Assembly (NCBI GenBank): GCA_965229935.1
Contig: CBDDKB010000002.1
Location: 772,165-836,164 of the forward strand
Reading direction: 5' to 3'
DNA: 64,000 bases
Source: Alphaproteobacteria bacterium
Lineage (GTDB): Bacteria; Pseudomonadota; Alphaproteobacteria; SPJN01
Part shown: one piece after another, positions 1 to 64,000 of the stretch
Layout: every line of letters starts with the position of its first letter
Numbering within the stretch: the stretch's first letter is position 1
Notes under the pieces: generated by a model
What the model was told of the DNA's origin: nothing
What the model saw: only the letters and a program-made list of their open reading frames with translations
Databases searched by the model: none
Made by a program: the position numbers and the translations under genes

Positions 1-494
1 TCGGCTGGGTCATGGCGTTAAGCTATGCGATTTGTTGCGGTCTGCGATTAGCCCGTTTTAACGTTGCCCATGATGATCCTGACAGGCCCTTGTGGATGGC
101 ATCTTATTTTACGGGTGTGCCATCACCTGCCGGAGCGATGCTGGTCTTTGTGCCATTCTTTGCAGTCTTTATGGGGGCAGACTGGTTGCTGGATATCCCA
201 GCGCTTATAGCTGTTTATACAGGGTTGATCGGTCTGTTGATGGTCAGTTCCATTCCGACATATTCGTTTAAGCGTCTGCGTGTGCGCGGTGACCTTGTTC
301 TGCCGCTGTTGCTGGTGGTGGCGCTTGTGGCAGCAAGCTTTGCGACCAACCCGTGGGAAAGCCTGCTGGTGTTAGCGTTAAGCTATGCCGCCCTGTTGCC
401 ACTATCCTACATCACCTTCCGCCGTCGTCTGGCGAAGGAGCCTGATTATAGCCTTGAAGAAGAAACCGAAGGGCCGCCCATCTCTCTTGATTGA
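1..494 (+). CDS. CDP-diacylglycerol--serine O-phosphatidyltransferase (phosphatidylserine synthase), 3' part; the ORF runs off the left edge of the window
   Basis: The ORF is open to the window start (frame of nt 3). The C-terminal CGLRLARFN motif is typical of CDP-alcohol phosphatidyltransferase / PssA-type enzymes, and several TM helices follow. Confidence 0.55.
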   Translation, partial: GWVMALSYAICCGLRLARFNVAHDDPDRPLWMASYFTGVPSPAGAMLVFVPFFAVFMGADWLLDIPALIAVYTGLIGLLMVSSIPTYSFKRLRVRGDLVLPLLLVVALVAASFATNPWESLLVLALSYAALLPLSYITFRRRLAKEPDYSLEEETEGPPISLD

Positions 495-527
495 TTAGGC
501 AGCCCCTCTTGTTTGGGTAAGCGCAGG

Positions 528-3500
528 CTATTCCGCAGGGCTATGTTCTGCATCCCGTGCTTTGATTCCGGTTAGTTTTCTGATGCGTGGGCCGTATTTC
601 CGGCGAACATGATCCGGCAGCGCCAGCATGCAGGGGGTGATGACCAATGTCAGCACCGTGGCGAAGGCAAGGCCGAACACAATGGCGGTTGCCAACTGAA
701 CCCACCAGCCTGAGGTTGGCGCGTCATAGCTGATCTGGCGGGCGAAGAAATCCACATTCACGCTGTAAGCCATCGGTAGAATGCCGCAAATTGTGGTGAT
801 CGTCGTCAGCAGCACAGGGCGCAATCGTTGCGCACCTGTGCGAACCACAGCCTCCACCACGCTTTGTCCCGAAGCGTGAAGCCTTTGATAGGTATCAACC
901 AACACAATATTGTTGTTCACCACAATCCCGGCCAGCGCGATAATCCCCGTGCCGGTCATAATGACAGAGAATGTCTGATCGCGGATCATCATGCCCAAAA
1001 GCACGCCCACAGTGGACAACACGATTGAGGTTAGGATCAGGAACGCATGATAAAAACTGTTGAATTGTGTGACCAAAATGATGCCCATCAGGAACAATGA
1101 AAACAGCAAGGCACCGCCCAGAAATTCAGCAGATTCCTGTTGCTCTTCATTCGTGCCACGGAAGGCAATTTTCACATCAGGGTGAATGTCCTGCTGCTCA
1201 AGCCATGCCGCAACCTGACGAACCTGTGTGTCGGCCAAATAGCCAGTGTCGGGGTTGGCCTTGATATTCATCACCGTCCGCCCGTTTGACTTGTTGATAG
1301 ATGAAAGGCGCGGCGCAGGTTCCGTTGTCACAAAATTAGAAATTGGCACCGGACCGTTAGGCGTGGACAGGCGCAGCTTATCGAGCGCTTCGATGGAGCG
1401 GTCCTCGACGGGGAAGCGGACGCGGATGTCAACTTCGTCATCAGCGTCGTCCGGGCGGTAATTGCCGATCAGAATACCGTTTGTAACAAGCTGGACCACA
1501 CCGCCAACTGTGGTGACATCGGCCCCGAAACGGGCGGCCTGTTCACGGTCAATCTTCAAACGCCAATCAATGCCGGGCAGGGGACGACTGTCGTCAATGT
1601 CGATGACGCCCTCAACCTCTTTTTCAAGATAGGTGCGGACGCGGCCAACCTCGGCAATCATGGCGTTCTTGTTGGTTGATGAAAATTCAATATTGATTTG
1701 CTTGTCGTCGCTGGGGCCGTTTTGTCGTTTATAGATTTCGACATGAACGCCGGGCAAATTGCGTGTCTTTGCGCGGATTGCGTCCAGTATCTCTGTCGCT
1801 TTGCGCCTGGTCCGCCATTCGGTGAACTCTAAGTTAATCGTCGCAATAGCGTCAGAGGGCAATTCCTGCCCGCGAGAGCCAAGCTCTGTCCCGATTTCGG
1901 TAAAGGCGATGCTGATGCCCGGCTCATCAAGCACGATTTTCTCGACATCAAGGGTAATCCGCTCCAGCTCATAGGGAGACATGTTGCCCCGTGCGCTGAC
2001 AATCAGCACCGCCTGATCTGGTTCGGAACTGCTGAAATATTCGACGCCTCGCCCCATATAGCTGAAGGCAACAATGATTGTGCTAAGGACAAGTATAGCG
2101 ATTGTAATCATTTGTAAGGGGCGCTGTACGACCCAATTCAGCATGCGGGCATATCGGCCTGTGAAGCCTGCCAATTGTGTGACATCGCCTGTTTCAGCAA
2201 CAGACAATGCCTTTAGGGTCTTGTTGTTGCCGCCGGATGTCTTGCCGATATAGCCACCAAGAACGGGCATGAACACAAGCGCCATTAGTAGAGAGCCTGA
2301 CAAAACATAAATCAATGTCAGTGGCAGATAGGACATGAATTCCCCTGTCACGCCGGGCCATGCCAGCATGGGGAAAAAGGCCGCTAGTGTCGTCGCGGTA
2401 GAGGAAATGATGGGCCACACCATGCGTTTTGATGCGGTGGCATAGGCCTCCTTCCTATGAAGGCCCTCGGCCATTTTGCGGTCGGCAAGTTCGACAACCA
2501 CAATCGCCCCGTCAACCAATAGGCCGACAGACAGCACCAAACCAAACATCACCATCATATTGATGGTGGAGCCTGTCAGAGACAGAACAACAAAACCGAA
2601 CATGAATGAGGACGGGATAGCGATCCCAACCAAAAAGCCTGACCGTAACCCAAGCGCGGCCACAACGATGATCATCACCAACACAATGGCGGTGGACACA
2701 GCGGCCTGCAATTCGGCCTGTGTTTCAAATACCCACCGGGATTGATCAGAGGTAAAGTTCACAATCACGCCGGGGGGAATATCTGCGGCTGATGCTTCAA
2801 CCACGTCACGAACTGCCTGGGTTGCCAAAATGGCGTTTTCGCCCAAACGTTTGATTGCCCAAACGGCAACAGAAGGCTTGCCATTTACGCGCGCAATGCT
2901 TTGCACATCTTTGAATGTGCGGCGTACTTCGGCAATATCACCAAGGGTGACAATGCTATCGCCTTGCGCCTTAATTGGCATTTCAAGTACATCTGCGCGG
3001 GTTTCAAACAGGCCCGGCACCTTCACGGAAAAACGTGATTGGTTGCCTTGCATCGCACCCGCTGCGATCAAGCGATTGTTTGATTGTGCGGCGTTGAAAA
3101 GCTCACCCGCTGTAACGCCATAGGAATCCATTTTGGCGGGGTCGATTATGACCTCAAGCAGCTCTTCACGTTCCCCGACAATAAAGGCGTCAGAGATTTC
3201 GGAAATCTGCATAAACCGATCTTCAAGAATGCGCGCGGTGTGTAGCAGCGTTCGTTCAGGCAAATCGCCTGACAGGGTGACGCCAATAACAGGGAACAGG
3301 CTGGCGTTAAACTCCTGAACCTTTGGCTCTTCGGCGTCGCTGGGCAAATCTGGTTTGGCAAGGTCAACCTTTTCCCGGACATCGGCAACTGCGGTGTCGG
3401 GATCGAAGCTCGCGTCAAATTCAAGAAAGATCGCGGCGTAATTTTCGGTTGCCAGCGAGTTGATTTCTTTCAGGCCTTCAAGCCCTTGCAATTGCTGTTC

Positions 3501-3704
3501 CAAGGGACGGACCAGCAATCGTTCAGAATCTTCAGGTGAGATACCTTCATGGACGACATGAACCTGCACAAACGGGATCGGGATATCAGGATCAGCTTCC
3601 TTGGGCACACTGTTGTAACTGATAATGCCGAAAATCAGCATCAGTATAAAGGACGCCAGGACTGTTTTGGAACGGCCTATAATGCCGTCAATGACCGCTT
3701 CCAT
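528..3704 (-). CDS. RND (HAE1 family, AcrB/AcrD-like) multidrug efflux inner-membrane transporter
   Basis: 1058 aa with 12-TM architecture, two large periplasmic loops and an AcrB-like N-terminus. It lies 11 nt downstream of the membrane-fusion gene. Confidence 0.9.
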   Translation of the reverse strand: MEAVIDGIIGRSKTVLASFILMLIFGIISYNSVPKEADPDIPIPFVQVHVVHEGISPEDSERLLVRPLEQQLQGLEGLKEINSLATENYAAIFLEFDASFDPDTAVADVREKVDLAKPDLPSDAEEPKVQEFNASLFPVIGVTLSGDLPERTLLHTARILEDRFMQISEISDAFIVGEREELLEVIIDPAKMDSYGVTAGELFNAAQSNNRLIAAGAMQGNQSRFSVKVPGLFETRADVLEMPIKAQGDSIVTLGDIAEVRRTFKDVQSIARVNGKPSVAVWAIKRLGENAILATQAVRDVVEASAADIPPGVIVNFTSDQSRWVFETQAELQAAVSTAIVLVMIIVVAALGLRSGFLVGIAIPSSFMFGFVVLSLTGSTINMMVMFGLVLSVGLLVDGAIVVVELADRKMAEGLHRKEAYATASKRMVWPIISSTATTLAAFFPMLAWPGVTGEFMSYLPLTLIYVLSGSLLMALVFMPVLGGYIGKTSGGNNKTLKALSVAETGDVTQLAGFTGRYARMLNWVVQRPLQMITIAILVLSTIIVAFSYMGRGVEYFSSSEPDQAVLIVSARGNMSPYELERITLDVEKIVLDEPGISIAFTEIGTELGSRGQELPSDAIATINLEFTEWRTRRKATEILDAIRAKTRNLPGVHVEIYKRQNGPSDDKQINIEFSSTNKNAMIAEVGRVRTYLEKEVEGVIDIDDSRPLPGIDWRLKIDREQAARFGADVTTVGGVVQLVTNGILIGNYRPDDADDEVDIRVRFPVEDRSIEALDKLRLSTPNGPVPISNFVTTEPAPRLSSINKSNGRTVMNIKANPDTGYLADTQVRQVAAWLEQQDIHPDVKIAFRGTNEEQQESAEFLGGALLFSLFLMGIILVTQFNSFYHAFLILTSIVLSTVGVLLGMMIRDQTFSVIMTGTGIIALAGIVVNNNIVLVDTYQRLHASGQSVVEAVVRTGAQRLRPVLLTTITTICGILPMAYSVNVDFFARQISYDAPTSGWWVQLATAIVFGLAFATVLTLVITPCMLALPDHVRRKYGPRIRKLTGIKARDAEHSPAE

Positions 3705-3715
3705 GATCGTATCCC

Positions 3716-4846
3716 CTATGATGCCTCATCCACAGTGGGGGAGCCGGCCTTTTGCAGCGCGCTGCCTTCCTTTTCCCCGACATAGACAAGATTGATCTGT
3801 TCACCTTCAACCACATATTCCTGACCGACCACAATGATCGTGGCTTCGCTGGGCAGTCCTGTCAGCCAAACACCATCCCGTGTCTCGCTGGCGATTTTGG
3901 TGGGCACGAAATTGACACGCTGATCGGAATCAACTGTCTTAACGCCGATTTGCCCCGCATCATTCAGGGTAAGCGCCGCAGCGGTAACAAGGTGAGCCGG
4001 CACCGCCGCGCCATCAAGTGACATGGTTGCTGTCACGCCTTCGCGCAGAGTGTGATTGGGATTGGCAAGTTCAACCTCAACCTCAAAGGTGCGTGTAACA
4101 GGTTGGGCCGTTTTGGCGACAAAGCGAACTGTGCCGGTGATTTCTTCACCCGTGACCAGTTTGATACGGGCAGGGGCGCCGACAATCACATGCCCGACTT
4201 CTTGTTCTGACAATTGTGCGGTGACTAGGAATGGGTCTTCGTCGACCAAAACTGCGCAGACAGTGCCGGGGGCAAGATAGCCGCCCACCTCTGTTGGCAG
4301 GTCTTCCACCACGCCGTCAAACGGCGCGCGGATGATGGTGTTATCAAGTTCAACCTGCATGCGTTTTACCAACGCTTGGGCAGCGTCATATTGTGCCTTG
4401 GCCGCGGCGACCGCGGTGTCTGACCGATGGCCCTTTTGGGCAAGGCTTTGTGCTGCTTCATATTCCAACTGGCGCAAGGTCATGGTGGCCTGTGCCTCTG
4501 CCATACGTGCCTCGCGGTCCTGTTTGGCAAGCCGGCACAACACACCGTTCTTTTTGACAAGATCACCTTTTTTGCGGGGCAGTTCGATGATACGTGCGCC
4601 TGTTTCAGCCAATACGTGAACAGTGCGCGAGGCCTCTGTTCTGCCGGAAAAGGTCATGGTCCGTTGCTGTGGGCGCGCGACGGACCGTTGAACCTGAACG
4701 GTCACGCGATCTACATTTTCGGCATTTTGCTTGTTGATCGAGGCGGCAGGTTCAATGACCGTGCCCTGATCGCGGATAATCCCACTTGTCAGCCACAAGC
4801 CGATAATGATGGCGATGGCGATTGCTATGATGACGGACCGATTCAT
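3716..4846 (-). CDS. RND efflux periplasmic adaptor (membrane fusion protein, HlyD/AcrA family)
   Basis: N-terminal TM anchor, then coiled-coil and beta-barrel regions typical of membrane fusion proteins. The start was refined to the ATG at 4846 (MNRSVIIA...) rather than the ORF-track start at 4921. Confidence 0.8.
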   Translation of the reverse strand: MNRSVIIAIAIAIIIGLWLTSGIIRDQGTVIEPAASINKQNAENVDRVTVQVQRSVARPQQRTMTFSGRTEASRTVHVLAETGARIIELPRKKGDLVKKNGVLCRLAKQDREARMAEAQATMTLRQLEYEAAQSLAQKGHRSDTAVAAAKAQYDAAQALVKRMQVELDNTIIRAPFDGVVEDLPTEVGGYLAPGTVCAVLVDEDPFLVTAQLSEQEVGHVIVGAPARIKLVTGEEITGTVRFVAKTAQPVTRTFEVEVELANPNHTLREGVTATMSLDGAAVPAHLVTAAALTLNDAGQIGVKTVDSDQRVNFVPTKIASETRDGVWLTGLPSEATIIVVGQEYVVEGEQINLVYVGEKEGSALQKAGSPTVDEAS

Positions 4847-4898
4847 CGAAATACCTGCTTTTATGCGCGCGTTTTGGAGGTGTAATAGTGGCGGGCGC

Positions 4899-4935
4899 AT
4901 GACACATGTTCCCCCAAACATATATAGAGTGTCAT
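4899..4935. promoter_or_regulatory. Inverted repeat ATGACAC-N23-GTGTCAT in the RND operon leader, a candidate operator
   Basis: 7-bp inverted arms read directly, 50-90 bp upstream of the membrane-fusion start and spanning an AT-rich TATATA element. Confidence 0.25.
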
Positions 4936-5156
4936 CGCCCCATCAATCGACCCCTTGTATCGGACGCGGGGCGTTACAAATCAAGGGCCATTTGGGCGCA
5001 GCTTCCCCGGTAAAATAGTCTGGATTTCCGTGTGTTCGGGGGAAAACTGCGGCACCGTGTCCAAAATCTGGGAGATTGAGGCCATTGACCCCGCCGTCAG
5101 GCGGCAATATTGTCCGCCCCTATTCGATTGGCGCGGTGATTCAGCCGCCAGCCTGT

Positions 5157-5230
5157 TGGGGAATAGTTTAACGGTAGAACTCCGGACTCTGACTCCGGCA
5201 GTCCTGGTTCGAATCCAGGTTCCCCAGCCA
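5157..5230 (+). tRNA. tRNA-Gln (anticodon CUG)
   Basis: Cloverleaf folded by hand. The acceptor stem is TGGGGAA/TTCCCCA. The anticodon stem is CCGGA/TCCGG with loop CTCTGAC: U33, anticodon CTG, A37. The T-arm CCTGGTTCGAATCCAGG is identical to E. coli tRNA-Gln. Discriminator G plus CCA are encoded. Confidence 0.9.
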
Positions 5231-5249
5231 GTTTTCCTGATAGTCAGAT

Positions 5250-5271
5250 GAAAATGCGGTGCTGCGGCACC
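5250..5271 (-). terminator. Putative intrinsic terminator after the methyltransferase/SnoaL-like operon
   Basis: On the minus strand a GGTGC/GCACC hairpin with a 4-nt loop is followed by a U-run (the A-run at 5251-5254 on the plus strand), immediately after the stop at 5272. Confidence 0.35.
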
Positions 5272-6015
5272 CTATGGCTTGATCATCACAAAGAACGCAT
5301 AACCAAAATAATCTGAATATTTTTCGAACATGTTGATTTCGTGCTGCGATTCTTCAAGGACTTCGCGTGCTTCTGGGCAATCTTTCCATTCAGTTGCCTT
5401 TTGATGCAGCAGGGTCTGCATCGGATCGTAATAGTGTGTAACCCACGCATTGTTTGGCAGGGTGAAAGTGCCGACGCTTTCATAGCCAAGCTGGCTGATA
5501 ATGTTCTGCTTGGCTTCGATCGTGTCGATTTCAGGATATTGGCGCCAATACTCCACCAACTCAGCCGGTTGATCCGGCTTTAGCCACACGACCTCGCTTA
5601 CCGCAACGGCGCCGCCGGGGCGGACAAACGGCTTTACCTTTTTCAGGCCATTCTCGAAGCCTAAATTGTAAATCGCACCTTCTGACCAAATGATGTCGAA
5701 AGTATCATCGTCGAAATCCATGCTGGTCATATCCTGCTGCAGGAGTTCTAACCGATGACCGACACCTGCTGCATCTGCGGCTGCTTTTGTTCGTTCAAGC
5801 ATGATGGGCAAAAAGTCTAGCGCGACCGCGGTGCCGCCGGAAATCTTCAAAAGCTCTACCGTTTGTCTGCCCGGCCCACAGCCAACATCAAGAATCTTTG
5901 GGGCAGAGAAGCGGTCAGACAGCAGGCCATAGGCCTTCCGTGTACAGTTATTCGTGCCCGGTCCAGCAGTTGGCAGGGCGGTGTAAAGGTCGAGGAAATA
6001 GTCCCATTTTTCCAT
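5272..6015 (-). CDS. Class I SAM-dependent methyltransferase
   Basis: Motif I LDVGCGPGRQTVELL (the GxGxG SAM-binding loop). The start was refined to the ATG at 6015, 1 nt after the upstream gene's stop; the ORF-track start at 6147 would overlap that gene by 130 nt. Confidence 0.75.
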   Translation of the reverse strand: MEKWDYFLDLYTALPTAGPGTNNCTRKAYGLLSDRFSAPKILDVGCGPGRQTVELLKISGGTAVALDFLPIMLERTKAAADAAGVGHRLELLQQDMTSMDFDDDTFDIIWSEGAIYNLGFENGLKKVKPFVRPGGAVAVSEVVWLKPDQPAELVEYWRQYPEIDTIEAKQNIISQLGYESVGTFTLPNNAWVTHYYDPMQTLLHQKATEWKDCPEAREVLEESQHEINMFEKYSDYFGYAFFVMIKP

Positions 6016-6016
6016 C

Positions 6017-6394
6017 TCAGGCACCAAACTCGCTATGGAAGGTTGCGCTGTCCACAAACTCTTCAAGACGGGTGATGCGGGTCTCATCACATTCAAAAAA
6101 GATTGCCGCATGAATGGCAAAAGCAGACCCGTCAGGCTTTTCAGCATGCAGTATATGTGATTGCGCTACACCGTCTGGGGTAGGGTAACGCCTCAAAACT
6201 TCGTAACGCGGGCGCTGCAAAACACCAAAGACATTGTGCAGAATTTTCATACTGCCGGCACGGTCCTTTTCTTTGTTATCTGTGTTGTGCCAGACGATCA
6301 CATCATCTGCGTAGATGGCTTCTACGGTAGCAAAATCTCCTGCCTCAAGCGCCGCAAAAAATCGCTCGATCAGAGTAAGTCGTTTGTCAGTCAT
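6017..6394 (-). CDS. NTF2/SnoaL-like (ketosteroid isomerase-like) small protein
   Basis: 125 aa; the N-terminal LIERFFAALEAGDFATVEAIYADDVIVWHN matches the SnoaL/NTF2-like fold signature. It is translationally adjacent to the methyltransferase. Confidence 0.6.
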   Translation of the reverse strand: MTDKRLTLIERFFAALEAGDFATVEAIYADDVIVWHNTDNKEKDRAGSMKILHNVFGVLQRPRYEVLRRYPTPDGVAQSHILHAEKPDGSAFAIHAAIFFECDETRITRLEEFVDSATFHSEFGA

Positions 6395-6525
6395 TTATGT
6401 TCTCCGCTGTTTTGATCAACTTACAACAAACTCCTTGTCTGCCAACTATCCAAGTTGACTAGATTGCTGATTCCTCCCCACCAAGCTATATTGCCAGCCT
6501 AAAACAAAATTAGGCGGGGGTATTT

Positions 6526-8247
6526 ATGGCACGCATATTGCGCGGGTTGCTGATCATACTGGCTATGGTCATTGTTGTTGCGGGGCTTGGCGGTTTTGCC
6601 CTTTATCGTCAGTGGAACCCTGCGCCGCCTGCGGCACAGGTTTTCTATAATGGGCCTGTACTGACCATGAATGCCGATAATGACATTGCCGATGCAGTCC
6701 TGGTGAAAGGCAATGCTATCGCGATGGTTGGCGCGACAGATGATGTGCTGGCAGCAGCGCCCGAAAGTGCCATCCGCCATGACTTAAAGGGCAGGGCGCT
6801 GATGCCGGGCTTTATTGATGCCCATGGTCATTATCCCGGTTGGGGGGTGATGAGTGTCGCGGTCAATCTCTCAAGCCCTCCCGTCGGGAACGTCCGCACC
6901 ATAGACGAGATTAAGGCCCTGATCGCGGCCAAGGCTGCCACTGCCGCGCCGGGCGCGTGGATCGTTGGCATGGGCTATGACGATACATTGATTGCCGAAA
7001 TGCGCCACCCAACCGCGGCTGACCTTGATGAGGTTGCCCCAGATAATCCGGTCGGGATCCTGCATGTGTCAGGTCACATGTTGGTTGTGAATTCCCGCGC
7101 CATGCAGGAAATGGCGGTTGATAAAAACACACCTGATCCTGAGGGGGGCGAGATTGTCCGTTATGAGGACGGCTCGCCGACCGGGCTGATGAAGGAAACG
7201 GCAACCTATATCTTCCAGCCCAAATTGTTGGGCTTTGGCCCCGCGGATATTTTAACGCTGTTGCAGGCGGGGAATGACGATTATCTCTATAAGGGGGTAA
7301 CAACCGCGCAAAATGGCCTGTCAGACAAAATGATGTTTGAACCCTTGGGCTGGGCATCCCGCGTCGGCTTTATCCCGATCCGCATCGTCTCTTTGGTTGA
7401 TGCGGAATTCGCGCTGGAATCGATGCAGACAGGCACGCTGTTTGATTTTGAAAGCGACAAGTATCATGTGGCGGGGGTTAAAATCGTCACCGATGGGTCC
7501 ATTCAGGGCTATACTGGGTATTTGGGCGAACCGTATTTTGTTCCCCATACAAGCCATGGCCCTGACTATCGCGGCTATCCGATCTATCAGGCAGATGACT
7601 TGAACGATCTTGTTTCACGTTCAATGCAGGCAGGATTGCGGCCCTATTTGCATGGCAATGGCGATGCATCGATTGACATGATTTTGGATGCGGTGGAGTT
7701 GGGGCAGCAGGCTGCGCCCACTATGCACGATGCGTGGCCTGTGATCATTCATGCGCAGATGATGCGGTCCGACCAGATCGCACGGGCAAAGGCGCTTTCT
7801 GTCAGCCCCAGTTTTTTCAACGCCCATGTCTATTATTGGGGGGATCGACATCGGGATATTTTTATGGGGCCAGAACGGGCCGCGAGGATGAGCCCGATGA
7901 ATGAGGCTTTGATGGCAGAGCTACCCTTTACGTTGCATCTCGACACGCCGATTGTGCCGATGGACCCTTGGGTCATGATCTGGTCTGCGGTTGAACGGCA
8001 AACATCAAGCGGCAATGTGTTGGGCCCGGATCAACGGATCAGCCTGATGCAAGCCATTCGCGGCACGACGATTGACGCTGCATGGCAGGCAGGGCTTGCG
8101 GACAAGACAGGTAGTATCGAGCAGGGCAAATGGGCTGATCTGATCATTGTTGATCAAGACCCGCGCACCGCAACAGACTTGCGGGCGATCAAGACCATCG
8201 CAACATTTGTCGGTGGCGTGGAACATTATCGGGCAGGCGCGAACTGA
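6526..8247 (+). CDS. Amidohydrolase family 3 (YtcJ-like metal-dependent hydrolase) with an N-terminal membrane anchor or signal
   Basis: N-terminal hydrophobic helix, the PGFIDAHGHY metal-binding HxH motif, and a length of about 570 aa typical of the amidohydrolase 3 family. Confidence 0.85.
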   Translation: MARILRGLLIILAMVIVVAGLGGFALYRQWNPAPPAAQVFYNGPVLTMNADNDIADAVLVKGNAIAMVGATDDVLAAAPESAIRHDLKGRALMPGFIDAHGHYPGWGVMSVAVNLSSPPVGNVRTIDEIKALIAAKAATAAPGAWIVGMGYDDTLIAEMRHPTAADLDEVAPDNPVGILHVSGHMLVVNSRAMQEMAVDKNTPDPEGGEIVRYEDGSPTGLMKETATYIFQPKLLGFGPADILTLLQAGNDDYLYKGVTTAQNGLSDKMMFEPLGWASRVGFIPIRIVSLVDAEFALESMQTGTLFDFESDKYHVAGVKIVTDGSIQGYTGYLGEPYFVPHTSHGPDYRGYPIYQADDLNDLVSRSMQAGLRPYLHGNGDASIDMILDAVELGQQAAPTMHDAWPVIIHAQMMRSDQIARAKALSVSPSFFNAHVYYWGDRHRDIFMGPERAARMSPMNEALMAELPFTLHLDTPIVPMDPWVMIWSAVERQTSSGNVLGPDQRISLMQAIRGTTIDAAWQAGLADKTGSIEQGKWADLIIVDQDPRTATDLRAIKTIATFVGGVEHYRAGAN

Positions 8248-9270
8248 TCAGGGGGTAACCGGGTGCAGCGTGGTCCTGATAAGGTCATCGTCGCGCAATA
8301 GCTGCCGCAAATCAGCAGAGCCTTGTTCCACCAATTGGTGTTGTTTATCTATGATAGCTGTTTGCCAGCTTGGGCGTGCTTTCAGACGATCAAAATAGGC
8401 AGCCACATTGCTTAGATCACTGTGCGACTTGTAATAATCAAGCCAGCCAGTTTCGTCGATGCGCAGCAAGGCACTGGCGAGCGTGATGTCTGCCAATGTG
8501 AATTGATCGCCCAATATCCAGTCGCCGGCTGATTGGCCAAGCGCATCGTCCAGCTTTTTCAAATGATTGCGTGCTGCATCACGTGCGCCACCCACAAGGT
8601 CAGTCAGGGGCTTTGCACGCATCAAACCGCGCAGGCCGAACAGCTTGGCAGCGGTGAAAAAGAAGGGGCGTTTCTTGTCAGGATGAAATAGCAGCCCCGG
8701 CACCAGTTTGCCGAAGCTGATATACTGCATCATGGTCACAAAGATCGGCATGGTCAGGGCGGGGACGCAAGGCCCCAATCGGCCTTCCTGATTACCCAAA
8801 GGGTCGTCATTAGTGATGTTGCAATAGTCAAGCCAGAGGTTCATCTCTGCCAGCTTATCAGGATCGGTCGGGGTCAGTTGCGGCGCATCGGCTGCTGCGT
8901 GGGCGGCGGCATATTTCAGAATATCGTCTGATTCATAGATCGGATTGCCGTTATGAACCAGTACAGGCAATATACCAGCCGGATTGACCTTTAAGTAGGC
9001 TGGGCTGATGGTTTCATACTGGCCTGTTTCAACCAGATCTATGGGCCTATGGGTATAGGTGATCCCCAATTCTGCCATGGCAAGCCGTGCCTTGCGCGAA
9101 CAGTGGGAGAATGAGTTGCTGTAAAGCTCAAACTCATCCTCATAGGGCAGGGTAATATCAGTGTGAATGCCACCAGCCATCGGGTGCGATTTGCGGCGTG
9201 ATTTTTCAACCCCATACCAGACCACAAATATGGCGAGTATAACCAGTGTGATGAGCAGCCCTGTGGACAT
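8248..9270 (-). CDS. Glutathione S-transferase family protein (Cys-type active site) with an N-terminal transmembrane anchor
   Basis: N-terminal TM helix, a thioredoxin-like GST N-domain (ELYSNSFSHCSRKARLAMAELGI...ILPVLVHNGNPIYESDDI) and a helical C-domain. A strong SD (GAGGGAGG) precedes the ATG at 9270. Confidence 0.7.
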   Translation of the reverse strand: MSTGLLITLVILAIFVVWYGVEKSRRKSHPMAGGIHTDITLPYEDEFELYSNSFSHCSRKARLAMAELGITYTHRPIDLVETGQYETISPAYLKVNPAGILPVLVHNGNPIYESDDILKYAAAHAAADAPQLTPTDPDKLAEMNLWLDYCNITNDDPLGNQEGRLGPCVPALTMPIFVTMMQYISFGKLVPGLLFHPDKKRPFFFTAAKLFGLRGLMRAKPLTDLVGGARDAARNHLKKLDDALGQSAGDWILGDQFTLADITLASALLRIDETGWLDYYKSHSDLSNVAAYFDRLKARPSWQTAIIDKQHQLVEQGSADLRQLLRDDDLIRTTLHPVTP

Positions 9271-9380
9271 GATAGCCTCCCTCTTTTCAGCCCTACCTAA
9301 GAAGGATGATGGCTGATTACAAGGAAAAGCGGGGCGTGCAATTTGGTAAATCTGGAGAATTTACGCGCGTAATGCGCCGC

Positions 9381-9425
9381 AAAAAGGCCGGATAGTTGGC
9401 CAAAATGGCAAGATACCCGGCCTTT
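9381..9425 (-). terminator. Intrinsic terminator downstream of the outer membrane protein gene
   Basis: On the minus strand, an AAAGGCCGG/CCGGCCTTT stem with a long loop is followed by a TTTTT run. Confidence 0.45.
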
Positions 9426-9436
9426 GCGTTGTCGAA

Positions 9437-10447
9437 TTAGAAGGCTGCCTGCAGCCCGATGGTCAGCATATCATCCATCTTTAGCTGCGGGCCGTTCAGG
9501 TCCTGATAGACGGTCTTTTCATACTCAACCGCGATGCGGTGGCCTTTCAGAGCAGTGCCGGGGATCACATAGTTGAGGCCAATACCAAGATCGACCCATT
9601 CGCCGCCATGATTGTCGGGGTCCGTGGTCGGTGCGGGACGAGCCAGAATTTTCCTGTCTGCACCATGAACGGCGCCGGCTGATCGGCCTGTAACGCGACC
9701 TGTCACTGAAATAGACTCTGACAGCAGATGATTGACATAACCTGTCAGCTTGACCCTATTGCCAAGGCGGTAATCATTGTCGTTGGTCCCGGTACGGAAG
9801 ACCGTATCAAGCTGGGCGCCAAACTTGGTGTTGGGCCCTGTTATGTCCAAAAAGTCGGTCCAAGTTACACCGGCAAGAATGTCATAGGTGCCGGAGCCGA
9901 GCTGCATCGGGTAGGGCAAGTGACCGGGGATTGTGTCTTTCTCATCAATAGACCCGGTGGGAAGTGACACGCCGATTTTTAGATGCGCGGTGTCTGTCAG
10001 CTTTTGCAGGCCCGTTACTTTAACGTCGCCCCAGCCCTTTGACTTGGCAACGAACACAGTCCCGTTTGGGCGCTGATGATCCATGCTGTTTTCCAAATAA
10101 GGTGCCATGACCATCAATGTCAGATCATTAGACCAACCATACATCATGCCGAACATGTGCATGTCTGTTGTCATTCTTAACGGTACAACGGGGAAGCCAA
10201 AATTTGTACGTACCGACGCGGGGCTAAGATCTGTTGTGCCGTTGCGATTGTCTTCCATCTCCATCCGCATAAAACGGTAAGAGACCATCCATTGTCCTTC
10301 ACCGTGGCGGTGATCACCCATGACGCCAATGGGGGCATGGCCAAGTGGGCTGGGCAGATGATCTTCATGCGCGAAGGTAGCAGATGAGAAAAGCAGTGAG
10401 AAAGCGGCGGCAGCCAGCGCTGCGCCCGTGCGAGATTTAAGAGTCAT
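9437..10447 (-). CDS. Outer-membrane beta-barrel protein with a Met/His-rich N-terminal region (CopB-like / MetA-pathway-transporter-like)
   Basis: Signal peptide (AAFSLLFSSATFA-HEDH). The mature N-terminus is rich in His/Met clusters (HEDH, GDHRHGEG, MRMEMED, DMHMFGMMYGW). Alternating beta-strand character, ending in the C-terminal ...GLQAAF typical of outer membrane barrels. Confidence 0.6.
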   Translation of the reverse strand: MTLKSRTGAALAAAAFSLLFSSATFAHEDHLPSPLGHAPIGVMGDHRHGEGQWMVSYRFMRMEMEDNRNGTTDLSPASVRTNFGFPVVPLRMTTDMHMFGMMYGWSNDLTLMVMAPYLENSMDHQRPNGTVFVAKSKGWGDVKVTGLQKLTDTAHLKIGVSLPTGSIDEKDTIPGHLPYPMQLGSGTYDILAGVTWTDFLDITGPNTKFGAQLDTVFRTGTNDNDYRLGNRVKLTGYVNHLLSESISVTGRVTGRSAGAVHGADRKILARPAPTTDPDNHGGEWVDLGIGLNYVIPGTALKGHRIAVEYEKTVYQDLNGPQLKMDDMLTIGLQAAF

Positions 10448-10486
10448 TTGAATTGTCCTGTGTTTAACGGATTTGGATAGTGGTCG

Positions 10487-10909
10487 TTAAACAGAGGGGG
10501 GTGGCGCTCGTCCGTGATAGGCCTGTGGGGCAACAGCCGTGCCCCGGTCTATATCAGCGCTAAAATAGGCAACTAACCTGATTTCCAAACTGGGCAAGGC
10601 TGCAACAGGTGCCGCAACTGGCGCGACCGGCAGCAGCGAACAGCAAAGCTGGCAATCATGATCAGCGGGCAATTCGTGGTCTGACCCGTTCAGGCAAGAC
10701 GCCTGCTTGATAATCTTGTCACCTGAAACAATCTGATCGACTGAAATTGCGGGGCCGGTTTGGGCAAGAATCATCTGGCCCGACATTGTACCCTGCGCAG
10801 GCAATAATGCGCCCAAACTTGTAATTAACAGAGCAATAACAAGCACTAAGCGATTGGGGGCCGCATGGCCCTTTATGGTCCGAAATCCAGTCATAGGTGG
10901 CGCGACCAT
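10487..10909 (-). CDS. Hypothetical small secreted protein with a Cys/His cluster (C-x4-DH-x5-HDC-x2-CC)
   Basis: The ORF is co-directional and 40 nt upstream of the outer membrane barrel gene. It has a signal-peptide-like segment (RLVLVIALLITSLGALLPAQG), a CLNGSDHELPADHDCQLCCS cluster and a PVAPVAAPVAALP low-complexity stretch. The start is uncertain (10909, 10894 or 10960) and there is no clear SD. Confidence 0.35.
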   Translation of the reverse strand: MVAPPMTGFRTIKGHAAPNRLVLVIALLITSLGALLPAQGTMSGQMILAQTGPAISVDQIVSGDKIIKQASCLNGSDHELPADHDCQLCCSLLPVAPVAAPVAALPSLEIRLVAYFSADIDRGTAVAPQAYHGRAPPPSV

Positions 10910-11013
10910 ATCGGTTTGCAAAATTGGGGGCAATGACACAATTGCCGCGACCTGTGTCATGTGGAAAACTAGCGGATGCGGCTAGGTGAGTCGTGTTTTG
11001 CGAGGGAGAGATC

Positions 11014-11355
11014 ATGTCTGACAATCAAGTAGCGCCCGCGGGTGGGCAAAGCCCGACATTGCTGTATATCGGGTATGCATTGGCGATTTTTCTGCCACTT
11101 GGCGCGATCATTTTGGGGTTTGTTGCACGGAATGACTATCGCAACTCCTCCTATGACGGGCATTGTGATAATTTGATCCAGATATTTTGGGTAGGACTTG
11201 TTCTCGCGATTGCTGGCACCGTGCTGTCATTTATCGGCGTCGGCTTCTTGATCTTTATATGGTTGTTTATCTGGTACGCTATAAGAATTGTTAAAGGTCT
11301 GGTCGCCCTTAGTAAGAACGAGGCCTATGTTCCCGGCAATCCGTTCTGGTTCTAG
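11014..11355 (+). CDS. DUF4870-like small integral membrane protein
   Basis: Three or four TM helices and a YAIRIVKGL motif resembling DUF4870. A strong SD (GAGGGAG) precedes the ATG at 11014. Confidence 0.55.
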   Translation: MSDNQVAPAGGQSPTLLYIGYALAIFLPLGAIILGFVARNDYRNSSYDGHCDNLIQIFWVGLVLAIAGTVLSFIGVGFLIFIWLFIWYAIRIVKGLVALSKNEAYVPGNPFWF

Positions 11356-11410
11356 GATCACTAGAATAGCGTGAGAGTGAGCGGGACGGGACGCGCCCCG
11401 CTCAACACCT

Positions 11411-12286
11411 TTACTTGACGTGGGGTGTCACGTCTTCGTTGATCATTTGGTTGGACAGGGTGCCAAGGCCCGCGATCTCAACCTCTACCGTGTCGCCGGC
11501 TTTCAAGAATTGCGGCGGCTTCATCGCGACGCCAACACCACTGGGCGTGCCGGTAAAGATCACATCGCCTGGTTCCAGCGTCATCGCAGCGCTAAGCTCA
11601 GCGATTAGGTGATCAATCTTGAAAATCAAATGTTTGGTATTTGATTTTTGGCGCACCTCGCCATTCACACGACATTCAATATCGAGCGCATGAGGGTCGG
11701 CAATTTCATCACGCGTTGTCAGCCACGGCCCGATGGGGCCATGTGTGTCAAAGCTTTTCCCGATGGTGAATTGGGGGGACCGGAACTGCCAGTCACGAAC
11801 AGACACATCATTGCCGCAGCAATAGCCTGCAATCGCATTCAGCGCATCTTCTGGGGCGATATGGCGGCAACGATGGCCGATAACGACAACCAATTCAGCC
11901 TCATAATCAATTAAGTCACTGACGGCGGGTTTCAGTACAGTTGCCCCGGGGCCGACAATGGCGGTTGGAGGCTTGGTGAACCATGTGGCGTTTTCCGGCT
12001 TGTCCCGGCCTGTTTCTTCAACATGGTCGGCATAATTCAGCCCAACACAAAAAATCTTGCGCGGGTTTTCAACCGGGGCATGAAGCGTTACGGCGGATAG
12101 GGGGATTGTCGCCTCCGCATTGCGATCAGCTTCCTTCGCCTTCCGTCCGCTCGTGTCGCCCCAACTGAAATAGTCAATCATGTCAGTTGGGAAGTCGGGG
12201 TCATAGGCGCTTAGGTCGATAAGCTTGTCGCCCTTGACGATGCCAAGTCGTTTGCCCTTATCATCTTCAAATGTTGCAAGTTTCAT
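11411..12286 (-). CDS. Fumarylacetoacetate hydrolase (FAH) family protein
   Basis: 291 aa with an FAH-fold C-domain (GxNYxxH, EAELVVVIG, metal-binding Glu/Asp pattern). Confidence 0.85.
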   Translation of the reverse strand: MKLATFEDDKGKRLGIVKGDKLIDLSAYDPDFPTDMIDYFSWGDTSGRKAKEADRNAEATIPLSAVTLHAPVENPRKIFCVGLNYADHVEETGRDKPENATWFTKPPTAIVGPGATVLKPAVSDLIDYEAELVVVIGHRCRHIAPEDALNAIAGYCCGNDVSVRDWQFRSPQFTIGKSFDTHGPIGPWLTTRDEIADPHALDIECRVNGEVRQKSNTKHLIFKIDHLIAELSAAMTLEPGDVIFTGTPSGVGVAMKPPQFLKAGDTVEVEIAGLGTLSNQMINEDVTPHVK

Positions 12287-12392
12287 GTCTGTGCCTCCGT
12301 TTATAAACAGTTTTATAAGGTAGGGGCATGACAGGTGCCAGTCTGAATTCTATATATAGTCAGGTTTGCAAATTTAAGGCGCGTTCCCACCT

Positions 12393-12839
12393 ATGGTCAC
12401 ACTTTATATTGATGCAGATGCCTGTCCCGTGAAGGGGGAGGCTGAAAAGGTCGCCACTCGCTATGGCGTCACTCTTTTATTTGTGTCGAATAGCGGCGGT
12501 CGCCCGTCGCCTAATCCGCTTGTAAAACATATCATGGTTGCAGAGGGGGCAGATGCCGCTGATGACTGGATTGTCGATCAGGCCGCGGCTGGTGATATTG
12601 TTGTTACTGCTGACATTCCGCTTGCCGCCCGGGCGCTTGAAAAGCAGGCGCTGGTGATCAATCACACAGGATCAAAATTTGATGAGGCGATGATCGGCAA
12701 TGCCTTGGCCATGCGTGATTTGAAAAGCCAGTTGCGAGACGAAGGTGTGATAAGTGGCGGTGGCCGCAGTTTTTCCAAACAGGATCGGTCGCGTTTTCTA
12801 CAGGCGCTTGATACATTGCTAAGCAAGGCAACAAGATAA
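12393..12839 (+). CDS. yaiI: YaiI/YqxD family protein (UPF0178, DUF188)
   Basis: N-terminal LYIDADACPVK signature of UPF0178; 148 aa. Confidence 0.8.
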   Translation: MVTLYIDADACPVKGEAEKVATRYGVTLLFVSNSGGRPSPNPLVKHIMVAEGADAADDWIVDQAAAGDIVVTADIPLAARALEKQALVINHTGSKFDEAMIGNALAMRDLKSQLRDEGVISGGGRSFSKQDRSRFLQALDTLLSKATR

Positions 12840-12865
12840 ATGCGAAACGAACAAAAGGGGATGGT

Positions 12866-14017
12866 ATGAGCCACGTAACCGCAAAGGTGCTGCTGCTGGG
12901 CAGTGGTGAGCTGGGCAAGGAATTGACAATCAGCCTGCAACGATTGGGCTGTGATGTTATCGCGTGCGATGCCTATGACAATGCCCCTGCCATGCAGGTT
13001 GCAGACGCTTGCGAAATCTTTTCCATGCTGGATGGTGATGCGTTGTCTGCCGTGATCGATAAGCACCAGCCCGACTTTATCGTGCCAGAGGTTGAGGCGA
13101 TTGCGACAGAGGTGTTGTTGGCGAAGGAGGCCGAGGGCTATCACGTCGTGCCGTCGGCCAATGCTGTGAACCTGACAATGAACCGTGATCGGATACGTGA
13201 TCGCGCGGCGGAACTTGGGTTGCGCACCGCACAATTTGCCTATGCAGAATCCGAAGAAGAACTGGTGGCAGAGGCTGCCAAGATCGGCGGGAAGGTTGTG
13301 GTTAAACCCGTCATGTCAAGCTCAGGCAAGGGGCAAAGCACAGCAGAGGGTGAGGCTGAGGTGCGTGAGGCATGGGCCTTTGCGCTTGCCGGAATGCGGG
13401 GCGATCGCGCGCGCGTGATTGTTGAGGAGTTTATTGACTTTGACTATGAAATCACGCTGCTGACAGTTACTCAACGTGATGGCGACGCGCTTTATTGCGC
13501 CCCCATAGGTCATGTGCAGGAACGGGGTGATTATCAGTTCAGTTGGCAGCCTGCGGATTGTTCTGATGCAGCGATTGCAGAAGCCCAGCGTATGGCCGCG
13601 ATCATAACGGCAGAGCTAGGCGGGGCTGGCTTGTTCGGGGTTGAGTTTTTTGTGACAAAGGCAGGTGACGTTATCTTTTCTGAACTTAGCCCACGGCCCC
13701 ATGATACGGGCATGGTCACACTTTACACGCAGGCTTTGACGGAATTTGATTTGCATGCCCGTGCCTTTTTGGGGCTGCCTATCCCGCAAATCGATTTGCT
13801 GCGGGCTGGCGCAAGTCATGTGATCCTAGCGCCAAAGAACGCCAGCGGGCCTTATCGCGTTGCTGGGTTGGCAGACGGGATGGCGGTGCCGGGCGCTGAT
13901 GTGCGCCTATTCGGCAAGCCTGTGATGAAAAGCTATCGCCGTCTGGGGGTTGCGCTGGGCGGGTCGCTGGATGTGGCGCGGGAGGCAGCAGGTAAGGTCA
14001 GGATTGAACCTGCCTAA
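12866..14017 (+). CDS. purT: Formate-dependent phosphoribosylglycinamide formyltransferase (GAR transformylase 2)
   Basis: 383 aa with an ATP-grasp fold, a PurT-like N-terminus (KVLLLGSGELGKE) and PurT-like overall length. Confidence 0.9.
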   Translation: MSHVTAKVLLLGSGELGKELTISLQRLGCDVIACDAYDNAPAMQVADACEIFSMLDGDALSAVIDKHQPDFIVPEVEAIATEVLLAKEAEGYHVVPSANAVNLTMNRDRIRDRAAELGLRTAQFAYAESEEELVAEAAKIGGKVVVKPVMSSSGKGQSTAEGEAEVREAWAFALAGMRGDRARVIVEEFIDFDYEITLLTVTQRDGDALYCAPIGHVQERGDYQFSWQPADCSDAAIAEAQRMAAIITAELGGAGLFGVEFFVTKAGDVIFSELSPRPHDTGMVTLYTQALTEFDLHARAFLGLPIPQIDLLRAGASHVILAPKNASGPYRVAGLADGMAVPGADVRLFGKPVMKSYRRLGVALGGSLDVAREAAGKVRIEPA

Positions 14018-14996
14018 GTAGATCATCCAGCAGGTCAGGCTGATCCAGTTTCAAGTCAACACGCACAGTCATCACACTGCCGCGTGCCGTGGCGGGTAGC
14101 TTCACAGCATCTTTTTCCGTTGTGACGACAATCGATTGGGTTTTGTTTTTGTGCCGTTCGATTAACAGCAGTTCCTGCGGTTTCAACTTGTGGTGATCTG
14201 GAAAGGCGAAGGTGCCAACAAGCTCTGCCCCCAGGCTGCGTACCGTGTCAAAAAACTTGTCCGGGCTGCCAATACCGCAAAAGGCTGTCACTTTTTGACC
14301 TGCTAGCCAAAGGGATTCAGGGCCGGGTTCAAGTTGTCCTGTCAATTGCGGCAGGTGATTGAATGATGCGGGGATTGAACGGTCCAGGCAAGTCTTGGCG
14401 TCAGGGCCAATCGCTAGTACTGCCTGCGCGCGGGCAAGGCCATGGTCAATTGGTTCTCGCAAGGGGCCAGCAGGGATCAGTCGCTCATTCCCGAACCCGC
14501 GCTCGGCATCCATAACAATCAGGCTGAAATCCTTATGAAGCGATGGGTTCTGAAAACCATCATCGAGAATGATGTGGCTCGCCTCGCCATCCTTTTCGAT
14601 CAGCTTGGCCCCTGCGGCCCTGTCGGTGGCGATATAGACGCTGGTATGTGCTGCGAGCAAAAGCGGCTCGTCCCCCACAAGGTCGGGATTGTGAATGACT
14701 GGATCTACCTTGACCGGGCCTGAATGCGATCCACCATAACCGCGTGACAGGATTGCGGGGCTATGCCCCATCTCCACAAGGCGCTGTGCAATCAGCAGGG
14801 CGGTAGGTGTTTTGCCGGTACCGCCTGCGATTAGATTACCCACACAGATAACTGGCAGGCGCGACTTGTAACAGCCTTCAGTCTTGTTGATGCGGCGGAC
14901 GGATTCGGCCTTATAGATCGCGGATAGGGGGGCTAACAGACGCGCTGCCGCGCCGGGGCTTGCTTTATCACGCCACCAAAATTGGGGTGCCTTCAT
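13998..14996 (-). CDS. lpxK: Tetraacyldisaccharide 4'-kinase
   Basis: Walker A GNLIAGGTGKTP within an LpxK-like N-terminus. The ATG at 14996 forms an ATGA overlap with the waaA stop. Confidence 0.85.
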   Translation of the reverse strand: MKAPQFWWRDKASPGAAARLLAPLSAIYKAESVRRINKTEGCYKSRLPVICVGNLIAGGTGKTPTALLIAQRLVEMGHSPAILSRGYGGSHSGPVKVDPVIHNPDLVGDEPLLLAAHTSVYIATDRAAGAKLIEKDGEASHIILDDGFQNPSLHKDFSLIVMDAERGFGNERLIPAGPLREPIDHGLARAQAVLAIGPDAKTCLDRSIPASFNHLPQLTGQLEPGPESLWLAGQKVTAFCGIGSPDKFFDTVRSLGAELVGTFAFPDHHKLKPQELLLIERHKNKTQSIVVTTEKDAVKLPATARGSVMTVRVDLKLDQPDLLDDLLRQVQS

Positions 14997-16288
14997 GACG
15001 GCACCCTCCCGCCCCACAGGCTTTCCGCGATATAGGGCGCAAGCACTGTCATAATATGATCAAGACTATTATCCTGTGTCGCCGCGACCTCTGCAGCCTT
15101 ATCCCCCATATGTTGGCAGACGGCGTGATCGGTTAGCAGCGAGCGCAATTGTGCGGCAAGCTCAGTACCGTTTGTGACGCATAGGGCGCCGCCAGCCTCT
15201 TGCAATTGCTGGTAAGGGTCTGTGAAGTTTTCGACATGGGGCCCGTGCAGGATGGCGCGGTTCAGTCGGGCAGGCTCCAACGGGTTTTGCCCGCCATGAG
15301 TGATCAGACTACCGCCCATGAATGTCAGGGGCGACAACCGATAGTAAAGTCCCATTTCACCCATAGTGTCGCCGATTAAAATATCAGCACGGTCCAGCCC
15401 CTTTAGGCCCGATTGAGACCGTAGACGCGTGACCAGATGGTCGTTCCGGCAGGCGCTGGCAAAAAGACCTGACTTGTCCGCATGGCGCGGCACGATGATT
15501 GTCAGCAGGTTGGGCAGGTCCAGTTTAAGGGCCTTATGGACGGCAACGATATGTGGTTCCTCACCCGGGTGCAGCGACGCGGCGAGCCATACAGGGCGAT
15601 CGCCAATGGCAGCTTGCAGCTCTGTCAGGTCTGCTTCGTTTACCTCAAGCGGGCGGGCGGCATATTTCAGGTTCCCTGCACAGGTAACGGGCTGATCGGT
15701 CAGGGCTGAAAAGCGGTCAGCGATCAAATCATCCTGCGCCAGAATATGATCAAACGCGCCGAATATAGCGCGGCGCAATGATCGCGGGGCGCGTTGCCAT
15801 TTGCGTGCAGAATTTTCTGACAGCCGTCCGTTCACCAACACCATAGGCACATTGCGTGCCCGAGTTTGCGTGATCAGATTAGGCCATAATTCCTGTTCCA
15901 CGAACAGAGCAATGTCAGGCTGCCAATGGGTCAAAAACCCGCCCACAGCACCGGGCGTATCAAGCGGACTATATTGATGGAATGACCGTTCGGGCAGCCG
16001 GTCAGCCATAATGGCGGCGGCTGTTACAGTGCCCGTTGTGACCATGATATGACTGTCCGTCTGTTCTGCCAGCAGACGTTCAACTAATGGCAAGATCGAC
16101 ACGCTTTCGCCGATGGAGGCGGCGTGGAGCCATATCAGATGTCCGTCAGGACGCGGCATGCTTGGCTTGCCAAGTCTTTCGTGACGACGCTTTGGGTCTT
16201 CTTTGCCTGCCTTTGTGCGGCGCGCGAGCAATAGCGGCACGCCAAGCGCTGCCACATGCGTCAGCCCCTTATAAAGTGACAGGATCAT
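14993..16288 (-). CDS. waaA: 3-deoxy-D-manno-octulosonic acid (Kdo) transferase
   Basis: 431 aa with a KdtA-like N-terminal membrane anchor plus a glycosyltransferase GT-B fold. Its start has an ATGA overlap with the upstream DUF374 gene. Confidence 0.9.
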   Translation of the reverse strand: MILSLYKGLTHVAALGVPLLLARRTKAGKEDPKRRHERLGKPSMPRPDGHLIWLHAASIGESVSILPLVERLLAEQTDSHIMVTTGTVTAAAIMADRLPERSFHQYSPLDTPGAVGGFLTHWQPDIALFVEQELWPNLITQTRARNVPMVLVNGRLSENSARKWQRAPRSLRRAIFGAFDHILAQDDLIADRFSALTDQPVTCAGNLKYAARPLEVNEADLTELQAAIGDRPVWLAASLHPGEEPHIVAVHKALKLDLPNLLTIIVPRHADKSGLFASACRNDHLVTRLRSQSGLKGLDRADILIGDTMGEMGLYYRLSPLTFMGGSLITHGGQNPLEPARLNRAILHGPHVENFTDPYQQLQEAGGALCVTNGTELAAQLRSLLTDHAVCQHMGDKAAEVAATQDNSLDHIMTVLAPYIAESLWGGRVPS

Positions 16289-17031
16289 GGTGCCGGACCT
16301 TCAAGGGGCGCAGGCGTTACAGGGTCTTGTCCGACATAAAGGTCAGCCCGGTCGGCAAGTTCGTTCATTGCCTGTTCGATGGTCTGGCGCGCAGCCTCTG
16401 CCGCGTCGGCACCTTTGTCTTTGGGGATCGCTATCGGATCGCCCCACATGATAACACCCTTGGTAAAAGGCAGGGGCACTAAAAACCGATCCCATGTCCC
16501 TAATCTGATGCGTGATTTTGTGGCGTAGGTTGCGGGAATAATAGGCACGCCTGACATGCGCGCAACAGCGACTATCCCATCTGACGCACGCATGCGCGGC
16601 CCGCGCGGCCCGTCAGGTGTGATGCCGACATAATCACCCTTTTTCAGCATTTTCAGCATTTCGCGCAGCGCTTCGGTCCCGCCCTTTGACTGCCGCCCCT
16701 CCTTGGCGGAGGAACCGCGAATAGTGCCCAAGCCAAAATGCCCGATCGTGTTGGCGATCAATTCCCCATCGCGATGGTTTGAGATCAGCATGCCGATATC
16801 TTTGCTGCGATCCCAGCTATAGGGCATCATTAGCAAGCGGCCATGCCAAAAGGACAGAATGAAGGGCTCGCCCGCCTGCCAACGTGCCTGCGCCTCTTCA
16901 GCCCCGATTACCTCAAAGCGGCTGGTCAGCCAAACCAAACGAATGTAGAGGGAGGCAAGAAAACTGATAAAGCGCCGCATTGCAGCACTTTTGATAATTT
17001 TCTTGTCAAAACGATACCAACCCTTCTTCAT
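16285..17031 (-). CDS. DUF374 / lysophospholipid acyltransferase-like protein commonly linked to waaA in alphaproteobacteria
   Basis: 248 aa. The FILSFWHGR...ITPDGPRGP motifs resemble the LPLAT/DUF374 family. It is translationally coupled (ATGA overlaps) to the IMPase and waaA genes. Confidence 0.7.
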   Translation of the reverse strand: MKKGWYRFDKKIIKSAAMRRFISFLASLYIRLVWLTSRFEVIGAEEAQARWQAGEPFILSFWHGRLLMMPYSWDRSKDIGMLISNHRDGELIANTIGHFGLGTIRGSSAKEGRQSKGGTEALREMLKMLKKGDYVGITPDGPRGPRMRASDGIVAVARMSGVPIIPATYATKSRIRLGTWDRFLVPLPFTKGVIMWGDPIAIPKDKGADAAEAARQTIEQAMNELADRADLYVGQDPVTPAPLEGPAP

Positions 17032-17867
17032 CGACGCAGCCTCGAAATCGGTTCAACCTTGGCCAGCAGCGCCTTGTGCATCGCGTTGCCGCCACTGATA
17101 ATATTCAGATGGCGCGTTTTGCTTTGATTATAGGTGTAGGTGTCGCCCATATGTGTGGTTGCCTTGCCGCCAGCCTCGCGCATGATCAGGTCAGCTGCCG
17201 CCAAATCCCAATCAGATTTTCCGGTCAGTGACACAGACCCATCCATCTTTCCCGCCGCTACCAGCGCAACAGAATAGGCGATGGAGTTGATGTTGCTGAT
17301 CTTCAATTCATCCGGCCATGGTTCGGGCCACGACGGATGGCGATACAGGCTTTCATGGCCTATTAAATGTGCGCCGGAGATTTCAGCACGGTCGCCCGGT
17401 GTGATTGGTGCACCGTTTAAAAAAGCACCGCCATTCAAAATAGCAGTAAACATTTCATTAGTTGCAGGATTGAACAGGGCCGCCGCAATGGGCTGGCCAT
17501 CCTCAACCACGGCAAGGCTAACGCAATAATGAGGGCGCCCCTTCAAAAAGGCGCGTGTGCCATCAATTGGATCGACCACAAAAACGCGTGATTTGCGCAA
17601 CCGTTCGCGGTCATCCTCTGTCTCTTCACTTAGCCAGCCATAGTCAGGCCGTGCAGTGCGCAAAATATCATGCAGCAGATTATCTACGGCAATATCAGCC
17701 TCTGACACGGGGGTGTCGTCATCCTTTGACCATTGTTTCACCGGCTGCCCAAAATAGTCGAGCGATAAGGCACCTGCAGCCTTCGCCGCCTCTACCAACA
17801 GGGCAAGGTCCTGTTTGGGCGTGGTAGCTTGCGCCAGAGCCATATGATCTTTGGGCGTATCGCTCAT
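17028..17867 (-). CDS. Inositol monophosphatase family protein (3'(2'),5'-bisphosphate nucleotidase CysQ-like)
   Basis: IMPase motifs WLSEETEDD and VVDPIDGT. Confidence 0.8.
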   Translation of the reverse strand: MSDTPKDHMALAQATTPKQDLALLVEAAKAAGALSLDYFGQPVKQWSKDDDTPVSEADIAVDNLLHDILRTARPDYGWLSEETEDDRERLRKSRVFVVDPIDGTRAFLKGRPHYCVSLAVVEDGQPIAAALFNPATNEMFTAILNGGAFLNGAPITPGDRAEISGAHLIGHESLYRHPSWPEPWPDELKISNINSIAYSVALVAAGKMDGSVSLTGKSDWDLAAADLIMREAGGKATTHMGDTYTYNQSKTRHLNIISGGNAMHKALLAKVEPISRLRR

Positions 17868-17874
17868 CAGACTG

Positions 17875-19224
17875 TTAGATGCCTGCGACGGTCATGCGGT
17901 CAACCCGGATCGTTGGGGCATTGACGCCGCGCACAAATTCAAGGTCGCTTGCCGGGGTTGCAGCCATCAACATCTCTTTCAAATTGCCTGCAATGGTAAC
18001 CTCTGAAACAGGCTCCGCCAACTCACCATTTACAATGTGGAAGCCGGCCGCGCCGCGTGAATAGTCACCTGTGACAAGGCTGGGGCCTTGTCCCAAAAAT
18101 TCTGTGACGTAAAAGCCATCTTTGATGTCGCTGATCAAATCGGTGGGGCTAAGCGCACCCGCTTCGATATATAGGTTTGTCGGGGCAGGGGATGGCGGAG
18201 CGCCCGTGCCACGCGCCGCCCGTCCATTGGGTCTGCGCCCCAATTGCAGGGCGGTGGCATGGTCAAGCAGATAATGTTTTAAAACGCCATTTTCGACCAA
18301 ACGCATGGGGCGGTTTTCTGTGCCTTCCCCATCAAAGGGTTTTGAGCGCAGCCCGCGCAGTCTATGCGGGTCATCCATAATGGTGATGGCGCTGTTGGCA
18401 ATTTGCTCGTCCAACTTATCCAACAAAAAGCTAGACCCGCGCGTAATGGCACTGCCTGAGATTGCCCCCGTAACCGATGTCGCGAATGAGCCTGAGACAC
18501 GCGGATCAAACACAACTGTGCGTGGCCCGGTTTCAAGGCGGATTGGGTTGACGCGGCGCGCGGCCTTTTCGCCTGCCTCCCGGCCAATTTCTTCTGGCGC
18601 GCGCAGATCAGATAGATGGCGCGTATTATAGGCGGCGTAATCCTGCTGCATATTATTATCATCACCTGCAATCAGTGACAGGCCAACACCGTAGCTTGTG
18701 CCATCATATGCGCCCTCAAAACCGCCTGAAGTTGCCAGCGCGACAGAACTGCGAGATTGGTCAGCGCCTGCGCCTGATGAACGGCGGACGCCATCAACAG
18801 CAAGCCCGGCTGCTTCGGCTGCCATCGCCCTGTCTACAAGTGTCTGACTGTCAAGGTGCGCGGTATCAACAAGGTCAAGGTCGCGGGCCTGCCGGACCAG
18901 CAATTCAGTATCCGCCAACCCTGCATAGGGGTCCTCTGGTGCGATGCGCGCCATCGCGACAGCACGTTCCACAGCCTCCGCCAAGGCGGTCGGGCGGAAG
19001 TCTGTTGTTGAGACCATTGCCTGACTGCGCCCGACAAAGACACGCAGGCCCAAATCCTGACTTTCGCTGCCTTCAATGTCTTCTAACTTGCCGTCGCGGA
19101 CACTGGCTGCTTCTGCCTCCGACTGGACAAACAGCGCGTCTGCCTGATCCGCGCCTGCCTTTATGGCATTGGCAACTATTGTCGCGGCAATGTCTAATGC
19201 TTCGTCTCTTGGCTTTAGGGTCAT
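17875..19224 (-). CDS. pmbA: Metalloprotease PmbA (TldE), TldD/PmbA family
   Basis: 449 aa. A PmbA-like N-terminus and the C-terminal GxC...HIVNGE region typical of the TldD/E family. Confidence 0.85.
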   Translation of the reverse strand: MTLKPRDEALDIAATIVANAIKAGADQADALFVQSEAEAASVRDGKLEDIEGSESQDLGLRVFVGRSQAMVSTTDFRPTALAEAVERAVAMARIAPEDPYAGLADTELLVRQARDLDLVDTAHLDSQTLVDRAMAAEAAGLAVDGVRRSSGAGADQSRSSVALATSGGFEGAYDGTSYGVGLSLIAGDDNNMQQDYAAYNTRHLSDLRAPEEIGREAGEKAARRVNPIRLETGPRTVVFDPRVSGSFATSVTGAISGSAITRGSSFLLDKLDEQIANSAITIMDDPHRLRGLRSKPFDGEGTENRPMRLVENGVLKHYLLDHATALQLGRRPNGRAARGTGAPPSPAPTNLYIEAGALSPTDLISDIKDGFYVTEFLGQGPSLVTGDYSRGAAGFHIVNGELAEPVSEVTIAGNLKEMLMAATPASDLEFVRGVNAPTIRVDRMTVAGI

Positions 19225-19925
19225 GACAGTTCCTTTATGGCTTTTTTATAGGCCTTGTCAGAAACATAAGGGCCATGGGCGCCAAAGTCAGACGGTTTGG
19301 CTGGCAAGATCTCGTCGCTATAGGGCGGGATTTTATACAATTCCCCATCGCGTCCGATCAACGGAATGTCACGGCCCTGTTTTGAAAATGTGCGCCGCTG
19401 TTGGCTAGACTGTCCTTTAAAGACGTCAAATTCTTCAGGGTCTTTAAAAAACAGGAACTCATAGGCGTTGAGCATTTCAGTGACGAATTCTGGTTCGACA
19501 ATTTCAAGGTTGGATAGAACCCAGCACCGATCCTCAAAATCCCAATAATAGCCCAAACCGATCACGCGCCCCTTTTTGTCTATAAAAGGATAGAACGGAA
19601 AGGCACGACAGGCGAGTGAGCGATTGTCACGTTCACAATGGGCTGCCCCTTTGCATTCAATGGCAAGGCAGGTATCAGGCAATTCATCGACAATTTTTTG
19701 CGCATGCTTGTCGTTTTTGGGCGCCTTATATCTTGACCACAGGTCAGTCCGTTCCTTCAGGCTTTTCCATTCAGCCTTATCGACAATAGGAATAGCGTTA
19801 TCGACAGTACAGCAAACGGGCTGCCCACCATTTAGGGGGGCGCACCATTGGCCGCAATCGTGGCGCTGGGAAATCGGCGCGTTAAACTCAGCATGAAGCT
19901 TCGTAAAGTCTTTGGGCTTTACCAC
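19221..19925 (-). CDS. YkgJ/UPF0153-like cysteine-cluster (putative Zn/Fe-chelating) protein, first gene of the pmbA-waaA-lpxK operon
   Basis: 234 aa. The CGQWCAPLNGGQPVCC and CLAIECKGAAHCERDNRSLACRAFPF clusters resemble the CxxCxxCC...GxCxxYExRPxxCRxFP pattern of YkgJ-family proteins. Its stop overlaps the pmbA start (ATGA). Confidence 0.5.
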   Translation of the reverse strand: MVKPKDFTKLHAEFNAPISQRHDCGQWCAPLNGGQPVCCTVDNAIPIVDKAEWKSLKERTDLWSRYKAPKNDKHAQKIVDELPDTCLAIECKGAAHCERDNRSLACRAFPFYPFIDKKGRVIGLGYYWDFEDRCWVLSNLEIVEPEFVTEMLNAYEFLFFKDPEEFDVFKGQSSQQRRTFSKQGRDIPLIGRDGELYKIPPYSDEILPAKPSDFGAHGPYVSDKAYKKAIKELS

Positions 19926-20008
19926 GGTTTAAATCTTTCGTGATTCTTTCGGTAATTGCCCCTAGTATGCCTGCAAATTCAGGGGGATTAAAGCGGGATC
20001 GGGGGACT

Positions 20009-21223
20009 ATGCGCCGCGTTTGGAACAGTATTGATTGGCGTTTATTGCTTGTTGTGATGGCAACCGGGGCGATGGGCGAAGGGATTATGGGCCAAATGCC
20101 CGTATTTACCGGCGCGGCAATGGATGATCTTGGCATATCGCATGCATCTGCTGGCGCGATTGTGTCGGTAGAGTTGGTGGCGCTGGCCATTTCACTGGCA
20201 GTCACAACACCTTTTACTGGCATCGTTTACAGGCGGCAGCTTGCCTATCGCGGTTTTGCGGTCATTGTGATTGGTGCCCTAATCTCAATCGCAGCAACGA
20301 GTTACGAGCTTGTGCTGATTGGCCGTTTTGTTTGCGGCCTGGGCGCAGGTGTCGTTATCGCCCTTGGTACGGCGGCCGTTTCCAGTAGCTTGGAGCCTGA
20401 CCGGCTTATGTCACAAAATTTTGCGGGCGGTGTGATGGTTGGTGCTTTGATGTTGGCAATATTGCCGATCATTGCAGCAGACTATGGATTGCGCGGTGTC
20501 TATATTGCGAATTTGATTTATCTTTTATGTTTCGCGCCTTTCTTATGGCTGTTCCCTAAGGCGCCGCGTGAAGGCGCGCCGTGGCGTACGGCCCTTCACG
20601 GCGTGACTGCCAAAACAGGTGGCGGCAGGGCGGCGTTCCTGCCCTATGGGTTGATCGCAGGCATGGTGTGCATTGCTGTCATGGAAACGGCGGCATGGGC
20701 CTTTGTTGAACGCAAGGGGGTTAGCCTTGGCCTGTCGCCTGCGGAGGTGGGCCAATGGCTTGCCATAATGTTTATGTCCATGTTTGTCGGCGCGCTTGCA
20801 TCAGCCTATTTAGGCACACGGATTGGCAGGCTCATTCCCTATAGCTTTGGCGGCGTTGCATTAACCGTTGGACTTTATTTTTCCTTGTCAGCAACTGACA
20901 CATTCGGGTTCGTTATGGGGTTGTTAAGCTGGAACATCGCGTGGATGTTTTTGATGCCCTATTATTTCGGCATATTGGCTTCGCTTGATGGGGAGGGGCG
21001 CTGGAATTCCATGTCGTCAACCATCATCGTCTTTACCAATGTGTTTGGCCCTATATTGGGCGGTTCGATCCTAGCCGGTGTTGCCGCTGATGGCGCGGCG
21101 GATTTTGCGACGCTTGCGGTTGTGACAAGCTGTGGCGTGGTGGTGGGACTGGCGATTTCCATACCCATGATGGTGGTGCTTGGGCGGCGGATTGCAACAG
21201 CAGAGGCGACCACTAGCGCCTGA
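20009..21223 (+). CDS. MFS transporter
   Basis: Twelve predicted TM helices and a G-rich loop pattern typical of MFS. The start was chosen at the ATG at 20009 (SD GGGGGA); the ORF-track start at 19940 is a GTG. Confidence 0.75.
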   Translation: MRRVWNSIDWRLLLVVMATGAMGEGIMGQMPVFTGAAMDDLGISHASAGAIVSVELVALAISLAVTTPFTGIVYRRQLAYRGFAVIVIGALISIAATSYELVLIGRFVCGLGAGVVIALGTAAVSSSLEPDRLMSQNFAGGVMVGALMLAILPIIAADYGLRGVYIANLIYLLCFAPFLWLFPKAPREGAPWRTALHGVTAKTGGGRAAFLPYGLIAGMVCIAVMETAAWAFVERKGVSLGLSPAEVGQWLAIMFMSMFVGALASAYLGTRIGRLIPYSFGGVALTVGLYFSLSATDTFGFVMGLLSWNIAWMFLMPYYFGILASLDGEGRWNSMSSTIIVFTNVFGPILGGSILAGVAADGAADFATLAVVTSCGVVVGLAISIPMMVVLGRRIATAEATTSA

Positions 21224-21857
21224 ACCGCCAGACGCCCGCATTCCGCAGGTCGGTATCTTCGACACGGCTGTCGGTTCTGACCTGATAATGGGCAAGCCGT
21301 TCAAAGCGGTCTTGCGGAAAATAAGTGCGGCCCGGATCGCCGACTAGGACGGTGGTTCCGGCGCGATCCAATTTATCCAGCCAATCGGCGATGCGGCGGG
21401 CCGGTGCGTTTTCATAGCAAATATCTGCAGCCAGAATGACATCCCATTGGCTTTTCTGGTCAACCAGATCATCCAATGTCACATCAATGCTGACTTGGTT
21501 TTCCTTTGCATTCAATTGGATTGCAGGCGCGCACCACGGATCGATTTCACTGCACAGGGTTGCGGCGGCACCTACCTTGGCAGCCGCAATCCCCGCTATG
21601 GCAGACCCAGCGCCAAAGTCCAGTACGCGCTTGCCCTTTACGATAGCAGGATTATCGAGGATAAAGCGAGCCAATGCCTGTCCCCCCGCCCATGCGAATG
21701 CCCAAAAGGGGGCGGGTAGGTCCAGCGCCTCAAGCTCGCTTTCGCCAGCCTGCCAAAGGGGAAGATCATCAGCTGCCAGATATAAAGACAGTTCAGGCAC
21801 CAATGGTGGTGCCTGAAGCCTTGTATTATCGATGATGAATTGTTGCTGCTTGTCCAT
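21213..21857 (-). CDS. Class I SAM-dependent methyltransferase (PrmA/Nnt1-like)
   Basis: Motif I VLDFGAGSAIAGIAAAKVGA; 214 aa. It lies immediately downstream of the desaturase gene. Confidence 0.65.
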   Translation of the reverse strand: MDKQQQFIIDNTRLQAPPLVPELSLYLAADDLPLWQAGESELEALDLPAPFWAFAWAGGQALARFILDNPAIVKGKRVLDFGAGSAIAGIAAAKVGAAATLCSEIDPWCAPAIQLNAKENQVSIDVTLDDLVDQKSQWDVILAADICYENAPARRIADWLDKLDRAGTTVLVGDPGRTYFPQDRFERLAHYQVRTDSRVEDTDLRNAGVWRFRR

Positions 21858-21862
21858 CAGCG

Positions 21863-22885
21863 TCAGGCGTTGATGAACAGATTGTCCGCAGGCGTGTTGC
21901 GCTTGTCATCGCTGTCATGGTCAGCGCCTGTTGCGATTTTCAGCACCGCCCAATAGCTCGGCTGAATTTCAAGGCGGTCACCATAGCCTTTATCAAGCAG
22001 TAATTTGTGCGCTTTTGCGAGGTTATAGCAGGGGATCCAAGTGAACAGATGATGTTCGACGTGATAGTTCACCCAATAAGGTGCGATCATCGCTTTCATA
22101 AACCACCCGGCATAGGTAGTGCGCGCATTGCGCATAGGATCGTTATTGTCGGGCACCATTGCATGTTCGCAAATGTTACGCAGGCGCGTGATCATCTGAT
22201 ACCAAGTCAGCAACGGCAGCACCCACAACAGCGGGTAAAGATACCAATAACCAAGCGTGCTTAGGATTGTCAGCAAGACAAGGTTTGTGGCAAGCGGGCC
22301 GCCAAATTTTGTGATGAAGGTGGATAGACGCTCCTTAAGGGGTGCGCCGGGCTTGCCGATAGCTGCCTTCAATTGTGACTTGCGCTGCTTATAGCCTGTC
22401 TGCCCTGTCAGGTCGCGGATGATTTTGCGGCGCAGGCTTTCCCGTGTGACGGGGAAGGGGGCTGACAGGATCAGGTCAGGGTCATTTTCCTGCTGGGTGT
22501 TTTTGTGGTGGGTCAAATGATAGGGGCGATAGGGGCGAATGTCAGTCGCAATGGGGAATGAGGCAAACCATTGTGTTACAAAATCATTCACCTTCACATT
22601 GCTGAACAACAGCCCGTGGGCACCATCATGCATCAGGATGGCAAGGCCCAATTGCCGAGCACCGATAAGGATCACCGCAATCAGGAATGTCAGCGGGTTG
22701 GGGAACAGGGCAAACAGCGCCATAGCGGCACCGATCACAAGCCATGCATGGATGAACAAGGCAGCAGCGCGCCAATTGTTACGTTTGCGCAGCGCTGCAA
22801 TTTCGTCCTTGTCAAAAATATCTCGAGGACGGATTGCTGAAAATTGCTCAGGGCCTTGTGCTGTATCTGAGGCTACATCTGACAT
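21863..22885 (-). CDS. Membrane fatty acid desaturase family protein
   Basis: Three histidine boxes (HDGAHG, HLTHHK, HVEHHL) and TM helices. Confidence 0.85.
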   Translation of the reverse strand: MSDVASDTAQGPEQFSAIRPRDIFDKDEIAALRKRNNWRAAALFIHAWLVIGAAMALFALFPNPLTFLIAVILIGARQLGLAILMHDGAHGLLFSNVKVNDFVTQWFASFPIATDIRPYRPYHLTHHKNTQQENDPDLILSAPFPVTRESLRRKIIRDLTGQTGYKQRKSQLKAAIGKPGAPLKERLSTFITKFGGPLATNLVLLTILSTLGYWYLYPLLWVLPLLTWYQMITRLRNICEHAMVPDNNDPMRNARTTYAGWFMKAMIAPYWVNYHVEHHLFTWIPCYNLAKAHKLLLDKGYGDRLEIQPSYWAVLKIATGADHDSDDKRNTPADNLFINA

Positions 22886-22908
22886 TTTGTAGGTCCTTTA
22901 TTTGGTGC

Positions 22909-23550
22909 CTAATAGGCGATATCTCTTTTGACGTTGGGGCGGCAGGCTAATACGCAAAAGCTGACCAGCGCGTCAGCCGCCTTGCCCATTTCATCGGCGT
23001 CGATGGGGCGGTTTTCCGGTGACAGAGGCCCAGCCATAACTGACACAATCGCACCCGCAATGGCAGAGGCTGAGATGCGGGCATCCTGCTTTTGCAAGCA
23101 GCCAGACTTGATCCCATCAGTTATGATGCGTTCGTAAATACTGGTGTGCAGCTCGCGCATTTCGATACGGGCGGCATCAATTTGGGGGGACACAGGCTCC
23201 CCAATCAGTGATGCAGAAAGCCTTCGTGATTTCATAGCGCGGCTGATAAAAGTGCGTATGGCAAGCGATAGACGGTCTATCGCGTTCAGCGGGGTAGGGG
23301 CAACCGCGATGCGGTGAATAACCTCCATCTCCTTTTCGCCAAGCAGTTTATAGGTGGCGATGAATAGCGCGTCTTTGTTCTCGAAATAGCGGTAGATCGT
23401 TCCGGTCGCGACATTCGCCTCGCGCGCAATCGCGTTCATTGAGGCACCGCCGAAACCATGCTGCGCGATCTGGTTGCGCGCAGCATCCAGAATGTCGGCG
23501 CGTTTGTCAGCCTGCCGTGTTTCTACTTTTTCGGTGCGCCGATAGACCAA
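22909..23550 (-). CDS. TetR/AcrR family transcriptional regulator (DesT-like position upstream of the desaturase)
   Basis: N-terminal HTH (ASMNAIAREANVATGTIYRYFENKDALF). Confidence 0.85.
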   Translation of the reverse strand: MVYRRTEKVETRQADKRADILDAARNQIAQHGFGGASMNAIAREANVATGTIYRYFENKDALFIATYKLLGEKEMEVIHRIAVAPTPLNAIDRLSLAIRTFISRAMKSRRLSASLIGEPVSPQIDAARIEMRELHTSIYERIITDGIKSGCLQKQDARISASAIAGAIVSVMAGPLSPENRPIDADEMGKAADALVSFCVLACRPNVKRDIAY

Positions 23551-23584
23551 GGCCCCGACCTCTCCTCATCTCAACTTGCCCAAG

Positions 23585-23632
23585 GAATGAATCTTCGTTC
23601 ATTCTTTGAAGAAATGAACCATAATTCATTTC
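23585..23632. promoter_or_regulatory. Two tandem palindromic operator candidates upstream of the TetR gene: GAATGAA-N6-TTCATTC at 23585-23604 and GAAATGAA-N6-TTCATTTC at 23611-23632
   Basis: Both dyads were read directly and share the AATGAA-N6-TTCATT core, 35-65 bp upstream of the TetR start codon on the minus strand. Confidence 0.45.
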
Positions 23633-23694
23633 TTGAGTCAAGGTGACGGAAATCGGGGCTTTTTTGGCTCTTAAAATGCTGTGGACTGGGGTAG

Positions 23695-24129
23695 TTAGCC
23701 GGTCACAACACCGAATATGATGATTAAAGCGCAGACTAATTGCACCAAATAGGCCGCAAAACGCACATTAACCAGCATGCCTTCGCCTGAAATGATCTGT
23801 GCTGCTGACTGAACGACGCGCGCGCCCAAAATTGTCCATGCGAGAGTGCTGAGTGTCCCTGCATCATAGCCGCTTAAAATCGCAACAAGGAAAACCATAG
23901 CAAAAATGCCCAGATTTTCCTGTGTGTTGAGATGCGCACGGTTCAGCCGCCAATAGCGGTCCGGGCCATGCTCAACCCCTGATTTGAACTGGGTTGGATC
24001 AGCATCGCCCTTCGCGACCATCATCACGCGGATTACAGCGATGAGCGTGACGAGCAGGATCGGCCACAGGGCCAAAAGGGCGAGGGGGACAAGAGTGTCA
24101 CCATAGCCAGCAGAAAGAATTTGAGTCAT
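23695..24129 (-). CDS. MAPEG family membrane protein
   Basis: Four TM helices and a MAPEG-like RAHLNTQENL motif. The start was chosen at the ATG at 24129, which has an SD (GGGAGGCTGAT). Confidence 0.6.
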   Translation of the reverse strand: MTQILSAGYGDTLVPLALLALWPILLVTLIAVIRVMMVAKGDADPTQFKSGVEHGPDRYWRLNRAHLNTQENLGIFAMVFLVAILSGYDAGTLSTLAWTILGARVVQSAAQIISGEGMLVNVRFAAYLVQLVCALIIIFGVVTG

Positions 24130-24189
24130 ATCAGCCTCCCTTTTATCGGTTCGCCACAATGGCGAATCGCGTTGGAAGAAGCCTAAACG

Positions 24190-25176
24190 CTAGCTGCCTA
24201 TGATGCCTAGCGGAAATGCCTTGCCCATATAGATGGCGAAAGCCACCAGCAGCCCGAAATCTCGGTTGGATTTGAACAATTTCAGGCACTGATCCGGGTC
24301 ATCGATATCAAGCGCCAGCACCTGCCAAATGACATGAAGCGCAGCGACACCCATCAAGACATAAAATAGTAGATACATGCCTGCTATAGGGCCTGTGGCA
24401 GTGATCAACACCAGCGTCAGCCCATAACAGATCGCCACAAAGGGGCGGGTCCGCTCACCCAAGGCAAGTGAGCTTGATTTCACGCCAATGATGGCATCAT
24501 CTACCTTGTCCTGATGGCCGTAAATCGTGTCATAGCCAAGGGTCCAGAAAAGCCCGGCGGCATAAAGCAGAAAGGCTGCGGGGCCAAGATGCCCGGCAAC
24601 GGCGCTATAACCAAGTAGCGCGCCCCAATTGATCGTTAGGCCAAGCCATGCTTGGGGCCAGTTAGTGACGCGTTTCATCAGGGGGTATAGCGCAACCAGC
24701 ACCAACGACCCTGCGCCCAATATGATCGAAAACATGTTGAGTTGCAGCAGGATTACAAGCCCGACCAGACATTGCAGCCCCAGAAATATAATCGCCGCGC
24801 GGACGGAGATATCGCCCGCAGGAATGGGGCGGGTTTTGGTTCGTTCAACCTTGGCGTCGAAATCGCGATCCAGAATGTCATTGATGGTGCAACCTGCACC
24901 GCGCATCACAAACGCACCGACAAGAAACAGAACCATAATCCAAACATCGGGGTAAAGTTTGTCGCCTTCGCCGCCTGCCACTAACGGGCCACCAGCCCAT
25001 GTGCCAATCCCAATTGCCCAAAACCCCGGCAGGAATAAAAGCCATGTGCCGATCGGCTTATCGGCGCGCATCAAACGCAAATAGGGACGGGAGAATTTGG
25101 GGGCAAGCCTATCCACCCATGACGGCGGTGTCGTCTTGATTAATCTGCCGTCAGCATGGGGCGAGGGCGCGGTCAT
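24190..25176 (-). CDS. ubiA: 4-hydroxybenzoate polyprenyltransferase
   Basis: UbiA prenyltransferase Asp-rich motifs (NDILDRDFD) and eight or nine TM helices. Confidence 0.85.
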   Translation of the reverse strand: MTAPSPHADGRLIKTTPPSWVDRLAPKFSRPYLRLMRADKPIGTWLLFLPGFWAIGIGTWAGGPLVAGGEGDKLYPDVWIMVLFLVGAFVMRGAGCTINDILDRDFDAKVERTKTRPIPAGDISVRAAIIFLGLQCLVGLVILLQLNMFSIILGAGSLVLVALYPLMKRVTNWPQAWLGLTINWGALLGYSAVAGHLGPAAFLLYAAGLFWTLGYDTIYGHQDKVDDAIIGVKSSSLALGERTRPFVAICYGLTLVLITATGPIAGMYLLFYVLMGVAALHVIWQVLALDIDDPDQCLKLFKSNRDFGLLVAFAIYMGKAFPLGIIGS

Positions 25177-25282
25177 AGAATTGTCGATCCTTAACTTTCT
25201 ATCTGAACTGGCGATCCTTGCATCAAACCCCCCAACTGATTATTGAGGGCATGTGAAGCTTATTCTTCGTCAGGGGCCGCTT

Positions 25283-26032
25283 ATGCCATCAAAGCCGACT
25301 ACATTCCAGCCCAAGATAAGGCTCTACGGAACTTGGGCCTTGGCGGCTGATGCTCAGATTCAGTTGAATAAAGAGCAGGCCCACTATCTGGGCAATGTGA
25401 TGCGCCAGACAGCGGGTGACCATGTGCTGCTGTTTAACGGCACCGATGGGGAGTGGTTGGCAAGGCTTGAGGATGTGACGCGGAAGGGCGCAAACGCCAT
25501 CGCAATCGAACAAACACGCGCACAAGACGCAAGGCCGGATCTTTGGTTGCTGTTTGCACCGATCAAACGGGCGCGCTTTGACATGGTGATTGAAAAGGCA
25601 ACCGAACTAGGCGTGGGGAAATTAATGCCTGTGCTGACCCGCTTTGCCGGACATGATCGGGTCAAGCAGACACGCATGCAAGCCATTGCAGTGGAAGCTG
25701 CGGAACAATGTGGCGGCACCAGCCTGCCGATAATTGATGATGTGGCCAAGCTTGACGCCGTGCTGGCAAATTGGCCAGAGGACCGACCGCTTTATTTCTG
25801 TGATGAGCGGCGGGAGGCCAAGCCGTTTCATACTGTACTGGCTGAGCACCCTGCCTCAATCGGCGCGATATTAGTTGGCCCCGAAGGGGGCTTTTCCCCA
25901 GAAGAACAAGCGATGTTAGATGCCCACCCGGCAACCCGGCCTGTAACCTTGGGCCCGCGTATTTTGCGCGCTGAAACCGCCTGCCTTGCGGCCCTGTCAA
26001 TCTGGCAAACAGGCCATGGTGACTGGCAATAA
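25283..26032 (+). CDS. rsmE: 16S rRNA (uracil1498-N3)-methyltransferase
   Basis: RsmE-like PUA-like N-domain and SPOUT C-domain (LLVGPEGGFS). The start was chosen at MPSK...IRLY; the ORF-track start at 25253 is 10 residues further upstream. Confidence 0.8.
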   Translation: MPSKPTTFQPKIRLYGTWALAADAQIQLNKEQAHYLGNVMRQTAGDHVLLFNGTDGEWLARLEDVTRKGANAIAIEQTRAQDARPDLWLLFAPIKRARFDMVIEKATELGVGKLMPVLTRFAGHDRVKQTRMQAIAVEAAEQCGGTSLPIIDDVAKLDAVLANWPEDRPLYFCDERREAKPFHTVLAEHPASIGAILVGPEGGFSPEEQAMLDAHPATRPVTLGPRILRAETACLAALSIWQTGHGDWQ

Positions 26033-26174
26033 CCGGCCCTGTTCAGCCAATCACAATCACGTGTATGGGCCCAATTCAGCCCCGATCCGGGGAAGCGGTG
26101 TGCAGTTCCGGCTTGCTCTACCCCCTATGGTCGGCTAGGCAGAACAAAACAATCTGTTGAACGAGTCTTGTCTT

Positions 26175-27539
26175 ATGGCCTCTCCCGCGCCTGAAACTGC
26201 ACCGCTGACCAGCAAGGATGATCTGCTGGCCCCCTTGGCAGGCGGCTGCAAACCCAAATCTGCGTTCCGTATTGGGACGGAGCATGAGAAATTCGGCTTT
26301 CATACCGCAGATTTTTCCCCGCTGGAATATGATGGCCCTAATGGGGTTGAGGCACTGTTGAAAGGTCTGCAGCGTTTCGGCTGGGATCCTGTTGTAGAAC
26401 AAGACAAGCTGATTGCGTTGAAACAACATGGCGCGTCCGTGACGCTGGAACCGGGCGGGCAATTGGAATTGTCCGGCGCCCCGCTTGAAACCATTCATCA
26501 AACCTGTAGCGAGGTGAACCGTCATCTTGATCAGGTGCGTGAGGTTACAGCGGAATTAGGGCAGGGATTTTTAAGCCTTGGCTTTTCACCAAAATGGACC
26601 CGTGAAGAAACGCCGATTATGCCCAAGGGGCGTTATGGCATTATGCGGAACTATATGCCTAAAAAAGGCAATCTTGGCCTTGATATGATGTTCCGGTCCT
26701 GCACGGTGCAGGTCAATCTTGATTTTGAAACAGAACAGGACATGGCGCGCAAGATGCGCATCGGCATGGCATTGCAACCGATTGCGACGGCGCTGTTCGC
26801 TAACTCGCCCTTTGTTGAGGGCAAGCCCAACGGCTTCCAAAGTTTTCGGTCCCATATTTGGACTGATACCGATCCTGATCGTTGCGGCATACTACCCTTC
26901 GTGCTTGAGGATGGGTTCAGCTTTGAGCGGTGGGTTGATTATGCCTTATCGGTGCCGATGTATTTCGTCTATCGCGATGGCAATTATATTGATGTGTCCG
27001 GCCAATCCTTTGTTGATTTCATGAAGGGGGAGCTGCCCGGTTTGAAGGGCGAGCTGCCGACCATGAAAGATTGGGAAGATCATCTGACAACTCTGTTCCC
27101 TGAAGTACGCCTGAAAGGCTTTATCGAAATGCGCGGTGCTGACAGTGGTCCATGGGGCCGATTGTGCGCGCTGCCGGCATTATGGGTCGGTCTATTGTAT
27201 GATGACAAATCGTTAGACGATGCAGAGGCGCTGATCGAAAGCTGGAGCGTTGATGCCATCAGCACCATGCGGGACGATGTGCCGACACAGGGCCTGCACA
27301 CAAAGGCACCTGATGGACGCACCTTGCGCGAGGTTGCGCGTGATGTTGTTGAGATTGCCCATCAGGGCCTAGCTGCGCGCGGCTATACAGATGGGTTGGG
27401 GAATGATGAAACCATGTTCCTGCGCCCGCTGCATGAGATTCTGGATAGCGGTAAAAGCGCGTCTGACCTGTTGCTGGATCAATATCACAATGAATGGAAC
27501 GGCGATATTAACTGCGTGTTCCGCGACCACGCCTATTGA
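26175..27539 (+). CDS. gshA: Glutamate--cysteine ligase, plant/alphaproteobacterial type (GCS2 family)
   Basis: GCS2-family motifs (RIGTEHEKFGF) and a length of about 455 aa. The ORF-track start is a TTG at 26157; the first in-frame ATG is at 26175. Confidence 0.8.
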   Translation: MASPAPETAPLTSKDDLLAPLAGGCKPKSAFRIGTEHEKFGFHTADFSPLEYDGPNGVEALLKGLQRFGWDPVVEQDKLIALKQHGASVTLEPGGQLELSGAPLETIHQTCSEVNRHLDQVREVTAELGQGFLSLGFSPKWTREETPIMPKGRYGIMRNYMPKKGNLGLDMMFRSCTVQVNLDFETEQDMARKMRIGMALQPIATALFANSPFVEGKPNGFQSFRSHIWTDTDPDRCGILPFVLEDGFSFERWVDYALSVPMYFVYRDGNYIDVSGQSFVDFMKGELPGLKGELPTMKDWEDHLTTLFPEVRLKGFIEMRGADSGPWGRLCALPALWVGLLYDDKSLDDAEALIESWSVDAISTMRDDVPTQGLHTKAPDGRTLREVARDVVEIAHQGLAARGYTDGLGNDETMFLRPLHEILDSGKSASDLLLDQYHNEWNGDINCVFRDHAY

Positions 27540-28657
27540 GTGACGCTTGGCGCGTCACCTTCATCACTGATTGCAGTTTCTTCAAGGTCAGCTTCTTTCT
27601 CTTCTTCCAGTGGCTCCCGCAAGCTTGGGTCGATGGCACCTGCTAACCATTCCTGATTGAAATAGGTCAGATCGGGGCGGGACAAAAGGGGTGTCAAATC
27701 TTCGGACAGGGCCAAATGTATGGCGCGCAGTTCACGTGCTGCGTTGAACCAATCTTGTGCGTCGATCAGGTCAGAAACCTTTGTCAGGTTTGATGCGTGT
27801 GCCGCCAGCAAAGGCCGAGCCGGATCGGCAGGGTCTAGCCGTTCATGCACCAAGCCTATTTCTGCGCGCAATGCCGTAACAACAAATGTGCTGGCGCCTG
27901 CTTGTTTTTCTTCGATTGTGCGCTGGCCAATTAATGTGGCGCGCGTAATCGCATCAATCATATAACGCACATATTGTTTGTCTGTGCTTTCATCGGCATA
28001 GGGGCTGGGCTGCAGCGGCGTTGACTGTTTTAGGGCAGTGACATAGGCGCTTAATGCATTCAGGATAAGCGCGTCCGGTTCGGGGCCAGAAAAATCATCG
28101 ACGATGACTTTGCTGATATAGCTCGTCAGATCGTCAATCGGCTCAATCGTGCCAAAGGGGCTTTGTGCCTGTGTCAGGTCGCTGATCGGGCGCGGATTGT
28201 CAGACAGGTCGTCACCTGTGTTGGAAAACAGGCTGTGTGAGACGTCGATGCGTCCGGGACGTGGCGATAGCGGCGGTAAGGAGAAATGGGTTTCGGCCCG
28301 TCCTGCCGGATGACAAGCATTGCAGCTTAACCCCAGTTCAAGCGCATAGCCGCCAAATAGCGTGGGGGAGCGGAAGGCAACGCGCCCCAATTCAATCAGG
28401 GCGGACTGCCCCTTTGCAATATCATCAGATGGTAAGGCTGTTACCAGCGCTACACGATCAGCATCGGCGTCAAGCCAAGTCATCATTTGGATCGGGGTTT
28501 GGTCGGGTTCCTCAATCAACTCTTCTTCGACAAGGGCTGCATCATCCTCAGGCAATTCTGCCTGCACAGGCCCTTCAACAGCGGCAGCGGCTGTGCCAGC
28601 GACGAAAGCCGCAGCGCCGAACATAAGTGCAGCGATGAAATCCCCCCGGCGAAACAT
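27533..28657 (-). CDS. Periplasmic protein with a single CXXCH heme-binding motif in a cytochrome-c-peroxidase-like N-terminal context, an uncharacterised C-terminal domain and an acidic tail
   Basis: Signal peptide, then ELGRVAFRSPTLFGGYALELGLSCNACHPAG, which resembles the first heme site of di-heme CCP/MauG. No second CXXCH is present. It starts 2 nt after the tldD stop. Confidence 0.5.
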   Translation of the reverse strand: MFRRGDFIAALMFGAAAFVAGTAAAAVEGPVQAELPEDDAALVEEELIEEPDQTPIQMMTWLDADADRVALVTALPSDDIAKGQSALIELGRVAFRSPTLFGGYALELGLSCNACHPAGRAETHFSLPPLSPRPGRIDVSHSLFSNTGDDLSDNPRPISDLTQAQSPFGTIEPIDDLTSYISKVIVDDFSGPEPDALILNALSAYVTALKQSTPLQPSPYADESTDKQYVRYMIDAITRATLIGQRTIEEKQAGASTFVVTALRAEIGLVHERLDPADPARPLLAAHASNLTKVSDLIDAQDWFNAARELRAIHLALSEDLTPLLSRPDLTYFNQEWLAGAIDPSLREPLEEEKEADLEETAISDEGDAPSVTQ

Positions 28658-28659
28658 GA

Positions 28660-30105
28660 TCAGCCTGTGCCGCCCACGGTAATGCCATCAAGGCGCAATG
28701 TGGGCTGGCCAACACCAACCGGGACACCCTGACCCTGCTTGCCGCAAACGCCTATCCCTGTATCAAGTGCCATGTCGTTGCCGATCATGGAAATGCGTTT
28801 CAGCGTATCTGCGCCATTGCCGATCAGGGTTGCGCCCTTTACAGGCGCGCCAAGCTTGCCATTTTCGATCATGTAAGCTTCGGTGCAGCTAAACACGAAT
28901 TTGCCTGATGCAGTTTCAACCTGCCCACCGCCAAAGCTGGTAGCATAGATGCCTGATTTGACGCTTTCCAAAATCGCGCCGGGGTCTTCATTCCCGTTCA
29001 ACATATAGGTGTTGGTCATGCGTGGGATCGGTTGGTGTGCATAAGATTGGCGTCGGCCGTTCCCGGTCGGTTGCGCCCCAGACAGGCGGGCGCTTAGCCG
29101 ATCATGCATAAAGCCTTTCAGCACGCCATCTTCGATTAACACAGTCCGTTCGGTTGGCGTACCTTCATCATCTATGGTTAGCGAGCCGCGCCGATCAGCA
29201 ATCGTGCCATCATCAACAACCGTCACCCCCGGTGCGGCGACCTGCTGGCCTACCAGTGTGGAAAAAACGGATGCGCCCTTGCGGGTTAAATCGCCTTCGA
29301 GCCCGTGGCCGACAGCTTCGTGAAACAGGATGCCGGGCCAGCCTGCGCCCAGCACAACAGTCATTTCACCTGCGGGGGCATCGATTGATTCTAGGTTTAC
29401 GGCGCCGCGCCGGATCGCTTCGTCAGCGCGGGCCTGCCAATAGGCCTCGTCCATAATGGTGTCAAAGCCGATGCGGCCGCCGCCGCCATCGCTGCCGGTT
29501 TCGCGCCGTTCGCCATCTTGCATAACGACTGACACGTTCAAACGGACCAACGGACGAATATCCTGCATCACCCGGCCATCAGCACGCATAATGGCAACCG
29601 CCTGCCATGACCCGGCGAGGGAGCAGGAGACCTGCTTAACCCTTGGGTCTTTAGCGCGGGTATAGGCGTCAATCTCGGCCAACAGGGCGGTTTTTTGTTC
29701 AAACGGAATGGCATTCAGCGGATTGTCTGCCACGTATAGCGATTGGTTGGTGGCGTTCGGTGCCTCAGCCATGGTGCCCGAATGGCCGGACTTGACTGCT
29801 GAAATCGTCGCTACAGCGCGTTTCAAGGCAGATTCTGACAGGTCCGCAGCGTGGGCATAACCTTGTGCCTCGCCCGCAACGGCGCGCAGGCCAAAGCCCT
29901 GATTCGTATCGAAATTGGCGCTTTTTAGCCGCCCATCGTCAAAAACAAGGCTTTCGGATTGGCAATATTCAAGGAATAATTCACCATCATCCGCGCCGCT
30001 CAACCCCTCTTTTACCAGCGATTCTGCTCGTGTTCTGTCCAGACCAGCCTGATCGAAGAACAATGATTCAGCTGAGGAGAGGGGGCTGTTGGCGGTATTA
30101 GACAT
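28660..30105 (-). CDS. tldD: Metalloprotease TldD
   Basis: 481 aa with a TldD-like N-terminus and the conserved HExxxH-like and GxC regions of the family. Confidence 0.9.
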   Translation of the reverse strand: MSNTANSPLSSAESLFFDQAGLDRTRAESLVKEGLSGADDGELFLEYCQSESLVFDDGRLKSANFDTNQGFGLRAVAGEAQGYAHAADLSESALKRAVATISAVKSGHSGTMAEAPNATNQSLYVADNPLNAIPFEQKTALLAEIDAYTRAKDPRVKQVSCSLAGSWQAVAIMRADGRVMQDIRPLVRLNVSVVMQDGERRETGSDGGGGRIGFDTIMDEAYWQARADEAIRRGAVNLESIDAPAGEMTVVLGAGWPGILFHEAVGHGLEGDLTRKGASVFSTLVGQQVAAPGVTVVDDGTIADRRGSLTIDDEGTPTERTVLIEDGVLKGFMHDRLSARLSGAQPTGNGRRQSYAHQPIPRMTNTYMLNGNEDPGAILESVKSGIYATSFGGGQVETASGKFVFSCTEAYMIENGKLGAPVKGATLIGNGADTLKRISMIGNDMALDTGIGVCGKQGQGVPVGVGQPTLRLDGITVGGTG

Positions 30106-30414
30106 ATAGTTTTTGCAATCTCTGGGCGGTTACGAGCGGATTTTGTCAAATATGGGGGGCTTAAAGCGATAGGACAAGCCTTTTACATCATTCAGGTGTA
30201 ACTTGCGGCTTGCTGTCGCCCTAAAAAGGGCTGACTTGAATTGATTGAACCATTATGGTCTTTCACCAACTGACTCGGCGCTTGTGGACGCATGTGGCAA
30301 TGCTTGTAAGTCCATCGGGGCCTTTAGGGATTTCTAACAGGCGGTCGGCCTGTGAACTGTTCGATTGGAATAGTTTGTACACCGACCCCAAGATTTAAGG
30401 GAGCAAGTCGATCT

Positions 30415-31266
30415 ATGCGGCTTAAGCGACTGAATCCGACGACACTGCTAGGTGGCCTGATGGCGCTTTTCGGCAGCGTTCTATTCTCATCTTCAGCTTT
30501 GGCTGATGCGCGCGAGGACTGGGGCCTTGGCTTTTTGGAAGCTGCCTCACCTGTGATGGAACAGATTACTGAATTCCACAATCTGCTGCTGGTCATCATT
30601 GTGGCCATCACATTGCTGGTTCTGTTCCTTCTGCTTTATGTGATGTTCCGTTTCCGCGAAAGCGCAAACCCGGAACCGTCAAAGACATCGCACAATACGC
30701 TGGTCGAAATTATCTGGACCGCCGTGCCGATCTTGATTTTGGTTGTGATTGCGATCCCGTCTTTCCGTCTTCTGTATTATTCGGACACAATTCCCGAAGA
30801 TATTGACATGACCATCAAAGCAACCGGCCATCAATGGTATTGGTCATATGCCTATCCTGATCACGGCAATTTCGAATTTGATTCTCTGATGCTGGAAGAT
30901 GACGAACTGCCAGAAGGTGGTCAGCGTCTGCTTGATGTTGATAATCAGATTGTTGTGCCCGTGAACGCAAAAGTGCGCGTTTTGGTGACAGCAAGCGACG
31001 TGATTCATAACTGGGCAATGCCGGAATTCGGGAACAAGACCGACGCCGTGCCTGGCCGTATCAATGAAACCTGGTTCCAGGCAACACGTACCGGCACATT
31101 CTATGGTCAGTGTTCTGAGCTGTGCGGTATCCGCCATGCCTTCATGCCAATCCGTGTCGACGTTGTGACACAGGAAGAGTTTGATGCATGGGTTGCCCAA
31201 GCCAAGGAAGAATTTGCTAGCGCCGATCGCACCAACTTTAATGTTGCGACCGTAGCTGCTGACTAA
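30415..31266 (+). CDS. coxB: Cytochrome c oxidase subunit II (aa3-type)
   Basis: Signal and two TM helices; CuA site HNWAMPEFG...CSELCGIRHAFM. The start was refined to the ATG at 30415 (SD AAGGGAG). Confidence 0.9.
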   Translation: MRLKRLNPTTLLGGLMALFGSVLFSSSALADAREDWGLGFLEAASPVMEQITEFHNLLLVIIVAITLLVLFLLLYVMFRFRESANPEPSKTSHNTLVEIIWTAVPILILVVIAIPSFRLLYYSDTIPEDIDMTIKATGHQWYWSYAYPDHGNFEFDSLMLEDDELPEGGQRLLDVDNQIVVPVNAKVRVLVTASDVIHNWAMPEFGNKTDAVPGRINETWFQATRTGTFYGQCSELCGIRHAFMPIRVDVVTQEEFDAWVAQAKEEFASADRTNFNVATVAAD

Positions 31267-31315
31267 AAGTTTGAGGATTTGTCCGCTCGCCAACGAGGCG
31301 AATGCGGACAGTTAG

Positions 31316-32908
<1,593 letters not shown>

Positions 32909-32924
32909 GAAAGCGAAATTGAAA

Positions 32925-32951
32925 GACCCGGCAAGCCGCCGGGTCTTTTTC
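32925..32951 (+). terminator. Intrinsic terminator/attenuator between ctaD and ctaB
   Basis: GACCCGGC/GCCGGGTC stem with a 5-nt loop, followed by TTTTT. Confidence 0.5.
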
Positions 32952-32952
32952 T

Positions 32953-33879
32953 ATGGGACGAGTGGACAATATCGTGACGGAACAAGCTGCCATTACAGAA
33001 GAACAGTATGCGGAGGTGCGTGACTTCATGTCATTGCTGAAACCGCGTGTGATGTCGCTTGTGGTGTTCACAGCCCTCATTGGTCTGGTTGCTGCGCCTG
33101 TTGGTGTTCATCCGCTGATCGGCTTTACCGCCGTGTTAGCGATTGCCGTGGGGGCGGGTGCCTCAGGCGCGCTCAACATGTGGTATGACCGCGATATTGA
33201 TGCAGTGATGAGCAGGACCAAGGACCGCCCGATCCCTGCTGGTAAAGTAACGGCAGAACAGGCATTGACCTTTGGCCTGATCCTATCTGGCCTTTCTGTG
33301 CTGGTATTGGGCGTGCTGGTCAATTATGTGGCCGCAGCGTTGCTGGCCTTCACCATTTTCTTTTACGCGGTCGTTTACACAATGTGGCTGAAACGATCGA
33401 CGCCGCAAAACATCGTTATTGGCGGTGCGGCAGGGGCCTTTCCGCCCATGATTGGCTGGGCCGCTGCAACAGGCACGGTTGGGCTGGAATCACTATCCCT
33501 GTTTTTGATCATCTTTCTTTGGACGCCTGCGCATTTCTGGGCGCTGGCGCTTGTGAAGGAGGGCGATTATGGCAAGGTTGGTGTGCCGATGATGCCCAAT
33601 GTGGCTGGGCCTGCCTCAACCAGACGCCAAATTGTGCTTTATACTGTTCTGACATTGATTATTTCGGCCGCTCCCGTTGCATTGGGGTTTGCCGGAATGG
33701 TCTATGGTCTGACCGCAGCGATTGGCGGTGCAATCTTCCTGATTTTGGCGCTGATGGTTTGGCGGGTACGTGAAGGGCAGAACGCCACAAAAGTAGCGAT
33801 GCGTCTGTTCGGATTTTCCATCCTGTATCTATTTGTCCTGTTTGCATCGCTGGGGCTTGAGCATACATTATTGGCCTAA
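32953..33879 (+). CDS. ctaB: Protoheme IX farnesyltransferase (heme O synthase)
   Basis: UbiA superfamily; [14 protein letters not shown] motif and nine TM helices. Confidence 0.9.
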
Positions 33880-33899
33880 ATGTACAGGAATTGTTGATT

Positions 33900-34046
33900 A
33901 TGCCTATTACCGAAGAACATAAGAAAAAGCGCAGCGTAAACCTTGCCGTTGGTTTGACCTTGGCAGCTTTGGTTATTTTGTTTTTTGCGGTTACCGTTGT
34001 CCGTATCGGCAACAATGCAGCAGAATCCGGCGTTACGGGTTTTTAA
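33900..34046 (+). CDS. Small (48 aa) single-TM protein between ctaB and ctaG (CoxF-like cox-cluster small ORF); it is not in the supplied ORF track
   Basis: ATG at 33900 and TAA at 34044-34046, read directly. The sequence is MPITEEHKKKRSVNLAVGLTLAALVILFFAVTVVRIGNNAAESGVTGF: a positive N-terminus followed by one TM helix. It fits tightly between ctaB and ctaG. Confidence 0.45.
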   Translation: MPITEEHKKKRSVNLAVGLTLAALVILFFAVTVVRIGNNAAESGVTGF

Positions 34047-34051
34047 CTAGT

Positions 34052-34621
34052 ATGACTGACGCCACACCACATTTTCACGGTACGGATGATGCGGCGGCAA
34101 AGGCCCGTCGGGTGATGCTGATCTGTGTGTCTGTTGTGGTGTTGATGATCGGCGCGGCTTATGCGTCTGTGCCGCTATATGATCTGTTTTGCCGTGTGAC
34201 CGGTTACGGTGGAACCACCAACCAATCTGACACAGAATCGGCAGTAATTTTGGATCGGGATGTCACTGTACGTTTCGATTCGAATGTAGCGCGTGGCCTG
34301 AATTGGAAGTTTGAGGCCCTGCAGGGCCCCCAGCACCTTAAAGTCGGTGAAACTGGTTTGGCCTTTTACCGGGCGACGAACCTGTCAGATCAACCAATTG
34401 TCGGCACGGCGACCTATAATGTGACGCCGCAAAAGGCCGGTGCCTATTTCATGAAAATTGAATGTTTCTGCTTTACAGAACAACGCATCGAACCGGGCCA
34501 AAGCATTGATATGCCTGTAACTTTTTACATTGATCCAGAGATTGTCGACGAAGAGTATCTGGACGATGTGGAAACCTTTACCCTGTCCTATACTTTTTTT
34601 GAGAAAGAGGACGAGGGCTGA
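34052..34621 (+). CDS. ctaG: Cytochrome c oxidase assembly protein CtaG/Cox11
   Basis: Cox11 copper-binding region (FCFTEQ) and an N-terminal TM anchor. Confidence 0.85.
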   Translation: MTDATPHFHGTDDAAAKARRVMLICVSVVVLMIGAAYASVPLYDLFCRVTGYGGTTNQSDTESAVILDRDVTVRFDSNVARGLNWKFEALQGPQHLKVGETGLAFYRATNLSDQPIVGTATYNVTPQKAGAYFMKIECFCFTEQRIEPGQSIDMPVTFYIDPEIVDEEYLDDVETFTLSYTFFEKEDEG

Positions 34622-34792
34622 TCCATTCGCGTCCGTTCATTTGTGGCGAAAGGACGCGCAAAAAGGCCTGATTTTCCAGTGCGGTAAATCTGGCAAAATG
34701 CGGTGCACATGGCTATTGTGACCCGCGAATTACATCATTTGGGCGAATCTCACCTCGCGAGGTTTGCCGTTTCAATTGAGGGGTGAAAACCT

Positions 34793-35590
34793 ATGGCAGA
34801 TAGTCACGCCAAAGCGCACGATTATCATCTCGTTGATCCAAGTCCGTGGCCGTTGCTCGGCTCCGTGTCGGCATTTGTGCTGGCCATCGGCGCGATTGCG
34901 AATTTCAAGGATTGGTCGTTTAGCTGGCTGATGTATGTCGGCTTTGCAATGGTCTTCTACGTCATGTTCGCATGGTGGAAAGACGTGATTTCCGAAGCCA
35001 AGGATGGCGGCTTTCACACGCCTGTTGTTCAGCTTCATCACCGCTATGGCATGATCCTGTTCATTGCATCAGAGGTTATGTTCTTTGTTGCCTGGTTCTG
35101 GGCCTTCTTTGATGCGTCATTGTTCCCGAAGGAACAAATCGGTGGTGTTTGGCCCCCAGTTGGGATTGAAACGTTTGATCCGTGGCATTTGCCCTTGATC
35201 AACACATTGATCTTGCTTTTGTCGGGTACAACGGTCACCGCAGCTCATCATTATTTGATCGAAGGCAATAAGGACCAGACCGTTAAATGGCTGGTTGCAA
35301 CCGTTGCCTTGGGTGTTTTGTTCACCTGCTTCCAAATTTATGAGTATGGCCACGCAACCTTCAACTTCTCTGGTCACATTTACGGCGCCACATTCTTTAT
35401 GGCGACCGGGTTCCATGGTTTCCATGTGCTGGTCGGGACCATCTTCCTGTTTGTCAATCTGGTTCGTGCTATGCGCGGCTCATTCAAGCCTGATCATCAT
35501 TTCGGCTTTGAAGCTGCAGCTTGGTACTGGCACTTTGTTGACGTGGTATGGTTGTTCCTGTTTGCCGCCATTTACATTTGGGGCGGTTGA
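34793..35590 (+). CDS. ctaE: Cytochrome c oxidase subunit III
   Basis: 265 aa, seven TM helices, conserved subunit-III motifs (HHYLIEGN, GFHGFHV). Confidence 0.9.
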   Translation: MADSHAKAHDYHLVDPSPWPLLGSVSAFVLAIGAIANFKDWSFSWLMYVGFAMVFYVMFAWWKDVISEAKDGGFHTPVVQLHHRYGMILFIASEVMFFVAWFWAFFDASLFPKEQIGGVWPPVGIETFDPWHLPLINTLILLLSGTTVTAAHHYLIEGNKDQTVKWLVATVALGVLFTCFQIYEYGHATFNFSGHIYGATFFMATGFHGFHVLVGTIFLFVNLVRAMRGSFKPDHHFGFEAAAWYWHFVDVVWLFLFAAIYIWGG

Positions 35591-35689
35591 TCAGCAGGCG
35601 CTGAATACTAATCAGCCTTTGCCGCATTGAATAGCGCGCCCCGGACCTTAAGATGAGGTTCGGGGCGTTTGCATTTGGAAGAGAATTTT

Positions 35690-36163
35690 ATGTCTGATCG
35701 TGATTTTGTTCCGCAGGACCTTCCTGCCCGTTCATCGACGGGAGAAGACGGCGCGGGCGAGGGCTCTGCAAAGCCTCGCATGGCCTATGCCCCACAATCG
35801 CCATTTTCAACTGGCGTTCGTAGCCGTTGCCCCCGATGTGGTGAGGGCAAGCTTTACAAGGGACTGTTGGAGGTGCGCGAAAGCTGTGATCATTGCGGGC
35901 TGGATTATTCCCAAGTGGATAGCGGCGATGGCCCCGCAGTTTTTGTGATTTTTATATTGGGCGCGGTAACTGTGTTGGGTGCCTTGTTGGTTGATTCACT
36001 ATTCGCGCCGCCATATTGGGCCCATGCGATTATTTGGGCGCCTGTTATTATTGGCGGGTCTATTGGCTTGCTGGCCCCCTTCAAGGGCGTTTTGATAGCC
36101 CTGCAATATCATAATAAGGCGCGCGAAGGCCGCCTTGACACGCAACCGGGCGGTCAGGACTGA
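35690..36163 (+). CDS. DUF983 domain protein (Zn-ribbon CPRCGEG...CDHCG plus two TM helices), typical of cox clusters
   Basis: CxxC...CxxC zinc-ribbon followed by TM helices. The ATG at 35690 has an SD; the ORF-track start at 35669 is a TTG. Confidence 0.7.
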   Translation: MSDRDFVPQDLPARSSTGEDGAGEGSAKPRMAYAPQSPFSTGVRSRCPRCGEGKLYKGLLEVRESCDHCGLDYSQVDSGDGPAVFVIFILGAVTVLGALLVDSLFAPPYWAHAIIWAPVIIGGSIGLLAPFKGVLIALQYHNKAREGRLDTQPGGQD

Positions 36164-36165
36164 TC

Positions 36166-36867
36166 ATGCGCTTCACCTTTCGACCAGGCCTGACTTTGGC
36201 CGCGCTGCCAGTCTTTGTGGTGCTTTGTTTGCTGGGGAACTGGCAGGTTGATCGGTTGGCGTGGAAAGAGACGCTGATCGATACTGTCGAGGCGCGTATT
36301 GACCAGCCACCAGTGCCGCTGCCGGACGCTGCATTACTTGGACAGGAAGCTAACTATTTGCCCGTCACTGTGTCTGGTGAGTTTGATCATAGTCGTGAGA
36401 TTATTCTGACAGGGCGCAGTGTTGAAGGCCAGGGCGGTTATTTGGTGCTGACCCCGCTCAAGACCCAATTGCAGGGCTGGATCTTGGTTGAGCGCGGTTT
36501 TGTGCCGCCGCCATTTAAAGCGGCCTCTTCGCGCGGCGAAGGGCAGGTTGCGGGGCAGATTCAGCTATCGGGCCTTCTGCATAAGCCGCTGGAGCCGGGG
36601 CCGTTCGTCCCCGCCAATATGCCTGATCAGGGTGATTGGTACGCAATCGACATTCCCTCTATGGGGCAGGCAGTGGGGCTTGAACTCTATCCGATGGTGC
36701 TTGTGGCAGATGCGACAGCAACGCCGCCTTTTGGCTGGCCCAAGGCGGGGCAGGCGCGGATAGCGTTTCCCAATAACCATCTTGGCTATGCCATTACATG
36801 GTTCGGCCTGGCCTTTTCCCTGATATGCGTCTGGCTGGCGATGAGCCTCAGCCGCGCAAGAGAGTAA
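36166..36867 (+). CDS. SURF1 family cytochrome oxidase biogenesis protein
   Basis: N- and C-terminal TM helices and the SURF1 GNWQ(V)DRLAWK motif. Confidence 0.8.
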   Translation: MRFTFRPGLTLAALPVFVVLCLLGNWQVDRLAWKETLIDTVEARIDQPPVPLPDAALLGQEANYLPVTVSGEFDHSREIILTGRSVEGQGGYLVLTPLKTQLQGWILVERGFVPPPFKAASSRGEGQVAGQIQLSGLLHKPLEPGPFVPANMPDQGDWYAIDIPSMGQAVGLELYPMVLVADATATPPFGWPKAGQARIAFPNNHLGYAITWFGLAFSLICVWLAMSLSRARE

Positions 36868-36988
36868 GGTTTAGCCTGTCTTTACTTGGGAATAAGAGGT
36901 CTGCTGCGGCACAGATGGGCTTGGCAGCGGGGCAGCTTTCGCGCTATGCCCCTTTAGTATTTTGACTGTTTCGGGAAATTTGCCGCCA

Positions 36989-38389
36989 ATGCGCTATATC
37001 AGCACCAGAGGGGACGCCCCCATTTTGGGGTTTGAGGATGTTTTGCTTAAAGGGCTTGCCAGTGATGGCGGGCTTTATTGGCCTGAAACATTCCCGCAGC
37101 TTACCGAAGATCAGTTGCGCAGCTTTGTTGATCAGCCCTATGTCCAGGTTGCGGCAGAGGTCATGTATCCCTTTGTAGCGGACTGTTATGACCGTTCCGA
37201 ATGGGATGGGTTGGTCAAGGACGCCTATAAGCATTTTGACCATGCAGAAGTTGCCCCCTTGCGCCAGATCGGGGCAGGGGAATGGCTGTTAGAGCTGTTT
37301 CACGGCCCGACCTTGGCCTTTAAAGATGTCGCGATGCAATTGCTGGGGCCCTTGTTTGACCGCGCGCTGGAACGCCGTGACCGCCACGTCACAGTGATCG
37401 GCGCAACCTCTGGCGATACAGGGTCGGCGGCGATTGAAGCGCTGCGCGGACGCGAGCGCGTGTCCGTCGTGATCATGCATCCGCATAACCGTACCTCGGA
37501 CGTGCAGCGTCGTCAGATGACCACGATCCTAGACAGCAACGTGCATAATATCGCCCTTGAGGGAACGTTTGATGATTGTCAGGCGGCGGTGAAGGCAATG
37601 TTCGCCCATGAAAGTTTTGCCGACAAGGTTAGCATGACGGGCGTGAACTCAATCAATTGGGCGCGTGTGATGGCGCAGACGGTCTATTACGTCACCGCTG
37701 CGGTTGCGCTTGGTGCGCCGGACCGCGCTGTTAGCTTCACAGTTCCAACTGGGAACTTTGGCGATATCCTCGCTGGTTATGTGGCAAAGCGGATGGGTGT
37801 GCCGATTGATCGGCTGGTCATCGCGACCAATGAAAATGACATTCTTGCGCGTGCGCTTGAAACTGGGCGTTATGAAAAGGCGGGAGTTGTCGCGACCGAC
37901 AGCCCATCAATGGACATCGAAATCTCAAGCAATTTTGAACGGCTTTTGTTTGAAACAGGTGGGCGTGATGCAGGTGCTATCACGCGCGCCATGTCCAGCC
38001 TCGGCCAGTCCGGCAGCTTTACGATTGAAGAGAAGGCGCTGACAGCAATGCGCGCCGACTTTGACGCGGCCCGTGCAGATCAAAAGGCGATGAGCGCGGC
38101 GATTAAGCAAGTCGCAGGCAGCAGCGCCACCCTGATCGACCCCCACACGGCGGTTGGGATAGCCGCTGGCCGCAGCCTGCCGCACAAAAATGGTGTGCCG
38201 ATGGTTTACCTGTCGACTGCTCATCCGGCTAAATTCCCGGCAGCGGTGAATAGCGCAACCGGACAGACCCCCGACTTGCCGCCTCATATGGCTGATTTGT
38301 TTGAGCGTGAGGAACGCTTCACCGTGTTGGCAAATGATCTTGATGTGCTTGAAAACTTTATCCTGAAATCCGTCGGAGTGGATGGATGA
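36989..38389 (+). CDS. thrC: Threonine synthase
   Basis: MRYISTRG N-terminus and PLP-binding region (FHGPTLAFKD). Confidence 0.9.
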   Translation: MRYISTRGDAPILGFEDVLLKGLASDGGLYWPETFPQLTEDQLRSFVDQPYVQVAAEVMYPFVADCYDRSEWDGLVKDAYKHFDHAEVAPLRQIGAGEWLLELFHGPTLAFKDVAMQLLGPLFDRALERRDRHVTVIGATSGDTGSAAIEALRGRERVSVVIMHPHNRTSDVQRRQMTTILDSNVHNIALEGTFDDCQAAVKAMFAHESFADKVSMTGVNSINWARVMAQTVYYVTAAVALGAPDRAVSFTVPTGNFGDILAGYVAKRMGVPIDRLVIATNENDILARALETGRYEKAGVVATDSPSMDIEISSNFERLLFETGGRDAGAITRAMSSLGQSGSFTIEEKALTAMRADFDAARADQKAMSAAIKQVAGSSATLIDPHTAVGIAAGRSLPHKNGVPMVYLSTAHPAKFPAAVNSATGQTPDLPPHMADLFEREERFTVLANDLDVLENFILKSVGVDG

Positions 38390-39645
38390 GCATCACCACA
38401 TCAACATTACCCAACGGATTGACTGTAGCCACTGACGAGATGGCGGATGTTGCCTCAGTCTCTGTCGGCGTGTGGGTTCATGCGGGCGCGCGCCATGAAA
38501 CCGAAGCACAAAATGGGTTGAGCCATATGCTAGAACATATGGCCTTCAAAGGGACGCAGAAGCGGTCCGCCCTTGATATCGCGAGCGAGGTCGAAGCAGT
38601 GGGCGGGCACCTCAACGCCTATACCGCGCGGGAGCAGACTTGTTATTATGCGCGTATGTTGAAGGATGATTTGCAGCTTGGCGCTGATATACTTGCGGAT
38701 ATCGTGCGCGAGCCTGTGTTTGCCCCTGACGAGCTTGAGCGTGAGCGTGGCGTGATCCTGCAGGAAATTGGGCAGGCCGAAGATACGCCTGACGATATCG
38801 TGTTCGATATGGTGCAGGAGGCTGCCTACAAGGACCAGCCAATGGGCCGGTCAATCTTAGGCACAGCAGAACGGGTCAGCAGCTTTTCCGCGGACGATTG
38901 CGCAATCTATCGCGGCACACATTATGAGCCAGCCTCAATGGTGTTTGCCGCAGCAGGTGCCGTATCCCATCAGGATATGGAAAAGCTTGCCGCCGAATTG
39001 TTTGGCGATATGACCGCGCAATCACGCCCAGAAGAAGTCGCTGCACAATTCAGCCCCTCGCAACTTGTGCGCGCCCGTCCGCTTGAACAGATGCATGTGG
39101 CGCTAACCTTTGACGGGATCGGCCTTGATGATCCTGACTATTATGCGGCGCAGGTTCTGGCGACAGCGCTTGGTGGCGGTATGTCCTCGCGCCTATTTCA
39201 GGAGGTTCGGGAAAAACGCGGATTGGTCTATTCGGTTTATGCCTATGCAAACGGGGCAACTGATTGCGGTCAGTTCGGTATTTATGCCGGGACAGGCCCG
39301 CAACAAACTGCTGAATTGATGGCAGTGTTGGCAGATGAATGCGCAGGTGCGGGGCAAAACCTGTCCGAAGATGATATTGACCGCGCGCGGGCGCAAATGC
39401 GGGCAGGGGTCGTCATGGCGCTTGAATCATCAGCACAACGCGCAGAACAGATGGCGCGGCAATTGCAGCTTTTGGGACGTATTGTGCCAATAGAAGAACA
39501 GCTCGCGGACCTTGAAAAAGTTGATATGGCAGCAATTCAGCGGATCGGAGAGCGTATCTTTAACCAACGACCTGCCGCTGCGTTTGTTGGCCCGGATCAG
39601 GCCATGGCTGCAGCGCAAAATGGACTTGAACGGTTCGCCGCCTAG
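38386..39645 (+). CDS. M16 family zinc peptidase (processing-peptidase-like)
   Basis: Inverted zinc-binding motif HMLEH...E. Its start has an ATGA overlap with the thrC stop. Confidence 0.85.
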   Translation: MSITTSTLPNGLTVATDEMADVASVSVGVWVHAGARHETEAQNGLSHMLEHMAFKGTQKRSALDIASEVEAVGGHLNAYTAREQTCYYARMLKDDLQLGADILADIVREPVFAPDELERERGVILQEIGQAEDTPDDIVFDMVQEAAYKDQPMGRSILGTAERVSSFSADDCAIYRGTHYEPASMVFAAAGAVSHQDMEKLAAELFGDMTAQSRPEEVAAQFSPSQLVRARPLEQMHVALTFDGIGLDDPDYYAAQVLATALGGGMSSRLFQEVREKRGLVYSVYAYANGATDCGQFGIYAGTGPQQTAELMAVLADECAGAGQNLSEDDIDRARAQMRAGVVMALESSAQRAEQMARQLQLLGRIVPIEEQLADLEKVDMAAIQRIGERIFNQRPAAAFVGPDQAMAAAQNGLERFAA

Positions 39646-39676
39646 CAGGCGCGATCGTAGGTTGTCGGGGGGCAGC

Positions 39677-40261
39677 ATGAAACAAAGTCTGCCAAGAAAG
39701 CTGGAGCTGACTGATGACAGGTTGTTGCTGCGCGTACCCCGCAGCGGTGATTTCCTTGAATGGAGTGCCTTGCGATCAAGCAGCCGTGCCTTCCTATCGC
39801 CCTGGGAGCCGACATGGCCCGCCGATGATTTGACGCGCGGAGGCTGGCGTCGTCGGCTTGCCGGGTATGAGCGGGAGCGTCGGGATGGTGCCGCCCTTGC
39901 GCTATTTATTTTTACGCGAGAGGGACTGACCGGGCGGCAGGAGCTTGTCGGCGGGGTGCGCCTATCCAATATCAATTATGGCGTGCAGCAATCTGCCAGC
40001 ATCGGCTATTGGCTGGGGCGAGATTATGTCGGCCAAGGTTATATGAGCAGGGCCGTTGAAATGGTCTGTCGCTTTGGCTTTGACCAGATTGGCCTGCACA
40101 GGATCGAAGCCTGCTGCATTCCTGAAAACACACGATCAGCAGGGGTTTTGCATCGTTGTAGCTTTGAAGAAGAAGGCTTGGCACGCGCCTATCTAAAGAT
40201 CAATGGTACGTGGCAGGATCATATCTTGTTTGCGCGGCTGACGGATGTTGAGGGGCGCTAA
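39677..40261 (+). CDS. GNAT family N-acetyltransferase (RimJ/RimL-like)
   Basis: GNAT acetyl-CoA binding region (IGYWLGRDYVGQGYMSRA). The start was refined to the ATG at 39677, downstream of the M16 stop. Confidence 0.75.
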   Translation: MKQSLPRKLELTDDRLLLRVPRSGDFLEWSALRSSSRAFLSPWEPTWPADDLTRGGWRRRLAGYERERRDGAALALFIFTREGLTGRQELVGGVRLSNINYGVQQSASIGYWLGRDYVGQGYMSRAVEMVCRFGFDQIGLHRIEACCIPENTRSAGVLHRCSFEEEGLARAYLKINGTWQDHILFARLTDVEGR

Positions 40262-40278
40262 CCTTGCCTAGCGGACAG

Positions 40279-40857
40279 CTAGGCGTGGCCAGCCTCTGAC
40301 ACAAGGCTTGTGGGGTCGATACCCATTGCGGCCAGCGCGCTATGCCATGCATCGTCGCCATCATGGCGAAACATCATTTCAGGATCAGCGTCACAGGTTA
40401 GCCAGCCATTCATGGCAAGTTCGCTTTCAAGCTGCCCGGGGGCCCATCCGGCATAGCCAAGCGCCACCAATAATTTGTCGGGGCCGTTTCCGTCTGCGAT
40501 CGCGCGCAAGACATCCAATGTTGCGGTCAGGCTGATGGCAGGGTGCAGAACTGTGGTCGCCTCATGATGATAGTCGGGGGAATGAAGAACGAATCCACGC
40601 CCCGGTTCAACCGGCCCGCCCGCATAAAGCGGCAGTTTGATAGCATCCTCATCCGCAGGGGCGATATCGAGCTGTTTTAACAGATCGGGAAAGGTAATGT
40701 CGCCAGCGAGCTTGTTGACGACCAGCCCCATGGCACCTTCTTCTGAATGGGCGCAGACGAAAATAACGCTGTGGGCAAATCGGTCATCGCCCATTGAAGG
40801 CATGGCAATCAGAAATTGCCCTTCCAAGGTCATCATTTCGTCTGTTTCAGTCATCAT
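40279..40857 (-). CDS. yqgE: YqgE/AlgH family protein (UPF0301)
   Basis: 192 aa; GQFLIAMPSMGDDRFAHSVIFVCAHSEEGAMGLVVNK signature. Confidence 0.8.
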   Translation of the reverse strand: MMTETDEMMTLEGQFLIAMPSMGDDRFAHSVIFVCAHSEEGAMGLVVNKLAGDITFPDLLKQLDIAPADEDAIKLPLYAGGPVEPGRGFVLHSPDYHHEATTVLHPAISLTATLDVLRAIADGNGPDKLLVALGYAGWAPGQLESELAMNGWLTCDADPEMMFRHDGDDAWHSALAAMGIDPTSLVSEAGHA

Positions 40858-40962
40858 TGGGAGTCTAGGTCCAGTCAGGACCGTGATGCAAATGCTAAAT
40901 CACCTCACCTAGTTGTGAAAGGACTTGACTCACAGTGTCAGGGGATGAGGGTAAGGTTAGTT

Positions 40963-41805
40963 ATGAATTTTATCTGTCGTTATATCACCTCCTTGGCCGT
41001 ACTGTTGTTGGTAACAACAACGGTGAATGCCGCAAGCCCGCATGGGCCGTGGCAGGAGGACCGCTATGCCAAGGCGCGATTGGTATTCGGGCAGATTGAT
41101 GGCGATCAGGCCCATATTGGGTTGGAAATAAAGCTGGAACCGGGCTGGCATACCTATTGGCGCGCGCCGGGCGATGCCGGGCTGCCGCCCAATTTTGACT
41201 GGACAGCCTCAACAGGCATTTATGCAGATCAAATCAGTGTGGACTGGCCATGGCCGACAGAATTTCGTGATTTTGATTATCAGACATTTGGCTATGCAGA
41301 TCGGGTGATTCTGCCATTAACCGTACCGCTGCGGGCTGATCAGGCGAATATAGTGCTAAATCTAAGTTATGCGGTTTGCGAAGAAGTTTGCGTGCCCCTG
41401 AACGCGCAATTGTCGCTTTCAGTCGAAAAGAATAGCAGCGCGTTTTATAGCTTGCATGACTGGCAGACCCGCGTGCCTGCCTACGCGGCCAGCCTGATAG
41501 TCGAGGCTCGCTATGACAGCACTGGTTTGACGATTGATGTGCCCGGTGCGCAGGGGCGCGAGATGATCGCCGATACAGAAGATGGCCGCATTTTTTATGC
41601 AAAGGCGCTGGATGGGGAGGGGAGGGCGCGTTTTGATTTTACGCCTTCTGCCCTTAATCCTGATCCGACCGGACAGACCATCCGCATTGCCGTAATGGGC
41701 GTGGACGGTGTCCGGTCTCTTGTTACTGAAACCAAGGTGATTGGCAAGGAAGGGCCTTATCAAGAACCTTCGAAGCAAGCTCCTCTTATACAGGATCCCA
41801 AGTAA
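40963..41805 (+). CDS. Secreted DsbD N-terminal-domain-like (DsbC/DsbD-alpha family) thiol:disulfide interchange protein
   Basis: Signal peptide; GWHTYWRAPGDAGLPP and YAVCEEVCVP motifs typical of the DsbD-alpha fold. The ATG at 40963 has an SD. Confidence 0.6.
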   Translation: MNFICRYITSLAVLLLVTTTVNAASPHGPWQEDRYAKARLVFGQIDGDQAHIGLEIKLEPGWHTYWRAPGDAGLPPNFDWTASTGIYADQISVDWPWPTEFRDFDYQTFGYADRVILPLTVPLRADQANIVLNLSYAVCEEVCVPLNAQLSLSVEKNSSAFYSLHDWQTRVPAYAASLIVEARYDSTGLTIDVPGAQGREMIADTEDGRIFYAKALDGEGRARFDFTPSALNPDPTGQTIRIAVMGVDGVRSLVTETKVIGKEGPYQEPSKQAPLIQDPK

Positions 41806-42700
41806 ACACACCTGCGGATGCCTGTGTGGGGTCGGTGAAGTCAGCCTCCATCGCGCGGAAACCGCGTGCCATCAAATCGTCCGCATCCCATCCATTCACG
41901 TTCGACATGCCGCGCACGGGTCGTGGCTGGCTCATCAAAAAGACCTCATTGCCGCGCACGGTAAAGATTTGACCATTGGTTTTCTCGTCAGCGCAAAGGG
42001 CAATGGCAGGCGGGGCAATCTGGTCGGCACGCGTTGATCGTTTCATCCGTTCAACACGTTCGGCGCTGGCCTCATCCTTAACTGGGATGGAGGCGATCAT
42101 GCGTGTCCAAGCAAAAGGCGCAATACAGTTTGACCGCACATTCTTACGCGCGCCTTCCATGGCAATAATGCTCGACAGGCCGACAATGCCCATTTTGGCG
42201 GCTGAATAATTGGCCTGTCCCACATTGCCGATCAGCCCGCTGGTGGAGGTGAACATGACATAGGCGCCGTCTTCCTGTCCGCGGAAATGTTCGATCGTTG
42301 CGCGTGCCATGTTGAAGCTGCCTTTCAGGTGAACTTCGATCACGCTGTCCCAATCAGCCTCGTCCATTTTGTGGAACATGACATCACGCAAAATACCTGC
42401 AGGGTTGATCACGGCATGAAGGCCGCCAAATTCATCCATCGCCTGTTCGAACATGTTTTTCGCGCCGCTCATCAATGCAACAGAGTCTGAATTTGAAACT
42501 GCCTTGCCGCCAAGCTCGCGAATTTCCAGCGCAACCTGTTCTGCGGGGCCGGCGTCGCCGGAATCATCGCCTGCCATGCCGCCGCCCAGATCATTGATGA
42601 CGACATTGCCGCCTTCCTTGGCTGCCAAAAGCGCGCATTCACGACCAATGCCGCGCGCTGCGCCTGTTACGATGACTGTTTTGCCGTCTAGAACACCCAT
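41786..42700 (-). CDS. SDR family oxidoreductase resembling the dehydrogenase domain of multifunctional enzyme type 2 (3-hydroxyacyl-CoA dehydrogenase-like)
   Basis: N-terminal Rossmann TGAARGIGRECALLAAKEGGNVVINDLGGG, a YxxxK site, and a length of about 304 aa. The start was refined to the ATG at 42700 with an SD (GGAG); the ORF-track start at 43036 adds 112 non-homologous residues. Confidence 0.8.
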   Translation of the reverse strand: MGVLDGKTVIVTGAARGIGRECALLAAKEGGNVVINDLGGGMAGDDSGDAGPAEQVALEIRELGGKAVSNSDSVALMSGAKNMFEQAMDEFGGLHAVINPAGILRDVMFHKMDEADWDSVIEVHLKGSFNMARATIEHFRGQEDGAYVMFTSTSGLIGNVGQANYSAAKMGIVGLSSIIAMEGARKNVRSNCIAPFAWTRMIASIPVKDEASAERVERMKRSTRADQIAPPAIALCADEKTNGQIFTVRGNEVFLMSQPRPVRGMSNVNGWDADDLMARGFRAMEADFTDPTQASAGVFTWDPV

Positions 42701-42976
42701 ATTCGATCTCCACTCTTTGATGATTTGCCGCAACCTACATAGAATTTGGGGCTTGTGCCAGCGGTGAGTGAGTGTTACTTGCCGTTTCCATGATCTTTGC
42801 AATGATCCATATGCGACGACGATAGTCATTTGCCGGGCAGGCCATTGGGCCTTTTGCGCGCGCCCATCTGTACGCGCTCCCGGTTTGCAGATTTTCCAAC
42901 CATTAATCTTCTGATTATGATCAAATGACTTGTGCGCCTGACAGAATCGGTCTCGCGCGTTGCACTGGATAAGAAA

Positions 42977-43516
42977 ATGGCTAAGACAGCAGCCCAAAGT
43001 TTGACCTTTACCCTCTCTGCCGCCGATGCGGCACAAACCCCTGTGATTGAGGCATTGTTGGATCGCGCCTTCGGGCCGGGCAGATTGGCCAAAAGCTCAT
43101 ACCGGCTGCGTGAAGGGGTGGCGCCTTTGGCGGCGCTTTGCTTTGTTGCCAATGACGACAAGACAGGCGCGATTTGTGGGTCTATTCAATATTGGCCGGT
43201 ACTGTTGAAATATGATGATGGCAGCACGCCGGCGCCCGCCTTATTGCTTGGCCCCTTGGCCATTGATCCTGATTATCAGGGCAAGGGGATTGGGCAGGCC
43301 TTGATGGCGCATAGTTTGGCGCTCGCCACCGAACAGGGGCACAAGGCCGTCATCCTTGTTGGTGATGAACCCTATTACGCTAAGGCTGGTTTTTCGCGGC
43401 TTGGCGCCTTTGGCTTGCGCCTGCCGGGGCCATTTGATCCCAATCGGCTGTTGGGCCGTAATCTGGTGGAGGGGACTTTGACAGGCAATCCCGCCGCGAT
43501 TATCAAGGCCGAATAG
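42977..43516 (+). CDS. GNAT family N-acetyltransferase
   Basis: DPDYQGKGIGQALM acetyl-CoA binding motif. The start is uncertain (42932 or 42977). Confidence 0.7.
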   Translation: MAKTAAQSLTFTLSAADAAQTPVIEALLDRAFGPGRLAKSSYRLREGVAPLAALCFVANDDKTGAICGSIQYWPVLLKYDDGSTPAPALLLGPLAIDPDYQGKGIGQALMAHSLALATEQGHKAVILVGDEPYYAKAGFSRLGAFGLRLPGPFDPNRLLGRNLVEGTLTGNPAAIIKAE

Positions 43517-43583
43517 GTCTAAAACCTGCGATTTTGGTTGGGCGGGACTTTGCCTTTTCACGCGAAACAGGCATGATAGCGGT

Positions 43584-44213
43584 ATGAGTGACTCAGTAAC
43601 CAAAAAAAGCGGCGATCAGCGCCCGTTTGACAATGTGTTGGCACAGGCCCAAAGCGCGATCAAACGCCGTGGTGTGGCCCCGGTGGAAAAATGGAACCCG
43701 GATTATTGTGGCGAGATGGACATGCGTATCGCCCGCGATGGCACATGGTTTCATGAAGGCACCCCCATTGGCCGCAAGCAATTGGTGCGCCTGTTTTCAA
43801 CAGTGCTGCGCAAGGATGATGATGGCCGCCATTATCTTGTAACCCCGGTCGAGAAGATCGGCATCACCGTCGATGATGCGCCCTTTTTGGCGGTCGAAGT
43901 CGCGGTCGAAGGGGCAGGCCAAGACATGGCGCTGACTTTCCGCACCAATGTGGATGATCAGGTCACGGCAGATAAGGACCATCCGATCCGCGTTGCGATT
44001 GATCCCGATACGGGGGAACCATCGCCCTATGTGCTGGTGCGTGGACGGCTTGAGGCTAAGATTGGTCGTTCGGTTTTTTATGAATTGGTGGCGCTGGGGC
44101 ACGAACAGAGTTTCGAAGGCGGCACCCATTTCGGCCTGTGGTCGGGCGGTGTGTTTCACAGCTTTGGCGAAAAGGATGCGCTGTTCGCCGGGACCGAGAT
44201 TGTGACGGATTAG
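43584..44213 (+). CDS. DUF1285 domain protein
   Basis: 209 aa with a conserved N-terminal VEKWNPDYCGEMDMRIARDGTWFHEG. It lies upstream of the CoA pyrophosphatase gene, as is typical in alphaproteobacteria. Confidence 0.75.
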   Translation: MSDSVTKKSGDQRPFDNVLAQAQSAIKRRGVAPVEKWNPDYCGEMDMRIARDGTWFHEGTPIGRKQLVRLFSTVLRKDDDGRHYLVTPVEKIGITVDDAPFLAVEVAVEGAGQDMALTFRTNVDDQVTADKDHPIRVAIDPDTGEPSPYVLVRGRLEAKIGRSVFYELVALGHEQSFEGGTHFGLWSGGVFHSFGEKDALFAGTEIVTD

Positions 44214-44231
44214 GTCAGGTCAGGGAACGCC

Positions 44232-44888
44232 ATGCCGACACGCATCCTCACACGCGCTTATATCGAAGACCGGCTATTGGACAGAACGCCGGATCCTGAT
44301 GCGCGGTCTGACGCAGACCTGACGCCCTATTGGAATGATTTGCTGCCTAAAAATCGTGTGTTGCGCCCTGCTGCCGTGTTGGTGCCGTTGGTTGAAAGGG
44401 CGTCGGGCCTGAATGTGTTGCTGACGGAAAGGTCGGCTGATCTGCCCAGTCATGCAGGGCAGGTTGCCTTTCCTGGTGGACGCATTGACGATACGGATCA
44501 TGGTCCCGAAGCTGCGGCCCTGCGAGAGGCAGAGGAGGAGGTCGGCCTTAACCCCAACTGGACAAGTTTGGTGGGGCGGCTTGACCATTACCACACCGGC
44601 ACAGGGTTCCACATTACCCCCATCGTTGGCTTTGTTGAGCCTGCCTTCACGCTTGATGAATTGGTGCTGGAGGAGGCTGAGGTCGCAAAAGTTTTCGAAG
44701 TGCCCCTGTCCTTTTTGATGGACCCAAAAAATCATGAAAAACATGCCATCGACTATAAGGGACGGGAACGAATTTACTATGCCATGCCGTATCAGGGTCA
44801 CTATATTTGGGGGGCAACTGCTGGCATGCTGGTGAATATGAGCCATATTCTACTTGGTACCCCCACAGACAAAAGCGGAGTCGCCTGA
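44232..44888 (+). CDS. nudL: CoA pyrophosphatase (NUDIX hydrolase, NudL-like)
   Basis: Nudix box GGRIDDTDHGPEAAALREAEEEVGL. Confidence 0.8.
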   Translation: MPTRILTRAYIEDRLLDRTPDPDARSDADLTPYWNDLLPKNRVLRPAAVLVPLVERASGLNVLLTERSADLPSHAGQVAFPGGRIDDTDHGPEAAALREAEEEVGLNPNWTSLVGRLDHYHTGTGFHITPIVGFVEPAFTLDELVLEEAEVAKVFEVPLSFLMDPKNHEKHAIDYKGRERIYYAMPYQGHYIWGATAGMLVNMSHILLGTPTDKSGVA

Positions 44889-45187
44889 TGCGTCTTGTTC
44901 TGCTGAATATATTTTTGCTGCTCTTGCCCTTGGTCACCTACATGTTGTTTAGGTGGGTGCGCGGTCATAGAGATTTTACAAATCGGCCAACCGTCAGATT
45001 GCTGCTTGTTGGGTTGGTGTTGGTAATCATCAGCCTGTTATGGGTGCGGTTCAACACAGGCGCGGACCCTGATTCCGTTTATGTGCCACCGCATATGGAG
45101 GACGGTAAACTTGTCGGGCCCCATTATGTTGCCCCTGATGAACTAGGCGAGGGGGTTCATCCCGGCGACATTGTTCGCGAAGACTGA
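44888..45187 (+). CDS. Small two-TM membrane protein (hypothetical; DUF6111-like position between nudL and cca)
   Basis: The ATG at 44888 overlaps the nudL stop by 1 nt (ATGA). It encodes two hydrophobic helices. Confidence 0.5.
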   Translation: MRLVLLNIFLLLLPLVTYMLFRWVRGHRDFTNRPTVRLLLVGLVLVIISLLWVRFNTGADPDSVYVPPHMEDGKLVGPHYVAPDELGEGVHPGDIVRED

Positions 45188-45189
45188 CA

Positions 45190-46380
45190 ATGCCTCCCCC
45201 GTCATTTCCCATTGATGAACTGCGGCGCGATAATCAGCCGTTGGATCGGGTCTTGGCAGCCCTAAGCGCCAAGGGGGACGAGGTGCGCTTGGTTGGCGGT
45301 GCGGTGCGCGACCATTTGCTGGGACGATCAACATATGATGTAGACTTAGCGACGACTGCCTTGCCGGAGCAGACAATAGCTTTGTTAAATGGTGCGGGGT
45401 TGAAGCCTGTTCCTGTCGGTATTGAATTTGGCACGGTTATTGGTGTTGCGGACGGGGTGGGATTTGAAATTACAACCCTGCGCGCCGATGTTGAAACAGA
45501 TGGAAGGCACGCCAAGGTCGCCTTTTCCACAGACTGGCAGGAAGATGCCTTGCGCCGTGACCTGACAATTAATGCGTTGAGTGTCGACATGCAGGGCGTG
45601 ATCCATGATTACACCGATGGTATTGCGGATATTGCGGCACGTAGGCTGCGCTTGATCGGCACGCCAATAGACCGGCTGCATGAAGATTATCTGCGTCTGT
45701 TGCGCGTCTTCAGGTTTGCAAGCCAGTTGCCTGAAGATTTCACGATTGATGAGCAGACATTGATTGCCTGCACCCAAGCGCAAAAGGGTCTAAAACAATT
45801 ATCCGGCGAACGTGTGTTTTCAGAGCTGTCCCGCATTTTGGTGGGGCCACAGGTTCTGTCTGTGATTCAGGACATGGAAGCGCGCAGCATTTGGCAAACA
45901 TTGTTTGATCTGTCCATTGATAGTCAGGCGCTGGCTTCCCTTGTTGAACGAGAGCGGGAGCCAGATGCAGTGCGTCGCCTGATGGCTTGTTTCGGTGCAT
46001 CGGAAGCTGCAAATATTTTAAGCGCGCTTAATGCGCCGGGAAAAGAACGCGCCCGTGCTTCATCTGTCGCCGCATTGTTGCGTCCCGGTGCGCTTGACGA
46101 CGAACGCACAATTGTGCGCCGCATTTGGAAAGATGGTGTGCAGCCTGCGATTGATGCCGCGTTGCTTTCCGGGCGCGAAGTGCTTTTGGCCAGAATTGCA
46201 GACCTCGCCACAAAGTCCTTTCCTGTGCAGGGGCGGGATGTGCTGTCACGGGGCGTTGCGCCGGGGCCTGATGTGGGGCGTCTATTGGCGGTGCTTGAAG
46301 ACTGGTGGTTCGATCATGACATGCCTGACCGTGAGGAAAGCCTTGTGCAGCTTGAAAAGCTAATAGTTGCTCATCACTAA
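45190..46380 (+). CDS. cca: CCA tRNA nucleotidyltransferase (poly(A) polymerase family)
   Basis: The head-domain motif GGAVRD...DVDL and an overall length of about 396 aa. Confidence 0.8.
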   Translation: MPPPSFPIDELRRDNQPLDRVLAALSAKGDEVRLVGGAVRDHLLGRSTYDVDLATTALPEQTIALLNGAGLKPVPVGIEFGTVIGVADGVGFEITTLRADVETDGRHAKVAFSTDWQEDALRRDLTINALSVDMQGVIHDYTDGIADIAARRLRLIGTPIDRLHEDYLRLLRVFRFASQLPEDFTIDEQTLIACTQAQKGLKQLSGERVFSELSRILVGPQVLSVIQDMEARSIWQTLFDLSIDSQALASLVEREREPDAVRRLMACFGASEAANILSALNAPGKERARASSVAALLRPGALDDERTIVRRIWKDGVQPAIDAALLSGREVLLARIADLATKSFPVQGRDVLSRGVAPGPDVGRLLAVLEDWWFDHDMPDREESLVQLEKLIVAHH

Positions 46381-46468
46381 GTTAAAAGAGGGACGTGCAA
46401 TTTCGTGTCTTTTGTGCTTTATTCCATTGCTTAATAGATTGGCATAAATCGCGCGAGACAGATAAAAA

Positions 46469-48112
46469 TTGATCAGGTTTCATGGGCCACAGGCAACCCA
46501 TCTACGTCGTGATGGTTTGATTGGCGATTGGAAGTTAAAACGAACTTCCGAAACGACGAAGGCAATGACATTCCTAGATACGTTTGACTGGCGGTTGCAC
46601 AAGCGCGGGATGGAGCTTTGTGTCATCCAGCAAAAGGGTAAGGCCCGTTCAATTGCGCTGGTTAACAGCGAGGGGCATGAGCTTGTTGCGCGCTTACCCG
46701 GACGCCGTCTGCCGAGTTGGGCAGATGAGCTGTCGGGTGATGGTGGCGACGCGGCAATGATGATTGCAGCACAAGTTGCAGCGGGCATAAAGCGCCGCGC
46801 TTTGTTGCCGATGGGCAAGGTTCAATTGAAGCAAACGCAAATTGCATTGCTTGACGATCTTGAAAAGACCATCGCTCATATCTCTATCGCGACGCCTATT
46901 CACGACAATGGCTTGCCCGCAACACAATCAGCCGCGGCGGGAATCAAACCGCTGCGAGGGTATGAGGATGAAGTGCGCGCCTTCTTAAAGGCAGCAGACA
47001 TCGATATAGATGACGATGTAGGGCAGCCGGACTTGCTGACGCTTGCTGCCCAGCAAGTTGGCCGCGCGCCCCTTGACTATCAATCAAAAATCAATGTGCC
47101 AATGGTCGCCGATGACGATGCACGGACCGCAGCCTTAAAAACGTTGCGATCATTGATGGCGGTGCTTGAACAGAATATCAATCCGGTCATTGAGGATATT
47201 GATCAGGATTTCCTGCATCACTTTCGCGTTGCCTGCCGCCGAATTCGTGAGGCTTTGTCTGTGTTTCGCAGCGCCTTTCCCGACGACCGCGTGCAACATT
47301 TCCGGCAGGAGTTTGGATGGGTTACCAAAGTCACCAATGTGACACGAGATTCAGACGTCTACCTTTTGGCGCTTGACGGCTTTCGTGAACAATTGACCGA
47401 GGGGTTGGCTGATGGTCTTGACCCGTTTGAAACGTGGCTACGCCGTCGGCGCAGCTCCTCCCTTGGTGCTGTGCGTCGTGCATTGCGCAGTGATCGTTTC
47501 CAGACTTTGTTGGTTGAGTTTCATCGCTTTTTAGAAGAACAGGAAGCTGCAGCGCTGACTGAAGGCGCAGCCCGACCTGCAAAGCAATTGGGCGACAAGC
47601 GGATTTGGAAAATTTTTCGGCGCATGTATGCAGGCTCCCGCGCGCTGACAGATGCCTCACCTGAAGATGATGTCCATGACATTCGCAAGCTTGGTAAAAA
47701 GCTGCGCTATGGTCTGGAATATTTTAAGACCCTATATGAGCCTGATGACATTGGTGCTGTCATAACAGAGTTAAAGGCACTGCAAGCAGTGCTTGGTGAT
47801 TTCAATGATTATTGTGTGCAGTCCCATGATCTTGAACAATTTGCCAAGCTGATTGCCGCGGGGCAGGCAAGCGACGTGCCCCCCCAAACGCTGCTGACGC
47901 TGGGGGCGCTGATTGATATTTTGAATAAACAGCGCGCCGAAGCGCGCATTCAATGCGATGTTGCCTTTGAACAGTTTGCGTCTGAAGCGAACCGAAAAGC
48001 CTATCGCAAACTATTTCGGAATAAGGCCGAAGATATTGAGCCGCTGGCTTTAGATGTATCTGCTGAAGAGCAGTCGCTGGCGGCCCAAGAAACAACGGAT
48101 CAAGCGCAATGA
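46469..48112 (+). CDS. CHAD domain protein with a degenerate N-terminal CYTH-like region
   Basis: CHAD signatures HFRVACRRIREAL and HDIRKLGKKLRYGLEYF. The N-terminus has a CYTH-like FLDTFDWRLHKRG, but the EXEXK strand is replaced by DWKLK. The ORF-track start is a TTG at 46469; the first in-frame ATG is at 46565 and has an SD. Confidence 0.75.
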   Translation: MIRFHGPQATHLRRDGLIGDWKLKRTSETTKAMTFLDTFDWRLHKRGMELCVIQQKGKARSIALVNSEGHELVARLPGRRLPSWADELSGDGGDAAMMIAAQVAAGIKRRALLPMGKVQLKQTQIALLDDLEKTIAHISIATPIHDNGLPATQSAAAGIKPLRGYEDEVRAFLKAADIDIDDDVGQPDLLTLAAQQVGRAPLDYQSKINVPMVADDDARTAALKTLRSLMAVLEQNINPVIEDIDQDFLHHFRVACRRIREALSVFRSAFPDDRVQHFRQEFGWVTKVTNVTRDSDVYLLALDGFREQLTEGLADGLDPFETWLRRRRSSSLGAVRRALRSDRFQTLLVEFHRFLEEQEAAALTEGAARPAKQLGDKRIWKIFRRMYAGSRALTDASPEDDVHDIRKLGKKLRYGLEYFKTLYEPDDIGAVITELKALQAVLGDFNDYCVQSHDLEQFAKLIAAGQASDVPPQTLLTLGALIDILNKQRAEARIQCDVAFEQFASEANRKAYRKLFRNKAEDIEPLALDVSAEEQSLAAQETTDQAQ

Positions 48113-48855
48113 AAATTCTTGCAGTCTATAATATCAAGGGCGGCGTCGGCAAAACCGCTGCGGCAGTGAACCTTGCCTGCCTTGCCGCGCAGTCCGGGCA
48201 GCGTGTCCTGTTGTGGGACTTGGACCCGCAAGGGGCGGCAAGCTATTATTTTCGGGTCAAGCCTAAGGTTAAGGGCGGCATTAGCCGTTTGCTCCGTGGC
48301 GGTAATGGCATTGCCAAGCGGGTGAAGGAAACCGATTATCCCGGGCTTGATCTATTGCCGGCTGATTTTTCCTATCGTCATTTCGATATAATGATCGATA
48401 AGAAAAAGCCGCATCGCACGTTGCGGCAGGCGTTGGCAGCGTTCAAGAAGTCCTATGACCTGATTATTATTGATTGTCCGCCTTCAATCTCGCGCCTGTC
48501 AGAAGGTCTGTTTACTTTTGCCGACGCATTGATCGTGCCAACAATTCCAACCACACTGTCTGTGCGGACGCTCGAACAATTAACTGAGTTCCATAAAGAT
48601 AATGACCTGTCTGCAAAGCGTATCTGGCCGGTTCTGTCCATGGTTGATAAACGCCGTGTGTTGCACAAGCAGTTGGGACATGATCTGTCGCGCAGTTATA
48701 AACGCTGTTTTGAAACCGCTATTCCCTACACGGCAGATGTTGAGATGATGGGGATCAAGCGTCGCCCCGTTGTCGATTTTGCGCCGCGTTCGGGCGCGGC
48801 AAAGGCCTATACTGCGCTTTGGGGCGAAGTGGCAGAGCGATTGCGCAAAATCTGA
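48109..48855 (+). CDS. Orphan ParA/MinD-type P-loop ATPase
   Basis: Deviant Walker A KGGVGKT with the signature lysine; 248 aa with no HTH. Its start has an ATGA overlap with the CHAD gene stop. Confidence 0.85.
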   Translation: MKILAVYNIKGGVGKTAAAVNLACLAAQSGQRVLLWDLDPQGAASYYFRVKPKVKGGISRLLRGGNGIAKRVKETDYPGLDLLPADFSYRHFDIMIDKKKPHRTLRQALAAFKKSYDLIIIDCPPSISRLSEGLFTFADALIVPTIPTTLSVRTLEQLTEFHKDNDLSAKRIWPVLSMVDKRRVLHKQLGHDLSRSYKRCFETAIPYTADVEMMGIKRRPVVDFAPRSGAAKAYTALWGEVAERLRKI

Positions 48856-48874
48856 TTCAGGCAGATAATGGGGT

Positions 48875-50149
48875 ATGTCGGATACAGACTTACTCATAAG
48901 GCTAACCGTTTCCCTTGCCGTTGGTATTTTGGTCGGGGTAGAGCGTGGTTGGCATGAACGGCACCGCAATGCGGGCGAACGTATTGCAGGCATCCGAACA
49001 TTTACATTGATCGGTTTTTTGGGCGGGTTGCTGACTGGCCTTCCTGTTTTTATGCCTTGGGGGTTTATTGCCGGGTTTGTGGCGATAGCCGTGTTAATGT
49101 CGCTTGGCTGGTATAAATATAGCGGCACTCAAACTGGCATTGGCGTTACCACAGTCATTGCTGTGTTGGTGACTTACGTATTGGGCGGCTTGGCCGGGCA
49201 GGGTGAGATAATTGCAGCAGGTGCCGGGGCGGTGGTCACAGCCTTGTTGCTTTATTTCAAGCCCAGCTTGCATACATGGCTGGAACAGATCCGCGATGTA
49301 GACATAAATGCGGGGCTTCGATTGCTGGCAATATCAGTATTGTTGTTGCCAATTTTGCCTGATCATGGCTACGGCCCATGGCAAGTGCTCAACCCCTTTC
49401 ACATTTGGATTATGGTTGTTGCTATCGCAGGGCTGTCATTTTTTGGCTATGTCCTGATCCGTCTGTTTGGCGCGCGGCGGGGCATCTTGTTTGCAGCGCT
49501 TGCTGGCGGATTTGTTTCCTCTACGGCGGTGACCATTTCCTTTTCCAAACAAAGTTGTGAGGCGACAGGGGCAGGGCGCACCTATATGGCGGGCATATTG
49601 CTCGCCAATTTGATCGTGTTTCCGCGCATGTTGTTGATTGCGGGTGTCATTGCGCCAACAATATTACCAGTCTTGGTCCCAGCGATGGGGGCGGCTGTTA
49701 TTGTTGGGCTCGCCCTCGCAGCGCTTTTGTTGCGCAGGCAAGAAAGCGATATAGCCGATGCAGCGGATATCGCTACATCAATAACTAATCCCCTTCAGTT
49801 GCGTACGGCATTGAGTTTCGGTCTGTTGCTGAGTTTGATTTTGCTTGCCACTCGTGCGGCATCAGAGTTTGCAGGAACAGGAGGTATTTATGGGCTGGCC
49901 TTGTTGTCAGGCTTTGCCGACGTTGATCCGATCAGCCTGTCCCTTGCAACGCAAGTCGCTGGCGATGTCATTAACGCAAAAGTTGCAGCAACAGGTGTCG
50001 CGTTGGCAGTCACTGCAAATTTGATCGTCAAGGGTGCTTTGGCTATCCGATTGGCTGACCAATCCCTTAAGGGCCGCTTGGGCCAAATGTTTGCCCTGTT
50101 TGTCGTGGCTGTATTAGCCGGGCTTGGTGCCGGCCTTTGGATTATTTAG
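48875..50149 (+). CDS. MgtC-family N-terminal domain fused to DUF4010 (integral membrane protein)
   Basis: MgtC-like N-terminus (LAVGILVGVERGWHER...GIRTFTLIG) followed by eight or more further TM helices typical of DUF4010. Confidence 0.75.
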   Translation: MSDTDLLIRLTVSLAVGILVGVERGWHERHRNAGERIAGIRTFTLIGFLGGLLTGLPVFMPWGFIAGFVAIAVLMSLGWYKYSGTQTGIGVTTVIAVLVTYVLGGLAGQGEIIAAGAGAVVTALLLYFKPSLHTWLEQIRDVDINAGLRLLAISVLLLPILPDHGYGPWQVLNPFHIWIMVVAIAGLSFFGYVLIRLFGARRGILFAALAGGFVSSTAVTISFSKQSCEATGAGRTYMAGILLANLIVFPRMLLIAGVIAPTILPVLVPAMGAAVIVGLALAALLLRRQESDIADAADIATSITNPLQLRTALSFGLLLSLILLATRAASEFAGTGGIYGLALLSGFADVDPISLSLATQVAGDVINAKVAATGVALAVTANLIVKGALAIRLADQSLKGRLGQMFALFVVAVLAGLGAGLWII

Positions 50150-50156
50150 GGGGTGA

Positions 50157-51029
50157 TCAGTCCCAGCTAGCCATTGGTGGCAGGCTCATCAAAATGGCGT
50201 CGGGATTGCCATTGGTCATGATGCCAAATCGTGTACCCCGGTCATGCAGCAGGTTAAACTCTACATAGCGGCCGCGCTTGTAAGCTTGATAGTCGCGATG
50301 TTCCTGCTCATAGGGAGTGTTCATTCGCTTGCGGACAATGGCGGGAAAGGCCTCAAGGAAAGCGCGGCCCACATCCTGTGTGAACTTGAAATCCTGTTCC
50401 CAATTTTCCTCGCTTGGTCCGCTTGACAGCCGGTCATAAAAAATGCCGCCCTGACCGCGTGGTTCATCCCGATGGGGGATAAAGAAATAGTCATCAGCCC
50501 ATTCCTTGAACTTGTCGTAATAGGTTGGGTCATTGGCATCACAGGCCCGCTTTAAACAGTCATGGAAAAAGGCGACATCCTCGTCAAACGGATAAATCCC
50601 GTTCAGATCAGCACCGCCCCCGAACCAATGTTGCGAGGTGATGAGGTGGCGTGTGTTCATGTGAACGGGCGGGACGAACGGATTACGCATATGAGCGACG
50701 AGCGAAATGCCGGATGCCCAAAATTGCGGATTGTCAGAAGCGCCCGGAATCTCTTTCGCGAACTGTTCGGAAAATTCGCCTTCAACAGCAGAAAAATTGA
50801 CCCCGACCTTTTCAAAGACTCGGCCCTTCATTTTGCCGATGGTGCCACCGCCGCCGCCGGGCCGTTCCCAGCTTGTATACTCAAACGTACCGGCGTCGGC
50901 CTTGTCGCAATCAGGGCCGTCATAATCTTGCTCAATCGCCTCGAAGGCGGCGCAGATTTGATCGCGCAAGTCCTGAAACCAATCGGCGGCACGGGTCTTG
51001 TGGGCGTCTGTGGGGGCAAAGTCAGTCAT
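50157..51029 (-). CDS. hemF: Oxygen-dependent coproporphyrinogen III oxidase
   Basis: 290 aa with conserved HemF motifs (GGGADL, RRGRYVEFNL). Confidence 0.9.
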   Translation of the reverse strand: MTDFAPTDAHKTRAADWFQDLRDQICAAFEAIEQDYDGPDCDKADAGTFEYTSWERPGGGGGTIGKMKGRVFEKVGVNFSAVEGEFSEQFAKEIPGASDNPQFWASGISLVAHMRNPFVPPVHMNTRHLITSQHWFGGGADLNGIYPFDEDVAFFHDCLKRACDANDPTYYDKFKEWADDYFFIPHRDEPRGQGGIFYDRLSSGPSEENWEQDFKFTQDVGRAFLEAFPAIVRKRMNTPYEQEHRDYQAYKRGRYVEFNLLHDRGTRFGIMTNGNPDAILMSLPPMASWD

Positions 51030-51044
51030 AAATTCTTCCGGTGT

Positions 51045-51554
51045 TTAGGCGGGTGAGTGGGCATGTTTCGCAAACTGATCAAGCTGGCGCAAGACCTCTC
51101 CTGCAATCATGGCGGCGCTGACCGCTAAATTCAGGCTACGCTGCCCAGGCTGCATGGGGATCAAAAGGCGATGATCGGCGCTGTTATGGATGTCATCGGG
51201 GACGCCTGCAGATTCGCGTCCGAACAAAATCACGTCGGTTGGCGCGAATCTAAAGTCCGTATAGGGGCTGGCTGCATGCGTCGTCATGAGAATCAGTCGC
51301 CGCCCTTGGTCGCGTCTTTGTGCGTCAAATGCCTCATAATTCATGTGGCGGATCAAATTGGCGCTATCTAGATAATCCATGCCCGCCCGGCGCAAGGTTC
51401 GGTCCGATAAGGCAAAGCCACAAGGTTCGATCACTTCGATAGGCAGGCCCAAACAGGCACCTAAACGCAGAATAGTCCCGGTATTCTGCGGAATATCGGG
51501 CTGGTAAAGGGCGATTGAGGGCGATTGGATGGGCGAATCTGTCATAGGGCTCAC
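51045..51554 (-). CDS. trmL: tRNA (cytidine/uridine-2'-O)-methyltransferase, SpoU/TrmL family
   Basis: IALYQPDIPQNTGTILR N-terminus equivalent to E. coli TrmL; SPOUT fold. Confidence 0.8.
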   Translation of the reverse strand: MSPMTDSPIQSPSIALYQPDIPQNTGTILRLGACLGLPIEVIEPCGFALSDRTLRRAGMDYLDSANLIRHMNYEAFDAQRRDQGRRLILMTTHAASPYTDFRFAPTDVILFGRESAGVPDDIHNSADHRLLIPMQPGQRSLNLAVSAAMIAGEVLRQLDQFAKHAHSPA

Positions 51555-51757
51555 TCAACCCGGAAGTCGCGGACAGGTCAATAAAATTGGCACAAAACAG
51601 CCCAAGATGCGCCGATTTTCCAGAATCGCGCGACACTTTGCCATGAGCTTTGCATCGACTGGACAATTTACTCTGTGGATGCAAAAACATTGCCGAGTCT
51701 GTATGTCTGATCCGCCTCGCAGGATCGGACCGTTCGGAAATTTGAAGAGGGACAGGT

Positions 51758-52297
51758 ATGACTGCCGATAATACACAGTCAGCCCATGGCCATGACGAAG
51801 ATGTAACGCGTCGCGACATTCTATATGTCGGTACCGCCGCGTTCGCTGCTGTCGGTGGTGGGGCAGCGGTTTGGCCGCTGGTTGATCAGATGAATCCTGA
51901 TGCATCAACATTGGCATTGGCTTCTACGGAAGTGAATTTGTCTGCAATTGCAGAAGGCCAGTCGGTCACAATTATGTGGCGCGGGACGCCGGTATTTGTG
52001 CGTCACCGTACAGCTGCCGAAATTGAAGAGGCCCGCAACGTGCCGGTAACGGATTTGCCTGATCCGCAAGCCGATGACGAACGCGTGCAAAAGCCTGAAT
52101 GGTTGATCATGCGCGCGATCTGCACCCACTTGGGCTGCGTGCCCTTGGGCGAGCAGGGCGACTTCAACGGTTGGTTCTGTCCTTGTCATGGTTCTCACTA
52201 CGACACATCAGGTCGTATTCGTAAGGGGCCGGCACCTACGAACCTTGAAATTCCGCCTTATGAGTTCCTTTCGGACTCTGTCATCAAAATCGGTTAA
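51758..52297 (+). CDS. petA: Ubiquinol-cytochrome c reductase Rieske iron-sulfur subunit
   Basis: Tat-like RRDILY signal and Rieske boxes CTHLGC and CPCHGSHYD. Confidence 0.9.
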   Translation: MTADNTQSAHGHDEDVTRRDILYVGTAAFAAVGGGAAVWPLVDQMNPDASTLALASTEVNLSAIAEGQSVTIMWRGTPVFVRHRTAAEIEEARNVPVTDLPDPQADDERVQKPEWLIMRAICTHLGCVPLGEQGDFNGWFCPCHGSHYDTSGRIRKGPAPTNLEIPPYEFLSDSVIKIG

Positions 52298-52309
52298 GGA
52301 GCAGCCCTC

Positions 52310-53635
52310 ATGAGCAGCAACAACGGACCGAAGCGCGATTTTATTGATCCGCATGAATTGGCCGAGCCGTTTGAATCAAATAACGGCATCGTAAACTGGA
52401 TGGAAAGCCGTCTGCCCATTATCTCACTTGTGTATAATGCAGGCTTCTCTTTCCCCAGCCCCCGCAATCTGAACTACTTCTGGACCTTTGGTATGATTTT
52501 GAGCTTCATGCTCGTCTTCCAATTGGCCACCGGTATTGTTCTGGTGATGCATTACACGCCCCATGTCGATATGGCCTTTGCCTCTGTCGAGCATATTATG
52601 CGTGACGTGAATTATGGCTGGTTGTTGCGCTATGCGCATGCCAATGGCGCCAGCTTCTTCTTCATCGCTGTCTATATCCACATGATCCGTGGTCTGTACT
52701 ATGGTTCATACAAAGCCCCGCGCGAGGTGCTTTGGATCATCGGTGTTGCGATCTATCTTGTGATGATGGCAACAGGCTTCATGGGCTATGTGTTGCCTTG
52801 GGGTCAGATGAGCCTGTGGGGCGTGACCGTGATCACCAACCTGTTCTCAGCCTTGCCGTTGATTGGTGAGCCGCTGGTAACTCTGTTGTGGGGTGGTTTC
52901 TCTGTCGATAACCCGACGCTGAACCGCTTCTTCTCATTGCACTATCTGCTGCCGTTCGTCATTGCCGGTTTGGTTGTGTTGCACATTTGGGCGCTACATG
53001 TCCCGGGCAACAATAACCCGCTGGGTATCGACGTGAAGGGCAAGCAGGATACGCTGTCATTCTGGCCGTACTACCAGATCAAGGACATGTTCGCTCTTGT
53101 CGTCTTCCTGATCGTTTTCATGGGCTTTGTGTTCTATGCCCCGAACATGCTGGGTCACCCCGATAACTATATCGAGGCAAACCCCATGCAGACACCGCCG
53201 CACATTGTGCCTGAATGGTATTACCTGCCCTTCTATGCAATTCTGCGCTCAGTACCTGACATTCTGTTTATCCCTGCCAAGCTTGGCGGTGTGATTGCCA
53301 TGTTCGGTGCGATTGCCATTTGGGCGCTGATGCCCTGGCTCGACACCAGCCGCGTGCGTTCAAGCCGGTTCCGTCCGGTATGGCGCTGGTTCGTGTTCAT
53401 CTTCCTGGCAGACATGTTGCTGCTGGGGTGGCTGGGCGCGCAGGTGCCGAACGATGTGCTTGTCCTGATCGGTCAGCTTTGCACGATCTACTATTTTGCC
53501 TTCTTCCTGATCATCATGCCTGTCATGGGCCTGATCGAAAAGCCGAAGCCCTTGCCCACATCAATCGCTGATGAGGTTTTGGGCGGTGCGGCAGCGCCCG
53601 AAGGGGCCGCTGCAGCGCAGGAAAAACGCGGTTAA
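52310..53635 (+). CDS. petB: Cytochrome b
   Basis: 441 aa with eight TM helices and heme-ligating His pairs; it follows petA. Confidence 0.95.
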
Positions 53636-53654
53636 GGTGAGGGGAGATAAGGAA

Positions 53655-54425
53655 ATGACAATGTTCAAAACAGCCCGTAACCTTTTCATTGCTGCCGGTG
53701 TTGCCTTTGCAGGCATGACCGGAATGGCAGCCGCTGCCGGTGGCGAGGTTCATATTCCCGAACAGGAATGGTCGTTTGACGGCCCGTTCGGGACCTTTGA
53801 TCGCGCAGCATTGCAGCGTGGTTTTCAGGTCTATTCAGAAGTGTGCGCCGCATGTCACGGAATGCAGTATCTGCATTACCGAAATTTGGGCGAAGCAGGT
53901 GGTCCTGAATTCACCGAGGCACAGGTGAAGGCTATTGCCGCTGCTGTCGATGTTTCTGACATTGATGATGAAGGTGAAACCATCGATCGTCCCGGCCTGC
54001 CCAAGGACAAATTCGTATCACCCTTTGCCAACACACGTGCCGCTGCGGCTGCACATGGTGTGGCACCGCCGGATTTGAGCCTGATGGCAAAAGCTCGCGT
54101 TGGTGGTCCTGACTATATTTTCGCACTGTTGAATGGTTATGAGGATGGTCCTGAGGACTTTGAAGGGGCGAACTATAACAAGTATTTCCCCGGTCATAAT
54201 ATTGCGATGGCACAGCCTTTGTTCGATGATCAGGTCGAATATCAGGACGGTACGCCCGCAACACAGGAACAGATGGCGCGTGATGTTTCCCAGTTCCTGA
54301 TGTGGGCAGCAGAGCCGAAGCTTGAAGCACGTCGGTCACTCGGCATTCGGGTTATGCTGTATCTGATTATTCTTGCTGGCCTCATGTACTTTGTGAAACG
54401 TAAGGTTTGGGCCGACGCGCACTAA
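53655..54425 (+). CDS. petC: Cytochrome c1
   Basis: Signal peptide, CAACH heme motif and a C-terminal TM anchor. The start was refined to the ATG at 53655 with an SD. Confidence 0.85.
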   Translation: MTMFKTARNLFIAAGVAFAGMTGMAAAAGGEVHIPEQEWSFDGPFGTFDRAALQRGFQVYSEVCAACHGMQYLHYRNLGEAGGPEFTEAQVKAIAAAVDVSDIDDEGETIDRPGLPKDKFVSPFANTRAAAAAHGVAPPDLSLMAKARVGGPDYIFALLNGYEDGPEDFEGANYNKYFPGHNIAMAQPLFDDQVEYQDGTPATQEQMARDVSQFLMWAAEPKLEARRSLGIRVMLYLIILAGLMYFVKRKVWADAH

Positions 54426-54455
54426 ACCTTCATTGGCCAAATGAAAATTCTTGAA

Positions 54456-54484
54456 AGGCACCACTGAATGTGGTGCCTTTTTTG
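54456..54484 (+). terminator. Intrinsic terminator of the petABC operon
   Basis: AGGCACCAC/GTGGTGCCT 9-bp stem with a 5-nt loop, followed by TTTTTT. Confidence 0.7.
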
Positions 54485-54511
54485 TCTGTGCATTTTGTGG
54501 AGTAGGGCCAG

Positions 54512-55384
54512 ATGGCTGAAACAGTCCTGGGGATTATTGGCGGTAGTGGCGTCTATGATATGGACGGGCTAGAAGATAAGGAATGGCGTCGGGTTGATAG
54601 CCCGTGGGGTGATCCGTCTGACGAGCTGTTGTTCGGTACTTATCTGGGGGTACAGCTTGTCTTTCTGCCTCGTCATGGCAGGGGCCACAGGTTAACCCCG
54701 ACGGCGATTAATTACCGCGCCAATATTGATGCGATGAAACGCGCTGGGGTGACAGATATTCTGTCCGTTTCCGCCTGTGGGTCTTTCCGTGAGTCGATGG
54801 CGCCCGGCACATTCGTTATTGTTGATCAGTTCGTGGACCGCACCCATTTGCGGGAGAAAAGCTTTTTTGGACCGGGGCTCGTTGCGCATGTTTCAATGGC
54901 CCATCCGGTTTGTAAACGATTGGGCGACGCCGCAGAGCGGGCAGCACAAGACGCGGGGATAGCTCACCATCGTGGCGGCACCTATCTTGCGATGGAGGGG
55001 CCGCAATTCTCCTCCTACGCTGAATCAATCATGTACCGCGAGTGGGGTATGGACGTGATCGGCATGACCAACATGCCAGAGGCGAAACTGGCACGCGAGG
55101 CTGAGATTGATTACGCGACGGTTGCTATGGTGACGGACTTTGACTGTTGGCACCCCGATCATGACAATGTGGATGTGGATAGTGTGATCGCCATCCTTGG
55201 GCAAAACGCATCCAATGCGCAGGCGTTGGTTAAGGCAATTGTACCCTTATTGCAGGACAGGTCCGAAACCTGCCCCTATGGCTGCGACAGGGCGCTGGAC
55301 AATGCCCTGATCACCGCGCCTGAGGCCCGGGACGCGGATCTGATGGAGAAGTTGTCCGCTGTTGCTGGAAGGGCGCTGTCATGA
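54512..55384 (+). CDS. mtnP: S-methyl-5'-thioadenosine phosphorylase
   Basis: PNP/MTAP family; GIIGGSG N-terminus and MTAP-like length. Confidence 0.85.
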   Translation: MAETVLGIIGGSGVYDMDGLEDKEWRRVDSPWGDPSDELLFGTYLGVQLVFLPRHGRGHRLTPTAINYRANIDAMKRAGVTDILSVSACGSFRESMAPGTFVIVDQFVDRTHLREKSFFGPGLVAHVSMAHPVCKRLGDAAERAAQDAGIAHHRGGTYLAMEGPQFSSYAESIMYREWGMDVIGMTNMPEAKLAREAEIDYATVAMVTDFDCWHPDHDNVDVDSVIAILGQNASNAQALVKAIVPLLQDRSETCPYGCDRALDNALITAPEARDADLMEKLSAVAGRALS

Positions 55385-55917
55385 CAGATCACCTCAAAGC
55401 TTTGGTTCGCACCATTCAGGATTTCCCAAAACCCGGCATACAGTTTCGTGATGTCACAACCTTGTTCAGTGACCCGGCGGGCATGTCAGGTGCGGTCAAG
55501 GCATTGGCCGCGATGGCGGGCGAGTATGACAAGGTGGATATCGTTGCCGGGATAGAGGCGCGCGGCTTTATCCTTGGTGCCGCGCTTGCCATTGAACTGG
55601 GCGTTGGGTTCGTCCCTGTCCGAAAAAAGGGCAAGCTGCCCGGCGCAACGATCGAAGAAACCTATCAGCTGGAATATGGCACAGATACACTTGAATTGCA
55701 TTTGGATGCCATCAAACAGGGCCATCGGGTGTTATTGATCGATGATTTGATCGCAACAGGCGGTACAGCACTTGCCGCGCACAGGCTAATCAAACGGGCA
55801 GGGGGTGAGGTGCCAGCAGCGCTTTTTGTTATAGATTTGCCGGATTTGGGCGGGGCTGATCGGTTGCGTGAGGTAGGACTGGCCGTGTCGGTGTTGATGG
55901 ATTTTGAAGGTGACTGA
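55381..55917 (+). CDS. apt: Adenine phosphoribosyltransferase
   Basis: PRPP-binding motif VLLIDDLIATGGT. Its start has an ATGA overlap with the mtnP stop. Confidence 0.9.
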   Translation: MTDHLKALVRTIQDFPKPGIQFRDVTTLFSDPAGMSGAVKALAAMAGEYDKVDIVAGIEARGFILGAALAIELGVGFVPVRKKGKLPGATIEETYQLEYGTDTLELHLDAIKQGHRVLLIDDLIATGGTALAAHRLIKRAGGEVPAALFVIDLPDLGGADRLREVGLAVSVLMDFEGD

Positions 55918-56266
55918 TAGTTACCAAACCGGTCTTGCGGGGGAGGCGATTGCCGCTACCTATATGGAGCAGGCGGGCTATGCCATACTCGACCAGCGGT
56001 TTAAAACCAGTGAAGGCGAAATTGATTTGGTCGCGGCGCAACGCGGCCTGATTGTCTTTGTTGAGGTAAAAGCTCGCGCTACACACGAGGGTGGCGCTGC
56101 AGCATTAGAAGGGCTTGCGCGAGATCACAAGCGTATTGTGGCAGCTGCAGAAATATGGCGTGGCCAGCATCCTGACCACGCCACACAATGTGATTTTCGA
56201 TTTGACGTTGTTCTGGTGATCGGCACAAAGGTTACCGACCATATCGAAAACGCGTTTATCAGTTAG
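55904..56266 (+). CDS. yraN: YraN family protein (UPF0102, endonuclease-like)
   Basis: GEIDLVA...LVFVEVKAR motif. The start is non-ATG (TTG at 55904 or GTG at 55910). Confidence 0.75.
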   Translation: MKVTDSYQTGLAGEAIAATYMEQAGYAILDQRFKTSEGEIDLVAAQRGLIVFVEVKARATHEGGAAALEGLARDHKRIVAAAEIWRGQHPDHATQCDFRFDVVLVIGTKVTDHIENAFIS

Positions 56267-58815
56267 AATAAGTAGCGGAACTCAATCTCGTAACTTGTGG
56301 TGGGGATACGTCCCCCAAAGTGGGATCCGACAAAGGTCGGCACATCATCGTTCCCGGCCAATGCTTCACGGTCAGCGATATTGTCCACATAAAGCATGGC
56401 AGACCAATTATCATCCAATCCACGAATGCCGCCACGACCATTCAATGTCCAGCCAGCCTCGCGCACATCAACGGGGTCAAGGTCGACGGTCAAGAATTCG
56501 TCTGACGCATAAATCCCGGTGATACCCAAATGCAATTTGAAGGGCAGGTTGAAAATTTGCCGATCAAATGTGGCACCAAGTGTGTGCTGCCATTCGGGGG
56601 AACTTGAAAGCTGTGCGCCGCCCAAATCACAAGGCGGGTCACCCTGGAACTCTGACGTGCAGGGGCCATTGGGGAAGCTGTCATAGGTTGCTTCGGTATA
56701 GGCACCGGTTGCGCTTAGGAACATGCCCCAGAAGGGTACGAGCAAGGCTTCCCACTCAACGCCTTGAATGGTGGCGTCAGCGGCGTTTTCAACAACGAAT
56801 GACACACCGTTGAATGAGCTGATCTGCAAATCGCGGAACTTGGTATAAAAGGCGGAAACATTCAGGCGTGCCGCCCCTTCAAGCCATTCTGATTTGAAGC
56901 CACCTTCTAGAACGACTGAGCTTTCTTCTTCATATTCCAACTGTTCTGAATTCAGTGCAGAAATATTATAGCCGCCTGACTTATAGCCTTGGGCAAATGT
57001 CAGATAGGTCATCAAATCATCTGTCCATTGAATAGATGTTGAAACCTTAGGCGATATTGAAAATTCGTCGCGTGACCGGCTTTCGGTAAAGTCGGTATTG
57101 CCAGATTGGATAACAGGGAAGACCAACGCCCCGCCGGGGGTGAAGTTCAGGTTGGGGTTACCCTGCAGGTCAATCGGGTTACCGTTGCCGCGAATACCCG
57201 TCCGCTCGTTGATCAGGGCATGATCATAGAAAATGCTCTTTTCCTCATAACCAATGCGCAAGCCGATTGTGGTCGACCAAATCTCTGTCATGTGCCAGGT
57301 CAATTGACCAAAGGCGGCATAGGATTCTGTCACCTGATCAAAGCGCGTTTCGCTTGATTCAATAACAGGCGTGCCTTCAAGGTCTTGTCTAACCTTTGTG
57401 ACATTGCCAGCCAATGTGCCAAACAGCGTATTATCCAGCTCTGAATTTTGGCAGGCAAGTCGTAGGTCAGTTGCCAACAAAGCACCCAATAGATTCGCAA
57501 GTTCAAGCGGGATGGTAGTGCAGATCGTGCGTTCACCTTCACCAGTCACGGCGATGACTTCATGCAGTTCCATGAAATCGATTGTGTCAGACTGAACATC
57601 CACATTGCTTTTCACATAGTTCAAGCCTGCGATGAATTCCACTTCGCCGGGGGGCGAGGTAACGCGGAATTCCTGACTGAACTGATCAAACTTTTCATGT
57701 TCGTCCAAAATCAAAAAGGGAATGGGCGAGAAGTCTGCGTCGAACACGACCTTGTCGTCCATATCCGCATAGGCGGTCAGGGATGTCAGTGTGTAGCCTG
57801 AAGACAATTCCCAGTTCATCCGTAGATTGCCATCAATGTTTGTGCGTTCAACAAACCCCGGAAAGTTCTGATGTGTTTTATCGTCAAACACATTATCGCT
57901 TGTTTGGGGGTCATAGACCTGCATCGCGGCCAAATGGCGGGCGCGTGTCTTGGTCAACTGTGTGCCGCTACCTTGCTGGTCAACTGTTGATCCGGCAATT
58001 GCAAGTGTTGCGTTGAAGGTCGTGCTCGGCTCATACCGAATTTTGATGCGGGCATTTTCGTTATCAAGATTGCGTTCGTCTCGGCCGATTGTCGTGTTTT
58101 CAATATCGCCATCCTGCTCTTCTGTCAGATAGGCAATGCGGAAAGACCAGTCATCGTTCCAAAGTGGCCCACCGAAGGCAAGGCGGACACGATATTTGTC
58201 CCGTTCACCCAAAAGCAGGTCGCCATCAAAGCCCCATTCAGGAACCGGGTCTTGAGTGCGAAGATGCAGGGCCCCTGCGGCTGAGTTCTTGCCGTATAGA
58301 GTGCCTTGCGGTCCGCGCAGAACTTCAACAGCGGCAAGGTCGAGCAAGCCGTTTGAAAGGTATGACGGGCGGCCCATATAGACTTCATCAATAATGATCG
58401 CCACGGACTGTTCAAAGCCACGGTTAAATCCTGACCCAAGTCCGCGCATATAGATGAAGTTGAAGGTTGGCGTCGCAAGCACGCTTAGGTTGGGGGCATA
58501 GGCAGACACGTCATTCAGGTCGGCCATATTCTTTTGTTTGATATCTTCGCCGCCGATCGCAGTCACTGACAATGGCACGTCCTGAATATCCTCAGCACGT
58601 TTTTGCGCGGTCACGATAATCTCGTCCAGTTTTGCGCGTTGCTGTGTCGGTTCAGGGGCAGGGGCGGCATCAGCCTCCACCTGTGCGTCAGCTTCTGCTT
58701 CTACATCCTGTGCGAAAGCCTGAAATTGATCAGCATATGTAATGCTTGTGAAAGCAAGCGCCGACAGGGTGCTAACACCCATAAACCGGCGCAACCTAGA
58801 TTGTTGCGTCGCCAT
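56263..58815 (-). CDS. TonB-dependent outer-membrane receptor
   Basis: Signal peptide, a plug domain with a TonB box-like region (DEIIVTAQKR), a 22-strand barrel, and a C-terminal ...EFRYLF. The start was chosen at the ATG at 58815 (SD GGAGTGG); the ORF-track start at 58845 is 10 residues further upstream. Confidence 0.9.
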   Translation of the reverse strand: MATQQSRLRRFMGVSTLSALAFTSITYADQFQAFAQDVEAEADAQVEADAAPAPEPTQQRAKLDEIIVTAQKRAEDIQDVPLSVTAIGGEDIKQKNMADLNDVSAYAPNLSVLATPTFNFIYMRGLGSGFNRGFEQSVAIIIDEVYMGRPSYLSNGLLDLAAVEVLRGPQGTLYGKNSAAGALHLRTQDPVPEWGFDGDLLLGERDKYRVRLAFGGPLWNDDWSFRIAYLTEEQDGDIENTTIGRDERNLDNENARIKIRYEPSTTFNATLAIAGSTVDQQGSGTQLTKTRARHLAAMQVYDPQTSDNVFDDKTHQNFPGFVERTNIDGNLRMNWELSSGYTLTSLTAYADMDDKVVFDADFSPIPFLILDEHEKFDQFSQEFRVTSPPGEVEFIAGLNYVKSNVDVQSDTIDFMELHEVIAVTGEGERTICTTIPLELANLLGALLATDLRLACQNSELDNTLFGTLAGNVTKVRQDLEGTPVIESSETRFDQVTESYAAFGQLTWHMTEIWSTTIGLRIGYEEKSIFYDHALINERTGIRGNGNPIDLQGNPNLNFTPGGALVFPVIQSGNTDFTESRSRDEFSISPKVSTSIQWTDDLMTYLTFAQGYKSGGYNISALNSEQLEYEEESSVVLEGGFKSEWLEGAARLNVSAFYTKFRDLQISSFNGVSFVVENAADATIQGVEWEALLVPFWGMFLSATGAYTEATYDSFPNGPCTSEFQGDPPCDLGGAQLSSSPEWQHTLGATFDRQIFNLPFKLHLGITGIYASDEFLTVDLDPVDVREAGWTLNGRGGIRGLDDNWSAMLYVDNIADREALAGNDDVPTFVGSHFGGRIPTTSYEIEFRYLF

Positions 58816-58865
58816 TATTGCCACTCCATTGCAAAATTCTGACACGTCCCCCGTGCCTCTAATTT

Positions 58866-58880
58866 ATGACAAATAGTCAT
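58866..58880. promoter_or_regulatory. Perfect palindrome ATGAC-N5-GTCAT in the TonB-dependent receptor promoter region, a candidate iron-responsive repressor site
   Basis: Read directly; it lies about 50 bp upstream of the receptor start codon on the minus strand. Confidence 0.3.
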
Positions 58881-58949
58881 GCCTAAAACATTAAAATTCA
58901 ACAAGAAAAAACGAAAGACAAACAACCTTAAGATGTGCGTGAAAGGTGC

Positions 58950-59966
58950 CTAATTGTCGTCGCTAAAGCCGTGGATCAGATTATTGCGCAGCAGAATATC
59001 AGTGGTTGGTGTACGTGGCCCAAGGGGTTGGGGTTGGGCCAATATCTGCGCGGCAGCTTGTTGCAGCTTCGACAGCAGTTCAATCGCCTGCTCGACAGTC
59101 ACAGCTTCAAACCGTAATGGGGCAGATTGTTGTCCTATAGGTGATTGGGCAAGGCGCGGCAGGTCCGCTGTGATCAGCGTGCCGAGCTTTGGGTACCCGC
59201 CGCTTGTCTGTCTGTCTGCCATTAAAATGATGGGGTGCCCATCTCCCGGCACCTGAATGGTGCCCATGGCAATCCCATCTGAAACAATGTCGGCTGGCCC
59301 CATGTGCTGCATCGGTTCACCCGTTAAGCGGTAGCCCATGCGGTCGCTTCGGTGTGATAGGGTAAAGCCACCATCCATGAATTGTGTAATCGACTTGGGG
59401 GATAGCATGAAATCCTGCGGTCCCATGATAAGTCTTAGTTGGTTTTTGGTTTGGTAAAGTTGCTCCACCAAGGGAAAGCTCGCCGACGATAGGGGGGGTG
59501 ATGCTGCTTCCTTGCTGAACAGTTTCAATCCGTTGGCAAGCGGCGGGCCACCCAGTTTGGCGCGACGGTGATAGCTGACACTGCCAAGCTGCATTTTGCC
59601 GTCAAAGCCGCCGCCTGCTATCGCAAGATAGGCCCAGCCACCATGACGGGCAGGATGCAGGCTGAACTGGTCGCCACTTTGCAGCGTAATGCGGCTTGCT
59701 GAATTGATCTCATCCCCATTCAGTGTCGCGTGCCCACCCGGGGCGCACAGGCCCAAGGCACAATCGCCAAGTGCTTCGGCGGCTATGCCCATTTGATCAA
59801 GCTCTAGCACCGCAGCATCTGCATCGTTGCCGACCATTTGATTGGCAAGTTCCGCTGCCAGCCAGTCCATCGGCCCCGAAACTGATACGCCATAGCGTTG
59901 CCAGCCATAGCGCCCGCGATCTTGCAGGCTTGCCCCCGGTCCGATTTTGGTGAGCTGTAATGCCAT
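58950..59966 (-). CDS. pxpC: 5-oxoprolinase subunit C (biotin-dependent carboxyltransferase family, KipA-like)
   Basis: About 338 aa with a cyclophilin-like fold. Its start is 1 nt after the pxpB stop. Confidence 0.85.
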   Translation of the reverse strand: MALQLTKIGPGASLQDRGRYGWQRYGVSVSGPMDWLAAELANQMVGNDADAAVLELDQMGIAAEALGDCALGLCAPGGHATLNGDEINSASRITLQSGDQFSLHPARHGGWAYLAIAGGGFDGKMQLGSVSYHRRAKLGGPPLANGLKLFSKEAASPPLSSASFPLVEQLYQTKNQLRLIMGPQDFMLSPKSITQFMDGGFTLSHRSDRMGYRLTGEPMQHMGPADIVSDGIAMGTIQVPGDGHPIILMADRQTSGGYPKLGTLITADLPRLAQSPIGQQSAPLRFEAVTVEQAIELLSKLQQAAAQILAQPQPLGPRTPTTDILLRNNLIHGFSDDN

Positions 59967-60661
59967 TAGTCCAGCTCCACTCTGTCGAGCGTTGCGCTGT
60001 CCCATTCTTCCGCGCTGATTGGGGCAAAGCTGATTTGATCACCGACATTGAATGGCGTTACAGGATTTGCGTCAGCGTCAAAGATCACCAACGGCGTGCG
60101 GCCAATGACATACCATCCCGTTGGCATGGCAACGCTGGAAATCAGACCCTGTGCGCCGCCGATCATGATGCTGCCGGGCGGTACTTCTGGGCGAGGTGTT
60201 GTCCGTCGCGGTACATGTAGTGCAGAAGGTAATCCCGCAAGATAGGCACAGCCAGGCATAAAGCCGAACATGGCAATCGTAAAAACGGTCTGTTGATGTA
60301 GCTTTATCGCCTCGTCAAAACTCAGTCCGATCTGTGCCTCATACTCGTCTTTGTCGAGTGCGTAGGGGGCTTCGTAACAAACGGGGATGCGCCACATGGA
60401 TTGTGATTTTTGTTCCGTATCAGCTTTGGCAAGGCAATCTGTTATAAGCGCCTCAAGTGCTGATAAAGGCAGGCGCAACGGATCAAAGTGGACCGTCAGG
60501 CTGCGATAGGTCGGCACGCATTCTATAATACCCTCAAGCCTATTTTGGGTGAGAGCCGCATCAAGCCTGCTGACTGCCGCCATCAGGTCCGGGGTGATGC
60601 TGTCGCCAAATTCAACGGTTAGGGCGCTGTCGCCCAAGGGTAGGAAGCGTGGCGCAGTCAT
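59966..60661 (-). CDS. pxpB: 5-oxoprolinase subunit B (KipI-like)
   Basis: About 231 aa; MTAPRFLPLGDSALTVEFGD N-terminus typical of PxpB. The start was refined to the ATG at 60661. Confidence 0.8.
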   Translation of the reverse strand: MTAPRFLPLGDSALTVEFGDSITPDLMAAVSRLDAALTQNRLEGIIECVPTYRSLTVHFDPLRLPLSALEALITDCLAKADTEQKSQSMWRIPVCYEAPYALDKDEYEAQIGLSFDEAIKLHQQTVFTIAMFGFMPGCAYLAGLPSALHVPRRTTPRPEVPPGSIMIGGAQGLISSVAMPTGWYVIGRTPLVIFDADANPVTPFNVGDQISFAPISAEEWDSATLDRVELD

Positions 60662-60663
60662 GG

Positions 60664-61428
60664 CTACTGACCTGCTTGGAAAGGGGAGGCGATGGTAAAG
60701 CCTTTGCGTTCCAGCGCAGTGCGCAGCGCTGTGGCGATGGTGACAGCTTCTGACGTGTCGCCATGAACACAAATTGTGTCAATCTTGGCGGCTAGCTTGT
60801 TGCCGCTTTGCGTGATAACTGCGGCATCATCAAGCATGGCTAAAATACGTTTGGTGATTGCGGCGGGGTCATGCAGCACAGAACCGCTTTTTGTGCGTGG
60901 GACCAAAAAGCCATTATCCTGATAGGCGCGGTCTGCAAATATCTCGCCCACAAAACGCAACCCATAGCGAGTGGCAGCTTCAGATTGACCAAGGCCTGCC
61001 ATGCCGACCAAAGCACGTTCAGGCCCCGTCTCAGCAACAGCCTTGGCAATCGCATCTGCGATGGCGGCGTCTTCTTCGGCCATGTTGGCTAGGGCGCCAT
61101 GAACCTTCACAAAGGGTAGTTCAGTCTTGGTCTGCGTGCTGATGGCGGCGCAGTTGATGATTTGCGCCTTGATCATCTCTGTTATCTCGTTCGGCGTCAT
61201 GGCAAGCCGCGTACGCCCGAAATTCTCGCGATCAGGAAAACCGGGATGGATGCCGCAGACAACGCCGCGCTGTGCTGCTTGTTTTATTAGCGCCGCAAAC
61301 CGTTCAAGACTGCCGGCATGCGCCCCGCTTGCCACATTCGCAGTTGAAACGATCTTAAGCATGGCGCCGTCCGCGTCGTCCAGCCCTTCGCCCATATCGC
61401 AATTCAGATCAATGCACTGGTCGGTCAT
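60664..61428 (-). CDS. pxpA: 5-oxoprolinase subunit A (LamB/YcsF family)
   Basis: IDLNCDMGEG signature; the start was refined to the ATG at 61428. Confidence 0.85.
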   Translation of the reverse strand: MTDQCIDLNCDMGEGLDDADGAMLKIVSTANVASGAHAGSLERFAALIKQAAQRGVVCGIHPGFPDRENFGRTRLAMTPNEITEMIKAQIINCAAISTQTKTELPFVKVHGALANMAEEDAAIADAIAKAVAETGPERALVGMAGLGQSEAATRYGLRFVGEIFADRAYQDNGFLVPRTKSGSVLHDPAAITKRILAMLDDAAVITQSGNKLAAKIDTICVHGDTSEAVTIATALRTALERKGFTIASPFQAGQ

Positions 61429-61438
61429 AATCCGTTGA

Positions 61439-62437
61439 TTATGCACGATCGCTGCGCCGGATGCGATAGGCGCGCCATCTGTCATGCAGCCAGAACCATT
61501 GATCAGGTGCGGCACGGACTTGTACTTCCAGCCAATCATTCATTGCTTGTGTATAGGCACGGACCTTTTCAGCCTCATCATCTATTGATGGGACTGGCAA
61601 TTGGTCATGAACCGTGATCTCAAACTTGGTGCCATCAACGCGTCTAATTGATACGGGAATGACAGGGCTGCCCAGTCGAAGTGCCAATTGCAATACTGTA
61701 TGGGCGGTAAAGGCGGTTTGGCCGAAAAATTTTAACGGCAGCCCTTGGCGCATTTTCTGATCAGCCAGTAGGGCGACAATATCTCCCTGTTTCAAATGCC
61801 TGAACAGGGGGCGGCCACCTTGCGGCCCCTTAGGAATTTGTAAGGCGGGTGGTGCGCCGGCATCGCGCAGGCGATGAACGAATTTGTCGATCAGCGGATT
61901 GTTGGGCGCACGATAAATCTCTGCCAATCTGTCCCGATAGGGGCCGATGGCAAGGGGCAAAACCTCCCAATTGGCGAAATGGCCTGAAATTAAAACAACG
62001 CCTTTTTGCCCGGCGATCGCCTGTTCAAGCTTTTCAAAGCCAATAATGTTGATCAGGTCGTGTGATTGGTTGGCCGCATCGCGGCTATACTTATCAAGAT
62101 GGGCATATTCAGCAGCGGTCCGGCCTAGATTGTCCCACATGCCGGAAATAATGGCCTGCTTGTCATTGTCAGACAGCTCAGGCATGGCAAGGTCCAGATT
62201 ACGGCGGGCACGCTTGGTCACGCCAAGCCTTGGGCCAATCGTATGGGCAATCCATCCACCAAAGGCTGATCCTTTTTTCAGACCCAAAAGTCTGAAAATG
62301 CCCAACAAAAATCGCGCGCCAAAATATTCAAGCCAATCCTTCAGGCGGGGCTTGGGGCCGGTTGCATCTGTTTTGCTTTTATTTTGGGCGCGATCTGTCA
62401 ACGCGAGTTCCCTGCCAATTGCCCTTGATTCGACCAT
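61439..62437 (-). CDS. LpxL/HtrB-family lipid A biosynthesis (lauroyl/myristoyl) acyltransferase
   Basis: 332 aa with an N-terminal TM segment and an LpxL-like HFANWE motif (H-x4-E acyltransferase catalytic dyad). Confidence 0.75.
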   Translation of the reverse strand: MVESRAIGRELALTDRAQNKSKTDATGPKPRLKDWLEYFGARFLLGIFRLLGLKKGSAFGGWIAHTIGPRLGVTKRARRNLDLAMPELSDNDKQAIISGMWDNLGRTAAEYAHLDKYSRDAANQSHDLINIIGFEKLEQAIAGQKGVVLISGHFANWEVLPLAIGPYRDRLAEIYRAPNNPLIDKFVHRLRDAGAPPALQIPKGPQGGRPLFRHLKQGDIVALLADQKMRQGLPLKFFGQTAFTAHTVLQLALRLGSPVIPVSIRRVDGTKFEITVHDQLPVPSIDDEAEKVRAYTQAMNDWLEVQVRAAPDQWFWLHDRWRAYRIRRSDRA

Positions 62438-62571
62438 TTACTGTGTCAAGCAGGGCACAATATGGCAACTGACAAAAACGCACGGGCTAGTGCGAGGAAT
62501 TGCGCGAACCTCTGATATGATGTAAGGCTCCGGTCCCGCAATGCTTTAAAGGAAAAGGACGCAAGACGGAC

Positions 62572-63606
62572 ATGACAAGCACAGCAAATATTCTGATTCT
62601 CGGTGCCAGTGGCTATACCGGGGCAGAAGCCGTGCGCCTTCTGTCTGCGCACCCTAATGTTCGCATTGCCGGGCTGACCGCTGATCGGCGGGCAGGGGAG
62701 CAAATGGGCGCGGTCTATCCGCAATTGGCCCATTTGGATCTGCCAACCTTGCAATCTATCGAAGACGTCAATTTTGATGATTTCGATGGTGTGATTTGTG
62801 GGCTGCCCCATGCCACGACACAGAAAGTCTTGTCCGAGGTGCCGTCAACAGTGAAGGTTGCGGATCTTTCTGCTGATTTTCGGCTGCGGGACCCGGCAAC
62901 CTATGAAAAATGGTATGGGCACCCCCATCAGGCGCTGGAGCGGCAGGGTGAAGCTGTTTATGGCCTGACCGAATTTTATCGGGATGACATTAAGAACGCC
63001 GCCCTTGTGGCGTGCCCCGGCTGTTATCCGACCAGCGCATTGTTGCCGCTGGTGCCTTTATTGGGCCAGAAGCTGATTGATGCAGACCCGATCATTATCG
63101 ATTCCAAATCTGGTGTGACAGGCGCAGGGCGCGGCGTCGCGGAGGGCAAGCTTTACTGCGAGGTGTCAGACGGTTTCCATGCCTATGGCGTTGCCGCCCA
63201 TCGGCACGGCCCTGAAATTGATCAGGAATTGACCGTCGCCGCAGGGCAGGAGGTTGTTGTGACCTTTACGCCTCATCTTGTGCCAATGAACCGGGGCATG
63301 CTCTCCACAATTTATGTCAGGGGCGATGCCGATGATTGTCACAAGGCACTGGCGGCGCAATTTGCGGACGAAGCCTTTGTGCAGGTCTTGCCCTTCGGGC
63401 AGGTGCCGCAGACCCGGCATGTGCGGGGATCAAACCTTGCCGTTGTGGGGGTTGTTGCTGACCGGCAATCGGGACGTGCTATTATTGTCAGCGCGATAGA
63501 CAATCTGGTGAAGGGTGCGTCGGGCCAAGGGGTGCAGAACCTGAACTTGATGCTGGGCTTTGAAGAAACAGCCGGACTTGATCGGTTCTTACCCGTATTT
63601 CCGTAA
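62572..63606 (+). CDS. argC: N-acetyl-gamma-glutamyl-phosphate reductase
   Basis: ILGASGYTG Rossmann N-terminus, a catalytic Cys region (ACPGCYPT) and a length of about 344 aa. Confidence 0.9.
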   Translation: MTSTANILILGASGYTGAEAVRLLSAHPNVRIAGLTADRRAGEQMGAVYPQLAHLDLPTLQSIEDVNFDDFDGVICGLPHATTQKVLSEVPSTVKVADLSADFRLRDPATYEKWYGHPHQALERQGEAVYGLTEFYRDDIKNAALVACPGCYPTSALLPLVPLLGQKLIDADPIIIDSKSGVTGAGRGVAEGKLYCEVSDGFHAYGVAAHRHGPEIDQELTVAAGQEVVVTFTPHLVPMNRGMLSTIYVRGDADDCHKALAAQFADEAFVQVLPFGQVPQTRHVRGSNLAVVGVVADRQSGRAIIVSAIDNLVKGASGQGVQNLNLMLGFEETAGLDRFLPVFP

Positions 63607-63765
63607 TCGGGCGGCTTATTCTGATTAATCAGTCAAAAAATTGCCTGAATTTTTCGCTAATTACCTTGTTTGATTAAGCAAATCGGGGCAAATTGGGCGA
63701 AAGATCGGGAAATCCGGTCGGGGCATTTGCGTATTAGGATTGAGGGGATTCAATCATGGCACAGG

Positions 63766-64000
63766 GCGAAAAGACAATGGACCGCAGCATGATCATGACC
63801 AAGTCGAAAACACTATTGGGTGTCAGCTTGCTGGCTTTAACCTTGGCTGCGTGCGGTGGTGATGATCAGACTGCCTCATCACCATCGGGTGGTTCTGACG
63901 GTTTGTGGACATGGTCCAGCCCTGATGCATGGTATGAAAGCTCAGGCCCGCAGGCGAGCGCACCCGCGCCCGCACCGGCACAGCCGCAACAAACCGCGCC
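63766..64000 (+). CDS. Putative lipoprotein, 5' part; the ORF runs off the right edge of the window
   Basis: SD TGAGGGGA precedes the ATG at 63766. Lipobox LTLAAC, then low-complexity Ser/Gly/Pro/Ala-rich sequence. Confidence 0.5.

What the first reader, a model, noticed from the sequence alone, without database searches (positions are those of the whole stretch)
8248..11355. Accessory-looking block: membrane-anchored Cys-GST, Met/His-rich outer-membrane barrel, small secreted Cys/His-cluster protein and a DUF4870 membrane protein (possible metal or copper handling set)
Seen in the sequence: the outer membrane barrel (9437-10447) has an unusual mature N-terminus packed with His/Met motifs (HEDH, GDHRHGEG, MRMEMED, DMHMFGMMYGW). 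In CopB/PcoB-type proteins such stretches bind copper.

Forty nt upstream and co-directional is a small ORF with a signal-like segment and a CLNGSDHELPADHDCQLCCS cluster. After the barrel gene there is a hairpin plus T-run terminator, so the two genes form a unit.

The flanking genes are a GST with a catalytic Cys and an N-terminal TM anchor, and a DUF4870 membrane protein. None of these products has a firm functional assignment.

The inference is a periplasmic metallochaperone-like protein paired with a Met/His-rich outer membrane channel.
Basis: partly seen in the sequence, partly recalled or inferred. Interest (0 to 1): 0.5.

Follow-up and report, generated by a model that had tools for sequence, protein, structure and literature searches.

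The report
Copper-sensing leader peptide gating a barrel
The small Cys/His-rich gene is most likely not a metal chaperone but a copper-sensing ribosome-stalling leader peptide (CruR/CutF type) that switches on translation of the next gene, which belongs to a large, uncharacterised family of outer-membrane barrels with an invariant histidine/methionine core and is a good candidate for a TonB-independent copper channel.

Summary
The sequence features are real: four ORFs, the His/Met motifs, a 39-nt gap and a terminator. Only two genes form a unit, the small ORF (10487-10894, 135 aa) and the barrel (9437-10447).

The small ORF has every hallmark of DUF2946/CruR/CutF copper-sensing arrest peptides:
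- an export signal;
- CxxC, then 44 residues, then RAPP three residues before the stop.

The codons after RAPP plus the stop pair with the barrel gene's Shine-Dalgarno. The same design recurs, with different sequences, in 18 of 20 related loci. A ribosome stalled at RAPP would therefore expose the SD, as in CutF.

Of 81 loci, 27 (all Pseudomonadota) carry the same RAPP uORF. Other family members are fused to, or sit in an operon with, the periplasmic Cu chaperones NosL and PCuAC.

Best reading: a copper-gated, probably copper-repressed, outer-membrane copper uptake channel. The GST and the small membrane protein are unrelated neighbours. The direction of the regulation and copper transport itself are inferred, not shown.

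The parts
10487..10894 (-). cruR/cutF-like upstream ORF (135 aa plus stop). Its product is a DUF2946-type exported leader peptide: MTGFRTIKGHAAPNRLVLVIALLITSLGALLPAQG / TM...
   Evidence: ORF listed. The start at 10894 is supported by the 135-aa orthologue in L001, by the alignment, and by the non-conservation of the 10960 ATG. DUF2946 E 0.0044, 18.2 bits, below the gathering cut-off of 23.7. 17 of 26 equivalent uORFs hit DUF2946, best E 3e-8.
10640..10654 (-). Codons for C-Q-L-C-C, the putative Cu-sensing CxxC motif. A CxxxC is also embedded in it.
   Evidence: Read directly from the sequence. The first Cys is invariant in 26 uORFs, and CxxC is present in most. In CruR the CxxC is required for the copper response (PMC9426467).
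10499..10510 (-). Codons for R-A-P-P, the ribosome arrest motif. It lies three residues (P-S-V) before the stop and 44 residues after CxxC.
   Evidence: Sequence. R, P and P are invariant and A is at least 90% conserved in 26 uORFs. In CruR the RAPP sits 3 residues from the end, 45 residues after CxxC (PMC9426467). Toeprinting puts the two Pro codons in the P and A sites (PMC12992588).
10457..10497 (-). mRNA hairpin. The 5' arm (CCUCUGUUUAACG) is the last codons plus the stop of the uORF. The 3' arm (CGUUAAACACAGG) ends in the AGG of the barrel gene's SD (AGGA, 10456-10459, 8 nt before the ATG).
   Evidence: MFE folds. 7 pairs join the uORF tail to the SD window, against 1.0 in shuffles. The same architecture, with different sequences, is found in 18 of 20 related loci.
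9437..10447 (-). Outer-membrane barrel gene (336 aa). It has a signal peptide (about residues 1-26, cleavage after the conserved A26), an N-terminal in-barrel segment GHAPIGVMGDHxHxxGE (about residues 36-52), and Met/His-bearing strands beta1-beta3.
9378..9428 (-). Intrinsic terminator (GC-rich hairpin plus U5) that closes the two-gene operon.
   Evidence: -28.5 kcal/mol, z -4.18.
10930..10951 (-). Conserved 22-nt non-coding block upstream of the uORF start. It contains the palindrome GGCAAT-N6-ATTGCC. It may be a promoter or operator; its function is unknown.
   Evidence: 100% identical in the window, L001 and L002, within variable flanks. Inverted repeat found.

Best explanation
The unit is a two-gene operon.

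Gene 1 (10487-10894) encodes an exported DUF2946/CruR/CutF-type leader peptide. While it is being translated, the ribosome arrests at the C-terminal RAPP, with the two Pro codons in the P and A sites. From there the ribosome covers the next 13-16 nt. Those nucleotides are exactly the 5' arm of a hairpin whose 3' arm sequesters the Shine-Dalgarno of gene 2.

A stalled ribosome therefore keeps the SD open, and the barrel gene is translated. When the arrest is released, the ribosome terminates, the hairpin re-forms and translation of the barrel stops. Copper is sensed by the CxxC motif 44 residues upstream of RAPP, as in CruR and CutF.

Gene 2 (9437-10447) encodes a 12-stranded COG4313/FapF-like outer-membrane barrel. 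An invariant His-rich N-terminal segment (H37, M43, H46, H48) and Met/His ladders on strands beta1-beta3 are proposed to form a copper-selective path. That would make it a TonB-independent outer-membrane copper channel that passes Cu to periplasmic chaperones.

Most likely sign of regulation: copper relieves the arrest, as in CruR, so the channel is made when copper is scarce and shut off when it is abundant.

Shown here: the motifs, their spacing, the hairpin geometry and its recurrence, the fold, the conservation, the uORF association, and the chaperone fusions.
Inferred: ribosome arrest in this organism, copper binding, copper transport, and the sign of the response.
For: Leader peptide:
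- It has an export signal, a semi-conserved Cys, then CxxC, 44 residues, RAPP and 3 residues. CruR has CxxC, 45 residues, RAPP and 3 residues, and sits first in its operon (PMC9426467).
- DUF2946 is the only Pfam family hit.
- Ribosome arrest by RAPP has been shown by toeprinting for CruR (PMC12992588).

Hairpin:
- In the window the arm that follows RAPP pairs with the SD.
- In 18 of 20 loci with an intergenic gap of 10-140 nt, at least 6 MFE pairs join the uORF tail to the SD window. The mean is 7.5, against 1.8 in shuffles of the intergenic region. The paired sequences are unrelated between loci.
- This is the CutF-cutO design, in which a stem-loop shields the RBS and is melted by a stalled ribosome.

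Association of uORF and barrel:
- 27 of 81 barrel loci have an R[AG]PP-tailed ORF directly upstream. All 27 are Pseudomonadota, about 55% of the roughly 49 proteobacterial loci by my hand count of the record titles.
- Of 5122 frames of at least 60 codons in these loci, only 32 end this way, and 27 of those are that ORF.

Barrel:
- 57 of 70 homologues hit PF13557.
- 5 His and about 11 Met are conserved in at least 63 of 70 sequences, against a mean column identity of 42%.

Link to copper supply:
- N-terminal fusions to NosL (4 proteins) and PCuAC (1 protein).
- Operons of the form uORF-PCuAC-barrel in L045 and L054.
- No detoxification genes (CopA, Cus, multicopper oxidase) among the recurrent immediate neighbours.
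Against: - The window uORF scores below Pfam's gathering threshold for DUF2946 (18.2 versus 23.7 bits).
- For the window alone the hairpin is only moderately significant: 10 of 200 shuffles reach the same tail-to-SD pairing, and the 141-nt fold has z = -2.0.
- The SD (AGGA) is weak.
- No coordinates of the model could be inspected. That the His/Met residues line the lumen rests on strand parity, and on homology with the lumen-occluding N-terminus of Pput2725.
- CruR works through Rho-dependent termination across a 162-nt intergenic region, not through a hairpin.
- CutF responds to copper with the opposite sign, so the direction of regulation is open.
- COG4313 channels characterised so far take up hydrophobic molecules, not ions.
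- Some uORFs in front of related barrels lack CxxC and have a single Cys or His runs instead, so the metal may differ between lineages.
- There are no expression or transport data for any member.
Confidence: 0.6

Rival explanations
1. Same leader-peptide and hairpin device, but with CutF logic. Copper prolongs the arrest, so the barrel is induced by excess copper. It then serves detoxification: letting periplasmic Cu leave the cell, or feeding an oxidase, as proposed for PcoB.
For: The short intergenic region (39 nt) and the SD-masking hairpin are the CutF design, not the CruR design. The uORF ends in RAPPPSV, a PPP run, and CQLCC also contains a CxxxC as in CutF. A multicopper-oxidase-domain gene lies about 6 kb from a homologue on a Ruegeria plasmid.
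Against: The CxxC-to-RAPP spacing and position match CruR. The fusions and operons involve NosL and PCuAC, which supply Cu to enzymes rather than remove it. No Cus, CopA or multicopper oxidase genes recur as immediate neighbours. A passive outer-membrane channel cannot drive efflux.
Confidence: 0.25
2. The small ORF yields a stable secreted Cys/His metallochaperone that works together with the barrel as a protein partner.
For: It has a signal peptide and a Cys/His cluster. Co-transcription with the barrel is likely.
Against: It carries an invariant C-terminal RAPP arrest motif at a fixed distance from CxxC. Apart from the motifs, the sequences are poorly conserved (21% mean column identity). 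The homologue CruR acts in cis, is predicted to be poorly structured, and was not detected by proteomics. CutF is described as low in abundance and rapidly degraded. The hairpin coupling to the SD is not explained by a chaperone role.
Confidence: 0.08
3. The barrel is an ordinary COG4313 channel for a hydrophobic or other non-copper substrate. The conserved Met/His residues are structural, or serve a different ligand or metal.
For: The fold and PF13557 relatives. Characterised COG4313 members take up hydrophobic molecules. A distant relative on a Methylosinus plasmid sits upstream of feoB. Some uORFs carry His runs instead of CxxC, and His-only CutF-like proteins are associated with Ni/Co genes.
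Against: A profile of the family finds no solved COG4313 structure by sequence, so the His/Met core is specific to this subfamily. There are recurrent Cys-type DUF2946 uORFs, and fusions with the Cu chaperones NosL and PCuAC.
Confidence: 0.1
4. All four genes (GST, barrel, small ORF, small membrane protein) form one metal-handling set.
For: The four genes are adjacent, and the arrangement is conserved in the two closest relatives.
Against: A terminator separates the barrel from the GST. The membrane protein is transcribed divergently. GST is the downstream neighbour in only 3 of 80 loci, and DUF4190 does not appear among the 25 most frequent neighbour families. The flanks are housekeeping genes in conserved synteny.
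Confidence: 0.04

Closest known systems
CruR (Bp2923) of Bordetella pertussis, DUF2946 (Roy et al. 2022, PMC9426467)
   Same: Both are small exported peptides encoded first in an operon. Both have CxxC followed 44-45 residues later by RAPP, which lies three residues from the C-terminus. Both control a downstream outer-membrane protein gene.
   Different: CruR has a 162-nt intergenic region and acts through Rho-dependent termination. Here the gap is 39 nt, with a hairpin that masks the SD. The downstream gene is a 12-stranded COG4313-like barrel, not a TonB-dependent transporter with a PepSY_TM partner. The window peptide falls below the Pfam threshold.
CutF of Rhodobacter capsulatus, cutFOG operon (Ozturk et al. 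2022/2023 and 2025)
   Same: Both are Sec-exported leader peptides with a Cys motif and a Pro-rich C-terminal stalling motif. Both have a short intergenic region with a stem-loop that shields the RBS of the next gene and is melted by the stalled ribosome.
   Different: CutF uses CxxxC and regulates a periplasmic multicopper oxidase that is induced by copper. Here the motif pair is CruR-like, and the regulated product is an outer-membrane barrel. The sign of the response is unknown.
COG4313 / PF13557 channels (Pput2725, PDB 4rl8; SphA; TcpY) and FapF
   Different: No sequence similarity to the solved structures is detectable, and the window protein has no PF13557 hit. The invariant His/Met core is specific to this subfamily. 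Known members are linked to hydrophobic substrates or amyloid export, not to metals.
CopB/PcoB (PF05275; PDB 7pge)
   Same: Both are outer-membrane barrels linked to copper and rich in His and Met.
OprC/NosA and CrtA TonB-dependent copper transporters
   Same: Both are candidate outer-membrane routes for copper supply to cuproenzymes. Both are frequently headed by cruR-type uORFs and associated with PCuAC.
   Different: Those are 22-stranded, energy-dependent transporters. This one is a small barrel with no TonB box or plug domain, so it would act as a passive channel.

Membership tests
DUF2946 / CruR-type copper-responsive uORF | N-terminal export signal (signal peptide or N-in TM segment) | tested here: met
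   MTGFRTIKGHAAPNRLVLVIALLITSLGALLPAQG has a basic n-region, a 16-residue hydrophobic core and an A-Q-G site. All 26 aligned uORFs have a hydrophobic peak. No dedicated signal-peptide predictor was available.
DUF2946 / CruR-type copper-responsive uORF | Conserved CxxC motif | tested here: met
   C-Q-L-C at residues 103-106 of the 157-aa frame (10643-10654). It is conserved in the two closest relatives. The first Cys is invariant across 26 uORFs.
DUF2946 / CruR-type copper-responsive uORF | C-terminal RAPP motif a few residues before the stop | tested here: met
   RAPP at residues 151-154, followed by PSV and the stop. In CruR, RAPP is also three residues from the end.
DUF2946 / CruR-type copper-responsive uORF | Spacing between CxxC and RAPP conserved at about 45 residues | tested here: met
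   44 residues in the window. The range is 40-48 in the related uORFs that have CxxC. In CruR it is 45.
DUF2946 / CruR-type copper-responsive uORF | First gene of an operon of copper-related genes | tested here: met
   It lies directly upstream of the barrel and is co-directional with it. The gene on its other side is divergent. PCuAC is inserted between uORF and barrel in L045 and L054.
DUF2946 / CruR-type copper-responsive uORF | Pfam PF11162 score above the gathering threshold | tested here: not met
   18.2 bits (E 0.0044) against a cut-off of 23.7. 17 of 26 sister uORFs match at E<=0.05, best 3e-8. The window peptide is therefore a divergent member rather than a non-member.
DUF2946 / CruR-type copper-responsive uORF | Copper-dependent ribosome arrest and cis regulation of the downstream gene | not testable with these tools
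   This needs toeprinting and reporter fusions with and without Cu.
CutF-type translational switch | Stem-loop that shields the SD of the downstream gene and lies within reach of the ribosome stalled on the Pro motif | tested here: met
   The hairpin at 10457-10497 starts 7 nt after the first nucleotide of the P-site Pro codon. Its 3' arm includes the AGG of the SD. The design recurs in 18 of 20 loci, against shuffles. This is a computational result only.
CutF-type translational switch | CxxxC copper-binding motif | tested here: inconclusive
   The motif is CQLCC. It can be read as CxxC (C103, C106) or CxxxC (C103, C107). Most sister uORFs have only CxxC.
COG4313 / PF13557 outer-membrane channels | [quoted passage not shown] | tested here: met
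COG4313 / PF13557 outer-membrane channels | Match to the PF13557 profile | tested here: inconclusive
   The window protein has no hit at E<=1. 57 of 70 homologues hit, best E 1e-11.
CopB/PcoB (PF05275) | Match to the PF05275 profile | tested here: not met
   No hit for the window protein or for any of the 70 homologues.
CopB/PcoB (PF05275) | PcoB-like fold | tested here: not met
DUF4870 (the fourth gene, 10993-11355) | Match to PF09685 | tested here: not met
   E 0.17, 12.4 bits against a cut-off of 25. The best match is DUF4190, at 27.7 bits against a cut-off of 35.

The most novel reading that the evidence does not exclude
The barrel would be the founding member of a very large family of TonB-independent, copper-selective outer-membrane channels. 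The family has at least 1650 50%-identity clusters and occurs in Alpha- and Gammaproteobacteria, Cyanobacteria, Bacteroidota, Planctomycetota, Verrucomicrobiota and others. Its members would be COG4313-fold barrels whose lumen is lined by an invariant His/Met cluster. They would hand Cu to periplasmic chaperones (NosL, PCuAC). In Pseudomonadota their synthesis would be gated by a hybrid device: CruR-type sensing motifs coupled to a CutF-type SD-masking hairpin. This would fill the gap in how Gram-negative bacteria and cyanobacteria take up ionic copper across the outer membrane without TonB.
Probability: 0.45. Interest if true: 0.78.

Novelty: new variant of a known kind. Interest (0 to 1): 0.62.

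Why it matters
A 2026 paper on copper import states that the few copper-specific outer-membrane importers identified are all TonB-dependent transporters, and that otherwise only non-specific diffusion through porins is assumed (PMC12914433).

A small, passive barrel with an invariant His/Met core would be a second, widespread route for copper acquisition. Three observations point that way: it is placed under a copper-sensing arrest peptide, it is repeatedly fused to Cu chaperones, and it is present in cyanobacteria, where copper is needed for plastocyanin and cytochrome oxidase.

It would also assign a function to at least 1650 protein clusters currently labelled only 'transporter' or 'hypothetical'.

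On the regulatory side, the locus shows CruR-type motifs combined with the CutF-type hairpin mechanism. It offers 18 natural sequence variants of the same RNA-peptide switch for testing.

Tried and rejected
- Pfam and NCBIfam scans of the barrel returned nothing.
- CopB/PcoB membership was rejected.
- I looked for a conserved protein partner of the barrel among the immediate upstream and downstream genes of 80 loci. None was found beyond the uORF, and the neighbourhoods are heterogeneous.
- The simple terminator scan missed the terminator because of its long loop. Folding found it.
- Rfam gave no known RNA family in 9200-11400.
- Literature searches for COG4313 or PF13557 with copper, and for outer-membrane copper porins, found no paper on this barrel family. 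The supplements of the CruR and CutF papers that are held as text do not mention PF13557. Figures could not be read, so a mention in a figure cannot be excluded.
- The exact-sequence look-up for the window's own contig failed. The organism is known only as a relative of Hyphomicrobiales/Alphaproteobacteria MAGs.
- Plasmid hits (Ruegeria, methanotrophs) gave no decisive context.


Full report
**1. What is in the sequence**

ORF listing confirms four genes:
- a GST-fold protein (8248-9270, minus strand);
- a 336-aa protein (9437-10447, minus strand);
- a small ORF (10487-10960 at its longest, minus strand);
- a divergent small membrane protein (10993 or 11014 to 11355, plus strand).

The stop of the small ORF and the ATG of the 336-aa gene are 39 nt apart. 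After the 336-aa gene there is a hairpin of -28.5 kcal/mol (z = -4.2) followed by U5.

GC content does not differ from the flanks. The whole neighbourhood runs FAA-hydrolase, small membrane protein, small ORF, barrel, GST, amidohydrolase, SnoaL. It is collinear in a MAG whose barrel is 84% identical (L001). 'Accessory-looking' is therefore not supported.

The GST domains are real. The fourth protein is not DUF4870 (E 0.17). It matches DUF4190 weakly, below the cut-off.

**2. The small ORF is a CruR/CutF-type leader peptide, not a chaperone**

Its only Pfam similarity is to DUF2946: E 0.022 for the 157-aa form and 0.0044 for the 135-aa form, both below the gathering score.

Two experimentally studied members define what this family does:
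- B. pertussis CruR (Bp2923) is an upstream ORF with an export signal, a CxxC motif and a RAPP motif. The RAPP lies three residues from the C-terminus and 45 residues after CxxC. Ribosome arrest at RAPP allows expression of the downstream TonB-dependent transporter, and copper sensed through CxxC relieves the arrest (PMC9426467). Arrest was later shown by toeprinting, with the two Pro codons in the P and A sites (PMC12992588).
- R. capsulatus CutF is a Sec-exported peptide with CxxxC and a Pro-rich C-terminus. [quoted passage not shown]

The window ORF has all of these elements:
- a basic, then hydrophobic N-terminus ending in A-Q-G;
- a semi-conserved Cys;
- C-Q-L-C-C;
- exactly 44 residues later, R-A-P-P;
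- then P-S-V and the stop.

Its closest relatives are 135 and 138 aa long and begin at or close to the Met equivalent to 10894. The 10960 ATG is not conserved in them. The gene is therefore 10487-10894.

**3. The mRNA hairpin**

Folding the end of the uORF together with the intergenic region gives a hairpin. Its 5' arm, CCUCUGUUUAACG, consists of the last Pro, Ser and Val codons, the stop, and two more bases. Its 3' arm, CGUUAAACACAGG, ends in the AGG of the barrel gene's AGGA Shine-Dalgarno, which lies 8 nt before the ATG.

With the first Pro codon of RAPP in the P site, the arm starts at +7. It lies largely inside the roughly 15 nt that a ribosome covers downstream of the P site (established knowledge of toeprints). 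A stalled ribosome would therefore hold the SD open.

I tested whether this is chance by looking at relatives. The test used the 20 loci (the window included) that have an R[AG]PP uORF and a gap of 10-140 nt to the barrel gene. In 18 of them the MFE fold has at least 6 pairs between the uORF tail and the SD window. The mean is 7.5 pairs, against 1.8 when the intergenic region is shuffled. The paired sequences are different in each lineage, for example CUCCGAAA/UUUCGGAG, CCUGUUGGUCUGA/UCAGAUCAACAGG and UCCUUUAAAG/UUUUAAAGGA.

This is conservation of an architecture rather than of a sequence. For the window alone the support is moderate (10 of 200 shuffles reach the same pairing). No Rfam family matches.

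**4. The barrel**

- Neither Pfam nor NCBIfam recognises the window protein.
- It has more than 4,000 homologues, and 1650 50%-identity clusters at E<=1e-30.
- It is present in at least 593 GTDB species representatives. These include Alpha- and Gammaproteobacteria, many cyanobacteria, Planctomycetota, Verrucomicrobiota, Bacteroidota, Gemmatimonadota and others.
- 57 of 70 homologues hit PF13557 (the COG4313 family). None hits CopB, PF05275.
- An AlphaFold2 model built on 70 sequences is confident (pLDDT 90.9, pTM 0.85).
- Pput2725 is a 12-stranded barrel whose N-terminal segment occludes the lumen.

H46, H48, M54, M64, M92, H97 and M102 are in 70 of 70 sequences. H37, M43, M62, M96, M98 and M122 are in 69 of 70. 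M114 is in 68, H124 in 66 and M112 in 63. The mean column identity is 42%. Only the HEDH stretch right after the signal peptide is variable.

The motif GHAPIGVMGDHxHxxGE lies in the segment preceding strand 1 (pLDDT 84-91). That is the position of the lumen-occluding segment in Pput2725. The conserved Met residues occupy alternate, same-parity positions of strands 1-3, together with R58. I infer a His/Met-lined path inside the barrel. I could not check coordinates, so this step is an inference.

**5. What links the barrel to copper**

(a) The uORF. In 27 of 81 loci an ORF ending in R[AG]PP plus 2-9 residues lies directly upstream and co-directional. Most have gaps of 24-132 nt, and where CxxC is present the CxxC-to-RAPP spacing is 40-48. 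All 27 are Pseudomonadota, about 55% of the proteobacterial loci. Among 5122 frames of at least 60 codons in these 804 kb, only 32 end that way, and 27 of those are this ORF. 17 of 26 such uORFs hit DUF2946. Cyanobacterial loci lack the uORF. This agrees with the reported absence of RAPP uORFs in that phylum.

(b) Domain fusions. Among 50 family members with long N-termini, four carry an N-terminal NosL domain, one a PCu(A)C domain and one a YtkA-like domain. NosL and PCuAC are periplasmic Cu(I) chaperones. The N-terminus of an even-stranded outer-membrane barrel is periplasmic (established knowledge), so the chaperone would sit at the inner mouth of the channel.

(c) Operons. L045 and L054 have the order uORF, PCuAC, barrel.

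(d) Neighbours. Apart from these, the neighbours are heterogeneous. There is no recurrent detoxification gene, and GST appears in only 3 of 80 loci. The uORF and barrel are therefore a self-contained module.

**6. Mechanism proposed**

Shown:
- the motifs, their spacing and the hairpin geometry;
- recurrence of the design;
- the fold and the conservation;
- the associations with the uORF and with copper chaperones.

Inferred:
- The ribosome arrests at RAPP and opens the SD hairpin, so the barrel is translated only while arrest lasts.
- The exported or nascent CxxC segment senses copper and changes the duration of the arrest.
- The barrel is a passive, copper-selective channel.

The sign of the response cannot be read from the sequence. 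CruR and CutF, both DUF2946, respond to copper in opposite ways. I favour the CruR sign, in which copper ends the arrest and so represses the barrel. The motif pair and spacing are CruR-like. In addition, the fusions and operons point to copper supply for cuproenzymes, and a passive channel suits uptake. I rate this at about 2:1 over the Cu-induced alternative.

**7. Comparison with what is known, and novelty**

The regulatory peptide is a new, divergent member of a known kind (CruR/CutF). The combination of CruR-type motifs with a CutF-type SD-masking hairpin is a variant.

The regulated gene is a COG4313-fold barrel with an invariant His/Met core. I found no description of it as copper-related. 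A 2026 paper from the CruR group states that the few known copper-specific outer-membrane transporters are all TonB-dependent. The published lists of genes downstream of DUF2946 or RAPP uORFs name the following, and not this family, in the text I could read:
- TonB-dependent receptors;
- PepSY_TM;
- PCuAC;
- Sco;
- YcnI;
- CopC;
- MbnPH-like genes;
- AhpC_TSA;
- RND efflux components;
- HupE/UreJ;
- NosZ/NosR;
- DsbA and thioredoxin-domain proteins.

**8. Verdict**

It is wrong about the role of the small ORF, about the kind of barrel, and about the flanking genes. The overall finding is a new variant of a known kind, with a plausible and testable reading of higher novelty: a widespread family of TonB-independent copper channels.

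Noticed in passing
window 10930-10951 (minus strand): A 22-nt block, GTCGCGGCAATTGTGTCATTGC, is 100% identical in the window and in the two 84%-identity relatives. The surrounding non-coding DNA upstream of the uORF start is variable. The block contains the palindrome GGCAAT-N6-ATTGCC, which could be an operator or promoter element adding transcriptional control.
   Followed up: partly
P0052, P0235 and other long family members; L084:371-1849: Barrel family members are fused at the N-terminus to periplasmic copper-chaperone domains. Among 50 long members there are 4 with NosL, 1 with PCuAC and 1 with a YtkA-like domain.
   Followed up: yes
L037, L051, L053, L057, L059, L062, L073, L074 (about 300-1500 nt upstream of the barrel, opposite strand): Loci that lack the RAPP uORF (six are recorded as Gammaproteobacteria or as the genus Zhongshania) carry instead a divergently transcribed histidine kinase of about 420 aa. 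Six of these have a 6-TM PilS-like membrane sensor domain. This may be an alternative way of regulating the same barrel.
   Followed up: partly
L083:5780-7996 (Methylosinus sp. C49 plasmid pMSC49c): A distant relative of the barrel (30% identity) forms the C-terminal part of a 738-aa outer-membrane protein. Its gene lies directly upstream of feoB/feoC and near a PepSY_TM gene and a TonB-dependent receptor. Related barrels may therefore serve other metals, such as iron.
   Followed up: no
Cyanobacterial loci, e.g. L007, L008, L012, L015, L038; proteins P0072, P0098: Cyanobacterial family members have N-terminal extensions of 100-150 residues with no Pfam match, and no uORF. The His/Met core is fully conserved in them.
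   Followed up: partly
window 8248-9270 and 11411-12286: The membrane-anchored GST has an S-x-C-S-[RK] motif, and its best NCBIfam similarity is to maleylacetoacetate isomerase, far below the cut-off. An FAA-hydrolase-family gene lies 2 kb away. This could be a link to aromatic or homogentisate-type metabolism, or a coincidence.
   Followed up: no
L046 and L068; L029, L036, L050, L067 (uORFs upstream of the barrel): Some RAPP uORFs in front of barrel homologues lack CxxC. They carry either a His run with a single Cys (HHHHHHSDDIDFERCE) or a TPCPFFKS motif. The sensing chemistry, or the metal sensed, may differ between lineages.
   Followed up: no
L082 (Ruegeria sp. YS9 plasmid, 6815-7921): A barrel homologue on a Ruegeria plasmid is annotated as two CDS ('transporter' plus 'hypothetical protein'). 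It sits between ccm cytochrome-c maturation genes and a cluster of cytochrome c and multicopper-oxidase-domain genes.
   Followed up: no

Follow-up and report, generated by a model that had tools for sequence, protein, structure and literature searches.

Peroxide reduction by the bacterial cytochrome c peroxidases (bCCP) and the long-range bis-Fe(IV) oxidation performed by MauG both rely on a second heme, and to our knowledge all characterized bacterial members of the CCP/MauG superfamily are di-heme. The N-terminal heme of bCCP and MauG is five-coordinate, low-potential and peroxidatic (PMC6405878). The electron-transfer heme is six-coordinate, with His/Met ligation in bCCP and His/Tyr ligation in MauG and BthA, and the bis-Fe(IV) chemistry of the MauG type needs two hemes (PMC6405878).

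The stretch of DNA analyzed here, a window of 64,000 nucleotides, contains a gene for a mono-heme protein of 374 aa, referred to below as X (27533..28657, minus strand). The ORF listing agreed with the earlier note on this DNA in giving an uninterrupted frame of 374 codons that begins with ATG and ends with TAG at 27533-27535, and the gene is further supported by orthologues and by 487 family representatives. Directly upstream lies tldD (28660..30105, minus strand; NCBIfam TldD equivalog, 553.9 bits). Read from the sequence, the junction consists of the tldD stop codon TGA (28662-28660), 2 nt (TC) and the ATG of X (28657-28655), the same spacing that had been reported before. A scan of the junction found no terminator-like or promoter-like site. 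Because of the 2-nt gap and the lack of such a site between the genes, tldD and X are likely co-transcribed, which is consistent with the earlier note but stops short of its "almost certainly".

On the other side, gshA, encoding glutamate-cysteine ligase (26157..27539, plus strand; TIGR01436, 678.9 bits), is convergent with X and its 3' end overlaps X by 7 nt, an arrangement also seen in relatives. The genes coxB-coxA-ctaB-coxC-SURF1 are one gene away from X, and petB and the cytochrome c1 gene are also in the window. Orthologues of X with 43-67% identity have the same neighbors in the same order. The nearest genome, a MAG that carries the label Hyphomicrobiales bacterium BinT2.0009, encodes a TldD 94% and a CoxA 97% identical to those of the window. 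The order coxBA / tldD - X / gshA - rsmE / ubiA is that of a conserved housekeeping block. A thiol-metabolism theme was considered, given gshA, cysE, GST and PLP enzyme genes nearby, and was not adopted since the gshA-rsmE-ubiA block also exists without X.

The heme domain (residues 56-215; 28013..28492, minus strand; pLDDT above 90) is CCP/MauG-like and has the layout of a class I cytochrome c, with an N-terminal helix, the CXXCH and a C-terminal 'AYV' helix. Residues W61, G91, F95, G135 and D138 were invariant in a conservation scan of 150 sequences. The heme-attachment motif, CNACH (residues 112-116; 28310..28324, minus strand), is the only CXXCH in the protein, as the earlier note had stated, and only two cysteines are present in the whole of X. 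That note held that orthologues lacking the motif or the signal peptide would speak against its proposal. C112, C115 and H116 were kept in 149-150 of the 150 relatives, and the hydrophobic N-terminus was also retained, as described below. Judging from these residues, one c-type heme is probably bound covalently at C112 and C115, with H116 as the proximal ligand.

The other side of the iron is less conventional. No conserved Met, His, Lys or Tyr was found at the sixth-ligand position in the scan of 150 sequences, no Met occurs anywhere in X between residues 60 and 232, and a motif alignment placed Val/Ile in the family column equivalent to the Met/Tyr ligand. The conserved Y205 was considered as a MauG-like Tyr ligand, with a distance of 89 residues from H116 that we take to equal the His205-Tyr294 spacing of MauG. 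This candidate was tentatively rejected, as Y205 aligns with the 'AFL/AYL' aromatic residue in the last helix of CCP C-terminal domains. An acidic residue, E188, is conserved in 140 of the 150 family members and is D in X; it may correspond to the catalytic Glu of bCCP, a likeness drawn from motif spacing rather than from structural superposition. Because no sixth ligand is conserved, the distal site appears to be open, the model itself being heme-free. The heme of X would most likely be five-coordinate or weakly ligated, and an open, peroxidatic-type heme is our best guess.

X is predicted to be exported. Its first 26 residues (28580..28657, minus strand), MFRRGDFIAALMFGAAAFVAGTAAAA followed by VEG, resemble a Sec signal peptide on inspection, by a heuristic rather than a dedicated predictor, with RR, a hydrophobic core and AAA/VE. 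By the same kind of heuristic, an uncharged hydrophobic N-terminal stretch was retained in 128 of the 150 family members. The protein would therefore reach the periplasm through Sec and be either soluble or N-terminally anchored there. An acidic linker follows (residues 27-55, ELPEDDAALVEEELIEEPDQ; 28493..28579, minus strand), which was modelled with low confidence (pLDDT 48-55) and is poorly conserved (17% identity to other family members). At the other end is the Asp/Glu-rich tail already pointed out in the earlier note (residues 346-374; 27536..27622, minus strand). The last 30 residues have a net charge of -9 compared with a family median of +1, and in the median family member the sequence stops 9 residues past L338. 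A tail of this type was found only in the five closest relatives and is specific to the clade of X.

The AlphaFold2 model of X (pLDDT 87.4, pTM 0.80) consists of a cytochrome-c-like heme domain and four long helices. It was built from an alignment of 61 sequences; an input of 4 sequences gave a pLDDT below 50 for residues 102-174. The long helices (225-249, 253-272, 280-299 and 303-326) form a four-helix bundle that, with a short helix, occupies residues 225-345 (27623..27985, minus strand). R264 and R273 are conserved in the bundle, R273 in 145 of 150 sequences. The bundle resembles interaction modules of the HPt, FliS and PsbQ types, and Foldseek of the X model against the PDB gave no match at E<=0.001. 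About 250 residues had been described as having no recognizable domain. That holds for the sequence libraries and not for the model, in which residues ~117-215 complete the heme domain and residues 225-326 make up the four-helix bundle. A second heme site in the bundle, like that of cytochrome b562, was rejected because no Met or His is conserved there. In contrast to cytochromes b562 and c', X has its CXXCH outside the bundle and conserves neither Met nor His ligands within it, and the likeness is one of generic four-helix topology.

A match of X to PF03150 (CCP_MauG), the search proposed in the earlier note, was not obtained at E<=1, and no part of the protein matched any other Pfam or NCBIfam model at that threshold. 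The link to CCP/MauG is indirect, through relatives. Among 61 mono-heme relatives PF03150 was the only recurring sub-threshold Pfam match (13/61, best E 6.7e-4). The family profile matched the N-terminal heme motif of solved CCPs (chain residues 32-75 of MacA, 6-60 of P. aeruginosa CCP and 39-72 of Paracoccus CCP; E 0.017-0.6). The earlier note had seen a resemblance to the high-potential heme site, but these weak matches go to the N-terminal, low-potential motif instead.

Like the bCCPs (P. aeruginosa CcpA, 1EB7/2VHD; G. sulfurreducens MacA, 4AAL; S. oneidensis, 3O5C), X would carry a periplasmic c-type heme. Its helix and CXXCH segment, ELGRVAF..P.L....SCNACH, can be aligned to the N-terminal heme motif of these enzymes, and the downstream NP..I..L is akin to the N(S/A)PT..N of CCP domains. 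Unlike them, X has a single heme motif in place of two, lacks both the His/Met electron-transfer heme domain and the Trp motif between the hemes, and has a C-terminal four-helix bundle that CCPs do not have. The absence of a Met ligand recalls the non-Met ligation in MauG, MbnH and BthA, but the ligand set of a six-coordinate His/Met or His/Tyr heme was not conserved among the 150 sequences, bis-Fe(IV) chemistry is impossible with a single heme, and no gene for a substrate protein lies near X.

The family to which X belongs became visible only through an exhaustive HMMER search, as word-indexed homologue searches yielded 4 and 15 proteins. The full search gave 487 cluster representatives (50% clustering, E<=1e-3), with alignments over query residues ~55-345. 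X matches the family profile across both domains, and W61, G91, F95, C112, C115, H116, G135 and D138 are all conserved columns. The two-part build with a single heme motif accounts for 134 of the top 152 proteins, and two motifs are present in 17. The only source name seen among family members was 'hypothetical protein', and our literature searches on monoheme MauG, PF03150, tldD/gshA cytochrome c and xoxJ/xoxG turned up no description of the family.

The connection to CCP/MauG comes from the di-heme members (such as Kordiimonadales IMCC3096, locus L049, 5800-7044, and proteins P0056 and P0067). These have the heme domain, the bundle and a terminal S-L-Y-like motif in common with X, and profile-profile alignment gave an hhalign probability of 100% (E 1e-51). 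They differ from X in carrying an extra domain of ~115 aa with a second CXXCH between the heme domain and the bundle. This inserted domain passed the PF03150 cutoff of 25.6 bits, scoring 44-51 bits (E 3.5e-13), and also matched solved CCPs (E 1.7e-9). The di-heme relatives also gave sub-threshold NCBIfam matches to MbnH, MauG and His-Xaa-Ser MauG-like models. Some of them (L011 and L026) sit in the same tldD slot as X, and some follow genes for a xoxF-like PQQ dehydrogenase, a cytochrome c and a xoxJ-like SBP. The di-heme relatives take a basal position in a rough NJ tree, which is indicative only, and this implies that the second heme domain was lost.

Since the mono-heme build is dominant and the di-heme members provide the link to CCP/MauG, X is a stable derivative within a large, conserved and uncurated family and not a decayed gene. 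The two readings offered in the earlier note, that X is a degenerate relative of CCP or that it represents a new family of mono-heme proteins, are each half right: the mono-heme form is the majority (134/152), and the di-heme relatives tie it to CCP/MauG. The closest relatives of X share 62-73% (P0002 and P0003) and 37-50% (P0004 and P0005) identity over the heme domain and bundle, while the linker and tail drift more. The clade of X has changed several family-conserved residues (R107E, N122E, G129P, P159S, E188D and PYGRDGR to PFGTIEP). These alterations suggest that its chemistry may differ from that of the rest of the family.

Taken together, we favor the reading, with a probability of roughly 55%, that X is an exported single-heme protein with an open heme and a helical bundle, that its heme domain (~56-215) is a remote relative of those of the bacterial di-heme CCPs and MauG, and that it is peroxidase-like. 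The bundle (225-345) would take the place where di-heme relatives have the electron-transfer heme domain, which in those proteins is followed by the same bundle. A small oxidant or ligand, H2O2 being the default candidate, would react at the heme, or the heme would oxidize a partner, and with no second heme built in, electrons would come from an external donor. The peroxidase-like chemistry is what we infer from these features. Gene neighborhoods across the family are heterogeneous, with no clear peroxide theme. One relative adjoins a convergent catalase-peroxidase gene.

A different kind of neighbor recurs elsewhere in the family. A signal-peptide-bearing TPR gene was found directly upstream of the X homologue in six independent loci (L007, L037, L040, L041, L131 and L132), overlapping the start of X in most of them, and protein P0090 is a TPR-X fusion. 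In the family at large, the periplasmic TPR protein is a more telling recurrent neighbor than tldD. These loci and the fusion, with the likeness of the bundle to interaction modules, raise the alternative that X is not an enzyme but a heme module for ligand binding or redox sensing, or else a scaffold, and acts via a periplasmic TPR partner. We consider this rather unlikely for X, as no TPR homologue was found in the 64-kb window, no signaling domain or regulator is consistently adjacent, and a Cys pair that most other mono-heme members typically have is missing from the clade of X.

The position of X near the cox cluster, petB and cytochrome c1 also suggests an electron carrier, a cytochrome c that is anchored or soluble and serves the adjacent aa3 oxidase or the bc1 chain. 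The class I layout, the hydrophobic N-terminus and the acidic linker fit such a role, and presumably mirror the order of hydrophobic N-terminus, acidic linker and heme domain in the membrane-anchored cytochrome c552 (CycM) of Paracoccus. The same tldD-gshA slot is taken by a small class I cytochrome c in one related locus. Unlike CycM, X has no Met sixth ligand and contains an extra helical domain. X also gave no Pfam match to class I cytochrome c (PF00034, Cytochrom_C, or PF13442, Cytochrome_CBB3), and such matches were weak and limited to 2-3 of 61 relatives. The gene was absent from 79 of 80 related cox-tldD loci and family members occur away from oxidase genes, so we judge a carrier role improbable.

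The same survey bears on tldD. X was present at only one of the 80 tldD loci (TldD 59-71% identity), which goes against the co-occurrence that the earlier note had proposed to look for. The tldD-gshA spacing varies between 18 nt and 2.9 kb, with unrelated occupants (a DsbH-like thioredoxin, an HlyD and MFS pump, or the small cytochrome c). Functional coupling to the TldD protease, with X as a substrate, a regulator or part of a co-regulated stress module, would agree with the tight junction and with the tldD-then-X order, sometimes with cysE in between, in the clade of X, Sneathiellales, Ferrovibrio, Desertibaculum and other MAGs, in both mono- and di-heme forms. Against this, TldD is cytoplasmic while X has an export signal, and family members are also found in TPR, xoxF-like and RNR neighborhoods without tldD, which makes such coupling very unlikely. 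The link to tldD looks like shared position in a conserved housekeeping block and not a shared function or pathway.

Finally, the idea that X is the decaying remnant of a di-heme peroxidase, a pseudogene or frameshift, has in its favor the basal di-heme relatives and the loss of some conserved motifs in the clade of X, but it is scarcely credible, as the 374 codons are uninterrupted, heme domain and bundle are conserved in orthologues, the mono-heme form is the family majority, the fold is confidently predicted, and the second CXXCH in another frame that the earlier note would have expected was not found in six frames over 27400-28800, where the other motif matches were tldD antisense or stop-spanning.

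In this genome, X is an accessory passenger of a respiratory/housekeeping region, with no evidence of a new pathway. For the family, a broader proposal is possible but tentative: its members may form a new class of heme proteins in the periplasm, derived from a di-heme peroxidase ancestor that lost the electron-transfer heme and was left with the open, reactive heme alone, capped by the four-helix bundle. They would work with a dedicated periplasmic TPR partner, either as a single-heme enzyme that activates an oxidant and acts on a protein or small-molecule substrate, or as a redox/gas sensor. We know of neither a single-heme oxidant-activating enzyme nor a heme-based periplasmic sensor in the CCP/MauG superfamily. 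A large conserved branch without the second heme and with a helical bundle contrasts with a superfamily characterized only in di-heme form, and it raises the questions of how the heme is re-reduced, what it reacts with and why it is so often paired with a TPR protein. Neither Pfam nor NCBIfam has a model for the family and a member is named 'hypothetical protein', so that a definition of the family would give several hundred clusters a better annotation.

The gene studied here, X, is a 374-codon ORF with an ATG start that runs from 28657 to 27533 on the minus strand. The gene upstream is a genuine tldD, which matches the NCBIfam equivalog at 553.9 bits, and reading of the sequence placed its TGA stop at 28662-28660, followed by two bases (TC) and the ATG of X. 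Given the 2-nt gap and the lack of any promoter-like or terminator-like site between both genes, X is likely co-transcribed with tldD, as an earlier note had proposed. The convergent gene downstream encodes a plant/proteobacterial-type glutamate-cysteine ligase (TIGR01436, 678.9 bits), the final 7 nt of which overlap the 3′ end of the X ORF. One CXXCH is present in the protein, CNACH at residues 112-116, and its Cys pair provides the sole cysteines. The N-terminus, MFRRGDFIAALMFGAAAFVAGTAAAA/VEG, resembles a Sec signal peptide when read by eye and is followed by an acidic linker; the tail is acidic as well. The note's factual observations, namely the 374-aa ORF, single CXXCH, acidic tail, and short gap to tldD, were all upheld. 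The refuting case that it named, a frameshifted di-heme remnant, was not borne out, since no second heme motif was present within the gene in any of the six reading frames (27400-28800 scanned). No X paralogue was found within the 64-kb window.

X had no match in Pfam, including PF03150 (CCP_MauG), the model the note had singled out, or in NCBIfam at E≤1, and no meaningful match among PDB sequences. A word-indexed protein search returned only three relatives (43-66% identity), all three set in the same gene order as X. When a profile built from these four sequences was searched exhaustively with HMMER, the family grew to 487 cluster representatives at E≤0.001, 83 of them at E≤1e-30, and most matches spanned query positions about 55-345, thus including both protein halves. 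Exactly one CXXCH was found in 134 of the 152 top family proteins (mono-heme members, about 300-340 aa), two in 17 (di-heme members, about 385-456 aa), and none in one; another member, P0090, has a TPR region fused at its N-terminus. In a 150-sequence alignment, W61, G91, F95, C112, H116, G135, and D138 were invariant, and C115, P98, G102, A105, G119, F125, S131, I158, L161, F189, R273, and Y205 were near-invariant. Identity between X and its closest orthologues, P0002 and P0003, was 66-73% in the heme domain, 62-73% in the C-terminal domain, 40-45% in the N-terminal linker, and 31-34% in the tail. The domains are better kept than the linker and tail, a pattern that fits a functional gene and not a decaying one. 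The window clade may be functionally divergent inside the family, since conserved residues are replaced (R107E, N122E, G129P, P159S, and PYGRDGR to PFGTIEP) and the extra Cys pair present in most mono-heme members is missing.

The AlphaFold2 model of X, built with a 61-sequence alignment, had a mean pLDDT of 87.4 and a pTM of 0.80; with four sequences only, the heme domain failed. Following the low-confidence signal peptide and linker (residues 1-55), residues 56-215 were predicted to form a compact domain with a class I cytochrome c layout, comprising an N-terminal helix (86-95), the CXXCH (112-116), and a last helix (196-211) bearing a conserved 'AYV'. Four long helices (225-249, 253-272, 280-299, and 303-326, together residues 225-326), a short helix (335-342), and a low-confidence tail (about 346-374) that includes a predicted helix at 351-364 complete the model. 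X is smaller in the Sneathiella loci (L008-L039), at only about 260-290 aa, and its ORF there stops at the same point as the convergent gshA match (about 6645). These versions may therefore have a shorter C-terminal helical domain than the four-helix bundle seen in the window's X.

Profile-profile alignment related the mono-heme family to the di-heme member P0056 with a probability of 100% (E 1e-51), P0056 having the same N-terminal and C-terminal domains with ~115 residues containing the second CXXCH inserted between them. The inserted domain of di-heme members passes the Pfam CCP_MauG gathering score (e.g. 50.9 bits, E 3.5e-13) and matches solved CCPs (3O5C, E 1.7e-9). PF03150 was the sole recurring family among mono-heme members, found in 13 of 61 scanned, all sub-threshold (best E 6.7e-4). 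By these comparisons, the heme domain retained by X is much more distant from known enzymes than the inserted one. A rough neighbor-joining tree placed the di-heme forms as basal and paraphyletic with the mono-heme forms nested within, suggesting that the second heme domain was lost, possibly more than once.

The earlier note had likened the heme site to the high-potential heme of di-heme enzymes. Instead, the helix-plus-CXXCH segment of the family profile aligned with the N-terminal heme motifs of MacA (chain residues 32-75), Pseudomonas aeruginosa CCP (6-60), and Paracoccus CCP (39-72), with E values from 0.017 to 0.6. Members of this superfamily have a five-coordinate, low-potential, peroxidatic N-terminal heme and a six-coordinate C-terminal heme, ligated by His/Met in bacterial di-heme CCPs (bCCPs) and by His/Tyr in MauG and BthA (PMC6405878); the high-potential assignment is therefore unsupported. 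The segment past the CXXCH of a di-heme relative gave weak NCBIfam matches to the C-terminal-domain part of MbnH and MauG-like models. Because of these matches, and since both CCP heme domains are homologous to each other, the assignment of the X heme to the N-terminal-type motif is not clean.

No conserved Met, His, Lys, or Tyr was found at the expected place of a sixth heme ligand in the 150-sequence alignment, and X has no Met within residues 60-232. Y205 was considered as a MauG-type Tyr ligand and tentatively rejected, as the column of the Met/Tyr ligand is Val/Ile in this family and does not contain Y205; motif alignment instead matches Y205 to a structural aromatic in the last cytochrome c helix, part of 'AFL' in the C-terminal domains of CCPs. 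E188, a D in the window clade, is kept in 140 of the 150 aligned sequences and sits about 17 residues past the DG(R) motif. The catalytic Glu114 of P. aeruginosa CCP lies 19 residues past the equivalent Asp, a comparison that serves as a lead only. The lack of a conserved sixth ligand, the position of Y205, and the conservation of E188 make an electron-carrier heme less likely than one of peroxidatic type that is open or weakly ligated.

The gene order coxA-coxB / tldD - X / gshA - rsmE / ubiA was found in the window's clade, in about 25 Sneathiella or Sneathiellales genomes, and in several alphaproteobacterial MAGs. Desertibaculum shares this order with X in di-heme form, and so does Ferrovibrio, with cysE placed between tldD and X. 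This serine acetyltransferase gene occupies that position in two lineages (L026 5084-5923, L133 4187-5014). Thiol-metabolism genes recur near X (cysE, convergent gshA, a GST in L049, and a PLP enzyme in L030), which may simply be conserved synteny. When 80 metagenomic tldD loci (tldD 59-71% identity) were checked by tblastn and an HMM search of all ORFs, only one (L082) encoded an X-family member. Functional coupling between X and tldD is not indicated. Where tldD and gshA are both present, they lie 18 nt to 2.9 kb apart, and the genes found in this gap are unrelated ones, namely a DsbH-like thioredoxin, an HlyD+MFS pump, and a small cytochrome c. Since the block exists without X and its gap varies in length and content, X occupies a variable slot inside a conserved housekeeping block. 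In other alphaproteobacteria, the slot holds a 706-aa exported DsbH/DUF255 thioredoxin-like protein (L073 6444-8561, plus strand) and an exported 159-aa class I cytochrome c (L058 2114-2590, minus strand), and it seems to be a site where accessory genes for periplasmic redox proteins accumulate.

Outside tldD loci, the most recurrent neighbor was a periplasmic, signal-peptide-bearing TPR protein (about 300-350 aa, with a Gly-rich stretch) encoded directly upstream of mono-heme members. Its gene was found in six loci (L007 3243-4220, L037 4880-5929, L040 4877-5827, L041 4979-5947, L131 4106-5014, and L132 4013-4978), overlapping the X start in most. Together with the P0090 fusion, this pairing is the family's strongest pointer to a functional partner; no TPR homologue was found in the 64-kb window. 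In L132, a catalase-peroxidase (KatG-type, PF00141, 768 aa; 6094-8400, minus strand) is convergent with the TPR and mono-heme pair, which, on a single metagenomic contig, is compatible with a peroxide-related role and is not evidence for one. The di-heme form found in Kordiimonadales (IMCC3096) and Minwuia lies after genes for an xoxF-like PQQ dehydrogenase, a cytochrome c, and an xoxJ-like binding protein, and may be an accessory in a periplasmic alcohol-oxidation module. The di-heme gene is fourth in this series (L049 2539-7679; also L043, L044, and L048), in which the cytochrome c is small, the xoxJ-like protein is an SBP_bac_3 protein, and a glutathione S-transferase gene follows. Other di-heme forms are placed after ribonucleotide reductase.

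Within the window, an aa3 oxidase cluster (30352-36867, plus strand; coxB, coxA, UbiA-family heme O synthase, COX3, and SURF1) and, about 16 kb beyond it, the bc1 complex cytochrome b and cytochrome c1 genes (52310-54425, plus strand) place X among respiratory housekeeping genes. Another gene of the TldD/PmbA family, probably pmbA/tldE (17875-19224, minus strand; all three PmbA_TldD Pfam domains, E 1e-69), lies ~9.5 kb from tldD; the two protease genes are separated in this way in L001 too. A tRNA gene (5157-5227, plus strand) was the sole Rfam gathering-threshold match in the 64-kb window.

X is a real gene, and its product is an exported protein with one heme. Confidence is high that this is a heme protein of the CCP/MauG lineage and low for any specific chemistry. 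The earlier note had offered a degenerate CCP or a new mono-heme family, and each was half right: the family is an uncurated branch off the di-heme CCP/MauG superfamily, with one CCP-like heme domain and a four-helix bundle. X lacks the two hemes, the PF03150 match, and the His/Met or His/Tyr second heme that define bCCP/MauG proteins, nor does it pass as a class I electron carrier; it should be annotated as neither. In the most likely working model, X would be a hemoprotein of the periplasm whose heme is open, of peroxidatic type, and supplied with electrons by an external partner.

Follow-up and report, generated by a model that had tools for sequence, protein, structure and literature searches.

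CHAD domains are known to bind polyphosphate (polyP) and not nucleic acids, and the domain of Chlorobium tepidum (CtCHAD) has been solved with polyP (PMC6537752). In the same study, binding by H253, R256, R260, R296 and R418/Y419 was shown by mutation; it dealt with the CHAD fragment only, the ATPase neighbour was left undiscussed and the word "ATPase" occurs zero times in the text (PMC6537752). The mechanism that places polyP granules was called undefined in papers of 2025-2026. For Acidithiobacillus, "folD, ppk, parA and CHAD" were reported in 2024 as conserved neighbours and the ParA was read as a plasmid-partition protein (PMC10892726). That paper goes no further than the neighbour list, and no paper describing a polyphosphate-directed ParA was found in the literature, in keeping with the claim of the original prediction that a ParA coupled to CHAD is undescribed as a system.

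The window analysed here, a stretch of 64,000 nucleotides of alphaproteobacterial DNA, carries a CHAD gene, a ParA-like gene and a gene for an MgtC/DUF4010 membrane protein in a row (Table 1). We propose, with a probability of roughly 0.55, that the first two constitute a cargo adaptor and a ParA-type ATPase dedicated to polyP granules. Their stop/start overlap, noted in the original prediction, was borne out by direct reading of the bases. The terminator-like hairpin upstream lies directly 3′ of a gene for a CCA-adding enzyme and may bound the transcription unit on its 5′ side, such sites occurring in the region at chance level.

Table 1. Features of the CHAD-ParA locus (positions in the window)
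Feature	Position	Strand	Description or basis
Terminator-like hairpin	46388..46413	+	consensus scan
CHAD gene	46469-48112	+	ORF, 547 aa, TTG start
Two-domain protein, N-terminal TTM/CYTH-like + long CHAD	46469..48112	+	Pfam, AlphaFold, Foldseek
CYTH/TTM beta-barrel domain, aa 1 to about 205	46469..47083	+	AlphaFold strands, Foldseek
Long CHAD domain, aa ~203-516	47075..48016	+	homologous to crystallised CtCHAD 208-522
Core polyP-contact motif H250-x2-R253-x3-R257 (HHFRVACRRIR)	47216..47248	+	alignment to CtCHAD
ATGA stop/start overlap, CHAD TGA and ParA ATG	48109..48112	+	bases read directly, 4 nt
ParA-like gene	48109-48855	+	ORF, 248 aa, ATG start
ParA/MinD-superfamily ATPase, 248 aa, without N-terminal HTH	48109..48855	+	Pfam AAA_31, CbiA
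Deviant Walker A N-I-K-G-G-V-G-K-T, signature K10, catalytic K15	48133..48156	+	translation
MgtC/DUF4010 membrane-protein gene	48875-50149	+	ORF, 424 aa

A long CHAD gene lies directly upstream on the same strand in 60 of the 73 genomes that have a close ParA relative and sufficient upstream sequence, and the arrangement was found in Proteobacteria, Actinomycetota, Acidobacteriota, Planctomycetota and Victivallales; a Chlorobiota instance came from a separate look-up outside this set. In the reverse direction, ParA is directly downstream in 54 of 70 long-CHAD metagenome loci. This adjacency is far beyond chance. The 4-nt overlap (ATGA or GTGA) is kept at 46 of 66 related junctions, with a TGATG overlap at 3 more, while at three Halomonas loci a short, convergent CHAD gene is found downstream of ParA. 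CHAD-ParA is thus a conserved two-gene cassette, and the proposed coupling of the two genes is strongly kept across phyla. The pairing is not universal: ParA has no adjoining CHAD at about 10 of the 73 genome loci, mostly in Methylococcales, and 16 of the 70 long-CHAD loci (e.g., L169) are without ParA. Each protein can therefore occur without the other encoded nearby, and both observations count against granule positioning. No other neighbour family exceeds 11 of 83 loci or 6 of the 125 first-downstream genes, which leaves CHAD as the only constant partner of ParA.

The same comparison bears on the third gene (MgtC 57.6 bits, DUF4010 202 bits), which had been predicted to follow closely and to be a partner in the module. 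The first point holds, the measured gap being 19 nt; a consensus scan revealed no terminator-like site between the ParA gene and this gene, and in the window it is probably co-transcribed with CHAD-ParA. A joint action of the three proteins, for instance in tethering granules to the membrane, would agree with this spacing. It would also fit a few lineages in which the pair has magnesium-transport genes of other families close by, namely CorA in L003 and MgtE at three loci, L027 and L035 among them. Nevertheless, MgtC/DUF4010 was found beside the pair at 0 of 83 ParA loci by HMM search and clustering, and it is not one of the 25 commonest families in the set of 125 first-downstream genes. Across the family, a three-gene module is already contradicted and is very improbable; the MgtC/DUF4010 gene is a local neighbour only, outside the conserved module.

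The AlphaFold model of the CHAD protein has pLDDT 89.4 and pTM 0.86, and Foldseek matched it to 6qva, 5a60 and TTM structures. As to its start, a TAA lies in frame one codon upstream of TTG codon 1, and the only in-frame starts are this codon, TTG codon 17 and ATG codon 33. The original prediction had allowed a TTG or an internal ATG; both are in frame, but so is the second TTG. TTG codon 1 is favoured because homologues carry ~35 residues ahead of the LDTFDWRL motif, residues 2-37 are modelled in strands of the N-terminal domain (pLDDT 76-94) and the public gene call (P0121) is likewise 547 aa.

The assignment to the CHAD family rests on the Pfam score (PF05235, 180 bits, cut-off 25.6, aa 226-453), on a fold of two four-helix bundles with a central pore and on the basic contact residues. 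The family profile matches PDB 3e0s/6qv7 with E about 1e-91, and the predicted CHAD domain superimposes on the CtCHAD-polyP complex 6qva with TMt 0.91 and an rmsd of 2.4 Å (Foldseek). Both predicted CHAD motifs are present, HFRVACRRIRE at aa 251-261 and HDIRKLGKKLRYGLEYF at aa 403-419. In addition to the core motif, R293 and R413/Y414 were identified as polyP-contact residues by pairwise alignment to P0243. Five contact columns are invariant in the family (H250, R253, R257, R293 and Y414) and R413 is near-invariant. Judged by alignment, the window CHAD retains the polyP-contact residues of CtCHAD, and the premise that CHAD binds polyphosphate is strengthened here by close relationship to a structurally proven binder. 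An ATPase that positions cargo is expected next to a gene for a cargo-binding protein, a place which CHAD fills, with cargo binding taken from CtCHAD homology.

The N-terminal domain was modelled with nine strands within aa 2-161. Foldseek matched it with probability 1.0 to the TTM structures 3sy3, 5a65, 7nsa, 2aca and 3n0z (TMt 0.37-0.54, and about 0.5 for the first three). The CHAD protein has no Pfam CYTH match at E<=0.1, and across 39 homologues the domain has neither an ExExK motif nor an invariant or near-invariant glutamate; the only charged residues conserved to this degree are D37, D40, R110 and K133. The idea of a degenerate CYTH therefore stands as far as the retained fold and the absent ExExK are concerned. 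The segment DWKLK (20-24), however, had been placed at the ExExK position, and this is probably a mis-assignment: in the alignment and the model, strand 1, where CYTH enzymes carry ExExK, comprises residues 2-5 (IRFH), and DWKLK starts the next long strand. Free-standing CYTH genes adjoining ParA in L001, L003 and L005 carry EIERKF. The N-terminal domain appears to be catalytically dead and is a candidate contact or regulatory domain for ParA.

The ParA protein scores 122.7 bits with AAA_31 (cut-off 27) and 55.2 bits with CbiA. It carries the marks of the deviant Walker A superfamily, KGGxGK[ST] and the Walker A′ and B aspartates, and K10-G-G-V-G-K15-T16, D37/D39 and D122 are the same in all 41 family members compared. 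Homologues of equal length with 53-60% identity occur in many phyla. Signatures of its own set the family apart (YNIKGGVGKT, FRxKPKxKGG, LLPADFSYR, PTTLSxRT, MVDRRKxLH and IPYxSDVExMG), among them a conserved basic loop, F-R-V/I-K-P-K/R-V/I-K/R-G-G, at aa 48-57. The window ParA is a member of a separate subfamily that is highly conserved and associated with CHAD. Two other identities were considered and dismissed. For MinD, minD_bact gave 41.5 vs 212.9 bits and the family C-terminus is unconserved past the LWxE motif, where a conserved amphipathic membrane-targeting helix would be expected. For BcsQ, the name given to homologues by some sources, TIGR03371 gave 76 vs 157.85 bits; no bcs families are among the neighbour families listed around the CHAD-ParA pair.

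The closest solved structures are Myxococcus xanthus ParA (8ray) and Thermus thermophilus Soj (1wcv), both chromosomal proteins, and a RefSeq homologue carries the electronically inferred GO term "chromosome segregation". On this ground the window ParA could be taken for an ordinary DNA-partition ATPase with CHAD beside it by accident, and the original prediction had itself named a partition-type ParA with ParB or parS nearby as one finding that would overturn it. No NCBIfam model reaches its cut-off for the window ParA, the scores being 89.8 of 180 bits for ParA_partition, 78.3 of 348 for RepA and 48.7 of 725 for SopA. In the 64-kb window no ParB box II motif was found in any frame, nor a second Walker-A protein, nor a parS site; the parS-like matches (4 vs 1.66 expected) are at chance level and all have 3 mismatches. 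The genes adjoining the ParA are those for CHAD and MgtC. Family-level homologues are almost absent from plasmids, occurring on ~9 of 72,556, mostly large Paracoccus replicons, on which they again lie beside CHAD. Adjacency and overlap kept across phyla speak against accident as well. The comparative data already contradict a partition role, which we consider extremely improbable.

The matrix used by this ATPase is a separate matter. Its nearest solved relatives are nucleoid-binding proteins, which counts for granule positioning, and R182, aligned with TtSoj R182 and BsSoj R189, is invariant (41/41). The other TtSoj DNA-contact positions, R194, R208 and R211, are occupied in the family by Pro/Ser, Tyr (37/41) and Asp/Glu (34/41), respectively, in a mapping that rests on alignment at ~33% identity and in which R181, K183 and aa 48-57 could substitute. 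Since three of the four Soj-type basic residues are replaced, canonical nucleoid binding by ParA seems doubtful, which counts against granule positioning, although the alignment is at low identity. It is conceivable that the matrix of the ParA dimer is the granule surface, either polyP itself or a CHAD coat, in place of DNA, or that coupling of granules to the chromosome serves to organise the nucleoid and not to move the granules. The three non-basic positions, one of them acidic, would suit such an arrangement, as would the basic loop of the family and the fact that polyP, a polyanion like DNA, influences nucleoid compaction. We know of no ParA with an inorganic polymer as its matrix, and the invariant R182 matches a Soj residue needed for nucleoid binding. 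This is an improbable alternative to a nucleoid matrix.

The genes that accompany the pair are often those of polyP metabolism: ppk1, ppk2, ppx, a canonical CYTH gene and a NUDIX gene are found as sporadic company. ppk1 or ppx is near the pair in L003, L008, L015 and L168, CYTH-NUDIX in L001, L003, L005, L029 and L170, and a PPK2 gene lies downstream of ParA at 3 loci. In L003/L004 the order is ppx-ppk1-CHAD-ParA-CYTH-NUDIX-HisPhos, and CHAD-ParA-CYTH-NUDIX was seen in Paracoccus, Kordiimonas and one TARA contig. The Chlorobaculum locus L168 reads ppk1-hyp-CHAD-ParA and encodes a CHAD protein with 98% identity to the crystallised CtCHAD. Polyphosphate gene clusters are a recurrent setting of the pair, and this context, together with one ParA-CYTH fusion ORF (L077) and the neighbours reported for Acidithiobacillus, speaks for granule positioning.

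Such company would also be expected if ParA served the CHAD coat or polyP turnover as an ATP-dependent switch or as an assembly factor, with no positioning motor involved. It could then govern the nucleation or fusion of granules, their number or size, or how PPK, PPX, CYTH or NUDIX enzymes reach the polymer. In its favour are the genes for making and degrading polyP that often join the pair (ppk1, ppk2, ppx, the ExExK-bearing CYTH, NUDIX and histidine phosphatase), the large loss of canonical DNA-contact residues and the dead enzyme fold of the N-terminal domain, which is typical of regulatory pseudo-enzymes. The ParA-CYTH fusion ORF points the same way, but its source is a MAG contig covered at 1.35x. 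Moreover, no more than a minority of loci have the enzyme genes, CHAD being the one constant member, and the known small ATPases of the ParA/MinD type with this architecture serve mainly to organise cells in space. A switch of this kind is rather unlikely, though less so than a granule matrix.

Returning to granule positioning with CHAD as adaptor, which is put forward by analogy, the following sequence of events may be envisaged. The long CHAD domain would bind polyP via its conserved basic pore and patches and so bring the protein to the granule surface. The ParA-like protein, a predicted competent deviant-Walker-A ATPase, would dimerise on ATP, and the dimer would bind an extended matrix, most probably the nucleoid as in ParA/ParB and McdA/McdB. 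Granule-bound CHAD may then contact ParA, probably via the catalytically dead TTM-like domain, and trigger ATP hydrolysis and ParA release. The resulting ParA depletion zones would space the granules and pass them to daughter cells, and the 4-nt overlap would keep CHAD and ParA co-expressed. We infer the ParA-CHAD contact and the ATPase stimulation, as well as the nature of the matrix and the final placement of the granules. Other ParA ATPases are stimulated by a disordered basic N-terminal peptide of the partner; the AlphaFold model of the CHAD protein contains no such peptide and its N-terminus is folded, which counts against granule positioning. So does the finding that several organisms still formed granules without substantial disruption when phosin-like CHAD proteins were deleted (PMC13081873). 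Taken together, the CHAD-ParA pair is a strong candidate for the machinery by which cells place their polyphosphate granules.

Among the known systems, the spacing of polyP granules in Pseudomonas aeruginosa depends on AlgP, which resembles histone H1 and has no ATPase activity; that system does without a ParA. E. coli YgiF (5a60), a TTM triphosphatase with CHAD, has the same order of a TTM/CYTH fold followed by CHAD; however, its TTM is active and carries ExExK and its CHAD is short and without central pore, whereas the window protein has lost these residues and has a long, pore-containing CHAD, and the whole-chain TM is 0.27-0.33. CtCHAD (Q8KE09; PDB 3e0s/6qv7/6qva, crystal fragment 208-522) belongs to the same family with the same full-length architecture; it shares the polyP-contact residues at about 26% identity to the window protein, and the gene of a 98%-identical protein is likewise followed by a gene of this ParA family. 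ParA/Soj of ParABS (8ray, 1wcv) show ~33% identity over the full length, with shared deviant Walker A, A′ and B motifs and the retained arginine of TtSoj R182/BsSoj R189, but here ParB and parS are missing, the scores fall below every curated partition-family cut-off and the family has its own signatures. McdA structures match the ParA family weakly in sequence (6non, E 9e-14). Unlike in McdA/McdB, the partner gene precedes the ATPase gene and overlaps it by 4 nt, the Soj-type DNA-contact residues are mostly replaced and the proposed cargo is a granule of inorganic polymer; unlike the small, disordered McdB and ParB, the partner is a folded TTM-like and CHAD protein without a basic N-terminal peptide. 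Nevertheless, as in McdA/McdB and the other ParA/MinD cargo systems, a small HTH-less ParA-type ATPase is encoded beside a cargo-binding partner, the proposed cargo is a non-DNA cytoplasmic body and the ATPase (53-60% identity) is far more conserved than its partner (about 30%).

The long CHAD gene and the ParA-like gene of the window form a conserved, translationally coupled cassette with a polyphosphate (polyP)-binding partner. Three ORFs on one strand fill 46469-50149, and the ATGA shared by the CHAD stop and the ParA start was found as described in the original prediction. A search with the ParA alignment against one genome per species gave 80 loci (48-56% identity) in Gammaproteobacteria, Betaproteobacteria, Alphaproteobacteria, Trichloromonas and Desulfobulbaceae, in Actinomycetota (Acidimicrobiales, Streptosporangiaceae, Thermoleophilaceae, Solirubrobacter) and in Acidobacteriota, Planctomycetota and Victivallales. 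CHAD adjacency was counted only where the upstream sequence reached 1.5 kb or more, which held for 73 loci. A long CHAD gene lies directly upstream of ParA on the same strand at 60 of these, while 10, eight of them from Methylococcales, have no adjoining CHAD gene. At 46 of 66 junctions, the stop codon runs into the start codon as ATGA or GTGA, and TGATG overlaps occur at 3 more. Starting from CHAD, ParA (43-57% identity) was found directly downstream in 54 of the 70 metagenome loci that hold a long CHAD gene with enough downstream sequence. The CHAD-ParA order is thus conserved in other genomes in both directions of search. Cultured carriers include Chlorobaculum tepidum, Paracoccus, Halomonas, Acidithiobacillus, Nitrosomonas and Sedimenticola. 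The original prediction held that the ParA positions polyP granules through CHAD. We infer, with a probability of roughly 55%, that CHAD would act as the adaptor between granules and the ATPase, and that granules would be placed or partitioned by ATP-driven patterning.

Features of the window and of compared loci (hyp, hypothetical protein gene)
Locus	Feature	Position	Strand	Details
Window	Gene cluster 5' of CHAD	43584-46380		DUF1285, NUDIX, DUF6111, CCA-adding enzyme; same strand
Window	CHAD protein gene	46469-48112	+	547 aa, TTG start; PF05235 180 bits, aa 226-453
Window	Acidic CHAD C-terminal tail	48019-48109		aa 517-547; EDIEPLALDVSAEEQSLAAQETTDQAQ
Window	Stop/start overlap	48109-48112		ATGA
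Window	ParA/MinD-type ATPase gene	48109-48855	+	248 aa; AAA_31 122.7 bits, CbiA 55.2 bits
Window	Basic loop FRxKPKxKGG	48250-48279		ParA aa 48-57
Window	Motif IPYxSDVExMG	48718-48753		ParA aa 204-215
Window	MgtC + DUF4010 membrane protein gene	48875-50149	+	424 aa; Pfam match
L001, Kordiimonas	Gene order			CHAD, ParA; CYTH and NUDIX next, opposite strand
L003/L004, Deltaproteobacteria MAG	Gene order			ppx, hyp, ppk1, CHAD, ParA, CYTH, NUDIX, histidine phosphatase, CorA
L003	CorA gene	8389-9300		
L005, TARA marine contig	Gene order			CHAD, ParA; CYTH and NUDIX next, opposite strand
L168, Chlorobaculum	Gene order			ppk1, hyp, CHAD (98% identical to CtCHAD), ParA (45% identical to the window's)
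L169, Chlorobium MAG	Gene order	1-8862		pstCAB, phoU, hyp, CHAD, ppk1; no ParA
L170, Paracoccus aestuarii p296221	Gene order			62-aa hyp, CHAD, ParA, CYTH, NUDIX; tightly packed
L170	62-aa hyp gene	4299-4487		Overlaps CHAD start
L077	ParA-CYTH fusion ORF	5086-6828		580 aa; ParA aa 1 to ~250, canonical CYTH aa 356-571 (Pfam E 5e-15)
L046, Halomonas	Short convergent CHAD gene	10746-11714		
L055, Halomonas	Short convergent CHAD gene	10760-11713		
L057, Halomonas	Short convergent CHAD gene	10939-11979		
L023, L025, L027, L035, L038, L041, L048, L056, Methylococcales	ParA without adjoining CHAD	about 10001 in most		50-53% identical to the window's
L027	MgtE gene	10840-12288		
L035	MgtE gene	10776-12221		

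The cassette is embedded again and again in polyP gene clusters, as the gene orders in the table illustrate. The free-standing CYTH proteins of L001, L003 and L005 have EIERKF, the catalytic motif missing from the CHAD N-domain. A PPK2 gene lies 3' of ParA at 3 loci, and the CHAD gene of the Paracoccus plasmid overlaps each neighbour by 4 nt. With such polyP-metabolic neighbours in view, an ATP-dependent role of the ATPase in polyP turnover, or in assembling the coat or the granule, was weighed as well, and it seems unlikely to us beside granule positioning. In the Chlorobium MAG, a long CHAD gene is flanked by pst and ppk1 genes in the absence of ParA, and therefore a long CHAD protein can work without a nearby ATPase gene; the hypothetical protein there has 368 residues and only sub-threshold Pfam matches. 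No ppk, ppx or CYTH gene was found within the 64-kb window, and its NUDIX gene is distinct from the NUDIX gene placed after CYTH in extended CHAD-ParA operons.

Other arrangements were also observed. In three Halomonas loci, a short CHAD gene (~320 aa) without the TTM-like (triphosphate tunnel metalloenzyme) N-domain lies 3' of ParA in convergent orientation. The lone ParA of Methylococcales has D-Tyr-tRNA deacylase, glycogen phosphorylase or MgtE as neighbours. The fusion ORF of L077 follows a CHAD gene directly, the two overlapping by 4 nt as usual; coverage of the MAG from which the contig derives is only 1.35x, and a lost stop codon is possible.

In the window, the MgtC/DUF4010 gene follows ParA after 19 nt, and a consensus scan found no terminator-like site in this gap; promoter and terminator site counts in the region were at chance level. 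MgtC/DUF4010 was proposed as a possible membrane partner of the module. It was absent from all 83 ParA loci examined by HMM and neighbour clustering and from the 125 first-downstream genes examined by Pfam; it adjoins the pair locally without belonging to the module. The original prediction thus stands in its observation and, of its interpretation, in the conserved pair, but not in this third gene. The gene 3' of ParA is variable and often on the opposite strand: each non-CHAD family within 6 kb occurs in at most 11 of 83 loci, and each Pfam family among the 125 first-downstream genes has at most 6 matches. A further conserved partner, such as a small ParB- or McdB-like gene, was sought in both sets and none was found. 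Magnesium-transport genes of three unrelated families (MgtC/DUF4010 in the window, CorA in the deltaproteobacterial MAG and MgtE in three Methylococcales loci, including L027 and L035) adjoin the pair or the lone ParA in different lineages. The counts are small, and the recurrence may be more than chance because polyP granules contain divalent cations.

The CHAD protein was analysed by alignment and modelling. Its 38 homologues (480-582 aa, 26-32% identity) align over nearly the full length, including the ~200 N-terminal residues. In the AlphaFold model obtained with the homologue alignment as input, which is confident (pLDDT 89.4, pTM 0.86), a linker separates a beta-rich N-domain (aa 2-161) from a long helical domain. 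In Foldseek searches of the PDB, the helical part matched the C. tepidum CHAD-polyP complex 6qva (TMt 0.91, rmsd 2.4 Å) and the N-domain matched the TTM structures 3sy3, 5a65, 7nsa, 2aca and 3n0z (probability 1.0, TMt 0.37-0.54). The N-domain is predicted to be a TTM fold that lacks ExExK and the metal-binding residues, because the fold is matched while neither a Pfam CYTH match nor, across the family alignment, an invariant or near-invariant glutamate was found in it. Among its charged residues, D37, D40, R110 and K133 are conserved. The earlier suggestion of a degenerate CYTH was right in its conclusion but probably took the wrong strand, DWKLK (20-24); by alignment and model, the ExExK strand corresponds to residues 2-5 (IRFH). 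The TTG start is backed by the similar N-terminal length of the homologues, by the public gene call and by the model, in which residues 2-37 are folded into the N-domain. The acidic C-terminal tail, modelled with low confidence, is absent in most homologues, and a few (P0140, P0196) have similar short acidic tails.

The residues for polymer binding are retained. The CHAD family profile matches CtCHAD, the crystallised CHAD domain of C. tepidum Q8KE09 (PDB 3e0s/6qv7), with E ~1e-91. Since the crystallised construct comprises residues 208-522 (PMC6537752), the complete C. tepidum protein is built from the same two domains. The affinity of CHAD domains for polyP is nanomolar to micromolar, nucleic acids are not bound, and CtCHAD contacts the polymer through H253, R256, R260, R296 and R418/Y419 (PMC6537752). 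These align with H250, R253, R257, R293 and R413/Y414 of the window protein, in columns that are invariant or near-invariant in the family alignment. The function of CHAD proteins ('phosins') is known only as granule attachment.

The 41 members of the ParA family that were compared are 52-59% identical to the window protein and nearly equal in length, and the deviant Walker A lysines K10 and K15, D37/D39 and D122 are invariant in them. Among solved structures, M. xanthus ParA (8ray) and T. thermophilus Soj come nearest. None of the NCBIfam cut-offs was reached (ParA_partition 89.8 versus 180, BcsQ 76 versus 158, MinD 41.5 versus 213). On sequence grounds, the protein belongs to a distinct subfamily and should be competent as an ATPase. 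The basic DNA-contact positions of Soj are R182/R194/R208/R211 in T. thermophilus, equivalent to R189/K201/R215/R218 in B. subtilis (PMC6393308). By alignment, only R182 is retained in the family (41/41); the other three are Pro/Ser, Tyr (37/41) and Asp/Glu (34/41). A basic loop, FRxKPKxKGG, is family-specific, and with these changes the nucleoid is only a possible matrix. A second family-specific motif, IPYxSDVExMG, puts the Tyr and Asp/Glu where Soj has two DNA-contacting arginines. It is conceivable, though rather improbable, that a widespread dedicated ParA system serves an inorganic-polymer organelle in which the ATPase, without the canonical DNA patch, patterns on the polyP/CHAD surface itself and controls granule number, fusion and inheritance; this would be a ParA with a matrix that is neither DNA nor membrane. 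A non-DNA matrix for ParA, or a nucleoid-organising role, was weighed as another main rival and appears unlikely, and placement of granules through CHAD is the reading we retain.

A DNA-partition ParA was considered and rejected. No ParB box II motif (six-frame search), no second deviant Walker A protein and no parS site above chance was found in the 64-kb window, the ParA_partition cut-off was missed, and the family occurs on only ~9 of 72,556 plasmid records, mostly large Paracoccus replicons. On the one plasmid record inspected, P. aestuarii p296221, ParA again adjoins CHAD. The partition-type ParA with a nearby parS/ParB partner, named beforehand as the observation that would count against granule positioning, was thus not encountered. 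The window locus looks chromosome-like and probably alphaproteobacterial, with housekeeping genes (hemF, SpoU methylase, petABC) downstream and the table's 5' cluster upstream; the identical CHAD protein is recorded on a contig of 3.07 Mb. A defence system was likewise dismissed, as PADLOC gave just a weak P-loop match (28 bits).

PolyP granules are evenly spaced or held at defined positions in several bacteria. Except for AlgP in Pseudomonas, the basis of their placement is described as undefined both in a review of 2025 and in a study of 2026. In the literature searched, we found no paper describing a ParA acting on polyP granules; older CHAD papers may mention a ParA neighbour in passing. 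In Acidithiobacillus, folD, ppk, parA and CHAD were reported as conserved neighbours in 2024 (PMC10892726), where ParA is taken as a plasmid-partition protein and no functional link is drawn. The conserved CHAD-ParA cassette would answer both granule placement and CHAD function in a concrete and testable way, and it may bear on the organisms of biological phosphorus removal. The interest is high because the open placement question becomes directly testable in growable organisms, in one of which, C. tepidum, the CHAD domain has already been crystallised with polyP.

With respect to known systems, the window CHAD protein resembles over its whole chain E. coli YgiF (5a60), which is a TTM-CHAD enzyme. 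PolyP is absent from the cargo lists of a ParA/MinD review and of a multi-cargo study. The cassette would probably be a positioning system of the ParA type in which both cargo and adaptor are new: condensates of an inorganic polymer would join the ParA/MinD family as a class of cargo, and a CHAD domain with a pseudo-enzyme fused to it as a type of adaptor.
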